In this document: piece by piece, positions 1 to 27,920 of the stretch
How the letters are laid out: each line of letters starts with the position of its first letter
Numbering within the stretch: the first letter of the stretch is position 1
Origin: Chloroflexota bacterium
GTDB taxonomy: Bacteria > Chloroflexota > Anaerolineae > Aggregatilineales > UBA3940
Length of the DNA: 27,920 nt
Assembly: GCA_011051745.1 (NCBI GenBank)
Contig: DRKO01000280.1
Coordinates: 1 to 27,920 of the forward strand
Direction: 5' to 3'
Made by a program: the position numbers and the translations under genes
Notes under the pieces: model-generated
The model's database searches: none
What the model was told of the DNA's origin: nothing
The model's input: the letters and a program-made list of their open reading frames with translations, nothing else

Positions 1-1140
1 CCCGCGCACGCTCCGGCTGCGGGCTGTGAACCCCTCGACCTCCTGCAACAGTTCGCCATCCGGGCCGTCGGGGCCGAGGTTCCACATCCTCAGCGTGCCA
101 CCTCTGGAAGCGGCGACAAACGTCACGCCGTCCGGTGACCAGGCGACGGCGTCCGTCTCCGTGCTCAGCCCCTCGAGTGTGCGCACCGGCTCCGTCACCT
201 CCGCGTTCCAGACGATCACCGTTCCATCGTCCGAGGCGGAAACGACCGATGCCCCATCCGGCGAGTGCCCCACGCTGAGCACCCCGCCCTCGTGCCCGGC
301 CAGCGTGCGTGCCTGCTGCCCGGCCCGGATGTCCCACACGATCACCTGATGATCGCGGCTCCCGGAAATGAGCGTCCCTCCGTCCGGCAACCAGTCCAGC
401 GCAAGCACCGCCTGCCCGATCTCATGTCCGGCGAAGGTCTGGAGCAACTGACCGGTCCGCGCGTTCCAGAGGCTGACGAACCCCGACCGACTGCCGGTTG
501 CCAGAATCCGCCCGTCCGGGCTGTAGGCCAGGCTGGAGACACCGCTGGAGTGCCGCTCCAGCGCACCGACCACGTCCACCGTTACCTCATCGTCGGCCCG
601 CCGGACGTTCGAGACAATCACCTGCCCGTCGTTGAACCCGGCGGCCAGCAGGACGCCCTCATCCTCCAGACCGGCGGACGACCAAGCCAGCGACCCGACC
701 TCCGCCGTGCCCTGAAGGGTGGTCAGTATGTCGCCGGTCGCAGCGTCCAGCAGGATCAGGGCGCCGCTTTCCAGCCCGGCAGCCAGCAGTGAGCCATCCG
801 CCGAGAAGGCGAGGCTTGAGACAGGCCGATTGCCCGGAACCAGCCACACTTCCTCGAATGTGCCGGTCCGATACAGATACAGGCCAACGTTGCTGCCCAC
901 TGCCAGATACTCGCCATCGGGCGAGAAAGCCATCACGGTGATGGTTCCCTTCCCCAGACGCAGGCGGGCGTCCGGTGGGGGCGGGCCGTCGTAGGAGATG
1001 ACCTCCGATACTGCCGGACGGGCAGTTGCACAGGCGCTCAGCAGAAAGGCCAGCGCCAGCACACTCCACAGCACCGCGCCGCGTCTGAAGGCCGTTCGTG
1101 CGTGCCGACCGATCAATTTATCGCGTCTATCAGGGGACAT
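1..1140 (-). CDS. WD40-repeat (beta-propeller) lipoprotein, 3' end runs off the window
   Basis: Not in the ORF track. Manual translation from ATG at 1140 (GGAGG just upstream) is open to base 1 (380 codons). N-terminus MSPDRRDKLIGRHARTAFRRGAVLWSVLALAFLLSAC has a lipobox LSAC. Seven WD40-type motifs follow (AFSPDG, AFSADG, AWSSAG, AYSPDG, DWLPDG, GHSPDG, AWSPDG), with GH...WD/WN repeats. Confidence 0.9.
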   Translation of the reverse strand, partial: MSPDRRDKLIGRHARTAFRRGAVLWSVLALAFLLSACATARPAVSEVISYDGPPPPDARLRLGKGTITVMAFSPDGEYLAVGSNVGLYLYRTGTFEEVWLVPGNRPVSSLAFSADGSLLAAGLESGALILLDAATGDILTTLQGTAEVGSLAWSSAGLEDEGVLLAAGFNDGQVIVSNVRRADDEVTVDVVGALERHSSGVSSLAYSPDGRILATGSRSGFVSLWNARTGQLLQTFAGHEIGQAVLALDWLPDGGTLISGSRDHQVIVWDIRAGQQARTLAGHEGGVLSVGHSPDGASVVSASDDGTVIVWNAEVTEPVRTLEGLSTETDAVAWSPDGVTFVAASRGGTLRMWNLGPDGPDGELLQEVEGFTARSRSVRG

Positions 1141-1239
1141 GGGGCCTCCGGGGGAACGTTCCCTCTACAACCTGCGGGCCTGAACGTGCCGCCGCGCCAC
1201 GCTCGACCCTTCCGAACGCGAAGGTCGCTTCCAAACAGG

Positions 1240-1279
1240 AAGAGAGTAACCCGGCCAGCGCAGGGCCGGGCCGTCTCTT
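1240..1279 (-). terminator. Probable intrinsic terminator downstream of the TSUP gene
   Basis: Inverted repeat AAGAGA..CCCGGCC / GGCCGGG..TCTCTT. On the minus strand it runs into a pyrimidine-rich tail (CTCTCTTCCTGTTT). Confidence 0.45.
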
Positions 1280-1348
1280 ATCTGACCGTCCGGCGGCCTT
1301 TTCCCTTACGAATCACAGGGGCGGAGCTTCTCCGAGAGGCCGCGCACC

Positions 1349-2092
1349 TTACCCCGCGATCAGCAACAGGCCGCCGATCGCCAGCAGCACAATAATGATG
1401 CGCTCGAACGTCTCTTTATCAACCCGCTCCGACATCCACTTGCCGATCCACACCCCGGCGGGCACAAGCGGCATCAGCCACGCGATCTGCCACAGGCGGT
1501 TGAAGTCGAACAGGCGGGCGTAGAAGTAGTAGGGCACTTTGATCCAGTTCAGGAGGAAGAAGAAGATCGCCGAGGTGGCGACAAAAACGCGCGGCGTGAC
1601 ATCCTGCATCAGCAGGTAGATGCTGACCGGCGGGCCGCCGGTGTGCGCCAGCGCAGAGGAGAAGCCGGTCACCGTACCGGCCAGCAGGCCGTGCCAGTCT
1701 TTCCCCTCATATTTTAGCGAGCCGAGGATGCGCTTCTCAAAAACCTTGTAAACGGTGAAGATCAGGACGATGATCCCCAGCGCCGTTCGCAGCGTCCCGG
1801 TGGGGGCGTTGGTGATGAACAGCGTGCCAATCGTCACGCCGAGCACCGAGCCGGGGATCAACAGCAGCACCAGACGCCGATCCCAGCGCCGCCAGTGCAG
1901 GGCCACGGCGAAGATATCGGCGAACATCAGAACCGGCAGCACCAGCCCGATCACCTGATCGGCGGGCATCACGAGCGCCATCATGGGCGTTGCCAGCGCC
2001 CCCAGAGACCCGCCCAGCCCCCCTTTTGAAAGGCCGATGAGGAACGCCACAACAGCCGTCATCGCGAAGAAGATGGTCAGGTTGACAGTCAT
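1349..2092 (-). CDS. TSUP (TauE/SafE) family membrane permease/exporter, 247 aa
   Basis: Very hydrophobic, with two-fold internal repeat motifs GLSKGGLGG and GFSSALAHTGGPP. ATG at 2092 (MTVNLTIFF) with AGGA upstream is preferred over the ORF-track start at 2188. Confidence 0.85.
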   Translation of the reverse strand: MTVNLTIFFAMTAVVAFLIGLSKGGLGGSLGALATPMMALVMPADQVIGLVLPVLMFADIFAVALHWRRWDRRLVLLLIPGSVLGVTIGTLFITNAPTGTLRTALGIIVLIFTVYKVFEKRILGSLKYEGKDWHGLLAGTVTGFSSALAHTGGPPVSIYLLMQDVTPRVFVATSAIFFFLLNWIKVPYYFYARLFDFNRLWQIAWLMPLVPAGVWIGKWMSERVDKETFERIIIVLLAIGGLLLIAG

Positions 2093-2183
2093 GGGAGCGA
2101 GCCGATCCTTTCGTGGATGGACAGGGCGGGGGGCGGAGGCACGGCGGCGGGGAGTGTCCCCTGCTTCAGGCCCCTTCCCGACG

Positions 2184-2217
2184 GGCAACGGGGACCGACA
2201 GCGCGGCCCCCGTTACC
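2184..2217 (-). other. 14-bp intergenic stem-loop after the creatininase-family gene
   Basis: Arms 2184-2197 and 2204-2217. Both non-Watson-Crick pairs are G-U on the minus (transcribed) strand. No U-tract follows. Confidence 0.6.
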
Positions 2218-2230
2218 GCATGGCAGCAGT

Positions 2231-3160
2231 TTACAGCACCCGATCCACAAACTCGCGGTTGTGCACCTCGACGGGCACGTTCATCAGTTCGAGCACGCCG
2301 CGTGCCACATGCTCGGAGAGACGGCGGAAGGCTTCCTCGCCCTTCTCTTTTGTCGCGCGGAGCGGGTTCCCGATCACGCCGGTCTCGATGAATTCGTGGT
2401 GATCCATCGGGAAGTGGAAGTACTTATAGCCCTCAAACTCAACGTCGGGCATGCCGTCCTTCTTCTCGAAGGATTTGGGCAGGTATTCGGGAATGTGAGC
2501 TTTGGTGAAATTCGCCCGCTCCATGCGGACCAGCCGCTCGTTCCAGGCCAGGTCCTGCGAGGTCTCCAGCTCGCTGGAGTGCCAGCCGGGCGTTTCCTCC
2601 CACGGGTTCTCCAGCAGGCCTTCAAGGACGCCGACGTAGTTCTCCATGTAGGGCTTGGCGAACCCGATCAGCGCTCCGGTTTCATAGCGCAACTTGCGTA
2701 GCAGGGGGTCAATGACCTTCACGTTGGAGCCGTGGCCGTTGATGAAGATCAGGCGGTTGAAGCCGTGATGGATCAGGCTGCGGCCCACGTCATACAGCAG
2801 GTTGAGCAATGTGGTGCTGCGCACGGTGATCGTCCCCCGACCCCCGCCCGGCGCGTACATGTGCTGCGGCGAGTAGCCCATCCAGATGGGCGGCGTGTGC
2901 AGCACGGCGATCATCTCAGCCACCCGCTTGGCGACCTCCCAGGCGGTGACGGTGTCAGTATAGAGCGGCAGATGCGGCCCGTGCTGCTCCAGGCTCGCCA
3001 TCGGGATCAGGATAACGTCCTTCTCCTTGAGGTACTCCTGGATGTCCATGTAGGTCAGGTCGCCCAAGTCCCAGGAGAGGAACTTCTTGCGAAACTCCTC
3101 GTCGCCCTCGGTCAGGTGCGGCAGGTCGCGGTATTTCTTGTTCCCGTTATCGTCAATCAT
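2231..3160 (-). CDS. Creatininase-family metal-dependent hydrolase, 309 aa
   Basis: Motifs EQHGPHLPLYTD, NGHGSN, HSSELETS and GVIGNP keep the binuclear metal ligands. ATG at 3160 with AGAGGAG upstream, overlapping the previous stop codon. Confidence 0.85.
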   Translation of the reverse strand: MIDDNGNKKYRDLPHLTEGDEEFRKKFLSWDLGDLTYMDIQEYLKEKDVILIPMASLEQHGPHLPLYTDTVTAWEVAKRVAEMIAVLHTPPIWMGYSPQHMYAPGGGRGTITVRSTTLLNLLYDVGRSLIHHGFNRLIFINGHGSNVKVIDPLLRKLRYETGALIGFAKPYMENYVGVLEGLLENPWEETPGWHSSELETSQDLAWNERLVRMERANFTKAHIPEYLPKSFEKKDGMPDVEFEGYKYFHFPMDHHEFIETGVIGNPLRATKEKGEEAFRRLSEHVARGVLELMNVPVEVHNREFVDRVL

Positions 3161-3173
3161 GGTGACCACTCCT

Positions 3174-4400
3174 CTAAAGCGATTCCATCATACTGATGAA
3201 CAGATCGGCCACTTCCCGGCCAAATTCCGGGTCATTCACGTGGCGTTCGAAGGTCCGAACAGGGATATCCTCCCGTATCTCGGAGCGCAGCGTCTCCAGA
3301 AACGCGCGGTCTGCCTCCGGGTCCCAGAAGGGGCCATCCGGCACGTTGGGGATGGAAAGCCCCTGTGTCGGAACGGCGATGATGACCGGGCCTTTCGCCG
3401 GATTGAGCCGCTCGGCGAAGATATGCCCAAGCTGGATCATCTCCTCGCGCGTGGCGCGGACGAGCGTATACTCCGGGTTGTGATCGTAGACGGGGCGACC
3501 CTGAAGCTCCGGCGGGATCGCGCCCGCATGGAAGACGCAGAAATCAATGCAGCCGGGCACGACAACCTGCGGCAGGCCCAGCGCCCCCACGCGCTTCAGG
3601 CGGTCGGGGCCGCCGTCGTGGATGCCACCCGTCAGGGGGTCGTATACCTCGTTGGTGGTGAAATCAATCACGCCGACGAACTGGCCCGCCTCGGCCAGCT
3701 CTTCCATCGCCGGGCCGCCGACGCCGTTCGAGTGGAAGATCACGGCCTCGTACCCGTGCTCGGCCAGCCGTTCTTTCAGCGCCATGACGGCCTTTGTGGT
3801 ATTCCCCAGCATGGTGACGGCCACGTAGCGGTCATCAGGGCCGGGGGGCGGCAGAACGTGGCCGTGCTCCACCATCCCTTTGAGAGCGGCGGCCACGTTA
3901 TCAAAGATCGTGCGGGCGATGGGGTTCAGGCCCAGAATATCCACAATGGAGTGCACCACCATGATGTCGCTGGTTCCGACCAGCGGATCAAAGTAGTGCT
4001 TCCCGGAGGCGATCGGCGACACCAGCACTTTGGGCACGCCAACCGGCAACTGCATCATGGCCGCCGCGCCCATCACCGCGCCTTCGGCCCCGCCCATGCT
4101 GACGATGGCGTCCAGCCTGCCCTGCTCGTAAAGCTCCAGGGTGAGCTTTTTGAGCGCCTCGCGCATCCCTTCGACGGCCTTCCCCCGGCTGCCCGCGTTC
4201 TGCAGGGCCTCGATGGTCGTTCCGCCGTAGCGGGCCGCCTCGGCCCGGCTGATGTCGGGCGTGATGCCGATCGGCTCGCCCAGGATGCCGGAGTCGACTA
4301 CCGTCGTCTCCAGGCCGAGCGCCTGTAGCTGATCGCGCAGGTATGCGATCTCCGGCCCTTTGGTGTCGAGGGTTCCGATTACGACAACGTTCTTACCCAT
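3174..4400 (-). CDS. Tm-1-like ATP-binding domain protein (UPF0261), 408 aa
   Basis: Motifs VVVIGTLDTKGPE, LPVGVPKVLVS, SIVDILGLN, GVIDFTTNEV, HNPEYTLVRAT and PFWDPEAD. ATG at 4400 with GGAGG upstream. Confidence 0.85.
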   Translation of the reverse strand: MGKNVVVIGTLDTKGPEIAYLRDQLQALGLETTVVDSGILGEPIGITPDISRAEAARYGGTTIEALQNAGSRGKAVEGMREALKKLTLELYEQGRLDAIVSMGGAEGAVMGAAAMMQLPVGVPKVLVSPIASGKHYFDPLVGTSDIMVVHSIVDILGLNPIARTIFDNVAAALKGMVEHGHVLPPPGPDDRYVAVTMLGNTTKAVMALKERLAEHGYEAVIFHSNGVGGPAMEELAEAGQFVGVIDFTTNEVYDPLTGGIHDGGPDRLKRVGALGLPQVVVPGCIDFCVFHAGAIPPELQGRPVYDHNPEYTLVRATREEMIQLGHIFAERLNPAKGPVIIAVPTQGLSIPNVPDGPFWDPEADRAFLETLRSEIREDIPVRTFERHVNDPEFGREVADLFISMMESL

Positions 4401-4421
4401 ACAGCAACCTCCGGGCAACTG

Positions 4422-4481
4422 AGAGGGGGGCTGCGAAGTAAAGGCTCCGGTGTGCCGGACTACTTCGAGTTGCCCCCCTCT
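4422..4481. repeat. Nested 60-bp inverted repeat
   Basis: AGAGGGGGGC/GCCCCCCTCT (10 bp perfect) encloses CGAAGTA/TACTTCG and TCCGG/CCGGA. Confidence 0.7.
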
Positions 4482-4498
4482 GACGGTGAAAATGGGGA

Positions 4499-5386
4499 TT
4501 AGCTGATCAACGGAAGGAGCGTCTTGGCGGTTTCCTCAACCAGCCAGCTATAGAACTCCTCCGTCAGCAGGCTGGAGCCGTGCTCCTCGATGAACTTCTT
4601 CTGTTCGGGTGAGATGTCTACCGGGTTGGTCTCGATGGCGTTGGGGTAGGGGTTGGCGGGCGTGCGGTCAATGGGGGCGACGAACTCAACGGTCAGCGCA
4701 CCATCATAGCCGATCACCTTCAGCGTGCCGACCAGCTTCAGCCAGTCCCAGTGCCCCATGCCACAGGCCATGCGGTTGGTATCCGCGACGTGGAAGTCCA
4801 CCAGACGGCCCTTTGCGCTCAGGATGGATTCGTAGGGGTCGGCCTCTTCGATGTTCAGGTGGAAGGCGTCCAGGCAGACGCCGCAGTCATCGGCGACGGC
4901 CTCCGCCAGCGCCAGCGCCTGCGCCGCCCGTGAGCAGAAGTAGGTCTCAAAGCGGTTGATCGGCTCGATGGCAAGCTGGATACCCTCTTTCTTGCCCCAG
5001 TCGTAGCATTCCTTGAGGCTGTCAACCGCCCACTCCCACTCTTCCTCCGGCGTGCCATCGGGCACGATCTTGCCGACGGTGGCCGGAACGATGGTCATGA
5101 TCTCGCCTTCCAGTTCCTTGACCATCGTGATGCAGTCCTTGACGTACTGCACCGACTTCTCGCGCTGGGCCTGATCCTTGGCGACCAGATTACGATCGCC
5201 CAGCATCAGCGTTACCGATCCCCAGCACCGGATGCCGTTGTCCTTGAGGATTTTACGGACTTCCTTTGTGTCGTAGGTGTACGGCTCACCGCTGATCTCG
5301 ATGCTCTCGTAGCCATACTTTGCCAGCCGCCTGACGGTTACTTCGATTGGCTCCGCCCTCATCCAGTTGTGCATTGACAGATGCAT
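4499..5386 (-). CDS. Sugar (phosphate) isomerase/epimerase, xylose-isomerase-like TIM barrel (ketose 3-epimerase/TM0416-like), 295 aa
   Basis: Catalytic and metal motifs EPINRFE, LDAFHLNIEE, FHVADTNR and GYDGALTVEF. SD AAAGGAGG upstream. Confidence 0.85.
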   Translation of the reverse strand: MHLSMHNWMRAEPIEVTVRRLAKYGYESIEISGEPYTYDTKEVRKILKDNGIRCWGSVTLMLGDRNLVAKDQAQREKSVQYVKDCITMVKELEGEIMTIVPATVGKIVPDGTPEEEWEWAVDSLKECYDWGKKEGIQLAIEPINRFETYFCSRAAQALALAEAVADDCGVCLDAFHLNIEEADPYESILSAKGRLVDFHVADTNRMACGMGHWDWLKLVGTLKVIGYDGALTVEFVAPIDRTPANPYPNAIETNPVDISPEQKKFIEEHGSSLLTEEFYSWLVEETAKTLLPLIS

Positions 5387-5458
5387 TTGGTCCCTCCTTT
5401 GGGCAAAAACTACACAGAAACCGTATTCACGCAGAACGCGGGATCGCGTCCCTGCCAG

Positions 5459-5498
5459 GTAAGCCCCTCTGGCGGCGGGGCGAACCGCCGGAGCTTAC
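5459..5498. other. Intergenic stem-loop after the Fe-S protein gene
   Basis: GTAAGC/GCTTAC outer stem and TCTGGCGG/CCGCCGGA inner stem. Confidence 0.5.
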
Positions 5499-5505
5499 TC
5501 ACGTC

Positions 5506-6603
5506 CTAAGCCAGATGATCGGCCAGCAGCTCGTACAACCCCTGCACGCGCAGGCCGAACCGTTCCGCGTGCCGGGCGAGGTGACTCAACGAACCGGCGT
5601 CCTCGGTGACGACCAGCCGTGCCCCGACCCCGGCGGCGTCTGCCAGCCGCGAATACGTCAGGTGGCGGGCGATGTGCGGTTCGGTGAACTGGAGGGCGAC
5701 GTTGCCGCAGGGGTGCGCTCGCTCGCGCCGCCAGAATAGCTCCCGCGCCGGGGCGGGCAGCACGGCCTCCAGAAGCGCACGGGGGGCGTCGTAGCGCGTC
5801 GTGACGCGCACCGAGTGGGTGGGGTCTACGTAGGCGCAGGGTGTCCCGTCGGCGGCCTTCCGAAAGGCCAGAGCGCCTTCTCTGAGCCGCTCCGCCAGAA
5901 AGGTGACCACCTCCTCCAGAACTACGCCGGACGGCCATTCGATCCCCAGCCGCTCATCGTACAACTGGCTGAAGGTGAAGAAATCACCCGGCCCCAGCAC
6001 CAGCAGGCGGGTTGCGCCGGTGGCCTCAAGCTCGGAGAGCGTCTCTCCGGCCAGATCGCGGGCCGTCGAGGGGAAGCCCAGCGAACTTGCCAGATAGCCG
6101 TTGTTGCGCCCCACGCCGATCAGAACCGGCTCAACGCCCACCGCTTTGAGCAGTTTCAGGGCCGCCTCCAGCGCGTCCGGCCAGAGGTAACGCGCCTCGT
6201 CTCCTACAAAGAGGGCGACTTCCCCCTGCCCCTCGACGGGGGCGGGGGACTGCTGTTCGTAGGGGTTTCCCCACTCCTTCAGGGCGCGGTGAGTCTCGTA
6301 CACCACCGCCGGGGCCAGGTCCCGCGCGGCGACATCTGCCCGTGCCGCCGCGATGGCCTCCGGCAGGGGTTGATCAGTGACGCAGTGGGCGCGGCAGGTT
6401 CCGCAATCGGAGCAGCTATACAGGGCCTGCACGGTCTCCTCGTCCCACGCCAGCAGGCCGCGCCCGACCGAGGCGATCATCAGCGCCCAGCCGTGCGGCG
6501 TCAGCGACTCCCTGCGGGTGACATGCCCCACCGGGCAGACATGGCGGCACATCAGGCAGTAACGGCAGTTCTCAGTCGTCAGGATGACGTTTTCAAGTGG
6601 CAT
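5506..6603 (-). CDS. (Fe-S)-binding protein: 2x[4Fe-4S] dicluster plus degenerate CCG (GlpC/HdrD-like) domains, 365 aa
   Basis: CRYCLMCRHVCP and CSDCGTCRAHC at the N-terminus. The remainder has the spacing of two CCG domains but almost no Cys. ATG at 6603 with GGAAGGA upstream; the ORF-track start at 6825 overlaps the upstream gene. Confidence 0.8.
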   Translation of the reverse strand: MPLENVILTTENCRYCLMCRHVCPVGHVTRRESLTPHGWALMIASVGRGLLAWDEETVQALYSCSDCGTCRAHCVTDQPLPEAIAAARADVAARDLAPAVVYETHRALKEWGNPYEQQSPAPVEGQGEVALFVGDEARYLWPDALEAALKLLKAVGVEPVLIGVGRNNGYLASSLGFPSTARDLAGETLSELEATGATRLLVLGPGDFFTFSQLYDERLGIEWPSGVVLEEVVTFLAERLREGALAFRKAADGTPCAYVDPTHSVRVTTRYDAPRALLEAVLPAPARELFWRRERAHPCGNVALQFTEPHIARHLTYSRLADAAGVGARLVVTEDAGSLSHLARHAERFGLRVQGLYELLADHLA

Positions 6604-6635
6604 GGTGTCCTTCCGCTTTCGTGCCGGGGCCTGTA

Positions 6636-8075
6636 TTAGAAGCCAAACCCGACTTTGCCGGGGTTCATGATCCCGTTGGGATCGATCATCCGCTTGAGCC
6701 TCAGCAGGAAGGGCCAGGCCGAGCCGTACTGCCTGCGCATGTAGCGGGCCAGCTTCAGCCCCACCCCGTGATGCTCGTTGATCATGCCCCCGTTTGCCAT
6801 CACGGCCTGCATGGCGGCGTTCCACACCCGATTGTGCAGCCGCAACGCCTCGCGGGCGTCCGCCGGCGGCTCCTCGATGATGAAACGCGAATACAGCATC
6901 ACGCCCCAGTGGAACCAGTGCGAGAAATGGCCGATGAAGCGCACGTTCCAGTCGGCGAAGCCCTCCTCGACGGCCTTCTTCTCAGCGTAGTAGACGGCTT
7001 CGATCCTGTCGTAGGTGGTGACGGTTTCGGTTGTGCCGTACATCCAGGGCAGCTTGAGGTTCTGCGGCGGGTAGTAGAAGTCGTAGCGGTGCGCCCACCA
7101 CGCCTCGCCCGGCTCGCGCCCCAGATCACGCGCCCCCAGCCGGGCGCAAATCTCCATCGCCTTCTGCTCCTGAAGGGCGGCGATGTCCGGATCGCCATCG
7201 AAGCCGAGCACCATGTACGCGCCGTCAAAGTCGTAGCCGAGGATTTTCCGAACGCGGGTCAGCGTGGAGGCCGGATCGTACAGCCGGATGACGAAGGGAT
7301 CGAGGCGGCGGGTCATCATCAGGCGGCCTGCTTCCAGCGCGTTGTGCAGGTCGTCGAACAGCACCGCCCGCAACAGGCGGGCTTCCGGCAGGTAGTCCAC
7401 CTGCATGGTCGCCTCGGTGATGATGCCGAACGTCCCCTCCGCCCCCAGAAACAGGCGGAAGAAGTCCGGGCCGGAGGCGTGCTGCGGAACCGGCGGGGTG
7501 TGGATGATCTCGCCGGTGGGCAACACAACTTCCATGCTGAGCACCAGGTCTTCGGCTTTGCCGTACTTGGTGCTGATCGTCCCCGTCCCGCGCGGAGCCA
7601 GATAGCCGCCCAGCGTGGCGCAGTTGGCGGAGGCCGGATAGTGGGGCAGCGTCAGCCCCTTTTCGTTGAGCGCCCACTCAAGCTGTGTCCCGATGATCCC
7701 GGCCTGCGCGGTGACCGTCAGGGATTTCTCGTCAATCTCGATGATCTTATCCAGCCGCTTTGTGTCCACCAGAATGCCGCCAAAGATCGGCAGCGCTCCG
7801 CCCTGCGTGCCCGATCCGCCGCCCCAGGGGACAACCGGAATACGATACTTGTTGGCGATCTCCATGATCTCGGAGATTTCTTCCGCCGAGGCGGGGTGGA
7901 CGATGTAGTCCGGCGTCCTTAACGGCCTGCCGCGATCCAGCCACATCTGCGGCATCCACGACCAATCGGTCGAGTAGACCAGCTTATCGCTCTCCTCAAC
8001 CGAGATGAAGGCCGGGCCGACGATCTCCTCCAGTTCGCTGCGGATCATTTCAGCCTGGAACAGGGCACGCTTCAC
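6636..8075 (-). CDS. FAD-binding oxidoreductase, VAO/PCMH fold, alkyl-DHAP-synthase (ADPS/YgcU)-like clade, 479 aa
   Basis: Motifs PWGGGSGTQGG, HYPAS, TLGGYLA, GAEGTFGIIT and C-terminal EHHGVG...DPNGIMNPGK. GTG start with AAGGAG upstream. Confidence 0.85.
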   Translation of the reverse strand: MKRALFQAEMIRSELEEIVGPAFISVEESDKLVYSTDWSWMPQMWLDRGRPLRTPDYIVHPASAEEISEIMEIANKYRIPVVPWGGGSGTQGGALPIFGGILVDTKRLDKIIEIDEKSLTVTAQAGIIGTQLEWALNEKGLTLPHYPASANCATLGGYLAPRGTGTISTKYGKAEDLVLSMEVVLPTGEIIHTPPVPQHASGPDFFRLFLGAEGTFGIITEATMQVDYLPEARLLRAVLFDDLHNALEAGRLMMTRRLDPFVIRLYDPASTLTRVRKILGYDFDGAYMVLGFDGDPDIAALQEQKAMEICARLGARDLGREPGEAWWAHRYDFYYPPQNLKLPWMYGTTETVTTYDRIEAVYYAEKKAVEEGFADWNVRFIGHFSHWFHWGVMLYSRFIIEEPPADAREALRLHNRVWNAAMQAVMANGGMINEHHGVGLKLARYMRRQYGSAWPFLLRLKRMIDPNGIMNPGKVGFGF

Positions 8076-8100
8076 AGCCGACTCCTTGTGTATTGTCTCT

Positions 8101-8117
8101 CTGGCGGGAACCGCCAG
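8101..8117. other. Short stem-loop immediately after the MocR stop codon
   Basis: CTGGCGG-GAA-CCGCCAG, a perfect 7-bp stem. Confidence 0.5.
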
Positions 8118-8118
8118 C

Positions 8119-9594
8119 CTACTCCTGCGGCACGTCGGGATGCGGGGGCATCCAGTAATCCCCTTCGCCCGTCTGGGCCTCGATGACGCGGCTCAGCACA
8201 ACCACCGCCTCGCTGATGACGCGCTCCGGCTGGCTCACAAAGCAGATGCGCAGGTGATCGTTAGAACCGGGGGCCACCAGGAATGCGTCGCCAGGCGTAA
8301 ACGCGAACCCGCGCCGCAGCACCTCGCGGGAGACAACGGTCGCATCAATGCCGGGTGGGAGAGTGACCCAGCAAGCGAATCCGCCTCTGGGATGAGTCCA
8401 GGTGACCCCCGGCGGCATATGCCATCGGAGATCGCGCAGGAGCCGGTCGCGGCGTTCCCGGTAGATGGGGATGACCCGCCGCAGATGGCGTCTGAGCGCG
8501 CCGCTCTGGATGAAGTTGGCGACCGCTCGCTGCACAAAGGGCGGCCCGCAGAAATCAGCCGCGCGGCGCAGCGATACCAGTTGCCGGTGCAACGGCTCCG
8601 GCGCGACGACGTATCCCACCCGCAGGCCGGGCATCATCACTTTGGACATGCTGCTGATGTAGATCACCTGCTCCGCTTCGTCCAGAGATTTCAGCGCCGG
8701 GGCCGGGTCGCCGTCATAGGCAAGCTGGCCGGATGAGTCGTCCTCCACCAGAATCAGGCTGTAACGGCGGGCCAGCGCCAGCAACGCCCTGCGCCGCTCC
8801 GGGGACATCAGCGTGCCAGTGGGGTGGTGGAAGTTGGGGACGGTGTGGAAGAAGCGGGGGCGGTACTGCACGATGATCCGCTCCAGCTCATCCAGACGCG
8901 GCCCGTGTTCATCCAGCGGCACGTCAACGGCCCGCACGTGATAGGTGCGCAGGCTGTTGATCAGGCCGAGATGAGTGGGCCGCTCGACGACCACCACGTC
9001 GCCGGGGCGGGTGAGGGCCTGCGTGATGAGCGAGATTCCCTGCGTGACGCCGGAGGTCACCAGAATGTTATCCGGCATGGCCTCAACGCCGCGCTCGCGC
9101 AGCAGGTCTGCCAGAGCGGTTCGGAGGGCAGGATCGCCCTGCGGCCAGCTATAGCGCAGGAGGGCGGCACTTTCGGCGCGGAGCCTGTGCAGTTCGCCCC
9201 AGAACTCACCCGCCGGGAACAGTTCGGGGTCCGGTTCAGCGTATGCAAACGAGCGCACGATGGCAATCTGGTTGATCTTCGGCTGGTCATCCAGCACACT
9301 GTCCGGCGTCGAGGAATGCCCGACGGAGTCGATCAGCGCCTCTGGCCGGGCCGTGCGGGCGACGAATGTCCCTTTCCCGATAACCGTCTCGATCCAGCCC
9401 TGCGCCCGCAGTTCATCATAGGCCGTCTGCGCTGTCAGGCGCGTTACGCCGAGTTGCTCGGCCATCTGCCGGATGGGGGGGAGCTTGGCTCCCACAGGCA
9501 AGCGGCCCTCCCGTATCTGTTGCCTGATCTGCGCGGCGATCTGCCGGTATAGAGGCTGTGGAGCCTCTCGGTCAACACTGAATGGAAACGGCAC
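8119..9594 (-). CDS. MocR/GabR-family transcriptional regulator (GntR wHTH + PLP-dependent aminotransferase-like domain), 491 aa
   Basis: N-terminal PLYRQIA...LPPIRQMAEQLGVTRLT...GKGTFV. C-terminal PNFHHPTG, EDD, and SSMSKVMMPGLRVGY with the PLP lysine. Confidence 0.92.
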   Translation of the reverse strand: MPFPFSVDREAPQPLYRQIAAQIRQQIREGRLPVGAKLPPIRQMAEQLGVTRLTAQTAYDELRAQGWIETVIGKGTFVARTARPEALIDSVGHSSTPDSVLDDQPKINQIAIVRSFAYAEPDPELFPAGEFWGELHRLRAESAALLRYSWPQGDPALRTALADLLRERGVEAMPDNILVTSGVTQGISLITQALTRPGDVVVVERPTHLGLINSLRTYHVRAVDVPLDEHGPRLDELERIIVQYRPRFFHTVPNFHHPTGTLMSPERRRALLALARRYSLILVEDDSSGQLAYDGDPAPALKSLDEAEQVIYISSMSKVMMPGLRVGYVVAPEPLHRQLVSLRRAADFCGPPFVQRAVANFIQSGALRRHLRRVIPIYRERRDRLLRDLRWHMPPGVTWTHPRGGFACWVTLPPGIDATVVSREVLRRGFAFTPGDAFLVAPGSNDHLRICFVSQPERVISEAVVVLSRVIEAQTGEGDYWMPPHPDVPQE

Positions 9595-9628
9595 TTACAG
9601 GCTTTCCTCTGGAACCATGCTTACAGAC

Positions 9629-9634
9629 ATTGTA
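9629..9634 (-). promoter_or_regulatory. Candidate sigma70 -10 box (TACAAT) for the MocR gene
   Basis: 5/6 match to TATAAT, 35 nt upstream of the GTG start. No clear -35. Confidence 0.35.
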
Positions 9635-9677
9635 GGGCACAGGCATATGCCCCTGACAGAGACACTGAAAGGACAAT

Positions 9678-9738
9678 CTACCGGGCCACCGATGGGCCGG
9701 TAGCGTGGGATGCGGGGGGGCGATGCACGCATCGCCCC
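9678..9738. repeat. Two inverted repeats between the isomerase paralogue and MocR
   Basis: CTACCGG/CCGGTAG at 9678-9703, and a perfect GGGGCGATGC-AC-GCATCGCCCC at 9717-9738. Confidence 0.6.
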
Positions 9739-9790
9739 AGACTCATGCCGGAGGCAACCGGCTTGCTGGTCGGATGTGAGAGGCGCTCGC

Positions 9791-10825
9791 TCAGCCTCCC
9801 GTCAGTGCGCTCAGGATCAGCCAGTCGAGCTCCTCGTAGTCGCGGGCGGCGATCAGTTCGTTGATCCTCTCCCGATCCAGTGAGCGCACCACCTCGACCA
9901 GCCGGAGGAACATGTGCAGGCTGTTCCGCAGGTGCTTGGTCGCCAGTTCTGCCGGCTGGGTGCGGAGGGCCTTCACGTCCAGCCCGACCATCCCCTTCTC
10001 GTAGAAGCGGTTCTCATCCAGCACGCGCACCTGATTGAAGGCCCGTCGCAGGTCTACCGAGCCGAAGGAGCGATCCTGATCGAACTTCAGGCCGTTCTGA
10101 TCGTTCAGGTGGACGCTCCAGAGCTTATCGAAGGCCAGCGCGAAGCTCATCTCGTCCGCCGGATCAAGCCCGGCCAGAACGGCGTGCGCGGTCTCGACCA
10201 GCGCCCCCACACGCGAAGGGTCGCTGGCCTGAAAACCGAGCGCCAGCGCGTGCCCGATGGTCGGGATGTACGCCAGGTCCATCGGCTCGTTGGGCTTGGG
10301 CTCAATGGCGATGCGAAGCTGCGGGTCGTATTCCAGCAGCGTGTTGACGGCCTCCAGAAGGCGATGGGTGGCCTGCACGGCGTCTTTGGCCTCGCGCATA
10401 TAGGTTCCTTCACGGGCCAGCCAGAGCACCATCAGGTTTGTGCCCAGCTCACGCCCGATGTCGGCGGCCTTTTTGGAGCGCTCGATGGCGTACTCACGCG
10501 CTTTCGGGTCGTTGGAGGTAAACGCCCCGTCAATCGTCATCGGGTGTTCCCACAGGCGCGGCGCGACAAACTCAGCCACCAGCCCGTGATCCTCCAGCCT
10601 GCGGCGCATCGCCCGGGCCTGCTTCGCGATCTCTGAGGCCGAAAGATCGTCAAGGTCAGGCACGGCGTCGTCGTCGTGGAACTGGACGGCGTCAAAGCCC
10701 AGATCGTTGAAGACCTTCAGCTTCTCGTCAAAGGTCAGGGAGGGACGCACGGGCGGCCCGAAGGGATCGGCCCCCTCGTGGATATTCCACGGCCCGAACG
10801 AAAAGCGATACCCGTATTTCTCCAT
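9791..10825 (-). CDS. Divergent xylose-isomerase-family protein, substrate unknown, 344 aa
   Basis: Motifs FSFGPWN, FHDDD, DGAFTSND, WLAREG, IEPKPNEP, ETAH, HLNDQ and FDQD align with XylA. ATG at 10825 with AAGGAGG upstream. Confidence 0.85.
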   Translation of the reverse strand: MEKYGYRFSFGPWNIHEGADPFGPPVRPSLTFDEKLKVFNDLGFDAVQFHDDDAVPDLDDLSASEIAKQARAMRRRLEDHGLVAEFVAPRLWEHPMTIDGAFTSNDPKAREYAIERSKKAADIGRELGTNLMVLWLAREGTYMREAKDAVQATHRLLEAVNTLLEYDPQLRIAIEPKPNEPMDLAYIPTIGHALALGFQASDPSRVGALVETAHAVLAGLDPADEMSFALAFDKLWSVHLNDQNGLKFDQDRSFGSVDLRRAFNQVRVLDENRFYEKGMVGLDVKALRTQPAELATKHLRNSLHMFLRLVEVVRSLDRERINELIAARDYEELDWLILSALTGG

Positions 10826-10914
10826 CGTTGCCTCCTTGTGGAGCGCGGGCACAGACCCGGCGGGAGCCTCCCGCGCTCTGGAAGTGTGTTCAGATTTCTT
10901 TCAGCGCACCGCCA

Positions 10915-12081
10915 TCACAGGGCAACCGTCTGCCCTGTGGCCTGAGACTCAAGCGCGGCGGTAAAGAGATCGTGGCTGCGTGCCGCCTCCTCCGGCGTGG
11001 CGCAGTAGAAGGGCTGCTGCATCCCCTCGCGCCCGTTGACCAGCTCATCGCAGAAGGCGGCCCACATCTGGAGGATGGCGTCTGAGAGGCCAAACTCGAA
11101 GATGCCGCCCGTGATGGTCGGATAGGCCGACTTATAGCCGATGTCCTCCACGTGCCAGGCCTGCGGCCCGCCCGGCGTGTACGGCAGATAGCGCAGCGTG
11201 CGGGGGTACTTGGTGCTGAACTCCGCGCTGAACTCCGTGCCGAGCACCCGGATAAACCAGGTGTCCATCTCGCCGGGGGCGATGCGTTTGGTGGAGAGCA
11301 CCATCGGGAATTGCTGTCCCCCCGCTTCCACCTCGCAGGCCAGAATGGCGTTATCCCACGTCTCGCAGGGAACCATGCGGCCCTCTTTGTCCGGTCGCTC
11401 GGTCATGATGTTGGAGAGCAGGGCACGCACGTTCTGCGGGAACCAGCCCGCGCGGAAGGGGACATGCACGACGTGCATTCCCAGATCGCCCATGCAGCCG
11501 TACTCGCCGTTGATCTCGATCATCCGCTTCCAGTTGATCGGCTTCTGCGGGTTCAGGTCGCTGCTGTGCCAGAACCCGGCTTCCACCTCGATGATCTTCC
11601 CGAAACGCCCTTCCATGATCCACTGCGTGATGCGGTATGCGCCGGGGTAGAAGGGGAATTCGGACGAGCAACGCACCAGCACATCGGGGTTGGCCTCGAT
11701 GGCGGCGTTGATCTGCTCGTTGGCCGCTTTATCTATCCCGAAAGGCTTCTCACCGAGCAGGTGCTTGCCCGCCTCGATGATGTCCACGTAAAACTGAGCG
11801 TGCAGATTGTGCGGGATGGCGCAGTAGATCGCGTCAATCTCCGGATCGGCCAGCAATTCGTGGTAATCGGTCGTCGCCAGCCGGACCGACTCGAAGTTGT
11901 CGGTGTACCAGTTCATCACCTGTGGGTTGACATCGCAGACGGCGACGATGCGCGGCAAGAACCCCGGCCCCTGCCCCGTTTTCGGGTCGGAGAGGTGCGC
12001 CCAGCGAGCGACGGCGCTGGCAAACTCGCGCCCCATCAGCCCGCAGCCGATGATCCCAAAGTCTATGATTTTCTGTGCCAT
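10915..12081 (-). CDS. Gfo/Idh/MocA-family NAD(P)-dependent oxidoreductase, 388 aa
   Basis: Rossmann motif GIIGCGLMG, GEKP, and GDLGMH (D-x-x-x-H). SD GGAGGAG upstream. Confidence 0.9.
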   Translation of the reverse strand: MAQKIIDFGIIGCGLMGREFASAVARWAHLSDPKTGQGPGFLPRIVAVCDVNPQVMNWYTDNFESVRLATTDYHELLADPEIDAIYCAIPHNLHAQFYVDIIEAGKHLLGEKPFGIDKAANEQINAAIEANPDVLVRCSSEFPFYPGAYRITQWIMEGRFGKIIEVEAGFWHSSDLNPQKPINWKRMIEINGEYGCMGDLGMHVVHVPFRAGWFPQNVRALLSNIMTERPDKEGRMVPCETWDNAILACEVEAGGQQFPMVLSTKRIAPGEMDTWFIRVLGTEFSAEFSTKYPRTLRYLPYTPGGPQAWHVEDIGYKSAYPTITGGIFEFGLSDAILQMWAAFCDELVNGREGMQQPFYCATPEEAARSHDLFTAALESQATGQTVAL

Positions 12082-12098
12082 GAGAGTCTCTCCTCCGC

Positions 12099-12938
12099 TC
12101 AGGCCGAGGAGCGCAGCAGCTTCAGGGCCTCTTCCGGTGTCGCCCCTTCGTGGACAATCGCCATAAAGGCGCGGGTGATCGCCGTCGGATTCGGATGCTG
12201 GATGACGTTGCGCCCGTAGACGATCCCGCGTGCCCCCTGCTGCATCAGGTCGTAGGTGCGTTGCAGGATTTCCTCCTCGGAGGCCTTGCTGCCCCCGCGC
12301 ACCAGCACCGGCACATCACCGGCCACCTCGATGACGGTGTGGTACACGCTCACATCGTCGGTCGGGTCGGCCTTGATCACGTCGGCCCCCAGTTCCACCG
12401 CCTGACGCACCAGCGGGATGATTTTGTCGGGGTCGCCGTCCACCATATAGCCCCCGGCCACCTCGTTGGGCTGCATCACCAGCGGCTCGATCATGAGCGG
12501 CATCCCGTAGCGCTCACATTCCGGCTTCAGCCGGTTGATGTTCTGGATGCACTGGTGGTACACCTCCGGCTGGCCGGGGATGCGAAACAGGTTGACGACC
12601 ACACAGGCCGCGTCGAGGCGGATGGCCTGCTCGACCGGATTCTCGATCAACTCGCTGAAAAGATGGTGGGGCAGTTCCCGCCCGTAGACGTTGGCGATGT
12701 CGGTTCGCAGGACAAGGGACGGCTTCTCCTTGCCCGGCACGCCCTGCAGGATCGGGGCCTGACCGGGGCTGAGCTGGATGGCGTCCGGGTTGGCCTCGAC
12801 GACGGCGGCGATCACCTTCCGCATGTCCTCGATGCCGGTCAGGAAGCGCCGTTCGTTGAAGAAGCCGTGATCAATGGCAACATCAAAACACTTCCCGTCA
12901 GCAGCCAGCAGGCGGTTAAGCCGTGCGCTAACGTTCAT
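12099..12938 (-). CDS. Class I (Schiff-base) aldolase, DhnA/DeoC/LacD superfamily, 279 aa
   Basis: Motifs VAIDHG, LRTD, IEPLV, GADVIKAD (Schiff-base Lys), VLVRGG and GIVYGRNV. Confidence 0.85.
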   Translation of the reverse strand: MNVSARLNRLLAADGKCFDVAIDHGFFNERRFLTGIEDMRKVIAAVVEANPDAIQLSPGQAPILQGVPGKEKPSLVLRTDIANVYGRELPHHLFSELIENPVEQAIRLDAACVVVNLFRIPGQPEVYHQCIQNINRLKPECERYGMPLMIEPLVMQPNEVAGGYMVDGDPDKIIPLVRQAVELGADVIKADPTDDVSVYHTVIEVAGDVPVLVRGGSKASEEEILQRTYDLMQQGARGIVYGRNVIQHPNPTAITRAFMAIVHEGATPEEALKLLRSSA

Positions 12939-12966
12939 TTTCGTTCCGTCCTCTCTCGTATTCCGG

Positions 12967-13920
12967 CTACGATTTCACCGGCGTGGAGTCCATAAATTCA
13001 AGCGTTTCTGAAAGCGAGCGGACGCCGCCCGCCGCGCCGACACCCGTCACGCACAGCGCACCGACGGCGTTGGCAAAGCGGGCTGTCTTCTCCAGCGGCC
13101 AGCCCTGCCACACCCCGGCGATGAACCCGGCGGCGAAGGCATCCCCCGCGCCGGTCGCGTCCACCACCTCCACCTCGAAGGCAGGGAGCCGCACCGTCTG
13201 GCCCTCCTGCGTCATCACAAGGCAGCCCTCCGCGCCCATCTTCAGCCCGACGGTTCCCACCCCCTCATCCAGCAGGGCGCGGGCGACCTCTGCCGGGTCT
13301 TCCAGACCGGTTAACGCCTGTGCCTCTACCAGACTGGGGACGAAATAATCGGTGTGGGGCAGGCAGGGCTTCAGCGTCTTCATCCAGCGGCCGGTGTCGT
13401 CCCAGACGGTATCCAGAAAGGTTGTCACGCCTGCCGCCTGTGCCTCGCGCAGCAGTTCGGCGGTCGGCTGGCCGTCAAGGCCGGGCATCACCAGCGCCCC
13501 GGCCACATGCAGGATGGAAGCCCCCCGGACGATCTCCCGGTCCACATCATCCAGCGTCAGGCGGGCGTTGGCCCCGATGTAGTGTACAAAACGCCGCTCG
13601 CCGTCCGGGTCCACCATGACCATCGTGGCCGAAGTCCCCGTTTCGGGGTCGCGCTTCACGCCCTCTGTTCCGATGCCGCGACCGGCCAGGGCCTCCAGCA
13701 GAAAATCGCCGAAGGGATCGTCCCCGACCTTGCCGATCACCTCAACCGGCAGACCCAGCCGCGCCAGTCCGGTCGCCGAGTTGACGGCGCAGCCGCCGGT
13801 GTGGAGACTCATCTCATCCACCAGAACCAGCCGCCCCGGCTCAGGGAAGGCCCGCAGGGGTCGCCCCACCACGTCGGCGACCATGATCCCCAGGCAGACG
13901 ATGGGCTTGCGTTCGTTCAT
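12967..13920 (-). CDS. PfkB/ribokinase-family carbohydrate kinase, 317 aa
   Basis: Motifs GGCAVNSATGLARLG, GKVGDDPFG and VDATGAGDAFAAG. Confidence 0.92.
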   Translation of the reverse strand: MNERKPIVCLGIMVADVVGRPLRAFPEPGRLVLVDEMSLHTGGCAVNSATGLARLGLPVEVIGKVGDDPFGDFLLEALAGRGIGTEGVKRDPETGTSATMVMVDPDGERRFVHYIGANARLTLDDVDREIVRGASILHVAGALVMPGLDGQPTAELLREAQAAGVTTFLDTVWDDTGRWMKTLKPCLPHTDYFVPSLVEAQALTGLEDPAEVARALLDEGVGTVGLKMGAEGCLVMTQEGQTVRLPAFEVEVVDATGAGDAFAAGFIAGVWQGWPLEKTARFANAVGALCVTGVGAAGGVRSLSETLEFMDSTPVKS

Positions 13921-14061
13921 CGGGAAGCCTCTCCTCTCTGCTGCTACAGGCTCACAGGGGGTGTAATGTAGCCTTCACCCCCTCATCGTCGCTGTGCTCT
14001 GATGTGCCCCCCCCGTGGCGGGGGGATGGATGGGTCGGACGTTGCGACGCCCGCCGATCCG

Positions 14062-15576
14062 TTATGCTCCCACCGTCTCCGCGATGGCCCGGAACTCCCC
14101 GGCCAGCGCGGGGTACAGAGCGCGATAGCGCGGGTAGACCTTCTCGTAGAGGGCGGCGGTCTCCGCCGATGGCGTCGTCTGGCCGGTGATCTGGATGGTC
14201 GCCTCGCAGGCGGCGGGCACATCCTCGAAGAGGCCCGCGCCAACGCCCGCCAGCAGCGCGGCTCCGAAGGCCGCGCCCTCGGTCGTGTTGACCGTCACCA
14301 GTTCGACGTTGAGCACATCGGCCATGATCTGCCGCCAGAGCGGGCTTTTCGCGCCACCGCCGGAGATGCGCACCTGCTCAATTGCCCCCAGCCCGGCCTC
14401 CCGGATCAGCGTGAAGCTATCCCGGATGCCGAAGGCAACCCCTTCCAGCACGGCGCGAGTCATGTGGGCACGGCGATGGCGCACCGTCAGCCCGACCCAT
14501 GCGCCACGCGCCAGCGGGTCGGGGTAGGGGGTACGCTCGCCGGTCAGGTAGGGCAGGAAGAGCAACCCCTCGCTGCCGGGCGGAACGTCCTCCGCCTCGG
14601 CGGTCAGGTCGTCAAAGGCAACCTCCGGCGCGAGCGTGTCGCGATACCATTGCAGGCTCCCCGCCGCGCTGAGCATCACACCCATGAAGTGCCAGCGATC
14701 CGGCACGGCGTGGCAGAAGGCATGCAACCGTCCTTCCGGCTCGACGAGGGGGGCTTCTGTGGTGGCGAACACCACGCCCGATGTGCCCAGCGTCAGCGCG
14801 ATGATGCCCGGCTGCACCGCGCCCACGCCGACGGCCTGCGCCGCCTGATCGCCGCCACCCCCGACAACGGGGGTCCCTTCCCGGAGGCCGGTTGCTGCGG
14901 CGGCCTCCGCGCTGACATGGCCGGTGATCTCCGGCCCCTCGAAGGTGGGCGGCAACCACTCAGCGGGGATGTCCAGCGCCTTCAGTACCTCCTCCGACCA
15001 GGTGCGTTTCGCCAGGTCAAAGAGCAACGTTCCCGCGCCGCCCGCGCGGTCCATGGCATACTCGCCCGTCAGCCGGTAGCGGATGTAATCTTTCGGCAAC
15101 AGGATGTGACGCGCCTTCGCGTATATCTCCGGCTCGTTCTGCTGCACCCACAGAATCTTGGGCGCGGTGAAGCCGGTCAGCGCGTCGTTGCCGGTGATCT
15201 GGATCAGGCGGTCTTTGCCCAGCCGACGGCGGATTTCGTCGCACTGGGGGCCGGTGCGCTGATCGTTCCACAGAATGGCAGGCCGCAGCACCTCGCCGTG
15301 CTCGTCGAGCAGCACCAGCCCGTGCATCTGGCCCGTCAGCCCGATGGCGGCCACCGCCGAGCCATCCACCCCCGCCTCGTCCAGTGCCCGGCGGATGCTC
15401 TGGCTGATCCCATCCCACCAGTCGCGGGGGTCCTGTTCCGACCAGAGGGGGCGCGGCGTGGAGAGGGTGAGGGGGGTGGTCGCGCTGCTGACCACCCGCC
15501 CCTGCCCATCAATCAGCAGCGCCTTGGCCCCGGTCGTTGAAACATCAATCCCAAGCAGCAGCATCTGGTCTGTCAT
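14062..15576 (-). CDS. xylB: Xylulokinase (FGGY family), 504 aa
   Basis: Motifs GIDVSTTG, GLTGQMHG, AILWNDQRT, GFTAPK, GGGDQAA, LGTSG, PYLTGERTP and GGGAKS. Adjacent to xylA. Confidence 0.9.
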   Translation of the reverse strand: MTDQMLLLGIDVSTTGAKALLIDGQGRVVSSATTPLTLSTPRPLWSEQDPRDWWDGISQSIRRALDEAGVDGSAVAAIGLTGQMHGLVLLDEHGEVLRPAILWNDQRTGPQCDEIRRRLGKDRLIQITGNDALTGFTAPKILWVQQNEPEIYAKARHILLPKDYIRYRLTGEYAMDRAGGAGTLLFDLAKRTWSEEVLKALDIPAEWLPPTFEGPEITGHVSAEAAAATGLREGTPVVGGGGDQAAQAVGVGAVQPGIIALTLGTSGVVFATTEAPLVEPEGRLHAFCHAVPDRWHFMGVMLSAAGSLQWYRDTLAPEVAFDDLTAEAEDVPPGSEGLLFLPYLTGERTPYPDPLARGAWVGLTVRHRRAHMTRAVLEGVAFGIRDSFTLIREAGLGAIEQVRISGGGAKSPLWRQIMADVLNVELVTVNTTEGAAFGAALLAGVGAGLFEDVPAACEATIQITGQTTPSAETAALYEKVYPRYRALYPALAGEFRAIAETVGA

Positions 15577-15679
15577 AGGCCCGTGTCCTTACTCAAGAGT
15601 CCCTCCCCCGGCCTCGCCGGTCTCGGCTCAGATATGGTCCTGCCGTTCGGGTGGCAGGCTGAGGGCGGCAGAAGGGCTT

Positions 15680-16849
15680 TCAGCGCACCCCCAGCAGCAG
15701 CTCAACCGTTAGCTGATCCAGCCGCTCGTAGGCCAGCCCGCGCTGACCGAGCGCCACACGGTCGAACGTCTCCGCCCTGAGCGCGGCGGCTTTATCGGCA
15801 CTGTAGGCCCCCTGATAGGCCGCCATCGAGCCGTCGTCGGCCCGGATTTCCTCCAGCAGGGCCTGAATCTCCGGGTCTTCGTTCCACTGCCGGGCCTTCT
15901 CTTTGAGGATCAGGTAGGTGCGCATGCAGCCCCGCGCAAAGTCCTTCACGCCCTCGTAGTCCTCGGTGCGGTAGGCGTGGGCGTCGAAGTGGCGGCTACC
16001 CTCGTACCCGACATCCTCCAGAAACTTGACCAGGAAGAAGGCGCTCTTCAGGTTGACCGCCCCGAAGCGGAAGTCCTGATCGTAGCGGCCAAAGGCCTGA
16101 TCGTTGAGGTCAATGTGGAACAGCTTGCCCGCCTCCCACGCCTGAGCGACGGCGTGGACGAAGTTCAACCCGGCCATGTGCTCGTGCGCCACCTCTGGAT
16201 TGACGCCCACCATCTCTGGATGATCGAGCGTCTCGATGAAGGCCAGCATCGCGCCCGTCGTCGGCAGGAAGATGTCGCCGCGCGGCTCGTTGGGCTTGGC
16301 CTCCAGCGCAAACCGGAGGTCGTATCCCTGATCGATCACGTATTCGGTCAGGAAGTTGATCGCCTCGCGGTAGCGCTTGATCGCCCCGGCGGGGTCTTTG
16401 CTGGCGTCGGTTTCGGTTCCCTCGCGCCCGCCCCAGAAGACGTACACCTTCGCGCCCAGCTCGACGCCCAGATCAATGGCGTTCATCGTCTTTTGCAGGG
16501 CATAGGCTCGCACGCGCGGATCGTTGGAGGTCAGCGCCCCGTCCTTGAAGGCCGGATCGGTGAAGAGGTTGGTGGTCGCCATGGGGACGACCAGCCCGGT
16601 TTCCTCCAGCGCCTGTTTGAACTCCCTGACGATCCGGTCGCGCTCGGCGGGGGTGGCATCAATGGGAACCAGGTCGTTGTCGTGGAAGTTGACGCCGTAC
16701 GCGCCCACTTCCGCCAGCAGGTGAACCAGCTCGACCGGCGAGAGCGGCTGCCGCACCGGCTCGCCGAACGGGTCACGCCCGATGTTCCCGACCGTCCAGA
16801 GGCCAAAGGTGAATTTGTGCTCCGGTCTGGGTTCGTACTGGTCAGTCAT
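15680..16849 (-). CDS. xylA: Xylose isomerase, class I (actinobacterial/Thermus type), 389 aa
   Basis: Motifs [54 protein letters not shown] and FDAH, with all canonical ligands present. ATG at 16849 with AAAGGA upstream. Confidence 0.93.
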
Positions 16850-16909
16850 ACCAATTCCTTTCCCGTGGAAACAGCATCCGGCATCCCGGTGATACGGCAG
16901 GGGCAACCA

Positions 16910-16960
16910 TAGCCACCGGCGTCGCGTTCCCTCCGGGGAACGCCTGCCGGCAACAGGCTA
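16910..16960. other. Long imperfect stem-loop in the xylA upstream region
   Basis: TAGCC/GGCTA, CCGGC/GCCGG and GCGTTCCC-TCCG-GGGAACGC nested stems. Confidence 0.55.
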
Positions 16961-17216
16961 CTGAACGGGCAGCGACAAGGCCGGAATGGGGGAACCCCCA
17001 CGCCCGATGCTGCCACATCTCAACCTGTGAAGCCGGAAATACCGCAGGCCCCTGCCACCGGCCTAAACTCGGAAGAGCTTATCTTGAAGGAACGGGAGAG
17101 CTCCCGCAGTGTCCTCGCCGCGCTCCATGTGTGCCCCGGCAGGTGAAAACACCGGATTTCAGAAAGACCTCACCACCAGATCGAAGGGGACCTGTTTCAG
17201 GCCCCGGCCCCCTGCC

Positions 17217-17672
17217 TTAAGGCTCCCCCTCGCCGCTGCCAACGGATATGCCGCTCAGGTCCTGCCGGGGGCGTGCTCCCTTCGGGATGATGTGGCTCCA
17301 CATGATGTAGGCGATGGTCGAGATGAGCAGGACGTGGAAGCCGACCCGGTAGAGAATGAACGCCCAGGGCTGGAACATACCGACCACCCCGGAAACAATC
17401 CCCGCGATGATGATCGCCTCGATGATGCGGTAGAGGCGGTGGGAAACGTTGTTGTTGAGCACACTGGCGACCAGCCAGATGACCGTGATGTAGAACAGCA
17501 CGATCGCGACGAAGATCAGGATGAAGGGGATGGCGTTAAGGAGGACGTTCTCCGCGAACTTCTCTTCAGGGATGTTGGCGTGGAGAATCGGCCCGATGAA
17601 GAGACCGGCAACCAGCAGGATCACTCCCGTGATGGGGAGCCCGATGGGGACACGGGGACGTATTTTCGCCAT
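17217..17672 (-). CDS. Hypothetical integral membrane protein, about 4 TM helices, 151 aa
   Basis: Four hydrophobic stretches. ATG at 17672 with GAGGA upstream; alternative TTG start at 17693. Confidence 0.75.
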   Translation of the reverse strand: MAKIRPRVPIGLPITGVILLVAGLFIGPILHANIPEEKFAENVLLNAIPFILIFVAIVLFYITVIWLVASVLNNNVSHRLYRIIEAIIIAGIVSGVVGMFQPWAFILYRVGFHVLLISTIAYIMWSHIIPKGARPRQDLSGISVGSGEGEP

Positions 17673-17761
17673 GATTTTCTGTTCCTCAACCAAAAGTTAC
17701 CCGAGACGTTTACCCGGCGTGCGCCTGGCCGATCCGGGGCTTTCTGAACTGCGGGTGGGAT

Positions 17762-17784
17762 GGGGGAGGGCAACACCCTCCCCC
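17762..17784. other. GC stem-loop after the Gfo/Idh/MocA gene
   Basis: GGGGGAGGG-CAACA-CCCTCCCCC, a perfect 9-bp stem. Confidence 0.55.
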
Positions 17785-17803
17785 TGCCCTTTCTGCCCGC
17801 TGC

Positions 17804-19003
17804 CTAGTATTTGATATCAACCTGCTTCCGCGCTTCCGCCGATTCGAGGATCGCATCGCAGATCACGGCTGCCCGGTAGCCGTCCTCAAAGGTCGCGCCG
17901 TAGGGAGCAACGTCTTTATCGTTCACGATGCAGTCCAGGAAGTGGGTGATCTCATGCACGAAGGTGTGCTCCCACCCGATGATGTGACCGTGCGGCCACC
18001 AGTTCTCCCACCAGGGGTGGTAGCTCTCCGTGATCAGCGCGTCGTGGAAGCCCTGAGTCTCCTTCGGCTCCTCGCCCACCCAGAAGACTTCCAGTTCGTT
18101 CATCCGCTCCAGATTGAAGCGGATGCTGCCCTTCTCGGCGTTGATCTCGAAGCAGTTGTAGTTCTTCCGACCGGCGGCGAAGCGCGTGGACTCCAGCGTG
18201 CCGATGGCGCCGTTCTCGAACTCAATCGCCGCCACGAAGGCATCGTCCACGTCCACCTTGCCAACCCCGCTGCCATCGGGCAGGGGACGCTCCTCAATGA
18301 AGGTGCGGGTCATGGCCGCCACGCTCTTGATGCCACCAACGAGGAAGTGGGCCAGGTCAATGATGTGTGCGCCCAGGTCGCCGAGCGCACCGCTGCCCGC
18401 CACTTTCTTGTCCAGCCGCCATATCTTGGGCGTGCCGTAGTGGGGCATGATCCACTCCTGCAGATACACCGCGCGGAAGTGGTAAATCTGCCCCAGCGCG
18501 CCGCTATCAATCAGGTTCCTGATCTGGCGCACAGCCGGGACGAAGCGGTAGTTGAAGGCCACCATGTGCTTGACGCCCGCCTTCTGCACGGCATCGAGCA
18601 TCTCTTTCGCCTCTGCGGCTGAACGGGCGAGCGGCTTCTCGCACAGGACGTGCTTCCCGGCCTGGGCCGCCAGAATGGACGGCTCGGCGTGGGTGTCGTT
18701 CGGGCCGCCGTTGTCGAAAAGCTGGACCTCCTCGTCCTCAAGCATCTTGTGCCAGTCGGTGTAGTATCTGGCATAGCCGTAGCGGCGGGCTGCCTCGGCG
18801 ACGGCTTCTTCGTTCCGCCCACAGATGGCAACCAGCCTGGGGATGGCCGGGGGCGGGTACATCATGTAGGGAATCTTCTTGAAGGCGTTGGTGTGGGCTT
18901 TCCCCATGAAGGCGTACCCCAGCATCCCGACGCCGATCTCAGGAATTTCTCCGCCGGCCCTGGCTCCGGCCATCGCCGTGAACCCGGTTTCTTTCTCACT
19001 CAT
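17804..19003 (-). CDS. Gfo/Idh/MocA oxidoreductase, levoglucosan-dehydrogenase/glycoside 3-dehydrogenase-like, 399 aa
   Basis: Motifs GYAFMGKAH, CEKPLAR, VAFNYR, YLQEW, AGSGALGDLGAH, VDVDD and TRFAAGRKNY. ATG at 19003 with GGAGG upstream. Confidence 0.88.
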   Translation of the reverse strand: MSEKETGFTAMAGARAGGEIPEIGVGMLGYAFMGKAHTNAFKKIPYMMYPPPAIPRLVAICGRNEEAVAEAARRYGYARYYTDWHKMLEDEEVQLFDNGGPNDTHAEPSILAAQAGKHVLCEKPLARSAAEAKEMLDAVQKAGVKHMVAFNYRFVPAVRQIRNLIDSGALGQIYHFRAVYLQEWIMPHYGTPKIWRLDKKVAGSGALGDLGAHIIDLAHFLVGGIKSVAAMTRTFIEERPLPDGSGVGKVDVDDAFVAAIEFENGAIGTLESTRFAAGRKNYNCFEINAEKGSIRFNLERMNELEVFWVGEEPKETQGFHDALITESYHPWWENWWPHGHIIGWEHTFVHEITHFLDCIVNDKDVAPYGATFEDGYRAAVICDAILESAEARKQVDIKY

Positions 19004-19109
19004 GAGGCCCTCCAAACTCTACACAGACAGTCAGCCACTCAATCGGGGCAGGCGGGGCGGGGAAGACGCCCGCCCCCAGCCTGCTCAGGTAGCGCGGATA
19101 AGCGCCCGC

Positions 19110-20114
19110 TCACTCTTCGGCGGCGAAGGCGGCGTCGAACGCAACCGCCGAGGGGGTGAAGTCCTGCTTCCGGATCATCTGCAGGGCTTCGGGAGCGCCC
19201 CACTCGCGATCCATGCCCGTATCCTCCCACTCGATTGAGAGCGGGCCGTCGTAGCCGACGCGGTTAAGGGCGCGGATCAGCTTGTCCCAGTTCACATCGC
19301 CCCGCCCCGGCGAGACGAAGTCCCACCCGCGACGGTGGTCGCCGAAGTCAAGGTGTGAGGAGAGGATGCTGTTGCGCCCGGTGAGCTGCACCCGCGAGTC
19401 CTTCACGTGGACGTGCCAGATGCGATCTCCGAACTCGTTGATGAACTCAACCGGATCAACAAACTGGTGGATGAAGTGGCTGGGGTCAAAGTTGAAGCCG
19501 AAAGCGGGATGATGGTTGATCGCCTCCAGCGCACGGTGGGCGGTGATGATGTCATAGGCGATCTCGGTCGGGTGCACCTCCAGCCCGAACTTGATGCCGT
19601 TCTCCTGGAACACATCCATGATCGGCGTCCAGCGGGCGGCGAAGTCCTCATAGCCCTTGTTGATGTCATCCTGCGTGGTGGGCGGGAAGAAGTACAGGTT
19701 CTTCCACACGCTGCTGCCGGTGAAGCCGTTGACGACCTTCACGCCGAACTTCCTGGCGGCAATGGCGGTGTTCTTCATCTCCTCGGCGGCACGCTGGCGC
19801 ACGCCTTCCGGATCGCCGTCGCCCCAGATGCGATCGGGCAGGATGCGGCGGTGGCGCTCATCGATCGGGTCATCGCAGACGCACTGCCCGACCAGATGGG
19901 TGCTGATGGCGAAGCACTTGAGATTGTACTTGTTCAGGATGTCCCAGCGGCTCTGGACGTAGCTATCATCTTCCAGGGCTTTATCCACCTCGAAGTGGTC
20001 ACCCCAGCAGGCCAGCTCCAGGCCATCGAATCCCCATTCGCTGGCCTTTTTCGCCAGGTCCTCCAGAGTCAGGTCAGCCCATTGTCCCGTAAACAGAGTA
20101 ACCGGTCGTCCCAT
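19110..20114 (-). CDS. Xylose-isomerase-like TIM barrel (IolE / keto-sugar hydratase-eliminase-like), 334 aa
   Basis: Motifs [34 protein letters not shown] and SIEWED. SD AAAGGAG upstream. Confidence 0.85.
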
Positions 20115-20149
20115 CTTTCCTGCTCCTTTGCTCGGTGGGTCAAACCATC

Positions 20150-20183
20150 AAAAAAGCTCTGCTTTATGGATATAAAGAGAGCT
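20150..20183 (-). terminator. Intrinsic-terminator-like hairpin with U-tract, overlapping the ketose 3-epimerase stop codon
   Basis: Minus strand AGCTCT-CTTTAT-atcc-ATAAAG-c-AGAGC-TTTTTT. Confidence 0.6.
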
Positions 20184-21030
20184 ACGCTAAAAGTTGCTTC
20201 AGGAACTTCAGCCCATCCTCTGCCAGAGCGTCCTGGCTGGGAGCGAGCGAGCGCCAGATGGCCGCCGCGCGGGCAATGCTCTTGACCTTGGCGGTGAACG
20301 ATTCGATCACGACCGGGCCGTCGTAGTTGATGTCCTTCAACGCCTGAGCGACATCCTCCCAGGGCACATGCCCAGAGCCCGGCGCACCGCGATCGTTCTC
20401 ACAGGCGTGCACATGGCGCAGACGCGGGCCGGCGGCGCGGATCGCATCCCCGATGGATTTTTCTTCGATGTTCATGTGGAACGTGTCCAGCATGATCTGG
20501 CAGGATGGGTGATTGACCCTGTCAATGACCTCAAGGGCCTGCTCCGCCAGATTGATGAAGCTGGTCTCAAAGCGGTTGAGCGGCTCCAGACAGAGCACAA
20601 CGCCGTGCTCGCCGGCATAGTCGGCCAGCCTGCTGAGCTGCTCGACCAGCAGATCGGTGTCGCGTGCCCGCTCCTCCGGTGTGGCCTGCCAGGTGCGGCC
20701 AACCGCCGAGTAGAGCGGCCCGACCAGATTCGTCGCCCCGATCGTCTGCGCGGCCTCGATGCAGCCCCGGACGTAGTTCATGCCGTTTTCCCGGATCGAC
20801 TCGTCAGGGTGGATCAGGTCGCGGTCCGGCCCCATCGCGGCGCAGACGCTCACCCCCAGCCCGTGCTCCCGGATGATCTCCGCGCCGCGTGCGTGATCCA
20901 GATCGTCCAGACTTTCGAGGGGGACTTCGATCCAGTCGAACCCCATTCCGGCCACCTTTGGAGCCAGCTTCTCAAGCTCCGCAGTGGTAAGCGGCGAGGT
21001 CCAAACCCAGGTGTTCACCCCGAATCTCAT
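20182..21030 (-). CDS. D-tagatose/D-psicose/L-ribulose 3-epimerase-family protein, 282 aa
   Basis: Motifs EPLNRFETS, LDTFHMNIEE, HACENDRG and VIESF, i.e. the E/D/H/E metal set of ketose 3-epimerases. Confidence 0.88.
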   Translation of the reverse strand: MRFGVNTWVWTSPLTTAELEKLAPKVAGMGFDWIEVPLESLDDLDHARGAEIIREHGLGVSVCAAMGPDRDLIHPDESIRENGMNYVRGCIEAAQTIGATNLVGPLYSAVGRTWQATPEERARDTDLLVEQLSRLADYAGEHGVVLCLEPLNRFETSFINLAEQALEVIDRVNHPSCQIMLDTFHMNIEEKSIGDAIRAAGPRLRHVHACENDRGAPGSGHVPWEDVAQALKDINYDGPVVIESFTAKVKSIARAAAIWRSLAPSQDALAEDGLKFLKQLLA

Positions 21031-21163
21031 GATGCCACTCTCCCTGTGTGACTAGATTAAAAGAGGAAACCGGAACGCTACTCTCTCCGCCACCGACCCG
21101 GAAGGGCGCCTTCGGGCGACTCCGATCAGGGGCCTGTCCGTGCCCCATTCTGCCGGTGGGCCA

Positions 21164-22222
21164 CTAAGAGATGCGCTTTCCCTCCGTGTCAAAGTAATGC
21201 AGCCGGGTGTGAACGATGTTGAAGCGAATCTGATCCCCGATGACGGCGTCCGACATGCCGGAGACGAGGCTCAGCAACGATTGCCCGCCCGACTGGATGT
21301 GAAGGATGGTCTCTACACCGAGCGGCTCGGTGAGGATGACCTCGCCCACGAACTCGCCTGCCGGGTCGGGCCGGACATCCTCCGGACGAACCCCTATCAG
21401 GAACGTGGCGGGGAGATCGATCTCCTCCGGCACGGGCAGGTGAAGCTCGCTGCTCCTGATGTGCAGGGTGTTGTTCTCTCTGGCGGCTTCAACCAGGTTG
21501 ATGCGCGGCGTGCCGACAAGCTGGGCCACGAAGGTTGTGGCCGGACGGTCGTAGATGTCCTCCGGCGTGCCGATCTGGATGATGCGCCCGTGATTCAGCA
21601 CGGCGATCCGGTCGGCCATCGTGAGCGCCTCGATCTGATCATGGGTCACGAACAGGGTGGTGCTGCCCTGCGTCTTCTGGAGGTGCTGGAGCTCGACGCG
21701 CAGCGCCTCGCGAAGCTTGGCATCGAGGTTGGAGAGTGGCTCGTCCATCAGGAAGATACGCGGCTCGCGCACGATGGCCCGCCCGATGGAAACGCGCTGC
21801 ATCTCGCCGCCCGAAAGGTTGGCCGTCTTACGTTCCAGCAGGTGGGTGATCCTGAGCTTCCCGGCAGCCTCTTCAACGCGCCTGCGAATCTCCGCCTCTG
21901 GCAGGCGACGAAGGGGAGAGCGCAACGGGAACGCCAGATTGTCGTAGACCGTCATCGTCGGGTAGAGCGAGTATTGCTGGAACACAAACGCAATATCGCG
22001 GTCGGCGGGCGTCAGATCATCCACCGGTTCGCCGTCGAAGAGCACCGTTCCCTCATCCTGACGCTCCAGCCCGGCGATCACCCGCAGCGTGGTTGTCTTC
22101 CCCGCGCCGGTGGGCCCCAGCAGGACGAAGAACTCCCCATCCCGGATCGAGAAAGAAACGTCATCCAGGGCGGTCACGCCCGGAAAGTGCTTGGTGATGT
22201 GCTGTAGCTCAACGTCACTCAT
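21164..22222 (-). CDS. Carbohydrate ABC transporter ATP-binding protein (MalK-like), 352 aa
   Basis: Walker A GPTGAGKTT, signature LSGGEMQRV, Walker B FLMDEP, and THDQ. ATGA overlap with the upstream ATPase. Confidence 0.93.
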   Translation of the reverse strand: MSDVELQHITKHFPGVTALDDVSFSIRDGEFFVLLGPTGAGKTTTLRVIAGLERQDEGTVLFDGEPVDDLTPADRDIAFVFQQYSLYPTMTVYDNLAFPLRSPLRRLPEAEIRRRVEEAAGKLRITHLLERKTANLSGGEMQRVSIGRAIVREPRIFLMDEPLSNLDAKLREALRVELQHLQKTQGSTTLFVTHDQIEALTMADRIAVLNHGRIIQIGTPEDIYDRPATTFVAQLVGTPRINLVEAARENNTLHIRSSELHLPVPEEIDLPATFLIGVRPEDVRPDPAGEFVGEVILTEPLGVETILHIQSGGQSLLSLVSGMSDAVIGDQIRFNIVHTRLHYFDTEGKRIS

Positions 22223-23316
22223 TGGCCCACCTCCCGGCTGATTGCCTTTTCCGTCCGGGGATCGAAGAACCGGACCATCTCGGGGTTGATGTCGAAGCGC
22301 ACCGGCGTTCCGATCGGGTGGAGAACCAGCCGGTCGCTGCGGATGTGGATGATGTCGTGCTCGTTCATGTTGACGTGCAGCATGGTATACGCTCCGTGCA
22401 GGTCGGAGGCATACACCTGCCCGGCAAGCGTCCCTTCATCGCTGACGATTGCGGCCTCCGGTCGGAAGCCCACAATGACCTCTCCCTCGCCGCCGAAGGT
22501 CTCATCCAGCACCCTGCGCCAGTCCGGCGGAACGGAGTAATGGTTGTCGGCCCCCGGCATGTGCACCACGCCATCCGCATAGTGACCCCTGACCAGGTTC
22601 ATCCCCGGGCTGCCGATGAAGCGTGCCACGAACAGGTTGGCCGGTTTGTGGTAGACCTCAGCCGGAGTGCCGACCTGTTGAATCTCGGCCTCCGACATCA
22701 CGACGATGCGGTCGGCCATCGCCATCGCCTCGACCTGATCATGGGTGACGTAAACGGTTGTGGCGTTCTGGACGATGTGCAGACGCTTGATCTCAGCCCG
22801 CATCGTCTCGCGGAAGTCGGCGTCCAGCGCGCCGAGCGGCTCATCCATCAGGAAGGCCGCCGGTCGCCGGACGAGGGCGCGGGCCAGCGCGACGCGCTGC
22901 TGATCGCCACCGCTCAGCTTGCCGGGACGCATATCGAGCAGGTGGCCGATCTCCAGCAGCTCGACCACTTCGTCCACCCGTTTCTCGATTGCCTCGTGCG
23001 ATTCGCCCTGCGCCTGGAGGGGGAAGGCGATATTCTGGCGGACGGTCATATGGGGGTAGAGGGCGAAGAACTGGAACACAAAGGCGATGTCGCGCTCGCT
23101 GGGGTGCAACCAGGTGACGTTGCGCCCGTCGAGCAGGATCGTGCCGCCGGTGACGGTCTCCAGCCCTGAGATCATGCGCAGGGTGGTGGTCTTCCCGCAG
23201 CCGGAAGGGCCGAGCAGGACGACAAACTCACCGTCGTGGATCGTCAGATCCATTGGCTTGACGGCCTGGAGATCACCGAATCTCTTCTCAACTTGGCGGA
23301 GTTCGATTGTTGCCAT
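22219..23316 (-). CDS. Carbohydrate ABC transporter ATP-binding protein (MalK-like), 365 aa
   Basis: Motifs GPSGCGKTT, LSGGDQQRV, FLMDEP and THDQ. Confidence 0.93.
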   Translation of the reverse strand: MATIELRQVEKRFGDLQAVKPMDLTIHDGEFVVLLGPSGCGKTTTLRMISGLETVTGGTILLDGRNVTWLHPSERDIAFVFQFFALYPHMTVRQNIAFPLQAQGESHEAIEKRVDEVVELLEIGHLLDMRPGKLSGGDQQRVALARALVRRPAAFLMDEPLGALDADFRETMRAEIKRLHIVQNATTVYVTHDQVEAMAMADRIVVMSEAEIQQVGTPAEVYHKPANLFVARFIGSPGMNLVRGHYADGVVHMPGADNHYSVPPDWRRVLDETFGGEGEVIVGFRPEAAIVSDEGTLAGQVYASDLHGAYTMLHVNMNEHDIIHIRSDRLVLHPIGTPVRFDINPEMVRFFDPRTEKAISREVGQ

Positions 23317-23396
23317 CTTTCAGTCCGATACTGGTTGAAAACTAGGGATTGACGACCTGAGCCGCCGGGCCTGGCGGGGACTGCTCTCCGGTTCTC

Positions 23397-24395
23397 TCAC
23401 TGGCGGATCGCCCCGAAGGTCACGCCGCGCAGCAGATACCGGCGCAGGGCAAAGGTGACGATGACAACCGGAATCAGGAAGCCCAGGCTACCGGCTGCGA
23501 TGGCTGACCACTCAATACCTCCGCGCCCCAGCATCGTCGCAATACTGGGCGGTGCCGTGCGGGCGCGCTCACTGGTCAGCATGAGCGCGAAAGCGTACTC
23601 GTTCCAGGCGAAGATCAGCGAGAAAACGGTCGTCGCCGCGACACCGGTCAACGCCTGTGGCAATACGATCTTGAAGAACGCCTGAAGACGAGTGTACCCG
23701 TCCACCAGCGCTGCCTCCTCGTACTCGCGGGGGATTTCGTCTATGAACCCTTTGAGCAGCCAGACGGACAGCGAGAGGTTGAAGACGGTGTACAGCAGGA
23801 TCATCCCCAGGTGGGTGTCGTGTAATTTCAACTGCCGGTACATCAGGAACAGCGGGATAGTGACCACCACAGCAGGCAGCATACGGGTGCTCAGGATGAA
23901 GAAGAGCAGATCGCCTTTTCCGGGTACGTCAAAGCGGCTGAAGGCATAGGCCGCCAGCAGCCCCAGCCCGACGGATACGATGGTGGACACTCCGGCGATG
24001 ATGGCGGAGTTCTTCAGGCGGAAAACGTAATCGCTCGGCCCCGTGATCTCCTGCCCGTTCTCCAGCGCGATGCGTTGCATCCAGTTCAGTTCGTCAATGT
24101 GGGCCTGTGCTTCCGCCAGGCGATCCTGCGTCAGGACGGCGCGCTCGGTCAGCAGGTAGACAAAGCCTTCCAGCGTGGGCTTGAAGACCAGCTTGGGCGG
24201 CACGGCGACCACGTCCGCGCGTGATTTGAAGGCCGTGATCCCCATCACGAACACCGGAATCAGGCCGATAAAAGTCACAATAATGACGATCAACGCCCGG
24301 ACGGTGCGCGTCAACCGCGAGCGCGGGCTGACCTTGTCTACCCGGATCGCCTCGGTAACCGGGGCCTGGGGGCCGGTCTCAACAAAACTTGCCAT
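23397..24395 (-). CDS. Carbohydrate ABC transporter permease (MalG-like), 332 aa
   Basis: EAA motif IPREYEEAALVDG, AWNEY, and six TM segments. Confidence 0.92.
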   Translation of the reverse strand: MASFVETGPQAPVTEAIRVDKVSPRSRLTRTVRALIVIIVTFIGLIPVFVMGITAFKSRADVVAVPPKLVFKPTLEGFVYLLTERAVLTQDRLAEAQAHIDELNWMQRIALENGQEITGPSDYVFRLKNSAIIAGVSTIVSVGLGLLAAYAFSRFDVPGKGDLLFFILSTRMLPAVVVTIPLFLMYRQLKLHDTHLGMILLYTVFNLSLSVWLLKGFIDEIPREYEEAALVDGYTRLQAFFKIVLPQALTGVAATTVFSLIFAWNEYAFALMLTSERARTAPPSIATMLGRGGIEWSAIAAGSLGFLIPVVIVTFALRRYLLRGVTFGAIRQ

Positions 24396-24399
24396 CGTT

Positions 24400-25359
24400 T
24401 TAGCCCTCCCCCCTCATCTGGTTGAGGTACTTGATATACAGGTTGCTGACCGCAATAATGATGATGAGGATGATATACGCCAGCGCACTGGAGCGACCGG
24501 TCCGCCACTGTCCGAGGAAGGCCTGTCGGTACAGATTGACGGCGATCAGTTCGGTTTGCGTTCCCGGCCCGCCGCCGGTCATCCCCATCACCAGGTCAAA
24601 GGACTTGAAGGCCTCGATGGTGCGGAACAGGATGGCGATCAGCAGCAGGGGCGCAACCTGCGGCAGCGTGATCCGCCAGAACTGGAACCACGAGCTGGCG
24701 CGGTCAATGACGGCGGCCTCATACAGGTACTCCGGGATTGCGTTCAGGCCGGAGAGCACCAGCAGCATCACAAACGGGCTCCACATCCACACGTCCACGA
24801 TCACGACGGCCCACAGCGCCAGCCCCGGTACGGCCTGTCCCCCCCAGCGACTCCCCAGCCAGTCCGGCGCGGTGGCCGGATTGGTGAAGCCCAGCAAATA
24901 GTTGAAGTAGCCGAAGGTGGGGTTGTACATCAGCTTCCAGAACAGCCCGACCACAACGGGTGAGATCATCATCGGGACCAGAATCAGGGTTGTGATGACG
25001 CCGCTCCCCTTGAACTTCTCGCGGACGAGCATCGCCAGCCCGAAGCCCAGCAGGGTCTGGAGGCCGACCGAGGCCACCGCGTAGCGGCCTGTGGTGGCGA
25101 AGTACTCCCATAGCTGCTCATCGTTCAGGATGCTGCGGAAGTTCTCGAACCCGACCCACACGGGGGCCTGGCGGGCGATTGCGGAGTAGTCGGTGAAGCC
25201 CAGATACAGGCTGTAGAACAGGGGAAAGACGTTGAAGGCGATCAACAAGATCAGCGTCGGCCAGATGAAGATGTTCTGGATGGCTCGATCACTGAGATGG
25301 CGGTGGGACTGCAACCGTGTGTCGGCTCCCGTCGCGGTTGCCTGTTTTACGGAGGACAT
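24400..25359 (-). CDS. Carbohydrate ABC transporter permease (MalF-like), 319 aa
   Basis: EAA motif IPEYLYEAAVID, FVGFENF-like VGFENF, and TGGGPG. ATG at 25359 is preferred over TTG at 25383. Confidence 0.92.
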   Translation of the reverse strand: MSSVKQATATGADTRLQSHRHLSDRAIQNIFIWPTLILLIAFNVFPLFYSLYLGFTDYSAIARQAPVWVGFENFRSILNDEQLWEYFATTGRYAVASVGLQTLLGFGLAMLVREKFKGSGVITTLILVPMMISPVVVGLFWKLMYNPTFGYFNYLLGFTNPATAPDWLGSRWGGQAVPGLALWAVVIVDVWMWSPFVMLLVLSGLNAIPEYLYEAAVIDRASSWFQFWRITLPQVAPLLLIAILFRTIEAFKSFDLVMGMTGGGPGTQTELIAVNLYRQAFLGQWRTGRSSALAYIILIIIIAVSNLYIKYLNQMRGEG

Positions 25360-25386
25360 AGTACGGTCTCTTTCCCTTCTCAACAG

Positions 25387-25415
25387 GGGGAGGCGGCGCT
25401 TCCTGCCGCCTCCCC
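25387..25415. other. 11-bp stem-loop between the SBP and first permease genes (probable mRNA stabiliser/attenuator)
   Basis: GGGGAGGCGGC-gcttcct-GCCGCCTCCCC, a perfect stem with no U-tract. Confidence 0.65.
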
Positions 25416-25442
25416 GGGTGGCCGTAAGCGAGGTGTAGAGGT

Positions 25443-26828
25443 CTACTCCTCGATCAGGCCAGCTTCCCTCAGGATACGATCGTGCTCTTCGGCGATGTTG
25501 TTCATCGCCTCCTCAGCCGTGCCAACGCCCTCGACGACGAACTGGTGCAGCTCACGCTGAGTGACTTCGAGCAGTTCGCCGTAAACCGGCACATTCCAGA
25601 AGTCCTTGACGATGTTCATCGTCTCGGCGAAGGCCGGGTTGAACGGCGTCGCGTTCAGGAACTCCTCGGTCTGGAGCACGTTCTTGTTGCAGGTGTAGCC
25701 ACCAAGCCGTGCCCACTCCGCCTGAATCTCCTCCTGGGCGAACCAGCGGATGAAGTCCTTGGCCGCTTCCTGACGCTCCGGGCTGATGTAGGAGATGATG
25801 CTCATGCCCTGGCCTCCGAGGGCCGCGTGCTGATCCCCGTAAGGCCCGGCGGGGTTGACGAAGTAGCCGGTGACATCCGCGTAGGGGTTGATGGAGGGGT
25901 TCGCCAGCGCGGGGAAGAAGGCGAAGTAGTTCATGATCATCACGGCCTGGCCGCTGATCAGCGCGTCGTTGGTCTCGGAGAAGAAGGCGTTGCTCAGGCC
26001 GGGAACCTGGCAGCACTCGTACAGGTCGCGATAGAACTGGACGGCCTCGATCGAGCGGTCAGAGTTCACCACGCCCAGAACGTTGTTGTTCTCGTCCTTC
26101 CAGTCGGCGCCCCAGCTAAACATGGTGTTCTCGACGCCCATTGTGATGGCGTCGTAGTCCTTCTGAGTGTAGATGGCGACGCCGTAGAGGCCCTCGTCAG
26201 GCCGGGTGAAGAATTCGGCGATGTCCATGAGCTGGTCATAGGTCTCCGGCACAGCCAGAGGATAGCCGTACTCCTCCTCGAAGGCCGCCATCTCGTCGGG
26301 GTCCTCGAACAGATCGCGACGGTATGCCCAGCCGTCCGCGTCGCCCTCGGTCGGGAAGGCCCAGTAACGCCCGGAGCCAGTCGGATACTCGCCGTAGTAG
26401 GTCAGAGTGGCCTCGGTCACCGTGTCGGCGATGCCCTCACCAACCAGGAAGTCGGTCAGTTCGACATAGTGGCCCTGAGTTGCGCCCTGGCCCAGCCACT
26501 GGCTATCGCCAATGACCATGTCCCAGGCGTCACCACCGGCTGCCATCTCGGCAAAGAAGCGATCACCAAAGGTGCCCCACGGCTCCTGGATGATGTTCAC
26601 CTTGATGCCGGTCTCTTCCTCGTACATGTTGCCGATCTGCTGCAGGTAGTCGGCGGGGTCCCACTGAGCCCACAGGATATTCAGCTCAGTGACAGCAGGA
26701 GCGGCTTCCTCGCCTCCCTCAGCGGGCGCGGCCTCTTCTCCGCCGCCGGTCTCTGCTGCTCCGCCACAGGCCACCAGCGCCATCATGGCAACGACGAGCA
26801 CCAGGAGATAGGTCACTTTCTTCAGCAT
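25443..26828 (-). CDS. CUT1 ABC transporter extracellular solute-binding lipoprotein, 461 aa
   Basis: Signal peptide with lipobox LVAC and an acidic GGEEAAPA x2 linker. SBP_bac_1-type body (WAQWDPADYLQ, GDSQWLG, EGDADGWAYRRDLF, AALGGQG). SD GAGGAGG upstream. Confidence 0.93.
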   Translation of the reverse strand: MLKKVTYLLVLVVAMMALVACGGAAETGGGEEAAPAEGGEEAAPAVTELNILWAQWDPADYLQQIGNMYEEETGIKVNIIQEPWGTFGDRFFAEMAAGGDAWDMVIGDSQWLGQGATQGHYVELTDFLVGEGIADTVTEATLTYYGEYPTGSGRYWAFPTEGDADGWAYRRDLFEDPDEMAAFEEEYGYPLAVPETYDQLMDIAEFFTRPDEGLYGVAIYTQKDYDAITMGVENTMFSWGADWKDENNNVLGVVNSDRSIEAVQFYRDLYECCQVPGLSNAFFSETNDALISGQAVMIMNYFAFFPALANPSINPYADVTGYFVNPAGPYGDQHAALGGQGMSIISYISPERQEAAKDFIRWFAQEEIQAEWARLGGYTCNKNVLQTEEFLNATPFNPAFAETMNIVKDFWNVPVYGELLEVTQRELHQFVVEGVGTAEEAMNNIAEEHDRILREAGLIEE

Positions 26829-26916
26829 CTTCTTACTTCCTCCTCTGCTGGGAGACTATTAAACGTCGCTTGAACCCGATTTCGCTCTACGTGGTGAATG
26901 TGCTCTTGCTGGATAG

Positions 26917-26926
26917 TCACCTCCTT
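26917..26926 (-). promoter_or_regulatory. Perfect 10-nt Shine-Dalgarno sequence (AAGGAGGTGA) with no canonical start codon, 89 nt upstream of the SBP ATG
   Basis: Plus strand TCACCTCCTT. The downstream sequence is CTATCCAGCAAG, with no ATG, GTG or TTG at usable spacing. Confidence 0.6.
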
Positions 26927-26976
26927 CCTTTGGGATATGAAGATCGTTCGGCCCAGAGAACCTGGGAAATAAGCTG

Positions 26977-27920
26977 TTACCCCATCCGGGGAGCCATGTT
27001 GGCGGGCTGGGAGAGGATCGCCTGCCAGACGGTAGCCACGCCGCCCATCACGCAGGCGTCGGAGCCGTGCCGGGCCAGCACGACGCGGACCGCCTCGGCG
27101 TTCCACTTCAGCGCCCGGTGCTTCATCTCCTCTTCCACAGCCGGTAGCAGGAAGTCAGCCGCCAGGCTGAGCATCCCGCCGAAAACAACCAGTTCAGGGT
27201 TCAAGGCGTTCACCAGTGAGGCGATTCCGATGCCCAGATAGTGCCCCACCTGGTTCAGAACATCCAGGGTGACGGGGTCCCCCTGACGGGCCGCCTCCAC
27301 AACGTGCGGGATGGTCAACCGATCCAGGTCGCCGTTGAGCATTTCGGTGAGGATGCTGGAGCGGCCACTTTCGATAGCACGGCGTATAGAACGAAAAACT
27401 GCGGATTGACTGACGAGAGTTTCCCAGCACCCCCGATTTCCGCAGTTACAGAGTTCCCCATCCGGCTTGAGCGTCATGTGCCCGAACTCCCCGGCGAAGC
27501 CCGTGCGGCCCTTGAACAGAACGCCGTTCCGCACGATGGCTCCTCCGAGGCCGACCTCGACGCTGATATACAGCACATCGTCACAGCCCTGCGCGGAGCC
27601 GAAATAATACTCGCCCAGGGCGGCCATGTTGGCTTCGTTATCCACGAAGACGGGAGCCGTACAAACCTCCTGAACGATGGCGCGCATCGGCACGTCCCGC
27701 CAGCCCAAGTTGGGGGCGAAGAGCAACGTCCCGTTTGACTCATCCACCAGGCCGGGGACGCCCACCGCCACCCCCAGAAGCGGCCCTTCGTTCCCCTTTG
27801 GACGGGCAGCCTCACAGATCAGGTTCAGCAGACGGGTGATGATCGCGTCCTGGCTGCTGTGGCGGATGCTCTCCCGATGCCGCCAGACGACCTCGGCAGC
27901 GAAGTTGGCCCGGATGACCG
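26977..27920 (-). CDS. ROK-family protein, probably an XylR/NagC-type repressor; 5' part outside the window
   Basis: The frame is open to the window edge (VIRANFAAEVV...LLGVAVGVPGLVD). Motifs FAPNLGW, DNEANMAALGE, and the Zn motif GEFGHM...CNCGNRGCWE. The HTH is not visible, so a ROK kinase is not excluded. Confidence 0.8.
   Translation of the reverse strand, partial: VIRANFAAEVVWRHRESIRHSSQDAIITRLLNLICEAARPKGNEGPLLGVAVGVPGLVDESNGTLLFAPNLGWRDVPMRAIVQEVCTAPVFVDNEANMAALGEYYFGSAQGCDDVLYISVEVGLGGAIVRNGVLFKGRTGFAGEFGHMTLKPDGELCNCGNRGCWETLVSQSAVFRSIRRAIESGRSSILTEMLNGDLDRLTIPHVVEAARQGDPVTLDVLNQVGHYLGIGIASLVNALNPELVVFGGMLSLAADFLLPAVEEEMKHRALKWNAEAVRVVLARHGSDACVMGGVATVWQAILSQPANMAPRMG

Follow-up and report, generated by a model that had tools for sequence, protein, structure and literature searches.

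A creatininase-fold hydrolase and a UPF0261-family protein in a conserved sugar-type breakdown module of Chloroflexota and other bacteria

Seven neighboring genes on the Chloroflexota contig C280, the whole of which was analyzed here (27,920 nt; the window), raise the question of whether they form one self-contained operon for an N-containing or cyclic sugar-like compound, as a first-pass annotation had proposed. Profile searches confirmed all seven on the minus strand, at the positions and in the families claimed: a MocR-type regulator, an FAD-linked oxidase, a small Fe-S protein, a TIM-barrel epimerase, a UPF0261 protein, a creatininase-fold hydrolase and a TSUP membrane protein. The intergenic gaps, 43, 32, 119, 98, 13 and 138 bp in the order from MocR to TSUP, reproduced the claimed range of 13–138 bp when RBS-bearing starts were used. 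Because essentially all genes on C280 lie on the minus strand, co-directionality delimits no operon here, and only conservation in other genomes is informative about its boundary. The terminator-like hairpin said to close the unit was present as a GC-rich fold with a 9-bp stem 3' of the TSUP gene (1248–1272, minus strand; fold prediction), but its U tail was weak, it was not among the calls of a consensus terminator scan, and the region folded no better than shuffled sequence (z = −0.8).

Comparison of 25 loci from Chloroflexota (several families), Rhodothermales, Acidimicrobiia, Microbacteriaceae, Nocardioidaceae, Gaiellaceae and Acidobacteriota revealed a core of ADPS-like FAD oxidase, TIM-barrel epimerase, UPF0261 kinase and creatininase-fold hydrolase, which occurred together in all 25; the oxidase was found in all informative loci. 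The Fe-S gene accompanied one oxidase clade only and was missing wherever oxidase identity was just 40–47%. MocR was missing from 22 of the 25 loci and TSUP from 23; these two are local additions outside the conserved module. Joint recurrence, claimed for all seven genes, was real for four or five. Five of the seven genes constitute a genuine sugar-type breakdown module that recurs in four or more bacterial phyla and has no characterized counterpart. No gene has a characterized ortholog, the NCBIfam equivalog scores all falling far below their cut-offs except that of MocR against the PdxR model, and the combination, which the first-pass annotation could not match to a characterized pathway, is described nowhere in the literature searched.

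The core is a branch of a larger sugar island filling the contig, not a stand-alone operon: in most relatives the module lies directly 3' of a xylose-isomerase paralog and is tied to a gene set of the 3-keto-sugar type, which overturns the view of a self-contained unit. An LgdA-like Gfo/Idh/MocA enzyme and two TIM barrels (17804–21030, minus strand), outside the module, stand beside the core in 14 of the 21 loci that were informative. The former (17804–19015) matched NF052479 (LgdA) over its full length at 386 bits, below the cut-off of 650, and was not accepted as levoglucosan dehydrogenase; its score to PDB entry 6a3f was 322 bits. The first TIM barrel (19110–20114) scored 472 bits against 2zds; against 8ro4, a 2-hydroxy-3-keto-glucal hydratase, the score was 139 bits. 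Frequent neighbors of the core were the LgdA-like enzyme, a TIM barrel resembling this hydratase, a second pair made up of UPF0261 and a PEP-hydrolase-like gene and, in many cases, LarA; in G030 and G036, a co-directional array runs from an ABC importer through a TIM barrel, the LgdA-like dehydrogenase, the second UPF0261 gene (UPF0261b) and the PEP-hydrolase-like gene into the core, there ordered epimerase, UPF0261a, hydrolase, oxidase. The levoglucosan and 3-keto-glycoside pathways (LgdA/B1/B2/C; AtOGE/AtHYD) likewise have an ABC importer alongside; the neighborhoods described for them, in papers searched by keyword, mention no creatininase-fold or FAD enzyme.

The MocR-type regulator (8119–9594, minus strand; GntR HTH and Aminotran_1_2 in Pfam) combines, as do GabR, PdxR and rhizopine MocR, an HTH with a fold-type I PLP domain, and its SxSK motif still carries the PLP lysine. 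It reached 359 bits against the PdxR model NF052282, above the cut-off of 320, and 256 bits against the rhizopine MocR model, whose cut-off is 650. Unlike PdxR, however, it is encoded beside a co-directional catabolic gene 43 bp away and not beside any B6 gene, and the genome (90% complete) yielded no match to PF01680 (pdxS), a gene with which, as with pdxT, a true PdxR would be associated. A regulator of the PdxR type would respond to a B6 vitamer. The gene lies directly upstream of the oxidase gene in three of nine family genomes (the window, G018 at 67% and G016 at 63%), representing three genera, although its own upstream gene differs among them; the 16 loci from outside the family all lack it. 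Elsewhere FCD-GntR, DeoR or ROK regulators occur near the module, and in G019 an FCD-type GntR regulator occupies exactly the position of MocR. A candidate MocR operator, GTGTCTCTGTCA (9654–9665, minus strand), is located 60 bp before the start of mocR. The pattern GTGWCWCYGTCA precedes each of the three mocR orthologs (in G018 at 1315–1326 of L111, in G016 at 3054 and 3078 of L112) and is absent from the remaining 117 loci examined; across the genome it shows no enrichment (5 copies versus 2.9 expected). MocR is probably an autoregulated, lineage-specific regulator of the transcription unit.

The TSUP/TauE-family protein (1349–2092, minus strand; PF01925) is encoded after the hydrolase in just two loci, this one and L026, and adjoins it here because intervening genes are missing. 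In G011 and G012 a 52–70% ortholog is encoded directly 3' of an aldehyde:ferredoxin oxidoreductase (AFOR) gene, some 8 kb downstream of the hydrolase gene. TSUP is a bystander, and the proposal that it transports substrate or a waste anion found no support, AFOR being its upstream partner in these two genomes.

Among the core proteins, the creatininase-fold metal hydrolase (2231–3160, minus strand) is the best conserved, with 60–81% identity across four phyla and 2127 clusters at E ≤ 1e-60. It matched PF02633 at 196 bits (gathering threshold 31) over profile positions 2–236 of 238, and its motifs E-x-H...D and GHG-x-N are invariant among orthologs. Creatinine amidohydrolase was rejected as its identity (TIGR04448, 113 bits versus 235; PDB creatininases align mainly over residues 35–164), as was the 3-dehydro-scyllo-inosose hydrolase IolN (NF041098, 91 bits versus 245); the MftE model gave 97 bits (cut-off 172). 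The neighbors of its distant cousins include TTT carboxylate transporters, an enolase-superfamily gene, a DeoC aldolase and Zn-dehydrogenases.

The adjacent UPF0261 protein (3174–4400, minus strand) contains both domains of its family (PF06792, 175 bits; PF23189, 237 bits), passes NF002674 (439 bits versus 335), and matches Tm-1 (209 bits) and, over the full length, MarK of Novosphingobium aromaticivorans (9MPY, 203 bits) in the PDB. It is no longer true that UPF0261 lacks an assigned reaction in bacteria, as the first-pass annotation stated, since MarK, characterized in 2025, is an ATP-dependent kinase that acts alone as a homodimer and phosphorylates an enol-like phenolic OH (PMC12624787). 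The ATP-site Lys of the GTxDTK motif (IGTLDTKG; MarK K16, Tm-1 K20) is retained, as are the equivalents of MarK H219, H304, G195 and F283; H229 aligns with H219, the His that hydrogen-bonds the substrate oxygen and may serve as phosphoryl acceptor. The aromatic-ketone pocket of MarK is altered (H348 to Pro357, T196 to Asn206, I285 to Val295), and whereas MarK acts as a kinase of phenolic ketones and is encoded with a biotin carboxylase pathway, the context here is of the sugar type. Judged from these residues and domains, the protein is a probable ATP-dependent kinase.

The oxidase (6636–8075, minus strand; FAD_binding_4 and FAD-oxidase_C in Pfam; ADPS/YgcU-like clade) shares the two-domain VAO-type fold of ADPS and the GlcDEF/D-lactate dehydrogenase flavoenzymes, and its family otherwise comprises D-2-hydroxy-acid dehydrogenases and ADPS. 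Its best solved relative in a PDB search was alkyl-DHAP synthase (2uuu, 202 bits), with D-lactate dehydrogenase at 140 bits. The orthologs share two invariant motifs, H-x-S-H-W and N-[DE]-H-H-G. Alkyl-DHAP synthase was nevertheless rejected as its identity on two criteria: the catalytic Tyr of ADPS (SHTY/QTYD position) is Phe in the window and F or Y among orthologs, and the HHH loop reads [DE]HH, its first His being Glu or Asp. Glycolate oxidase GlcD (TIGR00387) was rejected at 178 bits versus 568, together with the lack of intact CCG domains in the Fe-S partner. The pairing with a ferredoxin-motif subunit (5506–6603, minus strand; Fer4_8) resembles GlcD/GlcF, but there is no GlcE here and the GlcF/GlpC-type CCG cysteines are lost: two CxxCxxCxxxC motifs are followed by just two Cys in about 290 residues, none of the CCG-motif cysteines is left, and Pfam reports only Fer4 domains. 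Across eight orthologs only C13, C16, C19 and C74, equivalent to one cluster, are invariant, and the second cluster is lost in three. The protein is a putative one- or two-cluster electron-transfer partner of the oxidase in this clade. The xylose-isomerase-like epimerase/isomerase (4499–5386, minus strand; AP_endonuc_2) scored 134 bits against the IolO model (NF041099, cut-off 300), 114 against psicose epimerase (cut-off 300) and 44 against OtnI (cut-off 325); in the PDB, D-tagatose 3-epimerase (99 bits) ranked above TM0416 (82 bits), and IolO (5-keto-L-gluconate epimerase) was rejected as its identity.

What, then, might the core do? In the reading that we tentatively prefer (probability roughly 0.4), the hydrolase opens an oxidized sugar or cyclitol to a hydroxy or keto acid, which is oxidized or epimerized and then phosphorylated by UPF0261 before aldol cleavage. 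The core would work downstream of levoglucosan-dehydrogenase-type Gfo/Idh/MocA enzymes and their TIM-barrel partners. An imported neutral sugar, anhydrosugar or cyclitol would be oxidized to a keto, dicarbonyl or lactone form, which the creatininase-fold enzyme would open hydrolytically to the acid; the FAD enzyme would oxidize the 2-hydroxy-acid function, with electrons leaving via the Fe-S subunit, and in relatives a LarA-type 2-hydroxy-acid epimerase would act on the same acid pool. The TIM barrel would epimerize or isomerize adjacent to the carbonyl, UPF0261 would phosphorylate the product with ATP, and an aldolase (e.g., the DeoC-type aldolase of the island) or a decarboxylase would release central metabolites. 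We infer both the order of these steps and the substrate.

Pointers to an acid intermediate are the oxidase family, the occurrence, in seven loci, of a LarA-family gene downstream of the hydrolase at a distance of no more than some 4 kb, FCD-type GntR regulators in seven loci, the neighborhoods of the hydrolase cousins, and the distribution of DUF1537 kinases, which occur in 4 of 41 relatives but in none of the 13 module carriers. The proposed order of chemistry is identical to that of the DUF1537 pathways (Ltn2D/D-erythronate 2-dehydrogenase, OtnI, OtnK, OtnC), and the overall logic would be theirs (dehydrogenase, isomerase, kinase, decarboxylase) with non-homologous parts; acid sugars there pass from a 2-hydroxy-acid dehydrogenase to a TIM-barrel isomerase, an ATP kinase and C–C cleavage (PMC12994016). 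The isomerase belongs to the same superfamily as the window epimerase, whereas the kinase is DUF1537 rather than UPF0261, the dehydrogenase is NAD-dependent rather than a flavoprotein, there is no hydrolase, and the OtnI score is low. Several observations stand against the preferred reading. The hydrolase is no nearer IolN than creatininase or MftE, and the oxidase is closer to ADPS, a non-redox enzyme with a phosphorylated ketone substrate, than to D-lactate dehydrogenases, so that it could act after the kinase. The near-invariant pairing of hydrolase and kinase is unexplained by two non-consecutive steps, and the DUF1537 exclusion is based on four genomes. The hydrolase cousins, including that on Thermus thermophilus pTF19b, where a class II aldolase/adducin gene (presumably of OtnC's family) adjoins UPF0261, are only 39–51% identical and have a non-orthologous TIM barrel; the genome, 90% complete, yielded no LarC, which the LarA cofactor requires.

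The alternative that survives best, though we regard it as unlikely, is an oxidative cyclitol route of the Thermotoga type, in which a Gfo/Idh/MocA enzyme would yield inosose, the FAD oxidase diketo-inositol, an IolN-like hydrolase 5-keto-L-gluconate and an IolO-like TIM barrel D-tagaturonate, UPF0261 contributing the kinase step. To our knowledge IolN, which opens a cyclic 1,3-diketone, is the only creatininase-fold enzyme known in carbohydrate catabolism, and IolN and IolO are the sole characterized pair of both folds in one sugar operon. In Thermotoga maritima (IolG/IolM/IolN/IolO, TM0411–TM0416; we take its PPi-dependent kinase to be TM0415), the hydrolase opens the oxidized ring to a keto acid, and the hydrolase and xylose-isomerase-like epimerase are accompanied by sugar dehydrogenases, an ABC importer and a ROK regulator. 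The latter two likewise flank our island, both Iol models match the window proteins, TM0416 is among the PDB matches, and the best score of the island PfkB kinase was against IolC (178 bits); PMC5931981 describes the Thermotoga kinase as PPi-dependent and of the ribokinase family. However, the IolN and IolO scores lie far below their cut-offs, the hydrolase scores higher against creatininase and the epimerase higher against tagatose/psicose 3-epimerases, and the linked dehydrogenase reached only 130 bits against IolG, far under its LgdA score. The Thermotoga system lacks UPF0261 and the FAD oxidase/Fe-S pair, and IolD and the module were not complementary among 41 relatives (both in 2, module only in 11, IolD only in 9, neither in 19).

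We consider it improbable that UPF0261 acts first, on a sugar or keto-sugar, with the flavoenzyme, TIM barrel and hydrolase using phosphorylated intermediates. The flavoenzyme may then perform ADPS-like carbanion chemistry, such as ether or ester cleavage beside a ketone, which would fit its closeness to ADPS, the H-x-S-H and H-H-G motifs common to both, and the associated genes for anhydro- and 3-keto-sugars, which bear ether bonds beside a ketone. Against this stand the replaced Tyr and first His, the Fe-S partner, which implies genuine electron transfer, and LarA and FCD-GntR, which point to free hydroxy acids.

Lower still in our estimate is a single two-component ATP-driven ring opener, in which UPF0261 would phosphorylate an enol or amide oxygen and the hydrolase would then open the ring, as in the kinase and lactamase components of 5-oxoprolinase; the UPF0261b/PEP-hydrolase-like pair would be a second system of like design. 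In every locus the two genes lie side by side, here with 13 bp between them, although consecutive steps would predict adjacency equally, and the pair persists when all other partners differ (Thermus, P0126, P0129), although some hydrolase cousins lack UPF0261. UPF0261 paralogs pair with a different hydrolase-like barrel, to which they are fused in plant Tm-1 (PMC5028733); the MarK target is enol-like, but MarK functions without a partner.

Highly improbable, finally, is the original seven-gene operon for an amine-bearing or N-containing cyclic compound with a MocR-PLP sensor: although most enzymes of the creatininase fold are amidohydrolases, a hydrolase cousin with 50% identity adjoins a DegT-type aminotransferase, and MocR keeps its PLP lysine, its place before the oxidase and a conserved upstream motif, MocR and TSUP are missing from most loci, a B6 vitamer is not a pathway substrate, and MocR is the one pointer to an N-containing substrate, since no aminotransferase, deaminase or other nitrogen-handling enzyme was conserved beside the core in the neighborhoods examined.

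One protein of the module belongs to UPF0261 (tomato Tm-1), a kinase family that has barely been studied.

Practically all genes of the contig, which makes up the entire 27.9-kb window (C280) and belongs to a 3.4-Mb, 90%-complete metagenome-assembled genome, are carried on the minus strand; operon limits therefore cannot be read from strand. Along this strand, a ROK regulator, a CUT1 ABC importer, two TIM barrels and an LgdA-like (levoglucosan dehydrogenase-like) Gfo/Idh/MocA enzyme are followed by a small 4-TM protein, xylA, xylB, a PfkB kinase, a DeoC-type aldolase and a second Gfo/Idh/MocA enzyme, and then by a xylose-isomerase paralogue, the seven genes studied here and a WD40 protein. Domain and family-model matches confirmed the seven genes (mocR, FAD oxidase, Fe-S protein, TIM-barrel epimerase, UPF0261 protein, creatininase-fold hydrolase and TSUP) and their family assignments from the first-pass annotation, and its gaps of 13–138 bp were reproduced when re-measured between starts with a ribosome-binding site (43, 32, 119, 98, 13 and 138 bp). 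Of the terminator-like hairpin said to close the unit, a 9-bp GC hairpin 3' of the TSUP gene (1248–1272) was found, but it was absent from the consensus scan and is a weak terminator candidate. The binding protein of the CUT1 importer gave weak matches to solved sugar-binding proteins and no substrate clue. The nearest proteins are named as those of an Anaerolineales-type Chloroflexota bacterium. The window DNA occurs in hydrothermal vent metagenomes, with no RNA run among those listed.

All window proteins were compared with two sets of loci, the regions around UPF0261 orthologues in 12 related genomes and 12 further loci retrieved via the hydrolase from a collection with one genome per species. 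The comparison revealed that the oxidase, epimerase, UPF0261 and hydrolase genes lie within a few kb in every locus with enough sequence, and de novo clustering of all ORFs in 25 loci gave the same core picture. Recurrence, proposed as a check for all seven genes, held for these four, and for the Fe-S gene in one oxidase clade, but not for mocR or the TSUP gene. Hydrolase identity was 60–81% across Chloroflexota (Caldilineae, Aggregatilineales and the order of the window itself), Rhodothermales, Acidimicrobiia, Microbacteriaceae (including the cultured Antiquaquibacter soli), Nocardioidaceae, Gaiellaceae and Acidobacteriota, and the hydrolase subfamily comprised 2127 clusters at E ≤ 1e-60. The xylose-isomerase paralogue (9791–10852; 221 bits against 447 for the xylA model) has, in the majority of family genomes, a counterpart immediately 5' of either the oxidase gene or mocR, and therefore probably belongs to the module's transcription unit in relatives.

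Clustering also revealed companions without a counterpart in the window: a LarA-family gene (7 loci), with a further TIM barrel, and in some loci a further Gfo enzyme, between it and the hydrolase gene; FCD-type GntR regulators (7 of the 25 loci); and a second UPF0261 paralogue paired with a PEP-hydrolase-like TIM barrel (at least 8 loci). In the window's own genome, this second pair is located on contig C292 and LarA on contig C388 (1187–2443), the latter 79% identical to the LarA encoded 3' of the module in relatives; the assembly, which is 90% complete, yielded no LarC (PF01969), on which the nickel-pincer cofactor depends. Three neighbouring genes of C292 (L106; 72–3281, 3373–4254 and 4223–4993) encode a 1069-aa protein that combines a Ser/Thr protein kinase domain with a solute-binding domain of the SBP_bac_5 type, the PEP-hydrolase-like partner and the second UPF0261 protein (cut by the contig end).

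Orthologues of MocR (63–67% identical) were encoded directly 5' of the oxidase in only two relatives, G018 and G016, and the gene preceding mocR differs in G016; therefore, it is the oxidase with which MocR travels. Elsewhere in the family the oxidase gene lies next to the xylose-isomerase paralogue, at a gap of 43–147 bp, and in one of the related genomes, G019, an FCD-GntR gene occupies the slot that mocR fills in the window. MocR is a local add-on, not a core part. The upstream regions of the three orthologous mocR genes (9595–9790 in the window) showed no alignment apart from a conserved 12-nt box, GTGWCWCYGTCA (also written GTGTCTCTGTCA), present once or twice in each: at 9654–9665 on the minus strand of the window, at 1315–1326 of the G018 locus (L111), and twice, 24 bp apart, in the G016 locus (L112; 3054–3065 and 3078–3089). 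The box was absent from the other 117 fetched loci, and looks like a candidate operator for MocR autoregulation; it was rejected as a genome-wide regulon marker, with 5 copies against 2.9 expected and no evidence of a wider regulon. The regulator keeps the PLP lysine and passes the NCBI PdxR model, pdxS was not found in the 90%-complete genome, and the name PdxR is doubtful.

In the related genomes G011 and G012, the TSUP orthologue lies directly 3' of an AFOR (aldehyde:ferredoxin oxidoreductase) gene, ~8 kb past the hydrolase and ahead of WD40 genes. The AFOR half of this conserved pair is missing from the window, which retains TSUP and WD40 without the intervening genes; the adjacency of TSUP and hydrolase is therefore a rearrangement, common only to the window and one fetched locus, L026. 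TSUP was rejected as a pathway member on synteny, and is likewise a local add-on. Where relatives have the pair (L014, 1264–3087 and 471–1262; L015, 17777–19999; L107, 85–1533), the TSUP gene follows the AFOR gene within 1–37 bp. The WD40-repeat beta-propeller gene of the window (1–1140) runs off the contig end, and paralogous WD40 genes also lie 3' of TSUP in G011.

The closest solved relative of the flavoprotein is alkyl-DHAP synthase (ADPS; 202 bits), with D-lactate dehydrogenase at 140. The H-x-S-H-W and N-[DE]-H-H-G motifs that it has in common with ADPS are invariant in both oxidase clades. Where ADPS has its catalytic tyrosine, the window oxidase has Phe, on which ground a true ADPS function was rejected, and orthologues vary at this site. 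The Fe-S gene occurred only beside oxidases 75–83% identical to that of the window, and was absent where the oxidase was 40–47% identical. Its product (5506–6603, minus strand, start at 6603) contains two intact ferredoxin motifs, beyond which it has only two cysteines. Only four cysteines proved invariant in an alignment of eight orthologues, the initial three of motif 1 together with the final one of motif 2; these are the predicted ligands of a single cluster in a ferredoxin fold built for two. The second motif, that of the other cluster, has been lost in three orthologues (G016, L026 and L027), and the CCG cysteines in all; the partner looks like a subunit that is gradually being lost.

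The statement that UPF0261 had no assigned bacterial reaction was overtaken by MarK, an ATP-to-ADP kinase of phenolic ketones reported in 2025, the first catalytic activity in UPF0261 (PMC12624787). Aligned with MarK from end to end, the window protein retains the ATP-site lysine and the residues equivalent to MarK H219, H304, G195 and F283, and has Pro, Asn and Val at the positions of H348, T196 and I285; the natural reading of this alignment is that it would be a kinase with a substrate other than that of MarK. Beside distant cousins of the hydrolase and UPF0261 genes lie carboxylate (TTT) transporters, an enolase-superfamily gene, a DeoC aldolase and a class II aldolase. One cousin cluster is located on plasmid pTF19b of the genetically tractable Thermus thermophilus TF19 (L116; AP031324.1, 5642–14688), with creatininase-family, Tm-1-like and class II aldolase/adducin genes and a TTT transporter in one arm, and GntR, Zn-dehydrogenase, CBS and TIM-barrel genes in the divergent arm. 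This cluster was rejected as an orthologue (UPF0261 39% and hydrolase 46% identical, TIM barrel unrelated) and is a cousin only; in strain AA1-1 (L109), a transposase cuts the Tm-1-like gene. Another locus (L118; GCA_038880635.1 contig, 595–8201) combines a 50% identical hydrolase with UPF0261, a DegT-type aminotransferase, histidinol-dehydrogenase-family and metallo-beta-lactamase-fold genes together with an MFS transporter; an amino sugar may be involved in this variant setting.

That a free 2-hydroxy or keto acid is an intermediate is suggested by several independent features, namely the family of the flavoenzyme, LarA (whose family comprises 2-hydroxy-acid racemases/epimerases), the FCD-type regulators, and the TTT transporters, enolase-superfamily gene and aldolases of the cousin clusters. 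IolN hydrolyses an oxidised ring or dicarbonyl to an acid, and the same chemistry is proposed for the window hydrolase. DUF1537 acid-sugar pathways use a dehydrogenase, a TIM-barrel isomerase, a kinase and C-C cleavage (PMC12994016), an order like that proposed for the module; DUF1537 kinases were found in 0 of 13 module carriers versus 4 of 28 non-carriers, a direction that fits exclusion but in numbers too small to carry weight. On these pointers and analogies we favour, at a probability of roughly 0.4, a route in which an oxidised sugar or cyclitol would be opened hydrolytically, and the resulting acid would be oxidised or epimerised, phosphorylated by UPF0261 and split by aldol or decarboxylative cleavage.

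The epimerase is closest to ketose 3-epimerases and IolO, and the hydrolase scores far below the cut-offs of the creatininase, MftE and IolN equivalog models; in carrier genomes the name 'creatinine amidohydrolase' is almost certainly wrong for it. In a test of whether the module replaces IolD, the classical inositol enzyme, the distributions of the two across 41 relatives were not complementary. We consider a strict Thermotoga-type inositol route unlikely. A reversed order, in which the kinase would act first and the ADPS-like enzyme, with both motifs and a Phe for the catalytic tyrosine, would then work on a phospho-ketone, appears rather improbable.

A 3-keto-sugar-type gene set on the minus strand at 17804–21030 encodes the LgdA-like dehydrogenase, a hydratase-related TIM barrel and a psicose-epimerase-like TIM barrel. 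The dehydrogenase gene (17804–19015) matches LgdA over its full length (386 bits; PDB 6a3f, 322 bits). Orthologues of the LgdA-like and hydratase-like genes adjoin the core in 14 of the 21 informative loci; in G030 and G036 they belong to an uninterrupted co-directional array that also includes the two UPF0261 genes. A TIM barrel of this set gave 472 bits to the Streptomyces structure 2zds, whose label 'putative DNA-binding protein' is probably a misnomer, and is related to 2-hydroxy-3-keto-glucal hydratase. Published levoglucosan and 3-keto-glycoside pathways proceed by oxidation, elimination, hydration and reduction, and the neighbourhoods described for them in the keyword-searched papers include no mention of a creatininase-fold or FAD enzyme. 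Alternatively, the hydrolase could be a beta-dicarbonyl (retro-Claisen) enzyme cleaving the chain of a 3-keto sugar supplied by the adjacent dehydrogenase and hydratase, with the oxidase, TIM barrel and UPF0261 taking the acid to triose phosphate; this cleavage, for example of open-chain 3-keto-glucose to a four-carbon acid sugar and a two-carbon aldehyde, would replace reduction back to an ordinary sugar. We regard this as a long shot. That the always-adjacent kinase and hydrolase form a two-component ATP-driven ring opener is still harder to credit, and the amine-type seven-gene operon of the first-pass annotation, of which MocR and TSUP are local additions, is very improbable.

The module is conserved and uncharacterised: as the first-pass annotation had failed to match the combination to a characterised pathway, so literature searches by gene combination, protein families and product names found no paper describing the cluster. 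New here are the status of MocR and TSUP as add-ons, the candidate operator, the apparent Fe-S decay, the LgdA/hydratase link, and LarA and FCD-GntR as pointers to an acid. UPF0261 spans bacteria, archaea and plants (tomato Tm-1), and only one member has a known reaction, which came from a laboratory-evolved enzyme; the module, abundant at more than 2000 protein clusters for the hydrolase alone, places a putative UPF0261 kinase and its constant hydrolase partner together in a defined catabolic context. The cultured carrier A. soli and the tractable T. thermophilus with its cousin cluster are practical entry points. The retro-Claisen reading, if true, would give 3-keto sugars a new fate and the UPF0261/Tm-1 family its first physiological role of a sugar type. 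If the module were solved, three poorly understood families would gain functions together, and it could become clear how 3-keto or oxidised sugars reach central metabolism.

Follow-up and report, generated by a model that had tools for sequence, protein, structure and literature searches.

The minus-strand genes at positions 2231-5386 of the window, i.e. of the whole 27,920-nucleotide stretch of Chloroflexota DNA analysed here, are the 3' part of a very conserved, uncharacterised five-gene operon, which encodes, in order, an FAD-linked dehydrogenase resembling alkyl-DHAP synthase (ADPS), an Fe-S subunit, a ketose-3-epimerase-like TIM barrel, a UPF0261 protein that is probably a kinase, and a creatininase-fold metallohydrolase. 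In our best reading, to which we assign a probability of about 0.5, the operon is a catabolic route for a sugar-derived compound, which would be oxidised, cleaved and phosphorylated; a cyclitol route is one possibility. The initial annotation of 2231-5386, which took the hydrolase and the epimerase as an echo of the IolN/IolO inositol route of Thermotoga maritima, omitted the complete UPF0261 gene (3174-4418), the constant neighbour of the hydrolase. The echo is real in that both enzymes belong to the superfamilies of IolN and IolO, but neither is an ortholog by scores and trees. The genes concerned are as follows.

1349..2188, minus strand: TauE/TSUP membrane transporter (PF01925), directly downstream of the module and near it in 25 related loci
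2231..3160, minus strand: creatininase-fold binuclear metallohydrolase of a distinct, very conserved subfamily (PF02633, AF2 model, tree)
3174..4400 (ORF to 4418), minus strand: UPF0261/Tm-1-like protein, probably an ATP-dependent kinase (PF06792 and PF23189; NF002674)
4499..5386, minus strand: ketose-3-epimerase-like TIM barrel, a third lineage beside IolO and the D-psicose/D-tagatose 3-epimerases (PF01261, trees, AU test)
5506..6603, minus strand: Fe-S subunit (Fer4_8 and Fer4_17), followed by a CCG-like domain without its cysteines
6636..8075, minus strand: FAD-linked oxidoreductase of the alkyl-DHAP-synthase-like branch (FAD_binding_4 and FAD-oxidase_C)
8119..9594, minus strand: MocR-type regulator (GntR and aminotransferase fold, by domain and model matches), directly upstream of the module
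9791..13920, minus strand: cassette of XylA-like isomerase, GFO, DeoC-family aldolase and PfkB kinase, which abuts the FAD gene directly in other relatives
17217..20114, minus strand: small membrane protein, GFO dehydrogenase and IolE-like TIM barrel, whose orthologues immediately precede the FAD gene in 18 relatives
20182..21030, minus strand: second epimerase, of the D-psicose-3-epimerase-like (DPE) clade (DPE 208 and IolO 151 bits; tree), the comparison gene of the initial annotation

Conservation and neighbourhood of the operon

Gene order and content of the module are held at 75-88% identity in Chloroflexota, Rhodothermota, Deinococcota and other groups. At least 335 related species-level genome loci were found, 80 of which were fetched and compared by ORF clustering with 8-kb flanks; the order FAD, Fe-S, (TIM), UPF0261, hydrolase is spread over Chloroflexota (63), Rhodothermota (13), Bacteroidota (2), Zixiibacteriota (1) and Deinococcota (1), and the hydrolase, the kinase and the FAD protein each show a median identity of about 80% in the related loci. 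The kinase and the hydrolase form the constant core: the two stay together, whichever of them comes first, even where the other partners all change. Relatives differ in the epimerase and in which type of dehydrogenase they have. The least constant member is the epimerase, of which no copy was found within the 8-kb flanks of seven Rhodothermota/Bacteroidota loci, and which is inverted and downstream in five further loci.

Sugar-type genes, i.e. those for GFO dehydrogenases, other TIM barrels, PfkB/FGGY kinases, DeoC aldolases and LarA-like racemases, always surround the operon. Recurrent neighbours in relatives are an IolE-like TIM barrel, GFO, a LarA-like racemase, DeoC aldolases, an aldehyde:ferredoxin oxidoreductase, TauE and ThuA, and genes for LarA-like 2-hydroxyacid racemases/epimerases follow the module in 29 loci. 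The membrane protein, GFO and IolE-like genes at 17217..20114 share 57%, 80% and 62% identity with the neighbour clusters 9, 8 and 5, respectively. None of the 80 related loci gave a match to the MocR gene (E <= 1e-10, at least half of the query covered); the regulator is local to this genome and lies outside the conserved module.

The module occurs in at least 335 species-level genomes with its proteins barely changed between phyla, yet none of them has an assigned substrate, and a search of the literature on its protein families found no biochemical or genetic data on any member. It unites three poorly understood groups, i.e. UPF0261, for which a first activity was reportedly described only in 2025, the bacterial ADPS-like flavoproteins and an unassigned creatininase subfamily. 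Knowing what the module does would give a function to all three, would correct the widespread label 'creatinine amidohydrolase', under which the relatives of the hydrolase are found in the databases, and would probably show how Chloroflexota that abound in wastewater and sediment live on a common carbon source.

The five proteins and their closest relatives

The ORF of the hydrolase extends to 3169, and its likely start is the ATG at 3160, which gives a protein of 309 aa (308 aa in relatives). The protein matches the Pfam Creatininase family (PF02633) at 195.6 bits, with the fold and the binuclear-site ligands of the superfamily. The initial annotation rightly noted that all metal ligands are kept: E58, H60, D69, H143, H194 and E199 (309-aa numbering) do not vary, or hardly vary, in 92 family members, and these ligand/catalytic columns are shared with the IolN, CrnA and MftE rows. 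An AF2 model built from the 92-row alignment reached a pLDDT of 94.4 (36 for a single-sequence model), and its best Foldseek match was creatininase (1q3k, TM 0.80). CrnA (PDB 1j2t, 1q3k) is thus the closest solved fold, with the same binuclear site; the hydrolase differs from it in sequence (~27% identity), in additional N-terminal and internal segments (309 vs 260 aa), and in a Ser at the position of the catalytic Glu122 of CrnA (NGHYEN aligned to NGHGSN). Matches in the protein atlas were to generic creatininase clusters only.

All equivalog models scored the hydrolase below their cut-offs, i.e. CrnA (TIGR04448) at 113 of 235 bits, MftE (TIGR03964) at 96.6 of 172 and IolN (NF041098) at 90.8 of 245. 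In the family tree it falls into its own 33-row clade (SH-aLRT 100), marked by the clade-specific arginines R127, R155 and R302, whereas the IolN rows form a single separate clade (SH-aLRT 100) and the MftE row lies in another part; its distance from IolN is no smaller than that from CrnA or MftE. The view that it is not a close IolN orthologue is thereby borne out (25-29% identity), and the tree check against IolN, CrnA and MftE, which the initial annotation had proposed, placed it apart from all three. IolN, the 3-dehydro-scyllo-inosose hydrolase of T. maritima, does share with it the creatininase fold, the same E, H, D, H, H and E columns, and a place in a sugar-type catabolic cluster with an adjoining dehydrogenase and TIM-barrel epimerase. 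Unlike IolN, whose partners are IolM and IolG, the hydrolase is accompanied by a UPF0261 kinase and an FAD/Fe-S pair.

The UPF0261 gene matches PF06792 and PF23189, as well as NF002674 at 439 bits, above the cut-off, and its product aligns with the multiple aromatic kinase MarK of Novosphingobium aromaticivorans (PDB 9MPY) at 203 bits and with tomato Tm-1 at 209 bits, with which it shares the two-domain UPF0261 fold. MarK has established UPF0261 as a family of proven ATP-to-ADP kinases (PMC12624787). Judged from the residues kept, the window protein is probably an ATP-dependent kinase as well: the ATP-site Lys (DTK) and the equivalents of G195, H219, F283 and H304 of MarK, among them the acceptor-site Gly and His residues, are retained. 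The ketone-binding His348 of MarK is a Pro, so that a specificity residue is lost, and the carboxylase or HAD phosphatase partners of MarK are missing from a context that is one of sugar genes, not of aromatic catabolism. The phosphatase that acts on acetovanillone after MarK (HpeD/AcvF) was considered as a possible creatininase-family member and ruled out, as it is a NagD-like HAD phosphatase (PMC9618137).

The window epimerase is a xylose-isomerase-like TIM barrel (PF01261), whose motif region is DFHVADTNRMACGMGHWDWLKLVGTLKVIGYDG and whose C-terminal motif is FHVADTNRMACGMGH. Eight IolO orthologues that pass the model cut-off read H[VF]HVADSNRW.PG.GH..F at this place, and the D-psicose-3-epimerase-like rows read H.H.CENDRG.PG.G. 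The window epimerase carries the IolO-type 'ADxNR' version, HVAD(S/T)NR being the IolO type (IolO rows, H[VF]HVADSNRW.PG.GH), so that the observation that its C-terminal motif is nearer to the TM0416/IolO pattern than to H..ENDR is locally true; the latter pattern is indeed found in the epimerase at 20182 (HVHACENDR). The motifs EPINRFE, DAFH (DAFHLNIEE), FHVADTNR and VEF (TVEF) align with those of the D-tagatose 3-epimerase (DTE) of P. cichorii. By alignment, the window epimerase keeps the complete catalytic and ligand set of ketose 3-epimerases, with the metal/catalytic Glu, Asp, His and Glu and the O1-O3-binding Glu, His and Arg of P. cichorii DTE.

The epimerase scores are 133.7 of 300 bits on the IolO model (NF041099), 114 of 300 on the DPE model (NF051856), which makes the protein no DPE orthologue, and 44 bits on the OtnI model; among solved structures, P. 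cichorii DTE (98.6 bits) is ahead of TM0416 (82). IolO/TM0416, the 5-keto-L-gluconate 4-epimerase (PDB 2zvr), shares with it the TIM-barrel family, the metal/catalytic residues and HVAD(S/T)NR...G.GH. Unlike the IolO orthologues, to which it is 29-34% identical, it branches on a long stem as part of a clade of its own, outside that of IolO (100/98), and groups with the DPE clade in the ML tree (81/51). A tree constrained to unite the module and IolO epimerases is 0.99 lnL worse than the ML tree (AU p 0.22). The tree check returned a third lineage, outside the IolO clade, with an IolO-sister position that is not rejected. Orthology to IolO was discarded (134 of 300 bits, outside the clade), as was that of the hydrolase to IolN (91 of 245 bits, separate clade), a true IolMNO trio in a genome of the same class being readily recognised, and the names IolN and IolO should not be transferred to the window genes.

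The best solved relative of the FAD protein is Dictyostelium ADPS (2uuu, 202 bits), D-lactate dehydrogenase scoring 140. It shares FAD_binding_4, FAD-oxidase_C and the EHHGVG motif with ADPS (PDB 2uuu, 4bby); unlike ADPS, it is without the long N-terminal extension and has an Fe-S partner. ADPS acts on a phosphorylated ketone and does no redox chemistry itself; that the window protein has an Fe-S partner implies that it does turn over by redox. That partner resembles GlcF/GlpC, as in the two-subunit dehydrogenases of the GlcD/GlcF type, and has eight Cys (13, 16, 19, 23, 64, 67, 70 and 74) for two [4Fe-4S] clusters. Only two further Cys are present, and the CCG cysteines are lost, a difference from the GlcD/GlcF-type systems; relatives of the subunit have a median length of 368 aa.

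Candidate routes and the evidence for them

In the preferred sugar-catabolic reading, the flavoprotein would oxidise a sugar-derived hydroxy-ketone or hydroxy-acid and pass electrons to the Fe-S subunit; the creatininase-fold enzyme would hydrolytically open the resulting dicarbonyl or ring compound, by C-C cleavage of a beta-dicarbonyl, as in IolN, or by cleavage of a ring ester or amide; the epimerase would invert the carbon adjoining the keto group; and the UPF0261 kinase would phosphorylate the product, or else the substrate of the hydrolase, so that a neighbouring aldolase could split it. The order of oxidation, ring-opening, epimerisation and phosphorylation is a guess. As the creatininase family consists mostly of amidohydrolases, C-C cleavage has a single precedent. 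It also counts against a sugar-catabolic reading that the sole characterised UPF0261 kinase, to our knowledge, acts on aromatic ketones and not on sugars, that ADPS is non-redox, and that the CCG cysteines are lost.

The initial annotation proposed a parallel ring-opening pathway with the flavoprotein/Fe-S pair in place of the dehydrogenase IolM. A cyclitol would then be oxidised twice, by a GFO dehydrogenase and by the FAD/Fe-S pair, the hydrolase would open a cyclic 1,3-diketone like IolN, and the epimerase would act on a keto-acid like IolO, a scheme that we consider unlikely. The pair is present where a second dehydrogenase is needed, and the Thermus thermophilus version has a Zn-dependent MDR dehydrogenase with sub-threshold similarity to IolM (225 bits), so that the dehydrogenase slot of the module is exchangeable, as the initial annotation supposed. 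The shared superfamilies, the HVADxNR motif and AU result of the epimerase, and the GFO and IolE-like genes directly upstream in 18 relatives also fit, as does the fact that LguG is a 5-keto-L-gluconate 4-epimerase at only 35% identity to IolO (PMC12632266). The source genome (89.65% complete) has no IolD above cut-off and no IolB, so that the classical inositol route was not found there. However, nothing identifies a cyclitol or cyclic-diketone substrate, the hydrolase is no nearer to IolN than to CrnA or MftE, the invariant kinase is left without a role, and the epimerase is not found within the flanks or is inverted in the loci mentioned above. The window contains neither a protein above the cut-off for IolN or IolO nor, among its called genes, a dehydrogenase domain of the zinc (MDR) type. 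The IolN model works in this phylum, as it matches at 310-544 bits in eight Chloroflexota genomes, and the genuine IolM-IolN-IolO cluster of one genome of the same class (525, 310 and 340 bits, all above cut-offs) looks quite different from the module. On the T. thermophilus megaplasmids, the hydrolase and the kinase (46% and 39% identity) are all that is left of the module, and they are surrounded by the MDR dehydrogenase, a class II aldolase, a TIM barrel and a carboxylate-type TTT transporter rather than by cyclitol genes.

The same Thermus cluster, i.e. transporter, dehydrogenase, TIM barrel, kinase and class II aldolase-family protein (109 bits on the OtnC model, below cut-off), recalls the four-carbon acid-sugar (Otn) pathway. 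The dehydrogenase would here produce a 2-oxo acid, the TIM barrel would isomerise or epimerise it, UPF0261 would replace the DUF1537 kinase, an aldolase or decarboxylase would act last, and the creatininase-fold enzyme would be a lactonase. We hold this to be decidedly unlikely: the LarA-like genes after the module in 29 loci and the typical oxidation of 2-hydroxyacids by GlcD-family flavoproteins agree with it, but the flavoprotein is ADPS-like rather than GlcD-like, the OtnI model gives the window epimerase just 44 bits, a class II aldolase is absent from the conserved module itself, and we know of no lactonase in the creatininase family. That the hydrolase is, in line with its database label, just a common creatininase or amidase with neighbours unrelated to it is extremely improbable given its 113 bits against a creatininase-model cut-off of 235, the Ser at Glu122, and the strict cross-phylum synteny with four other genes.

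An identity that stays near 80% from one phylum to the next is not usual in a routine catabolic enzyme; it also counts against the preferred reading and could instead reflect a tight complex with different chemistry. The kinase and the hydrolase might form a two-component ATP-dependent ring-opening hydrolase with a logic like that of 5-oxoprolinase, the kinase activating a lactam, lactone or enol oxygen and the creatininase-fold enzyme hydrolysing the activated ring. This is unlikely in our judgement, even if the invariance of the pair in either gene order, the high identity of both proteins, as expected of interacting subunits, the creatininase fold as a fold of cyclic-amide hydrolases and the MocR (amine-sensing type) regulator upstream all favour it. 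Against it, MarK acts on its own as a kinase and sets a stable phospho-product free (PMC12624787), the neighbours are sugar genes and not amide or amino-acid genes, and the MocR gene does not accompany the module in the related loci. It would be a long shot that such a new ring-opening (or C-C cleaving) enzyme, with an ADPS-like flavoprotein turned true dehydrogenase, defines a so far overlooked pathway, widespread in Chloroflexota, Rhodothermota and Deinococcota, for an abundant compound derived from a sugar. Apparent hydrolase-UPF0261 fusions do exist (P0276, P0277, P0279), but they are probable frameshift artefacts, since they are singletons with truncated domains; longer matches in the representative search for gene fusions were tandem creatininase duplications or uninformative.

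Gene content of the window

The genes between 1349 and 9594, all of which lie on the minus strand, were assigned with Pfam and NCBIfam as follows.

1349-2188, minus strand: TauE/TSUP transporter
2231-3169, minus strand: creatininase-family protein (the hydrolase)
3174-4418, minus strand: UPF0261 (Tm-1-like) protein
4499-5386, minus strand: xylose-isomerase-like TIM barrel (the epimerase)
5506-6603, minus strand: Fe-S protein
6636-8075, minus strand: FAD_binding_4/FAD-oxidase_C flavoprotein
8119-9594, minus strand: MocR-type regulator

The initial annotation had correctly recognized a hydrolase and an epimerase in 2231-5386; however, it omitted the UPF0261 gene between them, and this interval therefore holds three genes rather than two. 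Read as its longest ORF (5506-6825), the Fe-S gene would run 190 nt into the 3' end of the FAD gene; its relatives (median 368 aa) suggest a start near 6603. An ABC importer and sugar-type cassettes are located upstream of the MocR-type regulator, which scores 359 bits on the PdxR equivalog (cut-off 320) though it heads a sugar-type operon, and which was not found adjoining the module in other genomes.

The first catalytic activity in the UPF0261 family was described in 2025 for MarK, a kinase that acts on aromatic ketones and converts ATP to ADP (PMC12624787). The UPF0261 protein in the window retains the ATP-site Lys and the equivalents of MarK G195, H219, F283 and H304, whereas the ketone-binding H348 is replaced by Pro. 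The flavoprotein retains EHHGVG; of the proteins with solved structures, alkyl-DHAP synthase is nearest to it (202 bits, compared with 140 for D-lactate dehydrogenase). The Fe-S protein contains eight Cys for two clusters, and its CCG-like domain lacks its cysteines.

Affinities of the hydrolase and the epimerase

All the metal ligands of the hydrolase are retained, as had been noted initially, and the ligand and catalytic positions (E58, H60, D69, H143, H194 and E199) are invariant or nearly so in 92 family members and in the IolN, CrnA and MftE rows. The structure predicted with the 92-row alignment (pLDDT 94.4) has creatininase as its top structural match (TM 0.80), and a Ser occupies the position of the creatininase-specific Glu122. 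The hydrolase scores below the cut-off on the CrnA (113 bits, cut-off 235), MftE (97, 172) and IolN (91, 245) models, and shares 25-29% identity with IolN orthologues. In a tree of 115 rows, it forms with its syntenic relatives a 33-row clade (SH-aLRT 100), outside which fall the IolN clade (SH-aLRT 100) and the CrnA and MftE rows; the earlier impression that it is not a close IolN orthologue is thus borne out by the proposed tree, and IolN orthology is ruled out by the score and the separate clade.

The epimerase motif quoted initially is present, as is HxxENDR in the second epimerase of the window (20182-21030). The likeness of the first epimerase to TM0416 rather than to the ENDR type, also noted initially, is correct locally: the module epimerases carry FHVAD(T/S/N)NR..CG.G, an IolO-like HVADxNR version, compared with HVADSNRW.PG.GH in IolO orthologues and H.CENDRG.PG.G in the D-psicose-epimerase type. 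On the family models, the epimerase of the module reaches 134 bits on IolO and 114 on D-psicose 3-epimerase, both below the cut-off of 300, and is outscored on the IolO model by the 20182 gene (151 bits). In a comparison with solved structures, the D-tagatose 3-epimerase of P. cichorii (98.6 bits) ranks above TM0416 (82 bits). The epimerase tree contains three fully supported clades: the IolO proteins, the epimerases of the module, which have a long stem, and the D-psicose-3-epimerase-like proteins including the 20182 gene. Support for their mutual order is 81/51, and a grouping of the module with IolO is not rejected by the AU test (p 0.22). IolO orthology is ruled out by the 134 of 300 bits and by the position outside the IolO clade. 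Nevertheless, LguG is a 5-keto-L-gluconate 4-epimerase at only 35% identity to IolO (PMC12632266), so that sequence distance does not exclude this activity.

Judged by sequence comparison, then, the hydrolase and the epimerase are not orthologues of IolN and IolO. IolN matches of 310-544 bits occur in 8 of 301 Chloroflexota genomes; in one of the same class (Anaerolineae), adjacent genes score 525 (IolM), 310 (IolN) and 340 (IolO) bits, all above the cut-offs. On the flanks of this genuine Thermotoga-type cluster (locus L108, G076:C1:857000-874000, genes 2181-12816) are genes for a LacI regulator, for a second Zn-dehydrogenase, and for a GlcD-like FAD protein accompanied by EtfB and EtfA. In the window's own genome (89.65% complete), none of IolD, IolN and IolO exceeded the cut-off, and IolB was not found.

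Conservation of the module

Searching one genome per species, we found close relatives of the hydrolase encoded at 335 loci, and read the neighbourhoods of 80 of them (63 in Chloroflexota, 13 in Rhodothermota, 2 in Bacteroidota, and 1 each in Zixiibacteriota and Deinococcota). Among these loci, the genes repeatedly occur in the order FAD protein, Fe-S protein, TIM barrel, UPF0261, hydrolase. Irrespective of phylum, the hydrolase, kinase and flavoprotein have a median identity of about 80% to their counterparts in the window; identities are more variable for the epimerase (61-91%) and for the Fe-S protein (45-68%). Over the 80 loci, the hydrolase (2231-3160) is 77-88% identical to the window protein within Chloroflexota and 77-82% between phyla, a flat, slow rate that is unusual in catabolic enzymes.

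The epimerase was not found within the 8-kb flanks at seven Rhodothermota/Bacteroidota loci, and is inverted and downstream at five others. Furthermore, the Thermus thermophilus megaplasmids keep only the hydrolase (46% identity) and the kinase (39%), in the opposite order, and genes for a class II aldolase-family protein and a TctCBA transporter come next; the divergently transcribed genes encode a GntR regulator, a Zn-dependent MDR dehydrogenase (Tdh 245 bits, IolM 225 bits, neither reaching its cut-off), a CBS protein and a TIM barrel of unrelated sequence. The kinase and the hydrolase therefore form the constant core; the type of dehydrogenase can be exchanged, as can the TIM barrel. In strain TF19 the pair adjoins the nar operon (plasmid AP031324.1, 178928-187974; L137), and in strain AA1-1 (L136) the UPF0261 gene is truncated by a transposase. 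Thermus thermophilus is a cultivable and genetically tractable carrier of the pair.

Possible roles and genomic neighbours

The best-supported reading is that this conserved, hitherto unstudied module serves the oxidative catabolism of a sugar-derived compound, with the kinase-hydrolase pair at its core. The initial annotation had instead drawn an analogy with cyclitol ring opening in the Thermotoga inositol route. The kinds of enzymes are indeed alike; however, they are not orthologues and the kinase is left without explanation, and we regard cyclitol ring opening as one admissible but rather improbable mechanism. The other live options are a two-component hydrolase that depends on ATP and an acid-sugar route of the Otn kind.

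Directly upstream of the module, 18 loci carry an IolE-like TIM barrel, a GFO dehydrogenase and a small membrane protein, the orthologues of which (57-80% identity) are encoded at 17217-20114 in the window; FGGY, PfkB and XylA-like genes are alternative upstream neighbours in relatives. LarA-like racemases lie downstream in 29 loci, and tandem DeoC aldolases, aldehyde:ferredoxin oxidoreductase, TauE and, in Rhodothermota, ThuA are also frequent. A large version of the cluster (L013, L015, L024, L026, L032, L042 and L045) has the order FGGY, PfkB, XylA-like, FAD, Fe-S, TIM, UPF0261, hydrolase, (TIM333), LarA-like, two DeoC aldolases, tungsten-type aldehyde:ferredoxin oxidoreductase and TauE. 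This version might conceivably follow a sulfo-sugar-like logic of isomerase, kinase, aldolase, aldehyde oxidation and TauE export. Downstream of the module, at a distance of a few genes, seven loci (L003, L015, L017, L028, L031, L042 and L065) encode a second paralogue of UPF0261 (37-41% identity), often directly after TauE; at some loci the gene after this paralogue encodes a conserved protein of 276 aa (cluster 33).

Follow-up and report, generated by a model that had tools for sequence, protein, structure and literature searches.

A run of four tightly packed genes directly downstream of xylA and xylB, in a 27,920-nt stretch of DNA from a Chloroflexota bacterium (contig DRKO01000280.1; the whole stretch is hereafter called the window), raises the question of which substrate is handled by a kinase, an aldolase, a dehydrogenase, and an isomerase next to the xylose genes. 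The first-pass annotation had proposed a self-contained cassette for a ketose or polyol. Our analysis bears out a real catabolic-type module that is not needed for the XylA/XylB route, and its enzymes agree with the proposed scheme of an isomerase acting together with a PfkB kinase and a class I aldolase.

Organization of the cassette

The upstream xylA (15680–16906, minus strand; TIGR02631, 594.5 bits with a cut-off of 447) and xylB (14062–15576, minus strand; TIGR01312, 603.9 bits with a cut-off of 380) are, judged by their sequences, true genes of the standard xylose route. The cassette follows on the same strand and encodes a PfkB-family sugar kinase of the YdjH-like subfamily (12967..13920; 317 aa; PF00294, 228.9 bits), a DhnA/LsrF-type (class IA) Schiff-base aldolase (12099..12938; 279 aa; PF01791, 144.1 bits), a Gfo/Idh/MocA NAD-type dehydrogenase (10915..12081; 388 aa; PF01408, 54.5 bits), and a shortened class I xylose-isomerase paralogue (9791..10825; 344 aa from the ATG at 10825; xylose-isomerase-like TIM barrel in Pfam, 81.5 bits). 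The open reading frames, their Pfam families, and the gaps of 28, 17, and 89 bp were all confirmed; the last gap becomes 62 bp if the isomerase gene begins at an alternative GTG at 10852 (9791–10852, 353 aa). Active-site motifs are intact in all four proteins, none of which reached an NCBIfam equivalog cut-off. The kinase gene is separated from xylB by a spacer of 141 nt (13921..14061, minus strand), which contains G+C-rich hairpins without a U-tract (MFE of −60 kcal/mol, z = −2.25 relative to shuffled sequences); no consensus promoter was found in this spacer, and terminator-like sites were no more frequent in it than in the shuffles. The kinase ATG is preceded by an RBS-like GAGAGGAGAGG. A XylB-like kinase (51% identity) adjoins the module in only one further locus (L034).

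Conservation of the module

The dehydrogenase gene lies directly downstream of the aldolase gene in 69 of the 78 loci with room for it, representing at least 10 phyla. In a 201-genome sample of the window's own phylum, the aldolase and the dehydrogenase were each found in seven genomes, six of which had both, and five Verrucomicrobia with an unlinked aldolase gene each carry exactly one orthologue of the dehydrogenase. These two genes are the near-invariant core of the module, around which kinases and isomerases of distantly related or even non-homologous types replace one another. The kinase is usually present and belongs to one of at least two PfkB subfamilies or to the FGGY kinases; the isomerase, which is often present, is a D-lyxose/mannose cupin (PF07385) in 33 loci and a XylA paralogue in four (L008, L029, L050, and L068), with both types in L050. 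This use of two non-homologous aldose-ketose isomerases and varied kinases fits convergence on one ketose phosphate that would serve the invariant pair.

The expectation that all four genes would be conserved together therefore holds for the aldolase and dehydrogenase but not for the kinase and isomerase, which are swapped; the exact set of the window (YdjH-like kinase plus XylA paralogue) recurs in L008 and L029, and partly in L050 and L068. The first-pass annotation had also considered the dehydrogenase for the first step, converting a polyol or aldose to a ketose. Since the dehydrogenase goes with the aldolase, and not with the isomerase or kinase, a role adjoining the aldolase step is likelier. 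The surroundings of the loci are catabolic, with DeoR, GntR, or LacI regulators, MFS or CUT2 ABC sugar transporters (the latter rhamnose-SBP-like in some loci), and DUF4432 genes.

Properties of the four enzymes

Orthologues of the aldolase are 68–85% identical across at least 10 phyla and occur in the genomes of at least 594 species. The DVAIDHGFFNE motif was confirmed, its DHG Asp23 is conserved, and, in alignments with MJ0400, LsrF, and the T. tenax FBPA, Lys189 (GADVIKADP) falls in the Schiff-base lysine region. While the cassette aldolase shares fold family and Schiff-base lysine with archaeal class IA aldolases, MJ0400/ADH synthase, and LsrF, its PDB matches in this group score only 66–105 bits (MJ0400 being the best, at 105), it contains an inserted GGYxVDG segment that is invariant in the family, and no Tyr of the family aligns with the catalytic Tyr146 of T. 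tenax FBPA, suggesting that its chemistry may differ in detail. All equivalog scores fell below cut-off (ADH synthase, about 131–142/299; LsrF, 120/297; archaeal FBA, 120/430). The same genome encodes a separate class I FBA of the FbaB type (NF006704, 491.7 bits) with no meaningful similarity to the cassette aldolase, which is thus not the sole or usual FBP aldolase of this organism.

The kinase also matched NCBIfam models below their cut-offs (IolC, 178/300; ribokinase, 157/300; tagatose kinase, 133/420; fructokinase, 106/450), in agreement with the earlier view that kinase and aldolase are not an ordinary fructokinase and FBP aldolase. It carries GG at residues 42–43 and DATGAGD at 254–260, and among solved structures it is closest to E. 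coli YdjH (3h49), to which it aligns over the full length at 158 bits, with sulfofructose kinase matching less well (95 bits). YdjH, studied in the Raushel laboratory, is reportedly a C1 kinase of 2-keto sugars encoded beside an aldolase gene; the window kinase would most likely also phosphorylate its ketose at C1.

The isomerase paralogue is 38% identical to the true XylA of the window and, at 221 bits, remains below the TIGR02631 cut-off of 447. It keeps the catalytic His/Asp, the Lys, and most metal ligands and lacks about 35 residues of its C-terminal domain; all four orthologues have His in place of the Asp245 equivalent. In the dehydrogenase, where the GLMGREFASAVARW motif was confirmed, the motifs GCGLMG (12–17), Asp50 at the end of strand 2, EKP (111–113), and D199-x3-H203 are conserved in 36 orthologues, and scores against characterized families are low (levoglucosan dehydrogenase, 82/650; IolG, 51/355). 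An Asp in the position of Asp50 is a usual feature of enzymes that use NAD+, which suggests that the dehydrogenase works in the direction of oxidation. In L008, the closest relative of the window locus, three in-frame deletions leave a dehydrogenase remnant of 209 aa, while the other three genes are intact; the dehydrogenase is thus dispensable there.

A proposed route to a triose phosphate and an acid

The module probably cleaves a sugar to yield a triose phosphate plus a small aldehyde. In the route that we propose, to which we give an even chance, an aldose would be isomerized to a ketose (by the XylA paralogue here and by the D-lyxose/D-mannose cupin in most other bacteria), the ketose would be phosphorylated by the PfkB kinase, most likely at C1, the ketose-1-phosphate would be cleaved by the class I aldolase to DHAP and an aldehyde, and the aldehyde would be oxidized to an acid by the NAD-dependent Gfo/Idh/MocA enzyme. 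We infer this order of steps, the C1 phosphorylation, the action of the dehydrogenase on the aldolase product, and a D-threo configuration of the ketose. Candidate ketoses are fructose, xylulose, 6-deoxy-fructose, or a heptulose, and candidate source aldoses are of the gluco/xylo type (for the XylA-like isomerase) or the manno/lyxo type (for the cupin). One point against this route is that Gfo/Idh/MocA enzymes usually oxidize sugars, at the hemiacetal C1 or at hydroxyls of the ring, and not small open-chain aldehydes; RhaEW of rhamnose catabolism is said to pair an aldolase with a non-ALDH aldehyde dehydrogenase, a precedent for the pairing. In some loci, the module is followed by enzymes of the 2-hydroxyacid oxidoreductase type: five Bacteroidota loci have a fused FAD/Fe-S/CCG enzyme, L018 has an Ldh_2 enzyme, and L023, L008, and the window have an FAD oxidase. 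Their presence hints at a 2-hydroxyacid product; no conserved lactonase, glycerate kinase, or other obvious follow-up enzyme was found near the module.

The same logic underlies L-fucose and L-rhamnose breakdown and animal fructolysis. The sets FucI/FucK/FucA with FucO or AldA, RhaA/RhaB/RhaD, and the fused RhaEW aldolase-lactaldehyde dehydrogenase cover all four roles, from the aldose-ketose isomerase and the ketose kinase to the DHAP-releasing aldolase and the aldehyde oxidoreductase, but none of the four cassette proteins is homologous to them in the relevant sense: the aldolase is class I and DhnA-type rather than class II, the kinase is mostly PfkB rather than FGGY, the oxidoreductase is a Gfo/Idh/MocA enzyme, and the isomerase is a XylA paralogue or a cupin. 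The E. coli ydj cluster, reportedly an orphan with a DeoR regulator that comprises YdjH kinase, YdjI class II aldolase, the Zn-dehydrogenases YdjJ and YdjL, YdjG, and YdjF, includes the nearest relative of the window kinase and resembles Bacillus-type loci of the module, some of which contain two Zn-dependent polyol dehydrogenases and a DeoR regulator and no isomerase; it differs in the class of its aldolase and in having neither a Gfo/Idh/MocA enzyme nor an isomerase. The sulfo-EMP pathway (YihS, YihV, YihT, and YihU) has the order of roles proposed here, namely isomerase, C1-acting PfkB kinase, class I PF01791 aldolase, and aldehyde oxidoreductase (PMC10665668). YihT, however, belongs to a LacD-like branch, and the module has no sulfoquinovosidase and no YihS-type or PF02952-type isomerase.

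Alternative explanations

The dehydrogenase may instead act just before the aldolase, oxidizing a polyol or sugar phosphate made by the kinase to the keto-phosphate that is then cleaved, a reading with a small but real chance. Such oxidations have parallels in GlpD, which converts glycerol-3-phosphate to DHAP, and in EryB of erythritol catabolism. The tie of the dehydrogenase to the aldolase fits a step on either side of the cleavage, its catalytic triad is of the sugar/inositol type, and the Bacillus-type loci with polyol dehydrogenases and no isomerase would suit this order. On megaplasmids of Sinorhizobium and Rhizobium, a sister subfamily of the aldolase (about 53% identity) is accompanied by an FGGY kinase and a GlpD-like dehydrogenase that probably acts before the aldolase, and the cassette dehydrogenase may likewise act upstream. 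On the other hand, 36 loci have an aldose-ketose isomerase and a ketose kinase that already supply a ketose phosphate, further oxidation of which would give a diketo compound and, upon cleavage, a reactive 2-oxoaldehyde; any phosphate-binding signature of the dehydrogenase would also be hypothetical.

We consider it rather unlikely that the cassette is an ordinary mannose/lyxose set (here of the glucose/xylose type), in which a fructokinase or xylulokinase-type enzyme feeds glycolysis, the aldolase is an extra FBP aldolase boosting flux, and the dehydrogenase has a side role. Among published operons, the nearest is lmuKAIZYX on OI-167 of EHEC O157:H7, which supports growth on lyxose and mannose and joins comparable roles: its cupin isomerase and CUT2 ABC transporter are encoded with a kinase that is active on fructose and an FBA-like aldolase, described as 41% identical to the FBA of S. 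aureus (PMC10128022). This layout is that of the commonest form of the module; a Thioclava plasmid operon shares it and adds the dehydrogenase, GH92 and GH38 mannosidase genes flank some loci, and the aldolase is so highly conserved that it recalls enzymes of central metabolism. However, lmuKAIZYX has no Gfo/Idh/MocA gene, its place for the cupin is taken by the XylA paralogue in the window, and the cassette aldolase is unrelated to LmuA. The failure of the aldolase to reach the cut-off of the archaeal class IA FBA model and its lack of a Tyr aligned with Tyr146 also argue against an FBP aldolase, as do the standard FBAs of other carriers (class II in the five Verrucomicrobia, as the FbaB type is here) and the patchy occurrence of the aldolase in the phylum sample, unlike that of a central enzyme; the near-obligate dehydrogenase partner would be left unaccounted for. 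Furthermore, lmuK and lmuA are dispensable for growth on lyxose in EHEC (PMC10128022), so that the published lmu model is itself unproven.

That the cassette is one stage of a single long pathway spanning the whole minus-strand island is distinctly improbable. All genes of the island are co-oriented, including an upstream part (17804–26828) with an ABC importer, an epimerase, a TIM barrel protein, and a levoglucosan-dehydrogenase-like enzyme, and a downstream part (2231–8075) with FAD/Fe-S, epimerase, UPF0261, and hydrolase genes. In L008, the XylA paralogue is immediately followed by the FAD oxidase and the Fe-S protein, the MocR gene being absent, and a psicose-epimerase-like gene (compare 20182–21030 in the window) directly precedes the aldolase gene in a Bacillus locus (L015). 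Given its protein identity of 77–82%, L008 is closely related, so its common gene order is not independent evidence; the aldolase-dehydrogenase core has quite different surroundings in the other 80 loci, and the cassette and the flanking modules are largely seen apart in most genomes. A biosynthetic role, with an aldolase like ADH synthase or DKFP-type enzymes and a later oxidation leading to a cyclitol or aromatic precursor, is almost certainly incorrect. It is suggested by the aldolase's top hits in NCBIfam and the PDB (ADH synthase and MJ0400), but these scores lie far below the cut-offs, the distribution of the aldolase is patchy and accessory, and it is found together with sugar kinases, aldose isomerases, sugar transporters, and DeoR, GntR, or LacI repressors.

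The aldolase and dehydrogenase were said at the outset to match no characterized pathway, and our search of the available literature library for one with this pair found none; RefSeq names them simply "aldolase" and "Gfo/Idh/MocA family oxidoreductase". Since the module occurs in hundreds of species, it is a widespread orphan and not a peculiarity of the window, whose cassette is a local variant of a very widespread and still unstudied bacterial catabolic module.

Genomic Organization of the Cassette

The source genome bin comprises 3.4 Mb in 502 contigs and is 89.65% complete; the window, which represents contig C280 of this bin, has a G+C content of approximately 64% and carries nearly every gene on the minus strand. 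The cassette contains four minus-strand genes, encoding a PfkB kinase (12967–13920), a DeoC/LacD-family class I aldolase (12099–12938), a Gfo/Idh/MocA oxidoreductase (10915–12081) and a xylose-isomerase-like protein (9791–10825, from its ATG). The tight packing of these genes described in the first-pass annotation was borne out, with gaps of 28, 17, and 89 bp. Genes encoding the true XylA (15680–16906) and XylB (14062–15576) are located upstream, and a gene encoding a MocR/PdxR-like regulator (8119–9594) as well as genes encoding an FAD oxidase and an Fe-S protein (5506–8075) are located downstream, all on the minus strand. The downstream FAD/Fe-S genes hold the same position in L008, the closest matching locus (from an Anaerolineales bin), but this carries no weight because the two genomes are too closely related.

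A separate sugar gene set (17804–26828) is present on the same strand further upstream; it encodes a CUT1-type ABC importer with a binding protein (25443–26828), two permeases and two ATPases, a psicose-3-epimerase-like TIM barrel (20182–21030; 208 bits against a cut-off of 300), a second, IolE-like TIM barrel (19110–20114) and a levoglucosan-dehydrogenase-like Gfo/Idh/MocA enzyme (17804–19015; 386 bits against a cut-off of 650). A similar epimerase gene directly precedes the aldolase gene in a Bacillus locus (L015:9094–9963).

The 141-nt spacer between xylB and the kinase gene (13921–14061) contains several G+C-rich hairpins (e.g., C7-GCCA-G8) with no U-tract, and its folding gave z = −2.25 against shuffles; consensus scans of the spacer identified no promoter-like site, and terminator-like sites were no commoner than chance. 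The spacer may act as a terminator or attenuator of some kind that the consensus scan does not cover, or may be a repeat element. Among 82 other loci compared, a XylB-like gene adjoins the corresponding genes in just one (L034). Because the cassette isomerase is a XylA paralogue, a functional tie of the cassette to xylose is possible.

Characteristics of the Cassette Proteins

The aldolase belongs to the DeoC/LacD superfamily (PF01791, 144.1 bits against a gathering cut-off of 23.8). Its K189 (GADVIKADP) aligns with the Schiff-base lysine of MJ0400 (GADIVKTSY), LsrF (GAQIIKTYY), and T. tenax FBPA (GADAMKIKY), and D23-H24-G25, which includes the DHG aspartate, is invariant among 16 orthologues. 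While MJ0400 (105 bits) and LsrF (75 bits) are the closest solved structures, the protein scored below the equivalog cut-offs for ADH synthase (AroA'; TIGR01949, 130.8 against 299), LsrF (NF006081, 120 against 297), archaeal class IA FBP aldolase (NF040816, 120 against 430), and FbaB (NF006704, 21.8 against 277). The window's genome encodes three further PF01791 proteins, namely DeoC, a LacD-like aldolase that adjoins a GatZ homologue on contig C335, and, on contig C277, a class I FBP aldolase of the FbaB type (NF006704, 491.7 bits against a cut-off of 277). The first-pass annotation had allowed that the cassette enzyme could be an ordinary FBP aldolase; no sequence test pointed to this, since the separate FbaB-type enzyme has no meaningful sequence similarity to the cassette aldolase and since the segment corresponding to the catalytic Tyr146 of T. 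tenax FBPA (PLVMQPN) contains no Tyr. Activity on FBP is nevertheless possible. A role as the sole glycolytic FBP aldolase was rejected, as the window's genome has the FbaB-type enzyme and five Verrucomicrobia with a solitary copy of the cassette-type aldolase have a class II FBP aldolase.

The dehydrogenase belongs to the Gfo/Idh/MocA family (PF01408, 54.5 bits against a cut-off of 24); the motifs GCGLMG (residues 12–17), EKP (111–113, with the catalytic Lys), and D199-LGM-H203 are all invariant among 36 orthologues, and strand 2 ends in an Asp of the NAD type. Scores were below the cut-offs for levoglucosan dehydrogenase (NF052479, 81.8 against 650) and inositol 2-dehydrogenase (TIGR04380, 51.3 against 355), and the closest solved structures are a levoglucosan dehydrogenase and a scyllo-inositol/L-glucose dehydrogenase (approximately 70 bits each). 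A complex prediction for the aldolase and the dehydrogenase gave a score of 0.00, which counts neither for nor against binding.

The kinase, with 228.9 bits for PF00294, GG at residues 42–43, and DATGAGD at residues 254–260, falls within the PfkB/ribokinase family. It scored below the NCBIfam equivalog cut-offs for IolC (178.1 against 300), ribokinase (157.4 against 299.65), tagatose kinase (132.8 against 420), and fructokinase (105.7 against 450); the closest solved structure is E. coli YdjH (158 bits), which aligns end to end.

The xylose-isomerase-like protein falls outside class I XylA (221 bits against a cut-off of 447 for the actinobacterial XylA model TIGR02631), with Streptomyces and Actinoplanes xylose isomerases representing the closest solved structures (approximately 175 bits). 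It keeps the catalytic His/Asp, the Lys, and the remaining metal ligands of XylA; however, the metal-1 ligand equivalent to Asp245 is His (VHLNDQ versus IDLNDQ in the window's true XylA), Trp is found at the Phe94-equivalent position (APRLW versus TTNLF), and the C-terminal domain is short by approximately 35 residues. The His and Trp changes and the shorter C-terminal domain are found in the window protein and in its orthologues in L008, L029, and L050. This altered pocket points to a substrate that is not xylose. Judged from sequence, all four cassette proteins retain their catalytic apparatus, apart from the His substitution and the C-terminal loss in the isomerase, and none represents a named enzyme, as every NCBIfam equivalog model was missed widely.

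Distribution and Composition of the Module

Conservation of the aldolase family is unusually high. A protein search with the aldolase yielded thousands of matches, the best 120 at 71–85% identity, and a scan in which each species was represented by a single genome identified at least 594 encoding loci, the best 80 at 68–79% identity. These best 80 loci are found in Chloroflexota, Firmicutes (Paenibacillus, Bacillus, Cohnella, and Alicyclobacillus), Bacteroidota (Pedobacter, Mucilaginibacter, and Sphingobacterium), Verrucomicrobiota, Planctomycetota, Acidobacteriota, Gemmatimonadota, Deinococcales, Abditibacteriota, and Armatimonadota; Proteobacteria, including Rhizobium megaplasmids, are also among the carriers of the aldolase and dehydrogenase. 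The aldolase family is present on 192 plasmid records, mainly Rhizobium and Sinorhizobium megaplasmids. Despite this wide spread the aldolase is accessory; an even sample of the window's own phylum contained it in 7 of 201 genomes.

The neighborhoods of 82 other loci carrying an aldolase orthologue (designated by L numbers) were compared by tblastn and clustering of open reading frames. Where the sequence leaves space for one (78 loci), a dehydrogenase orthologue (46–70% identity) immediately follows the aldolase gene in 69 loci. A PfkB kinase gene is located within 6 kb in 58 loci and an isomerase gene within 6 kb in 36 loci, and all four roles are found together in 32; we refer to the aldolase–dehydrogenase pair with its exchangeable kinase and isomerase as the module. 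The usual module kinase represents a different PfkB subfamily (340–370 aa, 27–36% identical to the window kinase), and kinases of the window type were found in L008 (77%), L029 (50%), L085 (48%), and L038 (45%); in a few loci an FGGY kinase substitutes for PfkB. Short second kinases in some Chloroflexi loci were ruled out as window-type kinases by BLAST. The isomerase is a cupin (D-lyxose/D-mannose isomerase, PF07385) in 33 loci and a XylA paralogue in four (L008, L029, L050, and L068), with L050 encoding both. Only a minority of modules share the window's pairing of a YdjH-like kinase with a XylA paralogue.

Recurring neighbors include genes encoding DeoR/GntR/LacI regulators, CUT2-type ABC or MFS sugar transporters, and DUF4432 proteins; Bacillus-type loci have paired Zn-dehydrogenase genes beside the module, and some Chloroflexi have a second, LacD-like aldolase and a tagatose-kinase-like PfkB protein. 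The LacD-like aldolase (NF009498, 281 bits) was found beside the aldolase–dehydrogenase pair in six Chloroflexota loci (L010, L011, L016, L022, L024, and L026), and a second PfkB kinase in five of these (L010, L011, L022, L024, and L026), established as tagatose-kinase-like in L026 only; a single operon in these loci thus combines two aldolases with, in most cases, two kinases. No common glycosidase that would name the sugar was found in the loci compared; GH92, GH38, GH39, and GxGYxYP were each present in a few. A fully annotated Thioclava plasmid operon encodes an aldolase, a Gfo/Idh/MocA protein, a D-lyxose/D-mannose family isomerase, and a carbohydrate kinase, together with a binding protein, one ATPase, two permeases, and a LacI regulator, all with generic RefSeq names only. 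In Mucilaginibacter and Pedobacter loci (L060:4838–8146 and relatives), genes encoding a 1100-aa DUF5107-TPR protein, an HAD hydrolase, an MFS sugar transporter, and a GH92 protein precede the module; DUF5107 has hardly any literature, amounting to a single passing mention.

Association of the Dehydrogenase with the Aldolase

A dehydrogenase orthologue was present in 7 of the 201 genomes of the own-phylum sample, and six of these seven also carry the aldolase; in one carrier of both, the two genes are 2.2 Mb apart, and in the sole genome with the dehydrogenase but without the aldolase, the dehydrogenase gene lies right where a contig begins. In Verrucomicrobiota (L043, L051, L065, L076, L078, L081, and L088–L091), the aldolase gene (70% identity) is solitary among housekeeping genes (encoding, e.g., cytidylate kinase, glucan phosphorylase, and YidC), and all five genomes checked have one dehydrogenase orthologue elsewhere (51–52% identity) as well as a class II FBP aldolase. 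Genes for a PNP/UDP-phosphorylase-family protein and a Kdo transferase follow the unlinked dehydrogenase gene in only two closely related verrucomicrobial genomes. The dehydrogenase accompanies the aldolase regardless of which isomerase or kinase is there. This co-occurrence, unlinked pairing, and persistence place the dehydrogenase functionally at the aldolase step, not at sugar entry. The interpretation in the first-pass annotation holds in part; the logic of an isomerase, a PfkB kinase, and a class I aldolase was supported, while conversion of a polyol or aldose to the ketose by the Gfo/Idh/MocA enzyme fits poorly with a dehydrogenase that goes with the aldolase. One counter-example to the association is L008, where the kinase, aldolase, and XylA paralogue are intact (77–81% identity) but the dehydrogenase is a 209-aa open frame (L008:1899–2528) with three in-frame deletions (window residues ~26–94, 113–158, and 255–324 are missing); this remnant could represent real decay or an assembly artefact.

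Proposed Pathway and Alternative Interpretations

Gene content, gene order, and co-occurrence suggest a fucose/rhamnose-type pathway as the simplest scheme; an aldose would be isomerized to a ketose, the ketose would be phosphorylated, probably at C1, the ketose-1-phosphate would be cleaved by the class I aldolase to DHAP and an aldehyde, and the aldehyde would be oxidized by the NAD-dependent dehydrogenase. The XylA paralogue is related to enzymes that act on gluco- and xylo-configured aldoses, and the cupin to enzymes that act on their C2 epimers, the manno- and lyxo-configured aldoses. As the two non-homologous isomerases would thus serve C2-epimeric aldoses, both are suggested to deliver the same D-threo ketose, the configuration accepted by FBP-type aldolases. 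Candidate ketoses are fructose, xylulose, 6-deoxy-fructose, and a heptulose, which would yield glyceraldehyde, glycolaldehyde, lactaldehyde, and a tetrose, respectively, as the aldehyde.

Neighboring oxidase and dehydrogenase genes weakly suggest a 2-hydroxyacid as the end product. A gene encoding a fused FAD/Fe-S/CCG protein similar to 2-hydroxyacid oxidases (943 aa in Mucilaginibacter and Pedobacter) follows the kinase gene in five Bacteroidota loci (L049, L052, L057, L060, and L067), an Ldh_2-family dehydrogenase gene follows the module in L018, and genes for FAD-linked oxidases follow it in L023 (5636–7090), L008 (3735–6283), and the window (5506–8075); FAD-linked oxidases with Fe-S/CCG partners are found just past the module in three phyla. 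These oxidases may carry out a follow-up oxidation of the 2-hydroxyacid or may represent mere neighborhood.

A serious rival to this scheme is that the dehydrogenase acts just before the aldolase, oxidizing a phosphorylated intermediate, as suggested by a sister aldolase subfamily (approximately 53% identity) that is encoded on Sinorhizobium pSymB alongside a GlpD-like dehydrogenase and an FGGY kinase. This sister subfamily, found in Sinorhizobium meliloti pSymB (L093; CP140921.1, 1217852–1236682), is also present on Rhizobium, Phyllobacterium, and Parasedimentitalea plasmids (178 plasmid records at <60% identity); its neighbors are a glycerol-3-phosphate-dehydrogenase-like protein, the FGGY kinase, a GMC oxidoreductase, an aldo/keto reductase, a SorC-type regulator, and a CUT2 ABC transporter. 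The pSymB locus resembles a further orphan pathway for a polyol or sugar, here in a model organism that has been studied in depth.

We consider it unlikely that the aldolase–dehydrogenase pair defines a route for a sugar class without known catabolism. Such sugars may include the manno-configured heptoses of lipopolysaccharide; a heptose would be converted to a heptulose and a heptulose-1-phosphate, which would be cleaved to DHAP and a tetrose, and the Gfo/Idh/MocA enzyme would act as a tetrose 1-dehydrogenase, a normal reaction type for this family. Other examples may be 6-deoxy-D-hexoses such as D-rhamnose, or a natural xylulose-1-phosphate pathway, which to our knowledge has so far existed only as an engineered route.

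Relation to Known Systems and Significance

The E. coli ydj cluster, an orphan itself, has its kinase type in common with the window. The nearest published operon to the module is lmuKAIZYX of EHEC OI-167, whose products are a cupin lyxose/mannose isomerase, a kinase that shows fructose kinase activity, an FBP-aldolase-like protein, and a CUT2 transporter (PMC10128022). This operon shares the cupin isomerase, kinase, aldolase, and CUT2 roles with the module, but it lacks a Gfo/Idh/MocA gene, and the aldolase it encodes is not related to the cassette aldolase; the lmu pathway is still a model, because its kinase and aldolase are dispensable on lyxose (PMC10128022). Sulfo-EMP sulfoglycolysis follows the same logic and likewise employs a PF01791 aldolase; however, the module was rejected as a sulfo-EMP system because the published Pfam sets of sulfo-EMP1 and sulfo-EMP2 include neither cupin PF07385 nor Gfo/Idh/MocA (PMC10665668) and no sulfoquinovosidase was found beside the module. 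Within the searched library, which covers subscription journals only in part, no paper on the aldolase–dehydrogenase pair was found.

The window cassette is a familiar pathway logic built around an uncharacterised, very widespread aldolase–dehydrogenase pair that so far bears only generic names. Ketose-1-phosphate routes have been built artificially by metabolic engineers, to whom a natural route through fructose-, xylulose-, or heptulose-1-phosphate, if true, would be of interest. With its fixed pair and exchangeable isomerases and kinases, the module represents a natural experiment in pathway assembly. Assigning a substrate to the pair would provide annotations for thousands of genes in one step and would reveal an environmental sugar harvested by these soil, water, and plant-associated bacteria.

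Follow-up and report, generated by a model that had tools for sequence, protein, structure and literature searches.

An ancient protein subfamily with the class-I xylose isomerase fold, a putative metal-1 histidine and a rebuilt active-site segment

Why would an operon that already encodes an intact xylose isomerase (XI) carry a second protein of the same family, and on which sugar would that protein act? The question arises in a 27,920-nucleotide stretch of DNA from a Chloroflexota bacterium (contig DRKO01000280.1 of assembly GCA_011051745.1), which was analysed as a whole and is called the window here. On its minus strand, to which all window coordinates below refer, a canonical class-I XylA is encoded at 15680–16849 (594.5 bits with the NCBIfam xylA_Arthro equivalog model TIGR02631) and a 344-residue relative, which we call XIp, at 9791–10825. 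The assignment of XIp to the class-I XI family follows from its translation, its matches to Pfam PF01261 and TIGR02631 and its 35–36% identity with solved XIs; the two proteins share 39% identity. The XIp frame ends with a stop codon at 9793–9791 and begins with an ATG at 10825–10823, which the sequence places 5 nt downstream of a Shine–Dalgarno motif, AAGGAGG, at 10831–10837. A list of open reading frames gives a longer version (9791–10852) with a GTG start at 10852. This start is unlikely, and the ATG, the AAGGAGG before it and the length of homologues (343–346 residues) together indicate that the shorter coordinates given in an earlier note on this DNA are right. A scan for promoters and terminators around the gene found none.

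The earlier note had presented XIp as a paralogue of this genome, likely to be mis-annotated as xylA. Model scores and database names bear out the second point. XIp scores 221 bits with TIGR02631, far below the cut-off of 447, and 30.1 bits with the L-rhamnose isomerase model TIGR02635, for which the cut-off is 531; TIGR02629 gave no match. It does belong to the broader xylose isomerase-like TIM barrel family of Pfam PF01261 (81.6 bits against a gathering threshold of 31.1). Records from JGI and some NCBI entries for metagenome-assembled genomes (MAGs) nevertheless call it 'xylose isomerase' although the XylA cut-off is missed.

XIp is not private to this genome, as the tree and the protein and genome searches all place it in an old and widespread family. 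A search of 5.8 billion proteins with XIp returned thousands of matches, the first 120 of which are 342–353 residues long, 80–100% identical to the query and named either 'xylose isomerase' or 'TIM barrel protein'. In the ESM Atlas, the search led back only to a cluster of like proteins, again under the names xylose isomerase or TIM barrel. Among species-level genomes, XIp was confirmed in at least 555 stretches from about eight phyla. The best 80 of these, at 64–83% identity, come from several classes of Chloroflexota, from Planctomycetota, Kiritimatiellia, Lentisphaerae, Verrucomicrobia and Bacteroidota, and from Armatimonadota, Acidobacteriota, Zixibacteria and an actinomycete MAG. In a maximum-likelihood tree all XIp sequences group in a single clade separate from class-I XylA (100/100 support; branch length 1.15). 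Comparison with ten orthologues gave dN/dS values of 0.07–0.27 (about 0.1), with dS saturated. In an even sample of the window's phylum, XIp occurs in just 8 of 401 genomes, which fits a patchy accessory catabolic gene. XIp is thus a distinct, ancient and uncharacterised subfamily with the class-I XI fold; a literature search on the clade and its gene cassette found no published characterisation.

An AlphaFold2 model of XIp has a pLDDT of 95.4, and class-I XIs make up the whole of its 50 best Foldseek matches (TM-scores 0.87–0.92). The predicted barrel and first C-terminal helices match the solved enzymes, and in the model about 45 residues of their long helical extension are missing. XIp was also predicted to form a homodimer, with an ipSAE of 0.57 against 0.00 for the best control, at least 98% of contacts shared between runs and partner pLDDT values of at least 92. 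The score passes a mark that 20 of 30 proteins solved as same-chain pairs also reach, compared with 1 of 23 single-chain structures. Because XI oligomers have already been solved, this score may reflect no more than likeness to them and is not independent evidence.

The earlier note had claimed intact catalytic machinery built around a hybrid metal site. In XI, metal 1 is bound by Glu181, Glu217, Asp245 and Asp287, and metal 2 by Glu217, His220, Asp255 and Asp257 (PMC13763905). In alignments to solved XIs, every XIp orthologue keeps all of the XI ligands and catalytic residues except Asp245. The metal-1 ligand Glu181 and the catalytic Lys183 correspond to Glu175 and Lys177 in the segment E175-P-K177 (10295–10303). 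Within E211-T-A-H214-A215 (10181–10195), Glu211 is equivalent to Glu217, the ligand shared by metals 1 and 2, and His214 to the metal-2 ligand His220, with XI Glu221 replaced by Ala. Metal-2 ligands Asp255 and Asp257 are represented by Asp249 and Asp251 of D249-Q-D251 (10073–10081), and the metal-1 ligand Asp287 and Lys289 by Asp283 and Lys285 of D283-V-K285 (9971–9979). The ring-opening pair His54/Asp57, whose histidine is hydrogen-bonded to glucose O5 in XI (PMC13763905), is conserved as His50 and Asp53 of H50-D-D-D53 (10667–10678). Also retained are Trp13 (W16), Phe22 (F26), Glu180 (E186) and Asn241. The complete metal-2 set, the His/Asp pair and Lys177 are invariant in the family. The Trp, His, EPK, DQD and final Asp that had been listed as kept are therefore present, and this complete residue set, together with purifying selection, supports the idea of a catalytically competent protein.

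At the position of Asp245, XIp has His239, encoded by CAC at 10111–10109. The placement is free of gaps between the flanks KL[FW] and LN[DG]Q, both in HMMER comparisons with the solved XIs 3xim and 6xia and in two MAFFT alignments. The residue is histidine in all XIp orthologues, which thereby depart from the XI metal-1 set, and by alignment it is placed at metal 1. In the window's XylA the equivalent codon (16111–16109) encodes Asp247, the counterpart of Streptomyces rubiginosus Asp245, as the earlier note had it. Its quoted motifs are likewise found in the translations: FVAPRLW (residues 86–92), WLAREG (135–140), ETAHA (211–215) and WSVHLNDQ (236–243) in XIp, and MATTNLF, WGGREG, EVAHE and FHIDLNDQ in XylA. 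The same XylA and its Chloroflexota orthologues have a histidine at the position of Streptomyces XI Lys289 (HFDAHAYR versus HFDFKPPR), where XIp keeps the lysine.

The literature agrees that Asp245 is a metal-1 ligand in XI (PMC13763905) and that L-rhamnose isomerases (L-RhI) have histidine there: in Pseudomonas stutzeri L-RhI metal 1 is bound by Glu219, Asp254, His281 and Asp327, and XI differs from it at Glu217 and Asp245 (PMC11485043). With Glu, Glu, His and Asp as its predicted ligands, metal 1 of XIp would be a hybrid of the two sets, combining the XI glutamate at 217 with an L-RhI-type histidine.

That a rhamnose-isomerase-type histidine lies at the metal-1 site was thus borne out by alignment, but the feature is not special to XIp. 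Alignments and the tree identified at least four further lineages of XI-like proteins in which His occupies the metal-1 position, and some of these have a XylA-type pocket. A short clade (P0163, P0209 and P0230; 336–348 residues) combines the histidine with a XylA-type pocket (M-T-x-N-F, NPE) and the absence of the C-terminal extension, and P0186, a long, full-length XylA-like protein, has both the histidine and a XylA-type pocket. The source genome itself encodes a third XI-like paralogue of 327 residues on contig C311 (L009:293-1276, minus strand), next to a GntR regulator. It bears the full L-RhI-type metal-1 set of Glu, Asp, His and Asp, with motifs IDMGHAF and FHTHWND, and its closest solved relative is 3KTC, an uncharacterised structural-genomics entry (185 bits). 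Since the histidine occurs in several XI-like lineages, it is a recurrent state of the superfamily and, judged from these sequences, probably an old one.

What is special to XIp, as far as sequence comparison can tell, is the signature F-A-P-R-W in the sugar pocket. The XI segment M88-A-T90-T91-N92-L-F94 is replaced by F86-V-A88-P89-R90-L-W92 (10550–10570), of whose residues F86, A88, P89, R90 and W92 do not vary within the family, and XI W137-G-G-R-E-G by W135-L-A-R-E-G140 (10406–10423), with A137 invariant except for one Ser and position 136 occupied by Leu, Phe or Tyr. XIp therefore lacks the XylA-conserved pocket residues Met88, Thr90, Thr91, Asn92, Phe94 and Trp137-Gly-Gly, for which it has Phe86, Ala88, Pro89, Arg90, Trp92 and Trp135-Leu-Ala. 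Thr90 lies in the active-site region of XI (PMC13763905). In a MAFFT alignment, 22 positions are at least 97% invariant among 81 XIp orthologues and at least 85% conserved for another residue among 18 XylA proteins. One group of these changes maps to the active-site strand and loop (in XI numbering M88F, T90A, T91P, N92R and F94W), accompanied by G139A, D245H and a change of the neighbouring G138 to Leu, Phe or Tyr. A second group, Y142, R144, D183, D221 and D224, lies in the predicted homodimer interface, where R144–D221 is among the closest pairs; the model suggests that these are co-evolved interface changes and not substrate contacts. The claim of a remodelled pocket thus stands for the active-site segment, whereas several of the family-specific changes belong to the predicted subunit interface. 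In the alignments, too, the C-terminal extension of XI is shorter by about 45 residues in XIp.

On balance, we favour the view that XIp is a two-metal aldose–ketose isomerase that would act on a sugar other than xylose and feed a ketose kinase. The coexistence of XIp with XylA in one operon and the replaced pocket make a different substrate more likely. In the proposed mechanism, His50 and Asp53 would open the sugar ring, and the substrate diol would bind at metal 1, itself held by Glu175, Glu211, His239 and Asp283. Metal 2 and Lys177 would then promote a hydride shift, as in the XI and L-RhI mechanism, to isomerize an aldose other than D-xylose. The imidazole in place of a carboxylate at metal 1, as in L-rhamnose isomerases, may favour Mn, Co, Zn or Fe over Mg, and the rebuilt far end of the sugar pocket (T90A, T91P, N92R, M88F, F94W and GG to LA) would carry the invariant Arg90. 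The ketose product would be phosphorylated by the neighbouring PfkB kinase or, in some genomes, by a XylB-type kinase, and in the window the phosphorylated ketose would then probably be cleaved by the class-I aldolase encoded nearby.

The gene neighbourhood bears on this proposal and on its competitors. One strand of the window encodes a ROK regulator, an ABC importer and two XI-like barrels, along with a Gfo/Idh/MocA oxidoreductase, xylA and xylB, a PfkB kinase, a DhnA/LsrF-type aldolase, a second Gfo enzyme and XIp, after which come a MocR regulator and another module. The xylulokinase gene xylB (14062–15576; TIGR01312, 604 bits) is a frequent neighbour of XIp in Chloroflexota. The PfkB sugar kinase (12967–13920), another recurrent neighbour, has E. 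coli YdjH as its closest solved relative (158 bits). The class-I aldolase (12099–12938) is closest to MJ0400 and LsrF, and the Gfo/Idh/MocA oxidoreductase directly upstream of XIp (10915–12081), which accompanies XIp in some relatives only, is closest to levoglucosan and scyllo-inositol dehydrogenases.

The core of the locus in close relatives from Chloroflexota is made up of xylB, an optional pfkB and XIp, with xylA present in some and absent in others; XIp shares an operon with an intact XylA in the window and in at least 11 loci. The most frequent neighbours are xylB, PfkB kinases and Gfo/Idh/MocA oxidoreductases, PfkB being found by tblastn at 19 of 80 loci. At 51 distant loci a PfkB gene lies within three genes of XIp in 13 cases, making it the commonest neighbour family there, ahead of Gfo oxidoreductases (9), PIG-L deacetylases (7) and DegT aminotransferases (5). 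Many of the 80 loci have no recurrent partner at all. The neighbourhood is thus not uniform, so that context yields no single substrate; the context of the very distant homologues P0123, P0127 and P0162 was uninformative.

Planctomycetota and Lentisphaerae have an arrangement of their own, in which XIp is followed by genes for a BshB1-like PIG-L protein, a NagB-like protein, a divergent PfkB and a DUF4432 mutarotase-like protein. This module lies 3′ of XIp at L071:11113-14057, L073:10868-14920, L078:11205-14364 and L089:11037-13636; the likeness of its 313–329-residue proteins to NagB is faint, and the divergent PfkB-like kinase has 401 residues. The module may represent an amino-sugar route. 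In Pirellulales, a 1166-residue FAD oxidoreductase is encoded upstream of XIp.

The strongest alternative, which we nonetheless consider unlikely, is that XIp is an additional isomerase of D-xylose. As an isozyme it would differ from XylA in its metal or pH profile, supply D-xylulose to the adjacent XylB and be able to stand in for XylA. No catalytic residue is lost, and xylB, a strong match to the xylulokinase equivalog, is the gene most often found directly beside XIp in Chloroflexota, sometimes without xylA, as would fit the production of D-xylulose: it lies beside or near XIp at 26 of 80 loci, about ten of which have no xylA within 10 kb. The genomes that carry XIp seem at first to point the same way. 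Among 50 such carriers, 25 encode a class-I XylA above the cut-off, two more have one cut by contig ends, and one has a class-II XylA, while XylB is present in 49. The 22 carriers with neither class of XylA include 21 with XylB, and in several of them xylB abuts XIp. In one genome (G403, locus L023) all that is left of xylA is an internally deleted remnant, a 167-residue frame joining XylA residues 1–77 and 301–389 (C1:48795-49280). It lies directly upstream of intact xylB-pfkB-XIp, which also fits replacement of XylA. The background rate, however, shows no enrichment. In the 401-genome sample of the phylum, XylB was found in 181 genomes, class-I XylA in 69 and class-II XylA in 19. About half of the XylB-bearing genomes in this sample have no canonical xylose isomerase, and just five of those carry XIp. 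Because XylB unaccompanied by XylA is just as frequent where XIp is absent, its co-occurrence with XIp is neutral on whether xylose is the substrate. Three further observations argue against a xylose isozyme: in many genomes, the window's included, XIp sits alongside an intact XylA in one operon; M88, T90, T91, N92, F94, G138 and G139, all conserved in XylA, are replaced; and in the PVC group XIp lies beside amino-sugar-type genes and not beside xylB.

A rather more doubtful proposal, and a special case of a non-xylose isomerase, is that the substrate of XIp is an anionic sugar, such as a uronate, sulfosugar or sugar phosphate, whose charge is read by Arg90, within a route of isomerase, 1-kinase and class-I aldolase. 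The arginine replaces XI Asn92 in an active-site segment and is invariant. The partner kinase also fits, being closest to YdjH (158 bits), which Huddleston and Raushel reportedly found in 2019 to prefer ketoses with a carboxylate end. In addition, the genes for the isomerase, PfkB, class-I aldolase and oxidoreductase form a cassette like that of the sulfo-EMP pathway, with YihS, YihV, YihT and YihU (PMC9594981). Against this, the aldolase and second Gfo enzyme accompany XIp only in the window and at loci L016, L025, L053 and L060, about 5 of 80 loci; the 25 neighbour families seen most often include no sulfoquinovosidase, sulfolactaldehyde-type or uronate gene; and a substrate-facing Arg90 is presumed from alignment. 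The known sulfoquinovose isomerases, YihS and SqvD, adopt other folds, and with no sulfoquinovosidase or sulfolactaldehyde enzyme recurring nearby, sulfoquinovose was rejected as a candidate outside this improbable anionic case. The boldest form of the proposal, which we would put forward as speculation with little chance of being right, is that XIp founds a hitherto undescribed route that resembles glycolysis, in which an isomerase, a ketose-1-kinase and a class-I aldolase would process an anionic or unusual sugar, with Arg90 reading the charged end and metal 1 tuned to a transition metal.

Least probable is that XIp performs another reaction on the same scaffold, such as ketose epimerization, or is a non-catalytic or regulatory relic: the PF01261 superfamily includes epimerases and dehydratases and the C-terminal tail of XIp is about 45 residues shorter, but the two-metal set, the His/Asp pair and the residue equivalent to Lys183 are complete and invariant across phyla, dN/dS is about 0.1 and the 50 best structure matches are all XIs.

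Two specific substrates were also considered. Ribose 5-phosphate was suggested by Arg90 and the high conservation; this candidate was rejected, as the source genome encodes RpiB (188 bits) and XIp is patchy (8 of 401 genomes). For an apiose route, a literature search yielded nothing usable.

The favoured assignment, an isomerase of a sugar other than xylose, would matter beyond this locus. XIp occurs in hundreds of species from many phyla, the majority being uncultured bacteria of the Chloroflexota and the PVC group, and the routine label 'xylose isomerase' on its family inflates predictions of xylose use in metabolic models based on metagenomes. If its substrate differs, XIp would add a new specificity to a family of industrial importance (glucose isomerase, rare-sugar production) and offer a natural case of a scaffold of the XI type whose metal site mixes XI and L-RhI features. 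The identity of the substrate would also help to decode the large, conserved sugar locus around XIp.

Among known systems, the nearest are the class-I XIs, such as XylA of Streptomyces rubiginosus and Actinoplanes missouriensis (PDB 1XIB and 3XIM). To these XIp is 32–36% identical, taking the solved class-I enzymes together, and its predicted (β/α)8 barrel matches theirs with a TM-score of about 0.9. It shares with them the metal-2 ligands, three of the four metal-1 ligands, His54/Asp57, Lys183, Glu186, Trp16, Phe26 and Trp137, and is likewise predicted to be a homo-oligomer. It differs in the change of Asp245 to His, of M-A-T-T-N-L-F to F-V-A-P-R-L-W, of WGG to WLA and of NPE to L/N-V/I/M-E, in lacking about 45 C-terminal residues, in scoring half of the XylA cut-off and in forming a separate clade. 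With L-rhamnose isomerases (P. stutzeri L-RhI and E. coli RhaA), XIp has in common the histidine at the position of XI Asp245 (PMC11485043) and, as proposed here, two-metal hydride-shift chemistry. Unlike them it has Glu211 where L-RhI has Asp254, and so departs from the Glu/Asp/His/Asp set, its sequence relation is weak (30.1 bits with TIGR02635 against 531), and no L-RhI is among the 50 best fold matches listed. The other histidine-bearing lineages (P0163/P0209/P0230, P0186 and L009:293-1276) share with XIp the replacement of Asp245 by His, and some are also shortened at the C terminus, but none has the F-A-P-R-W signature of XIp.
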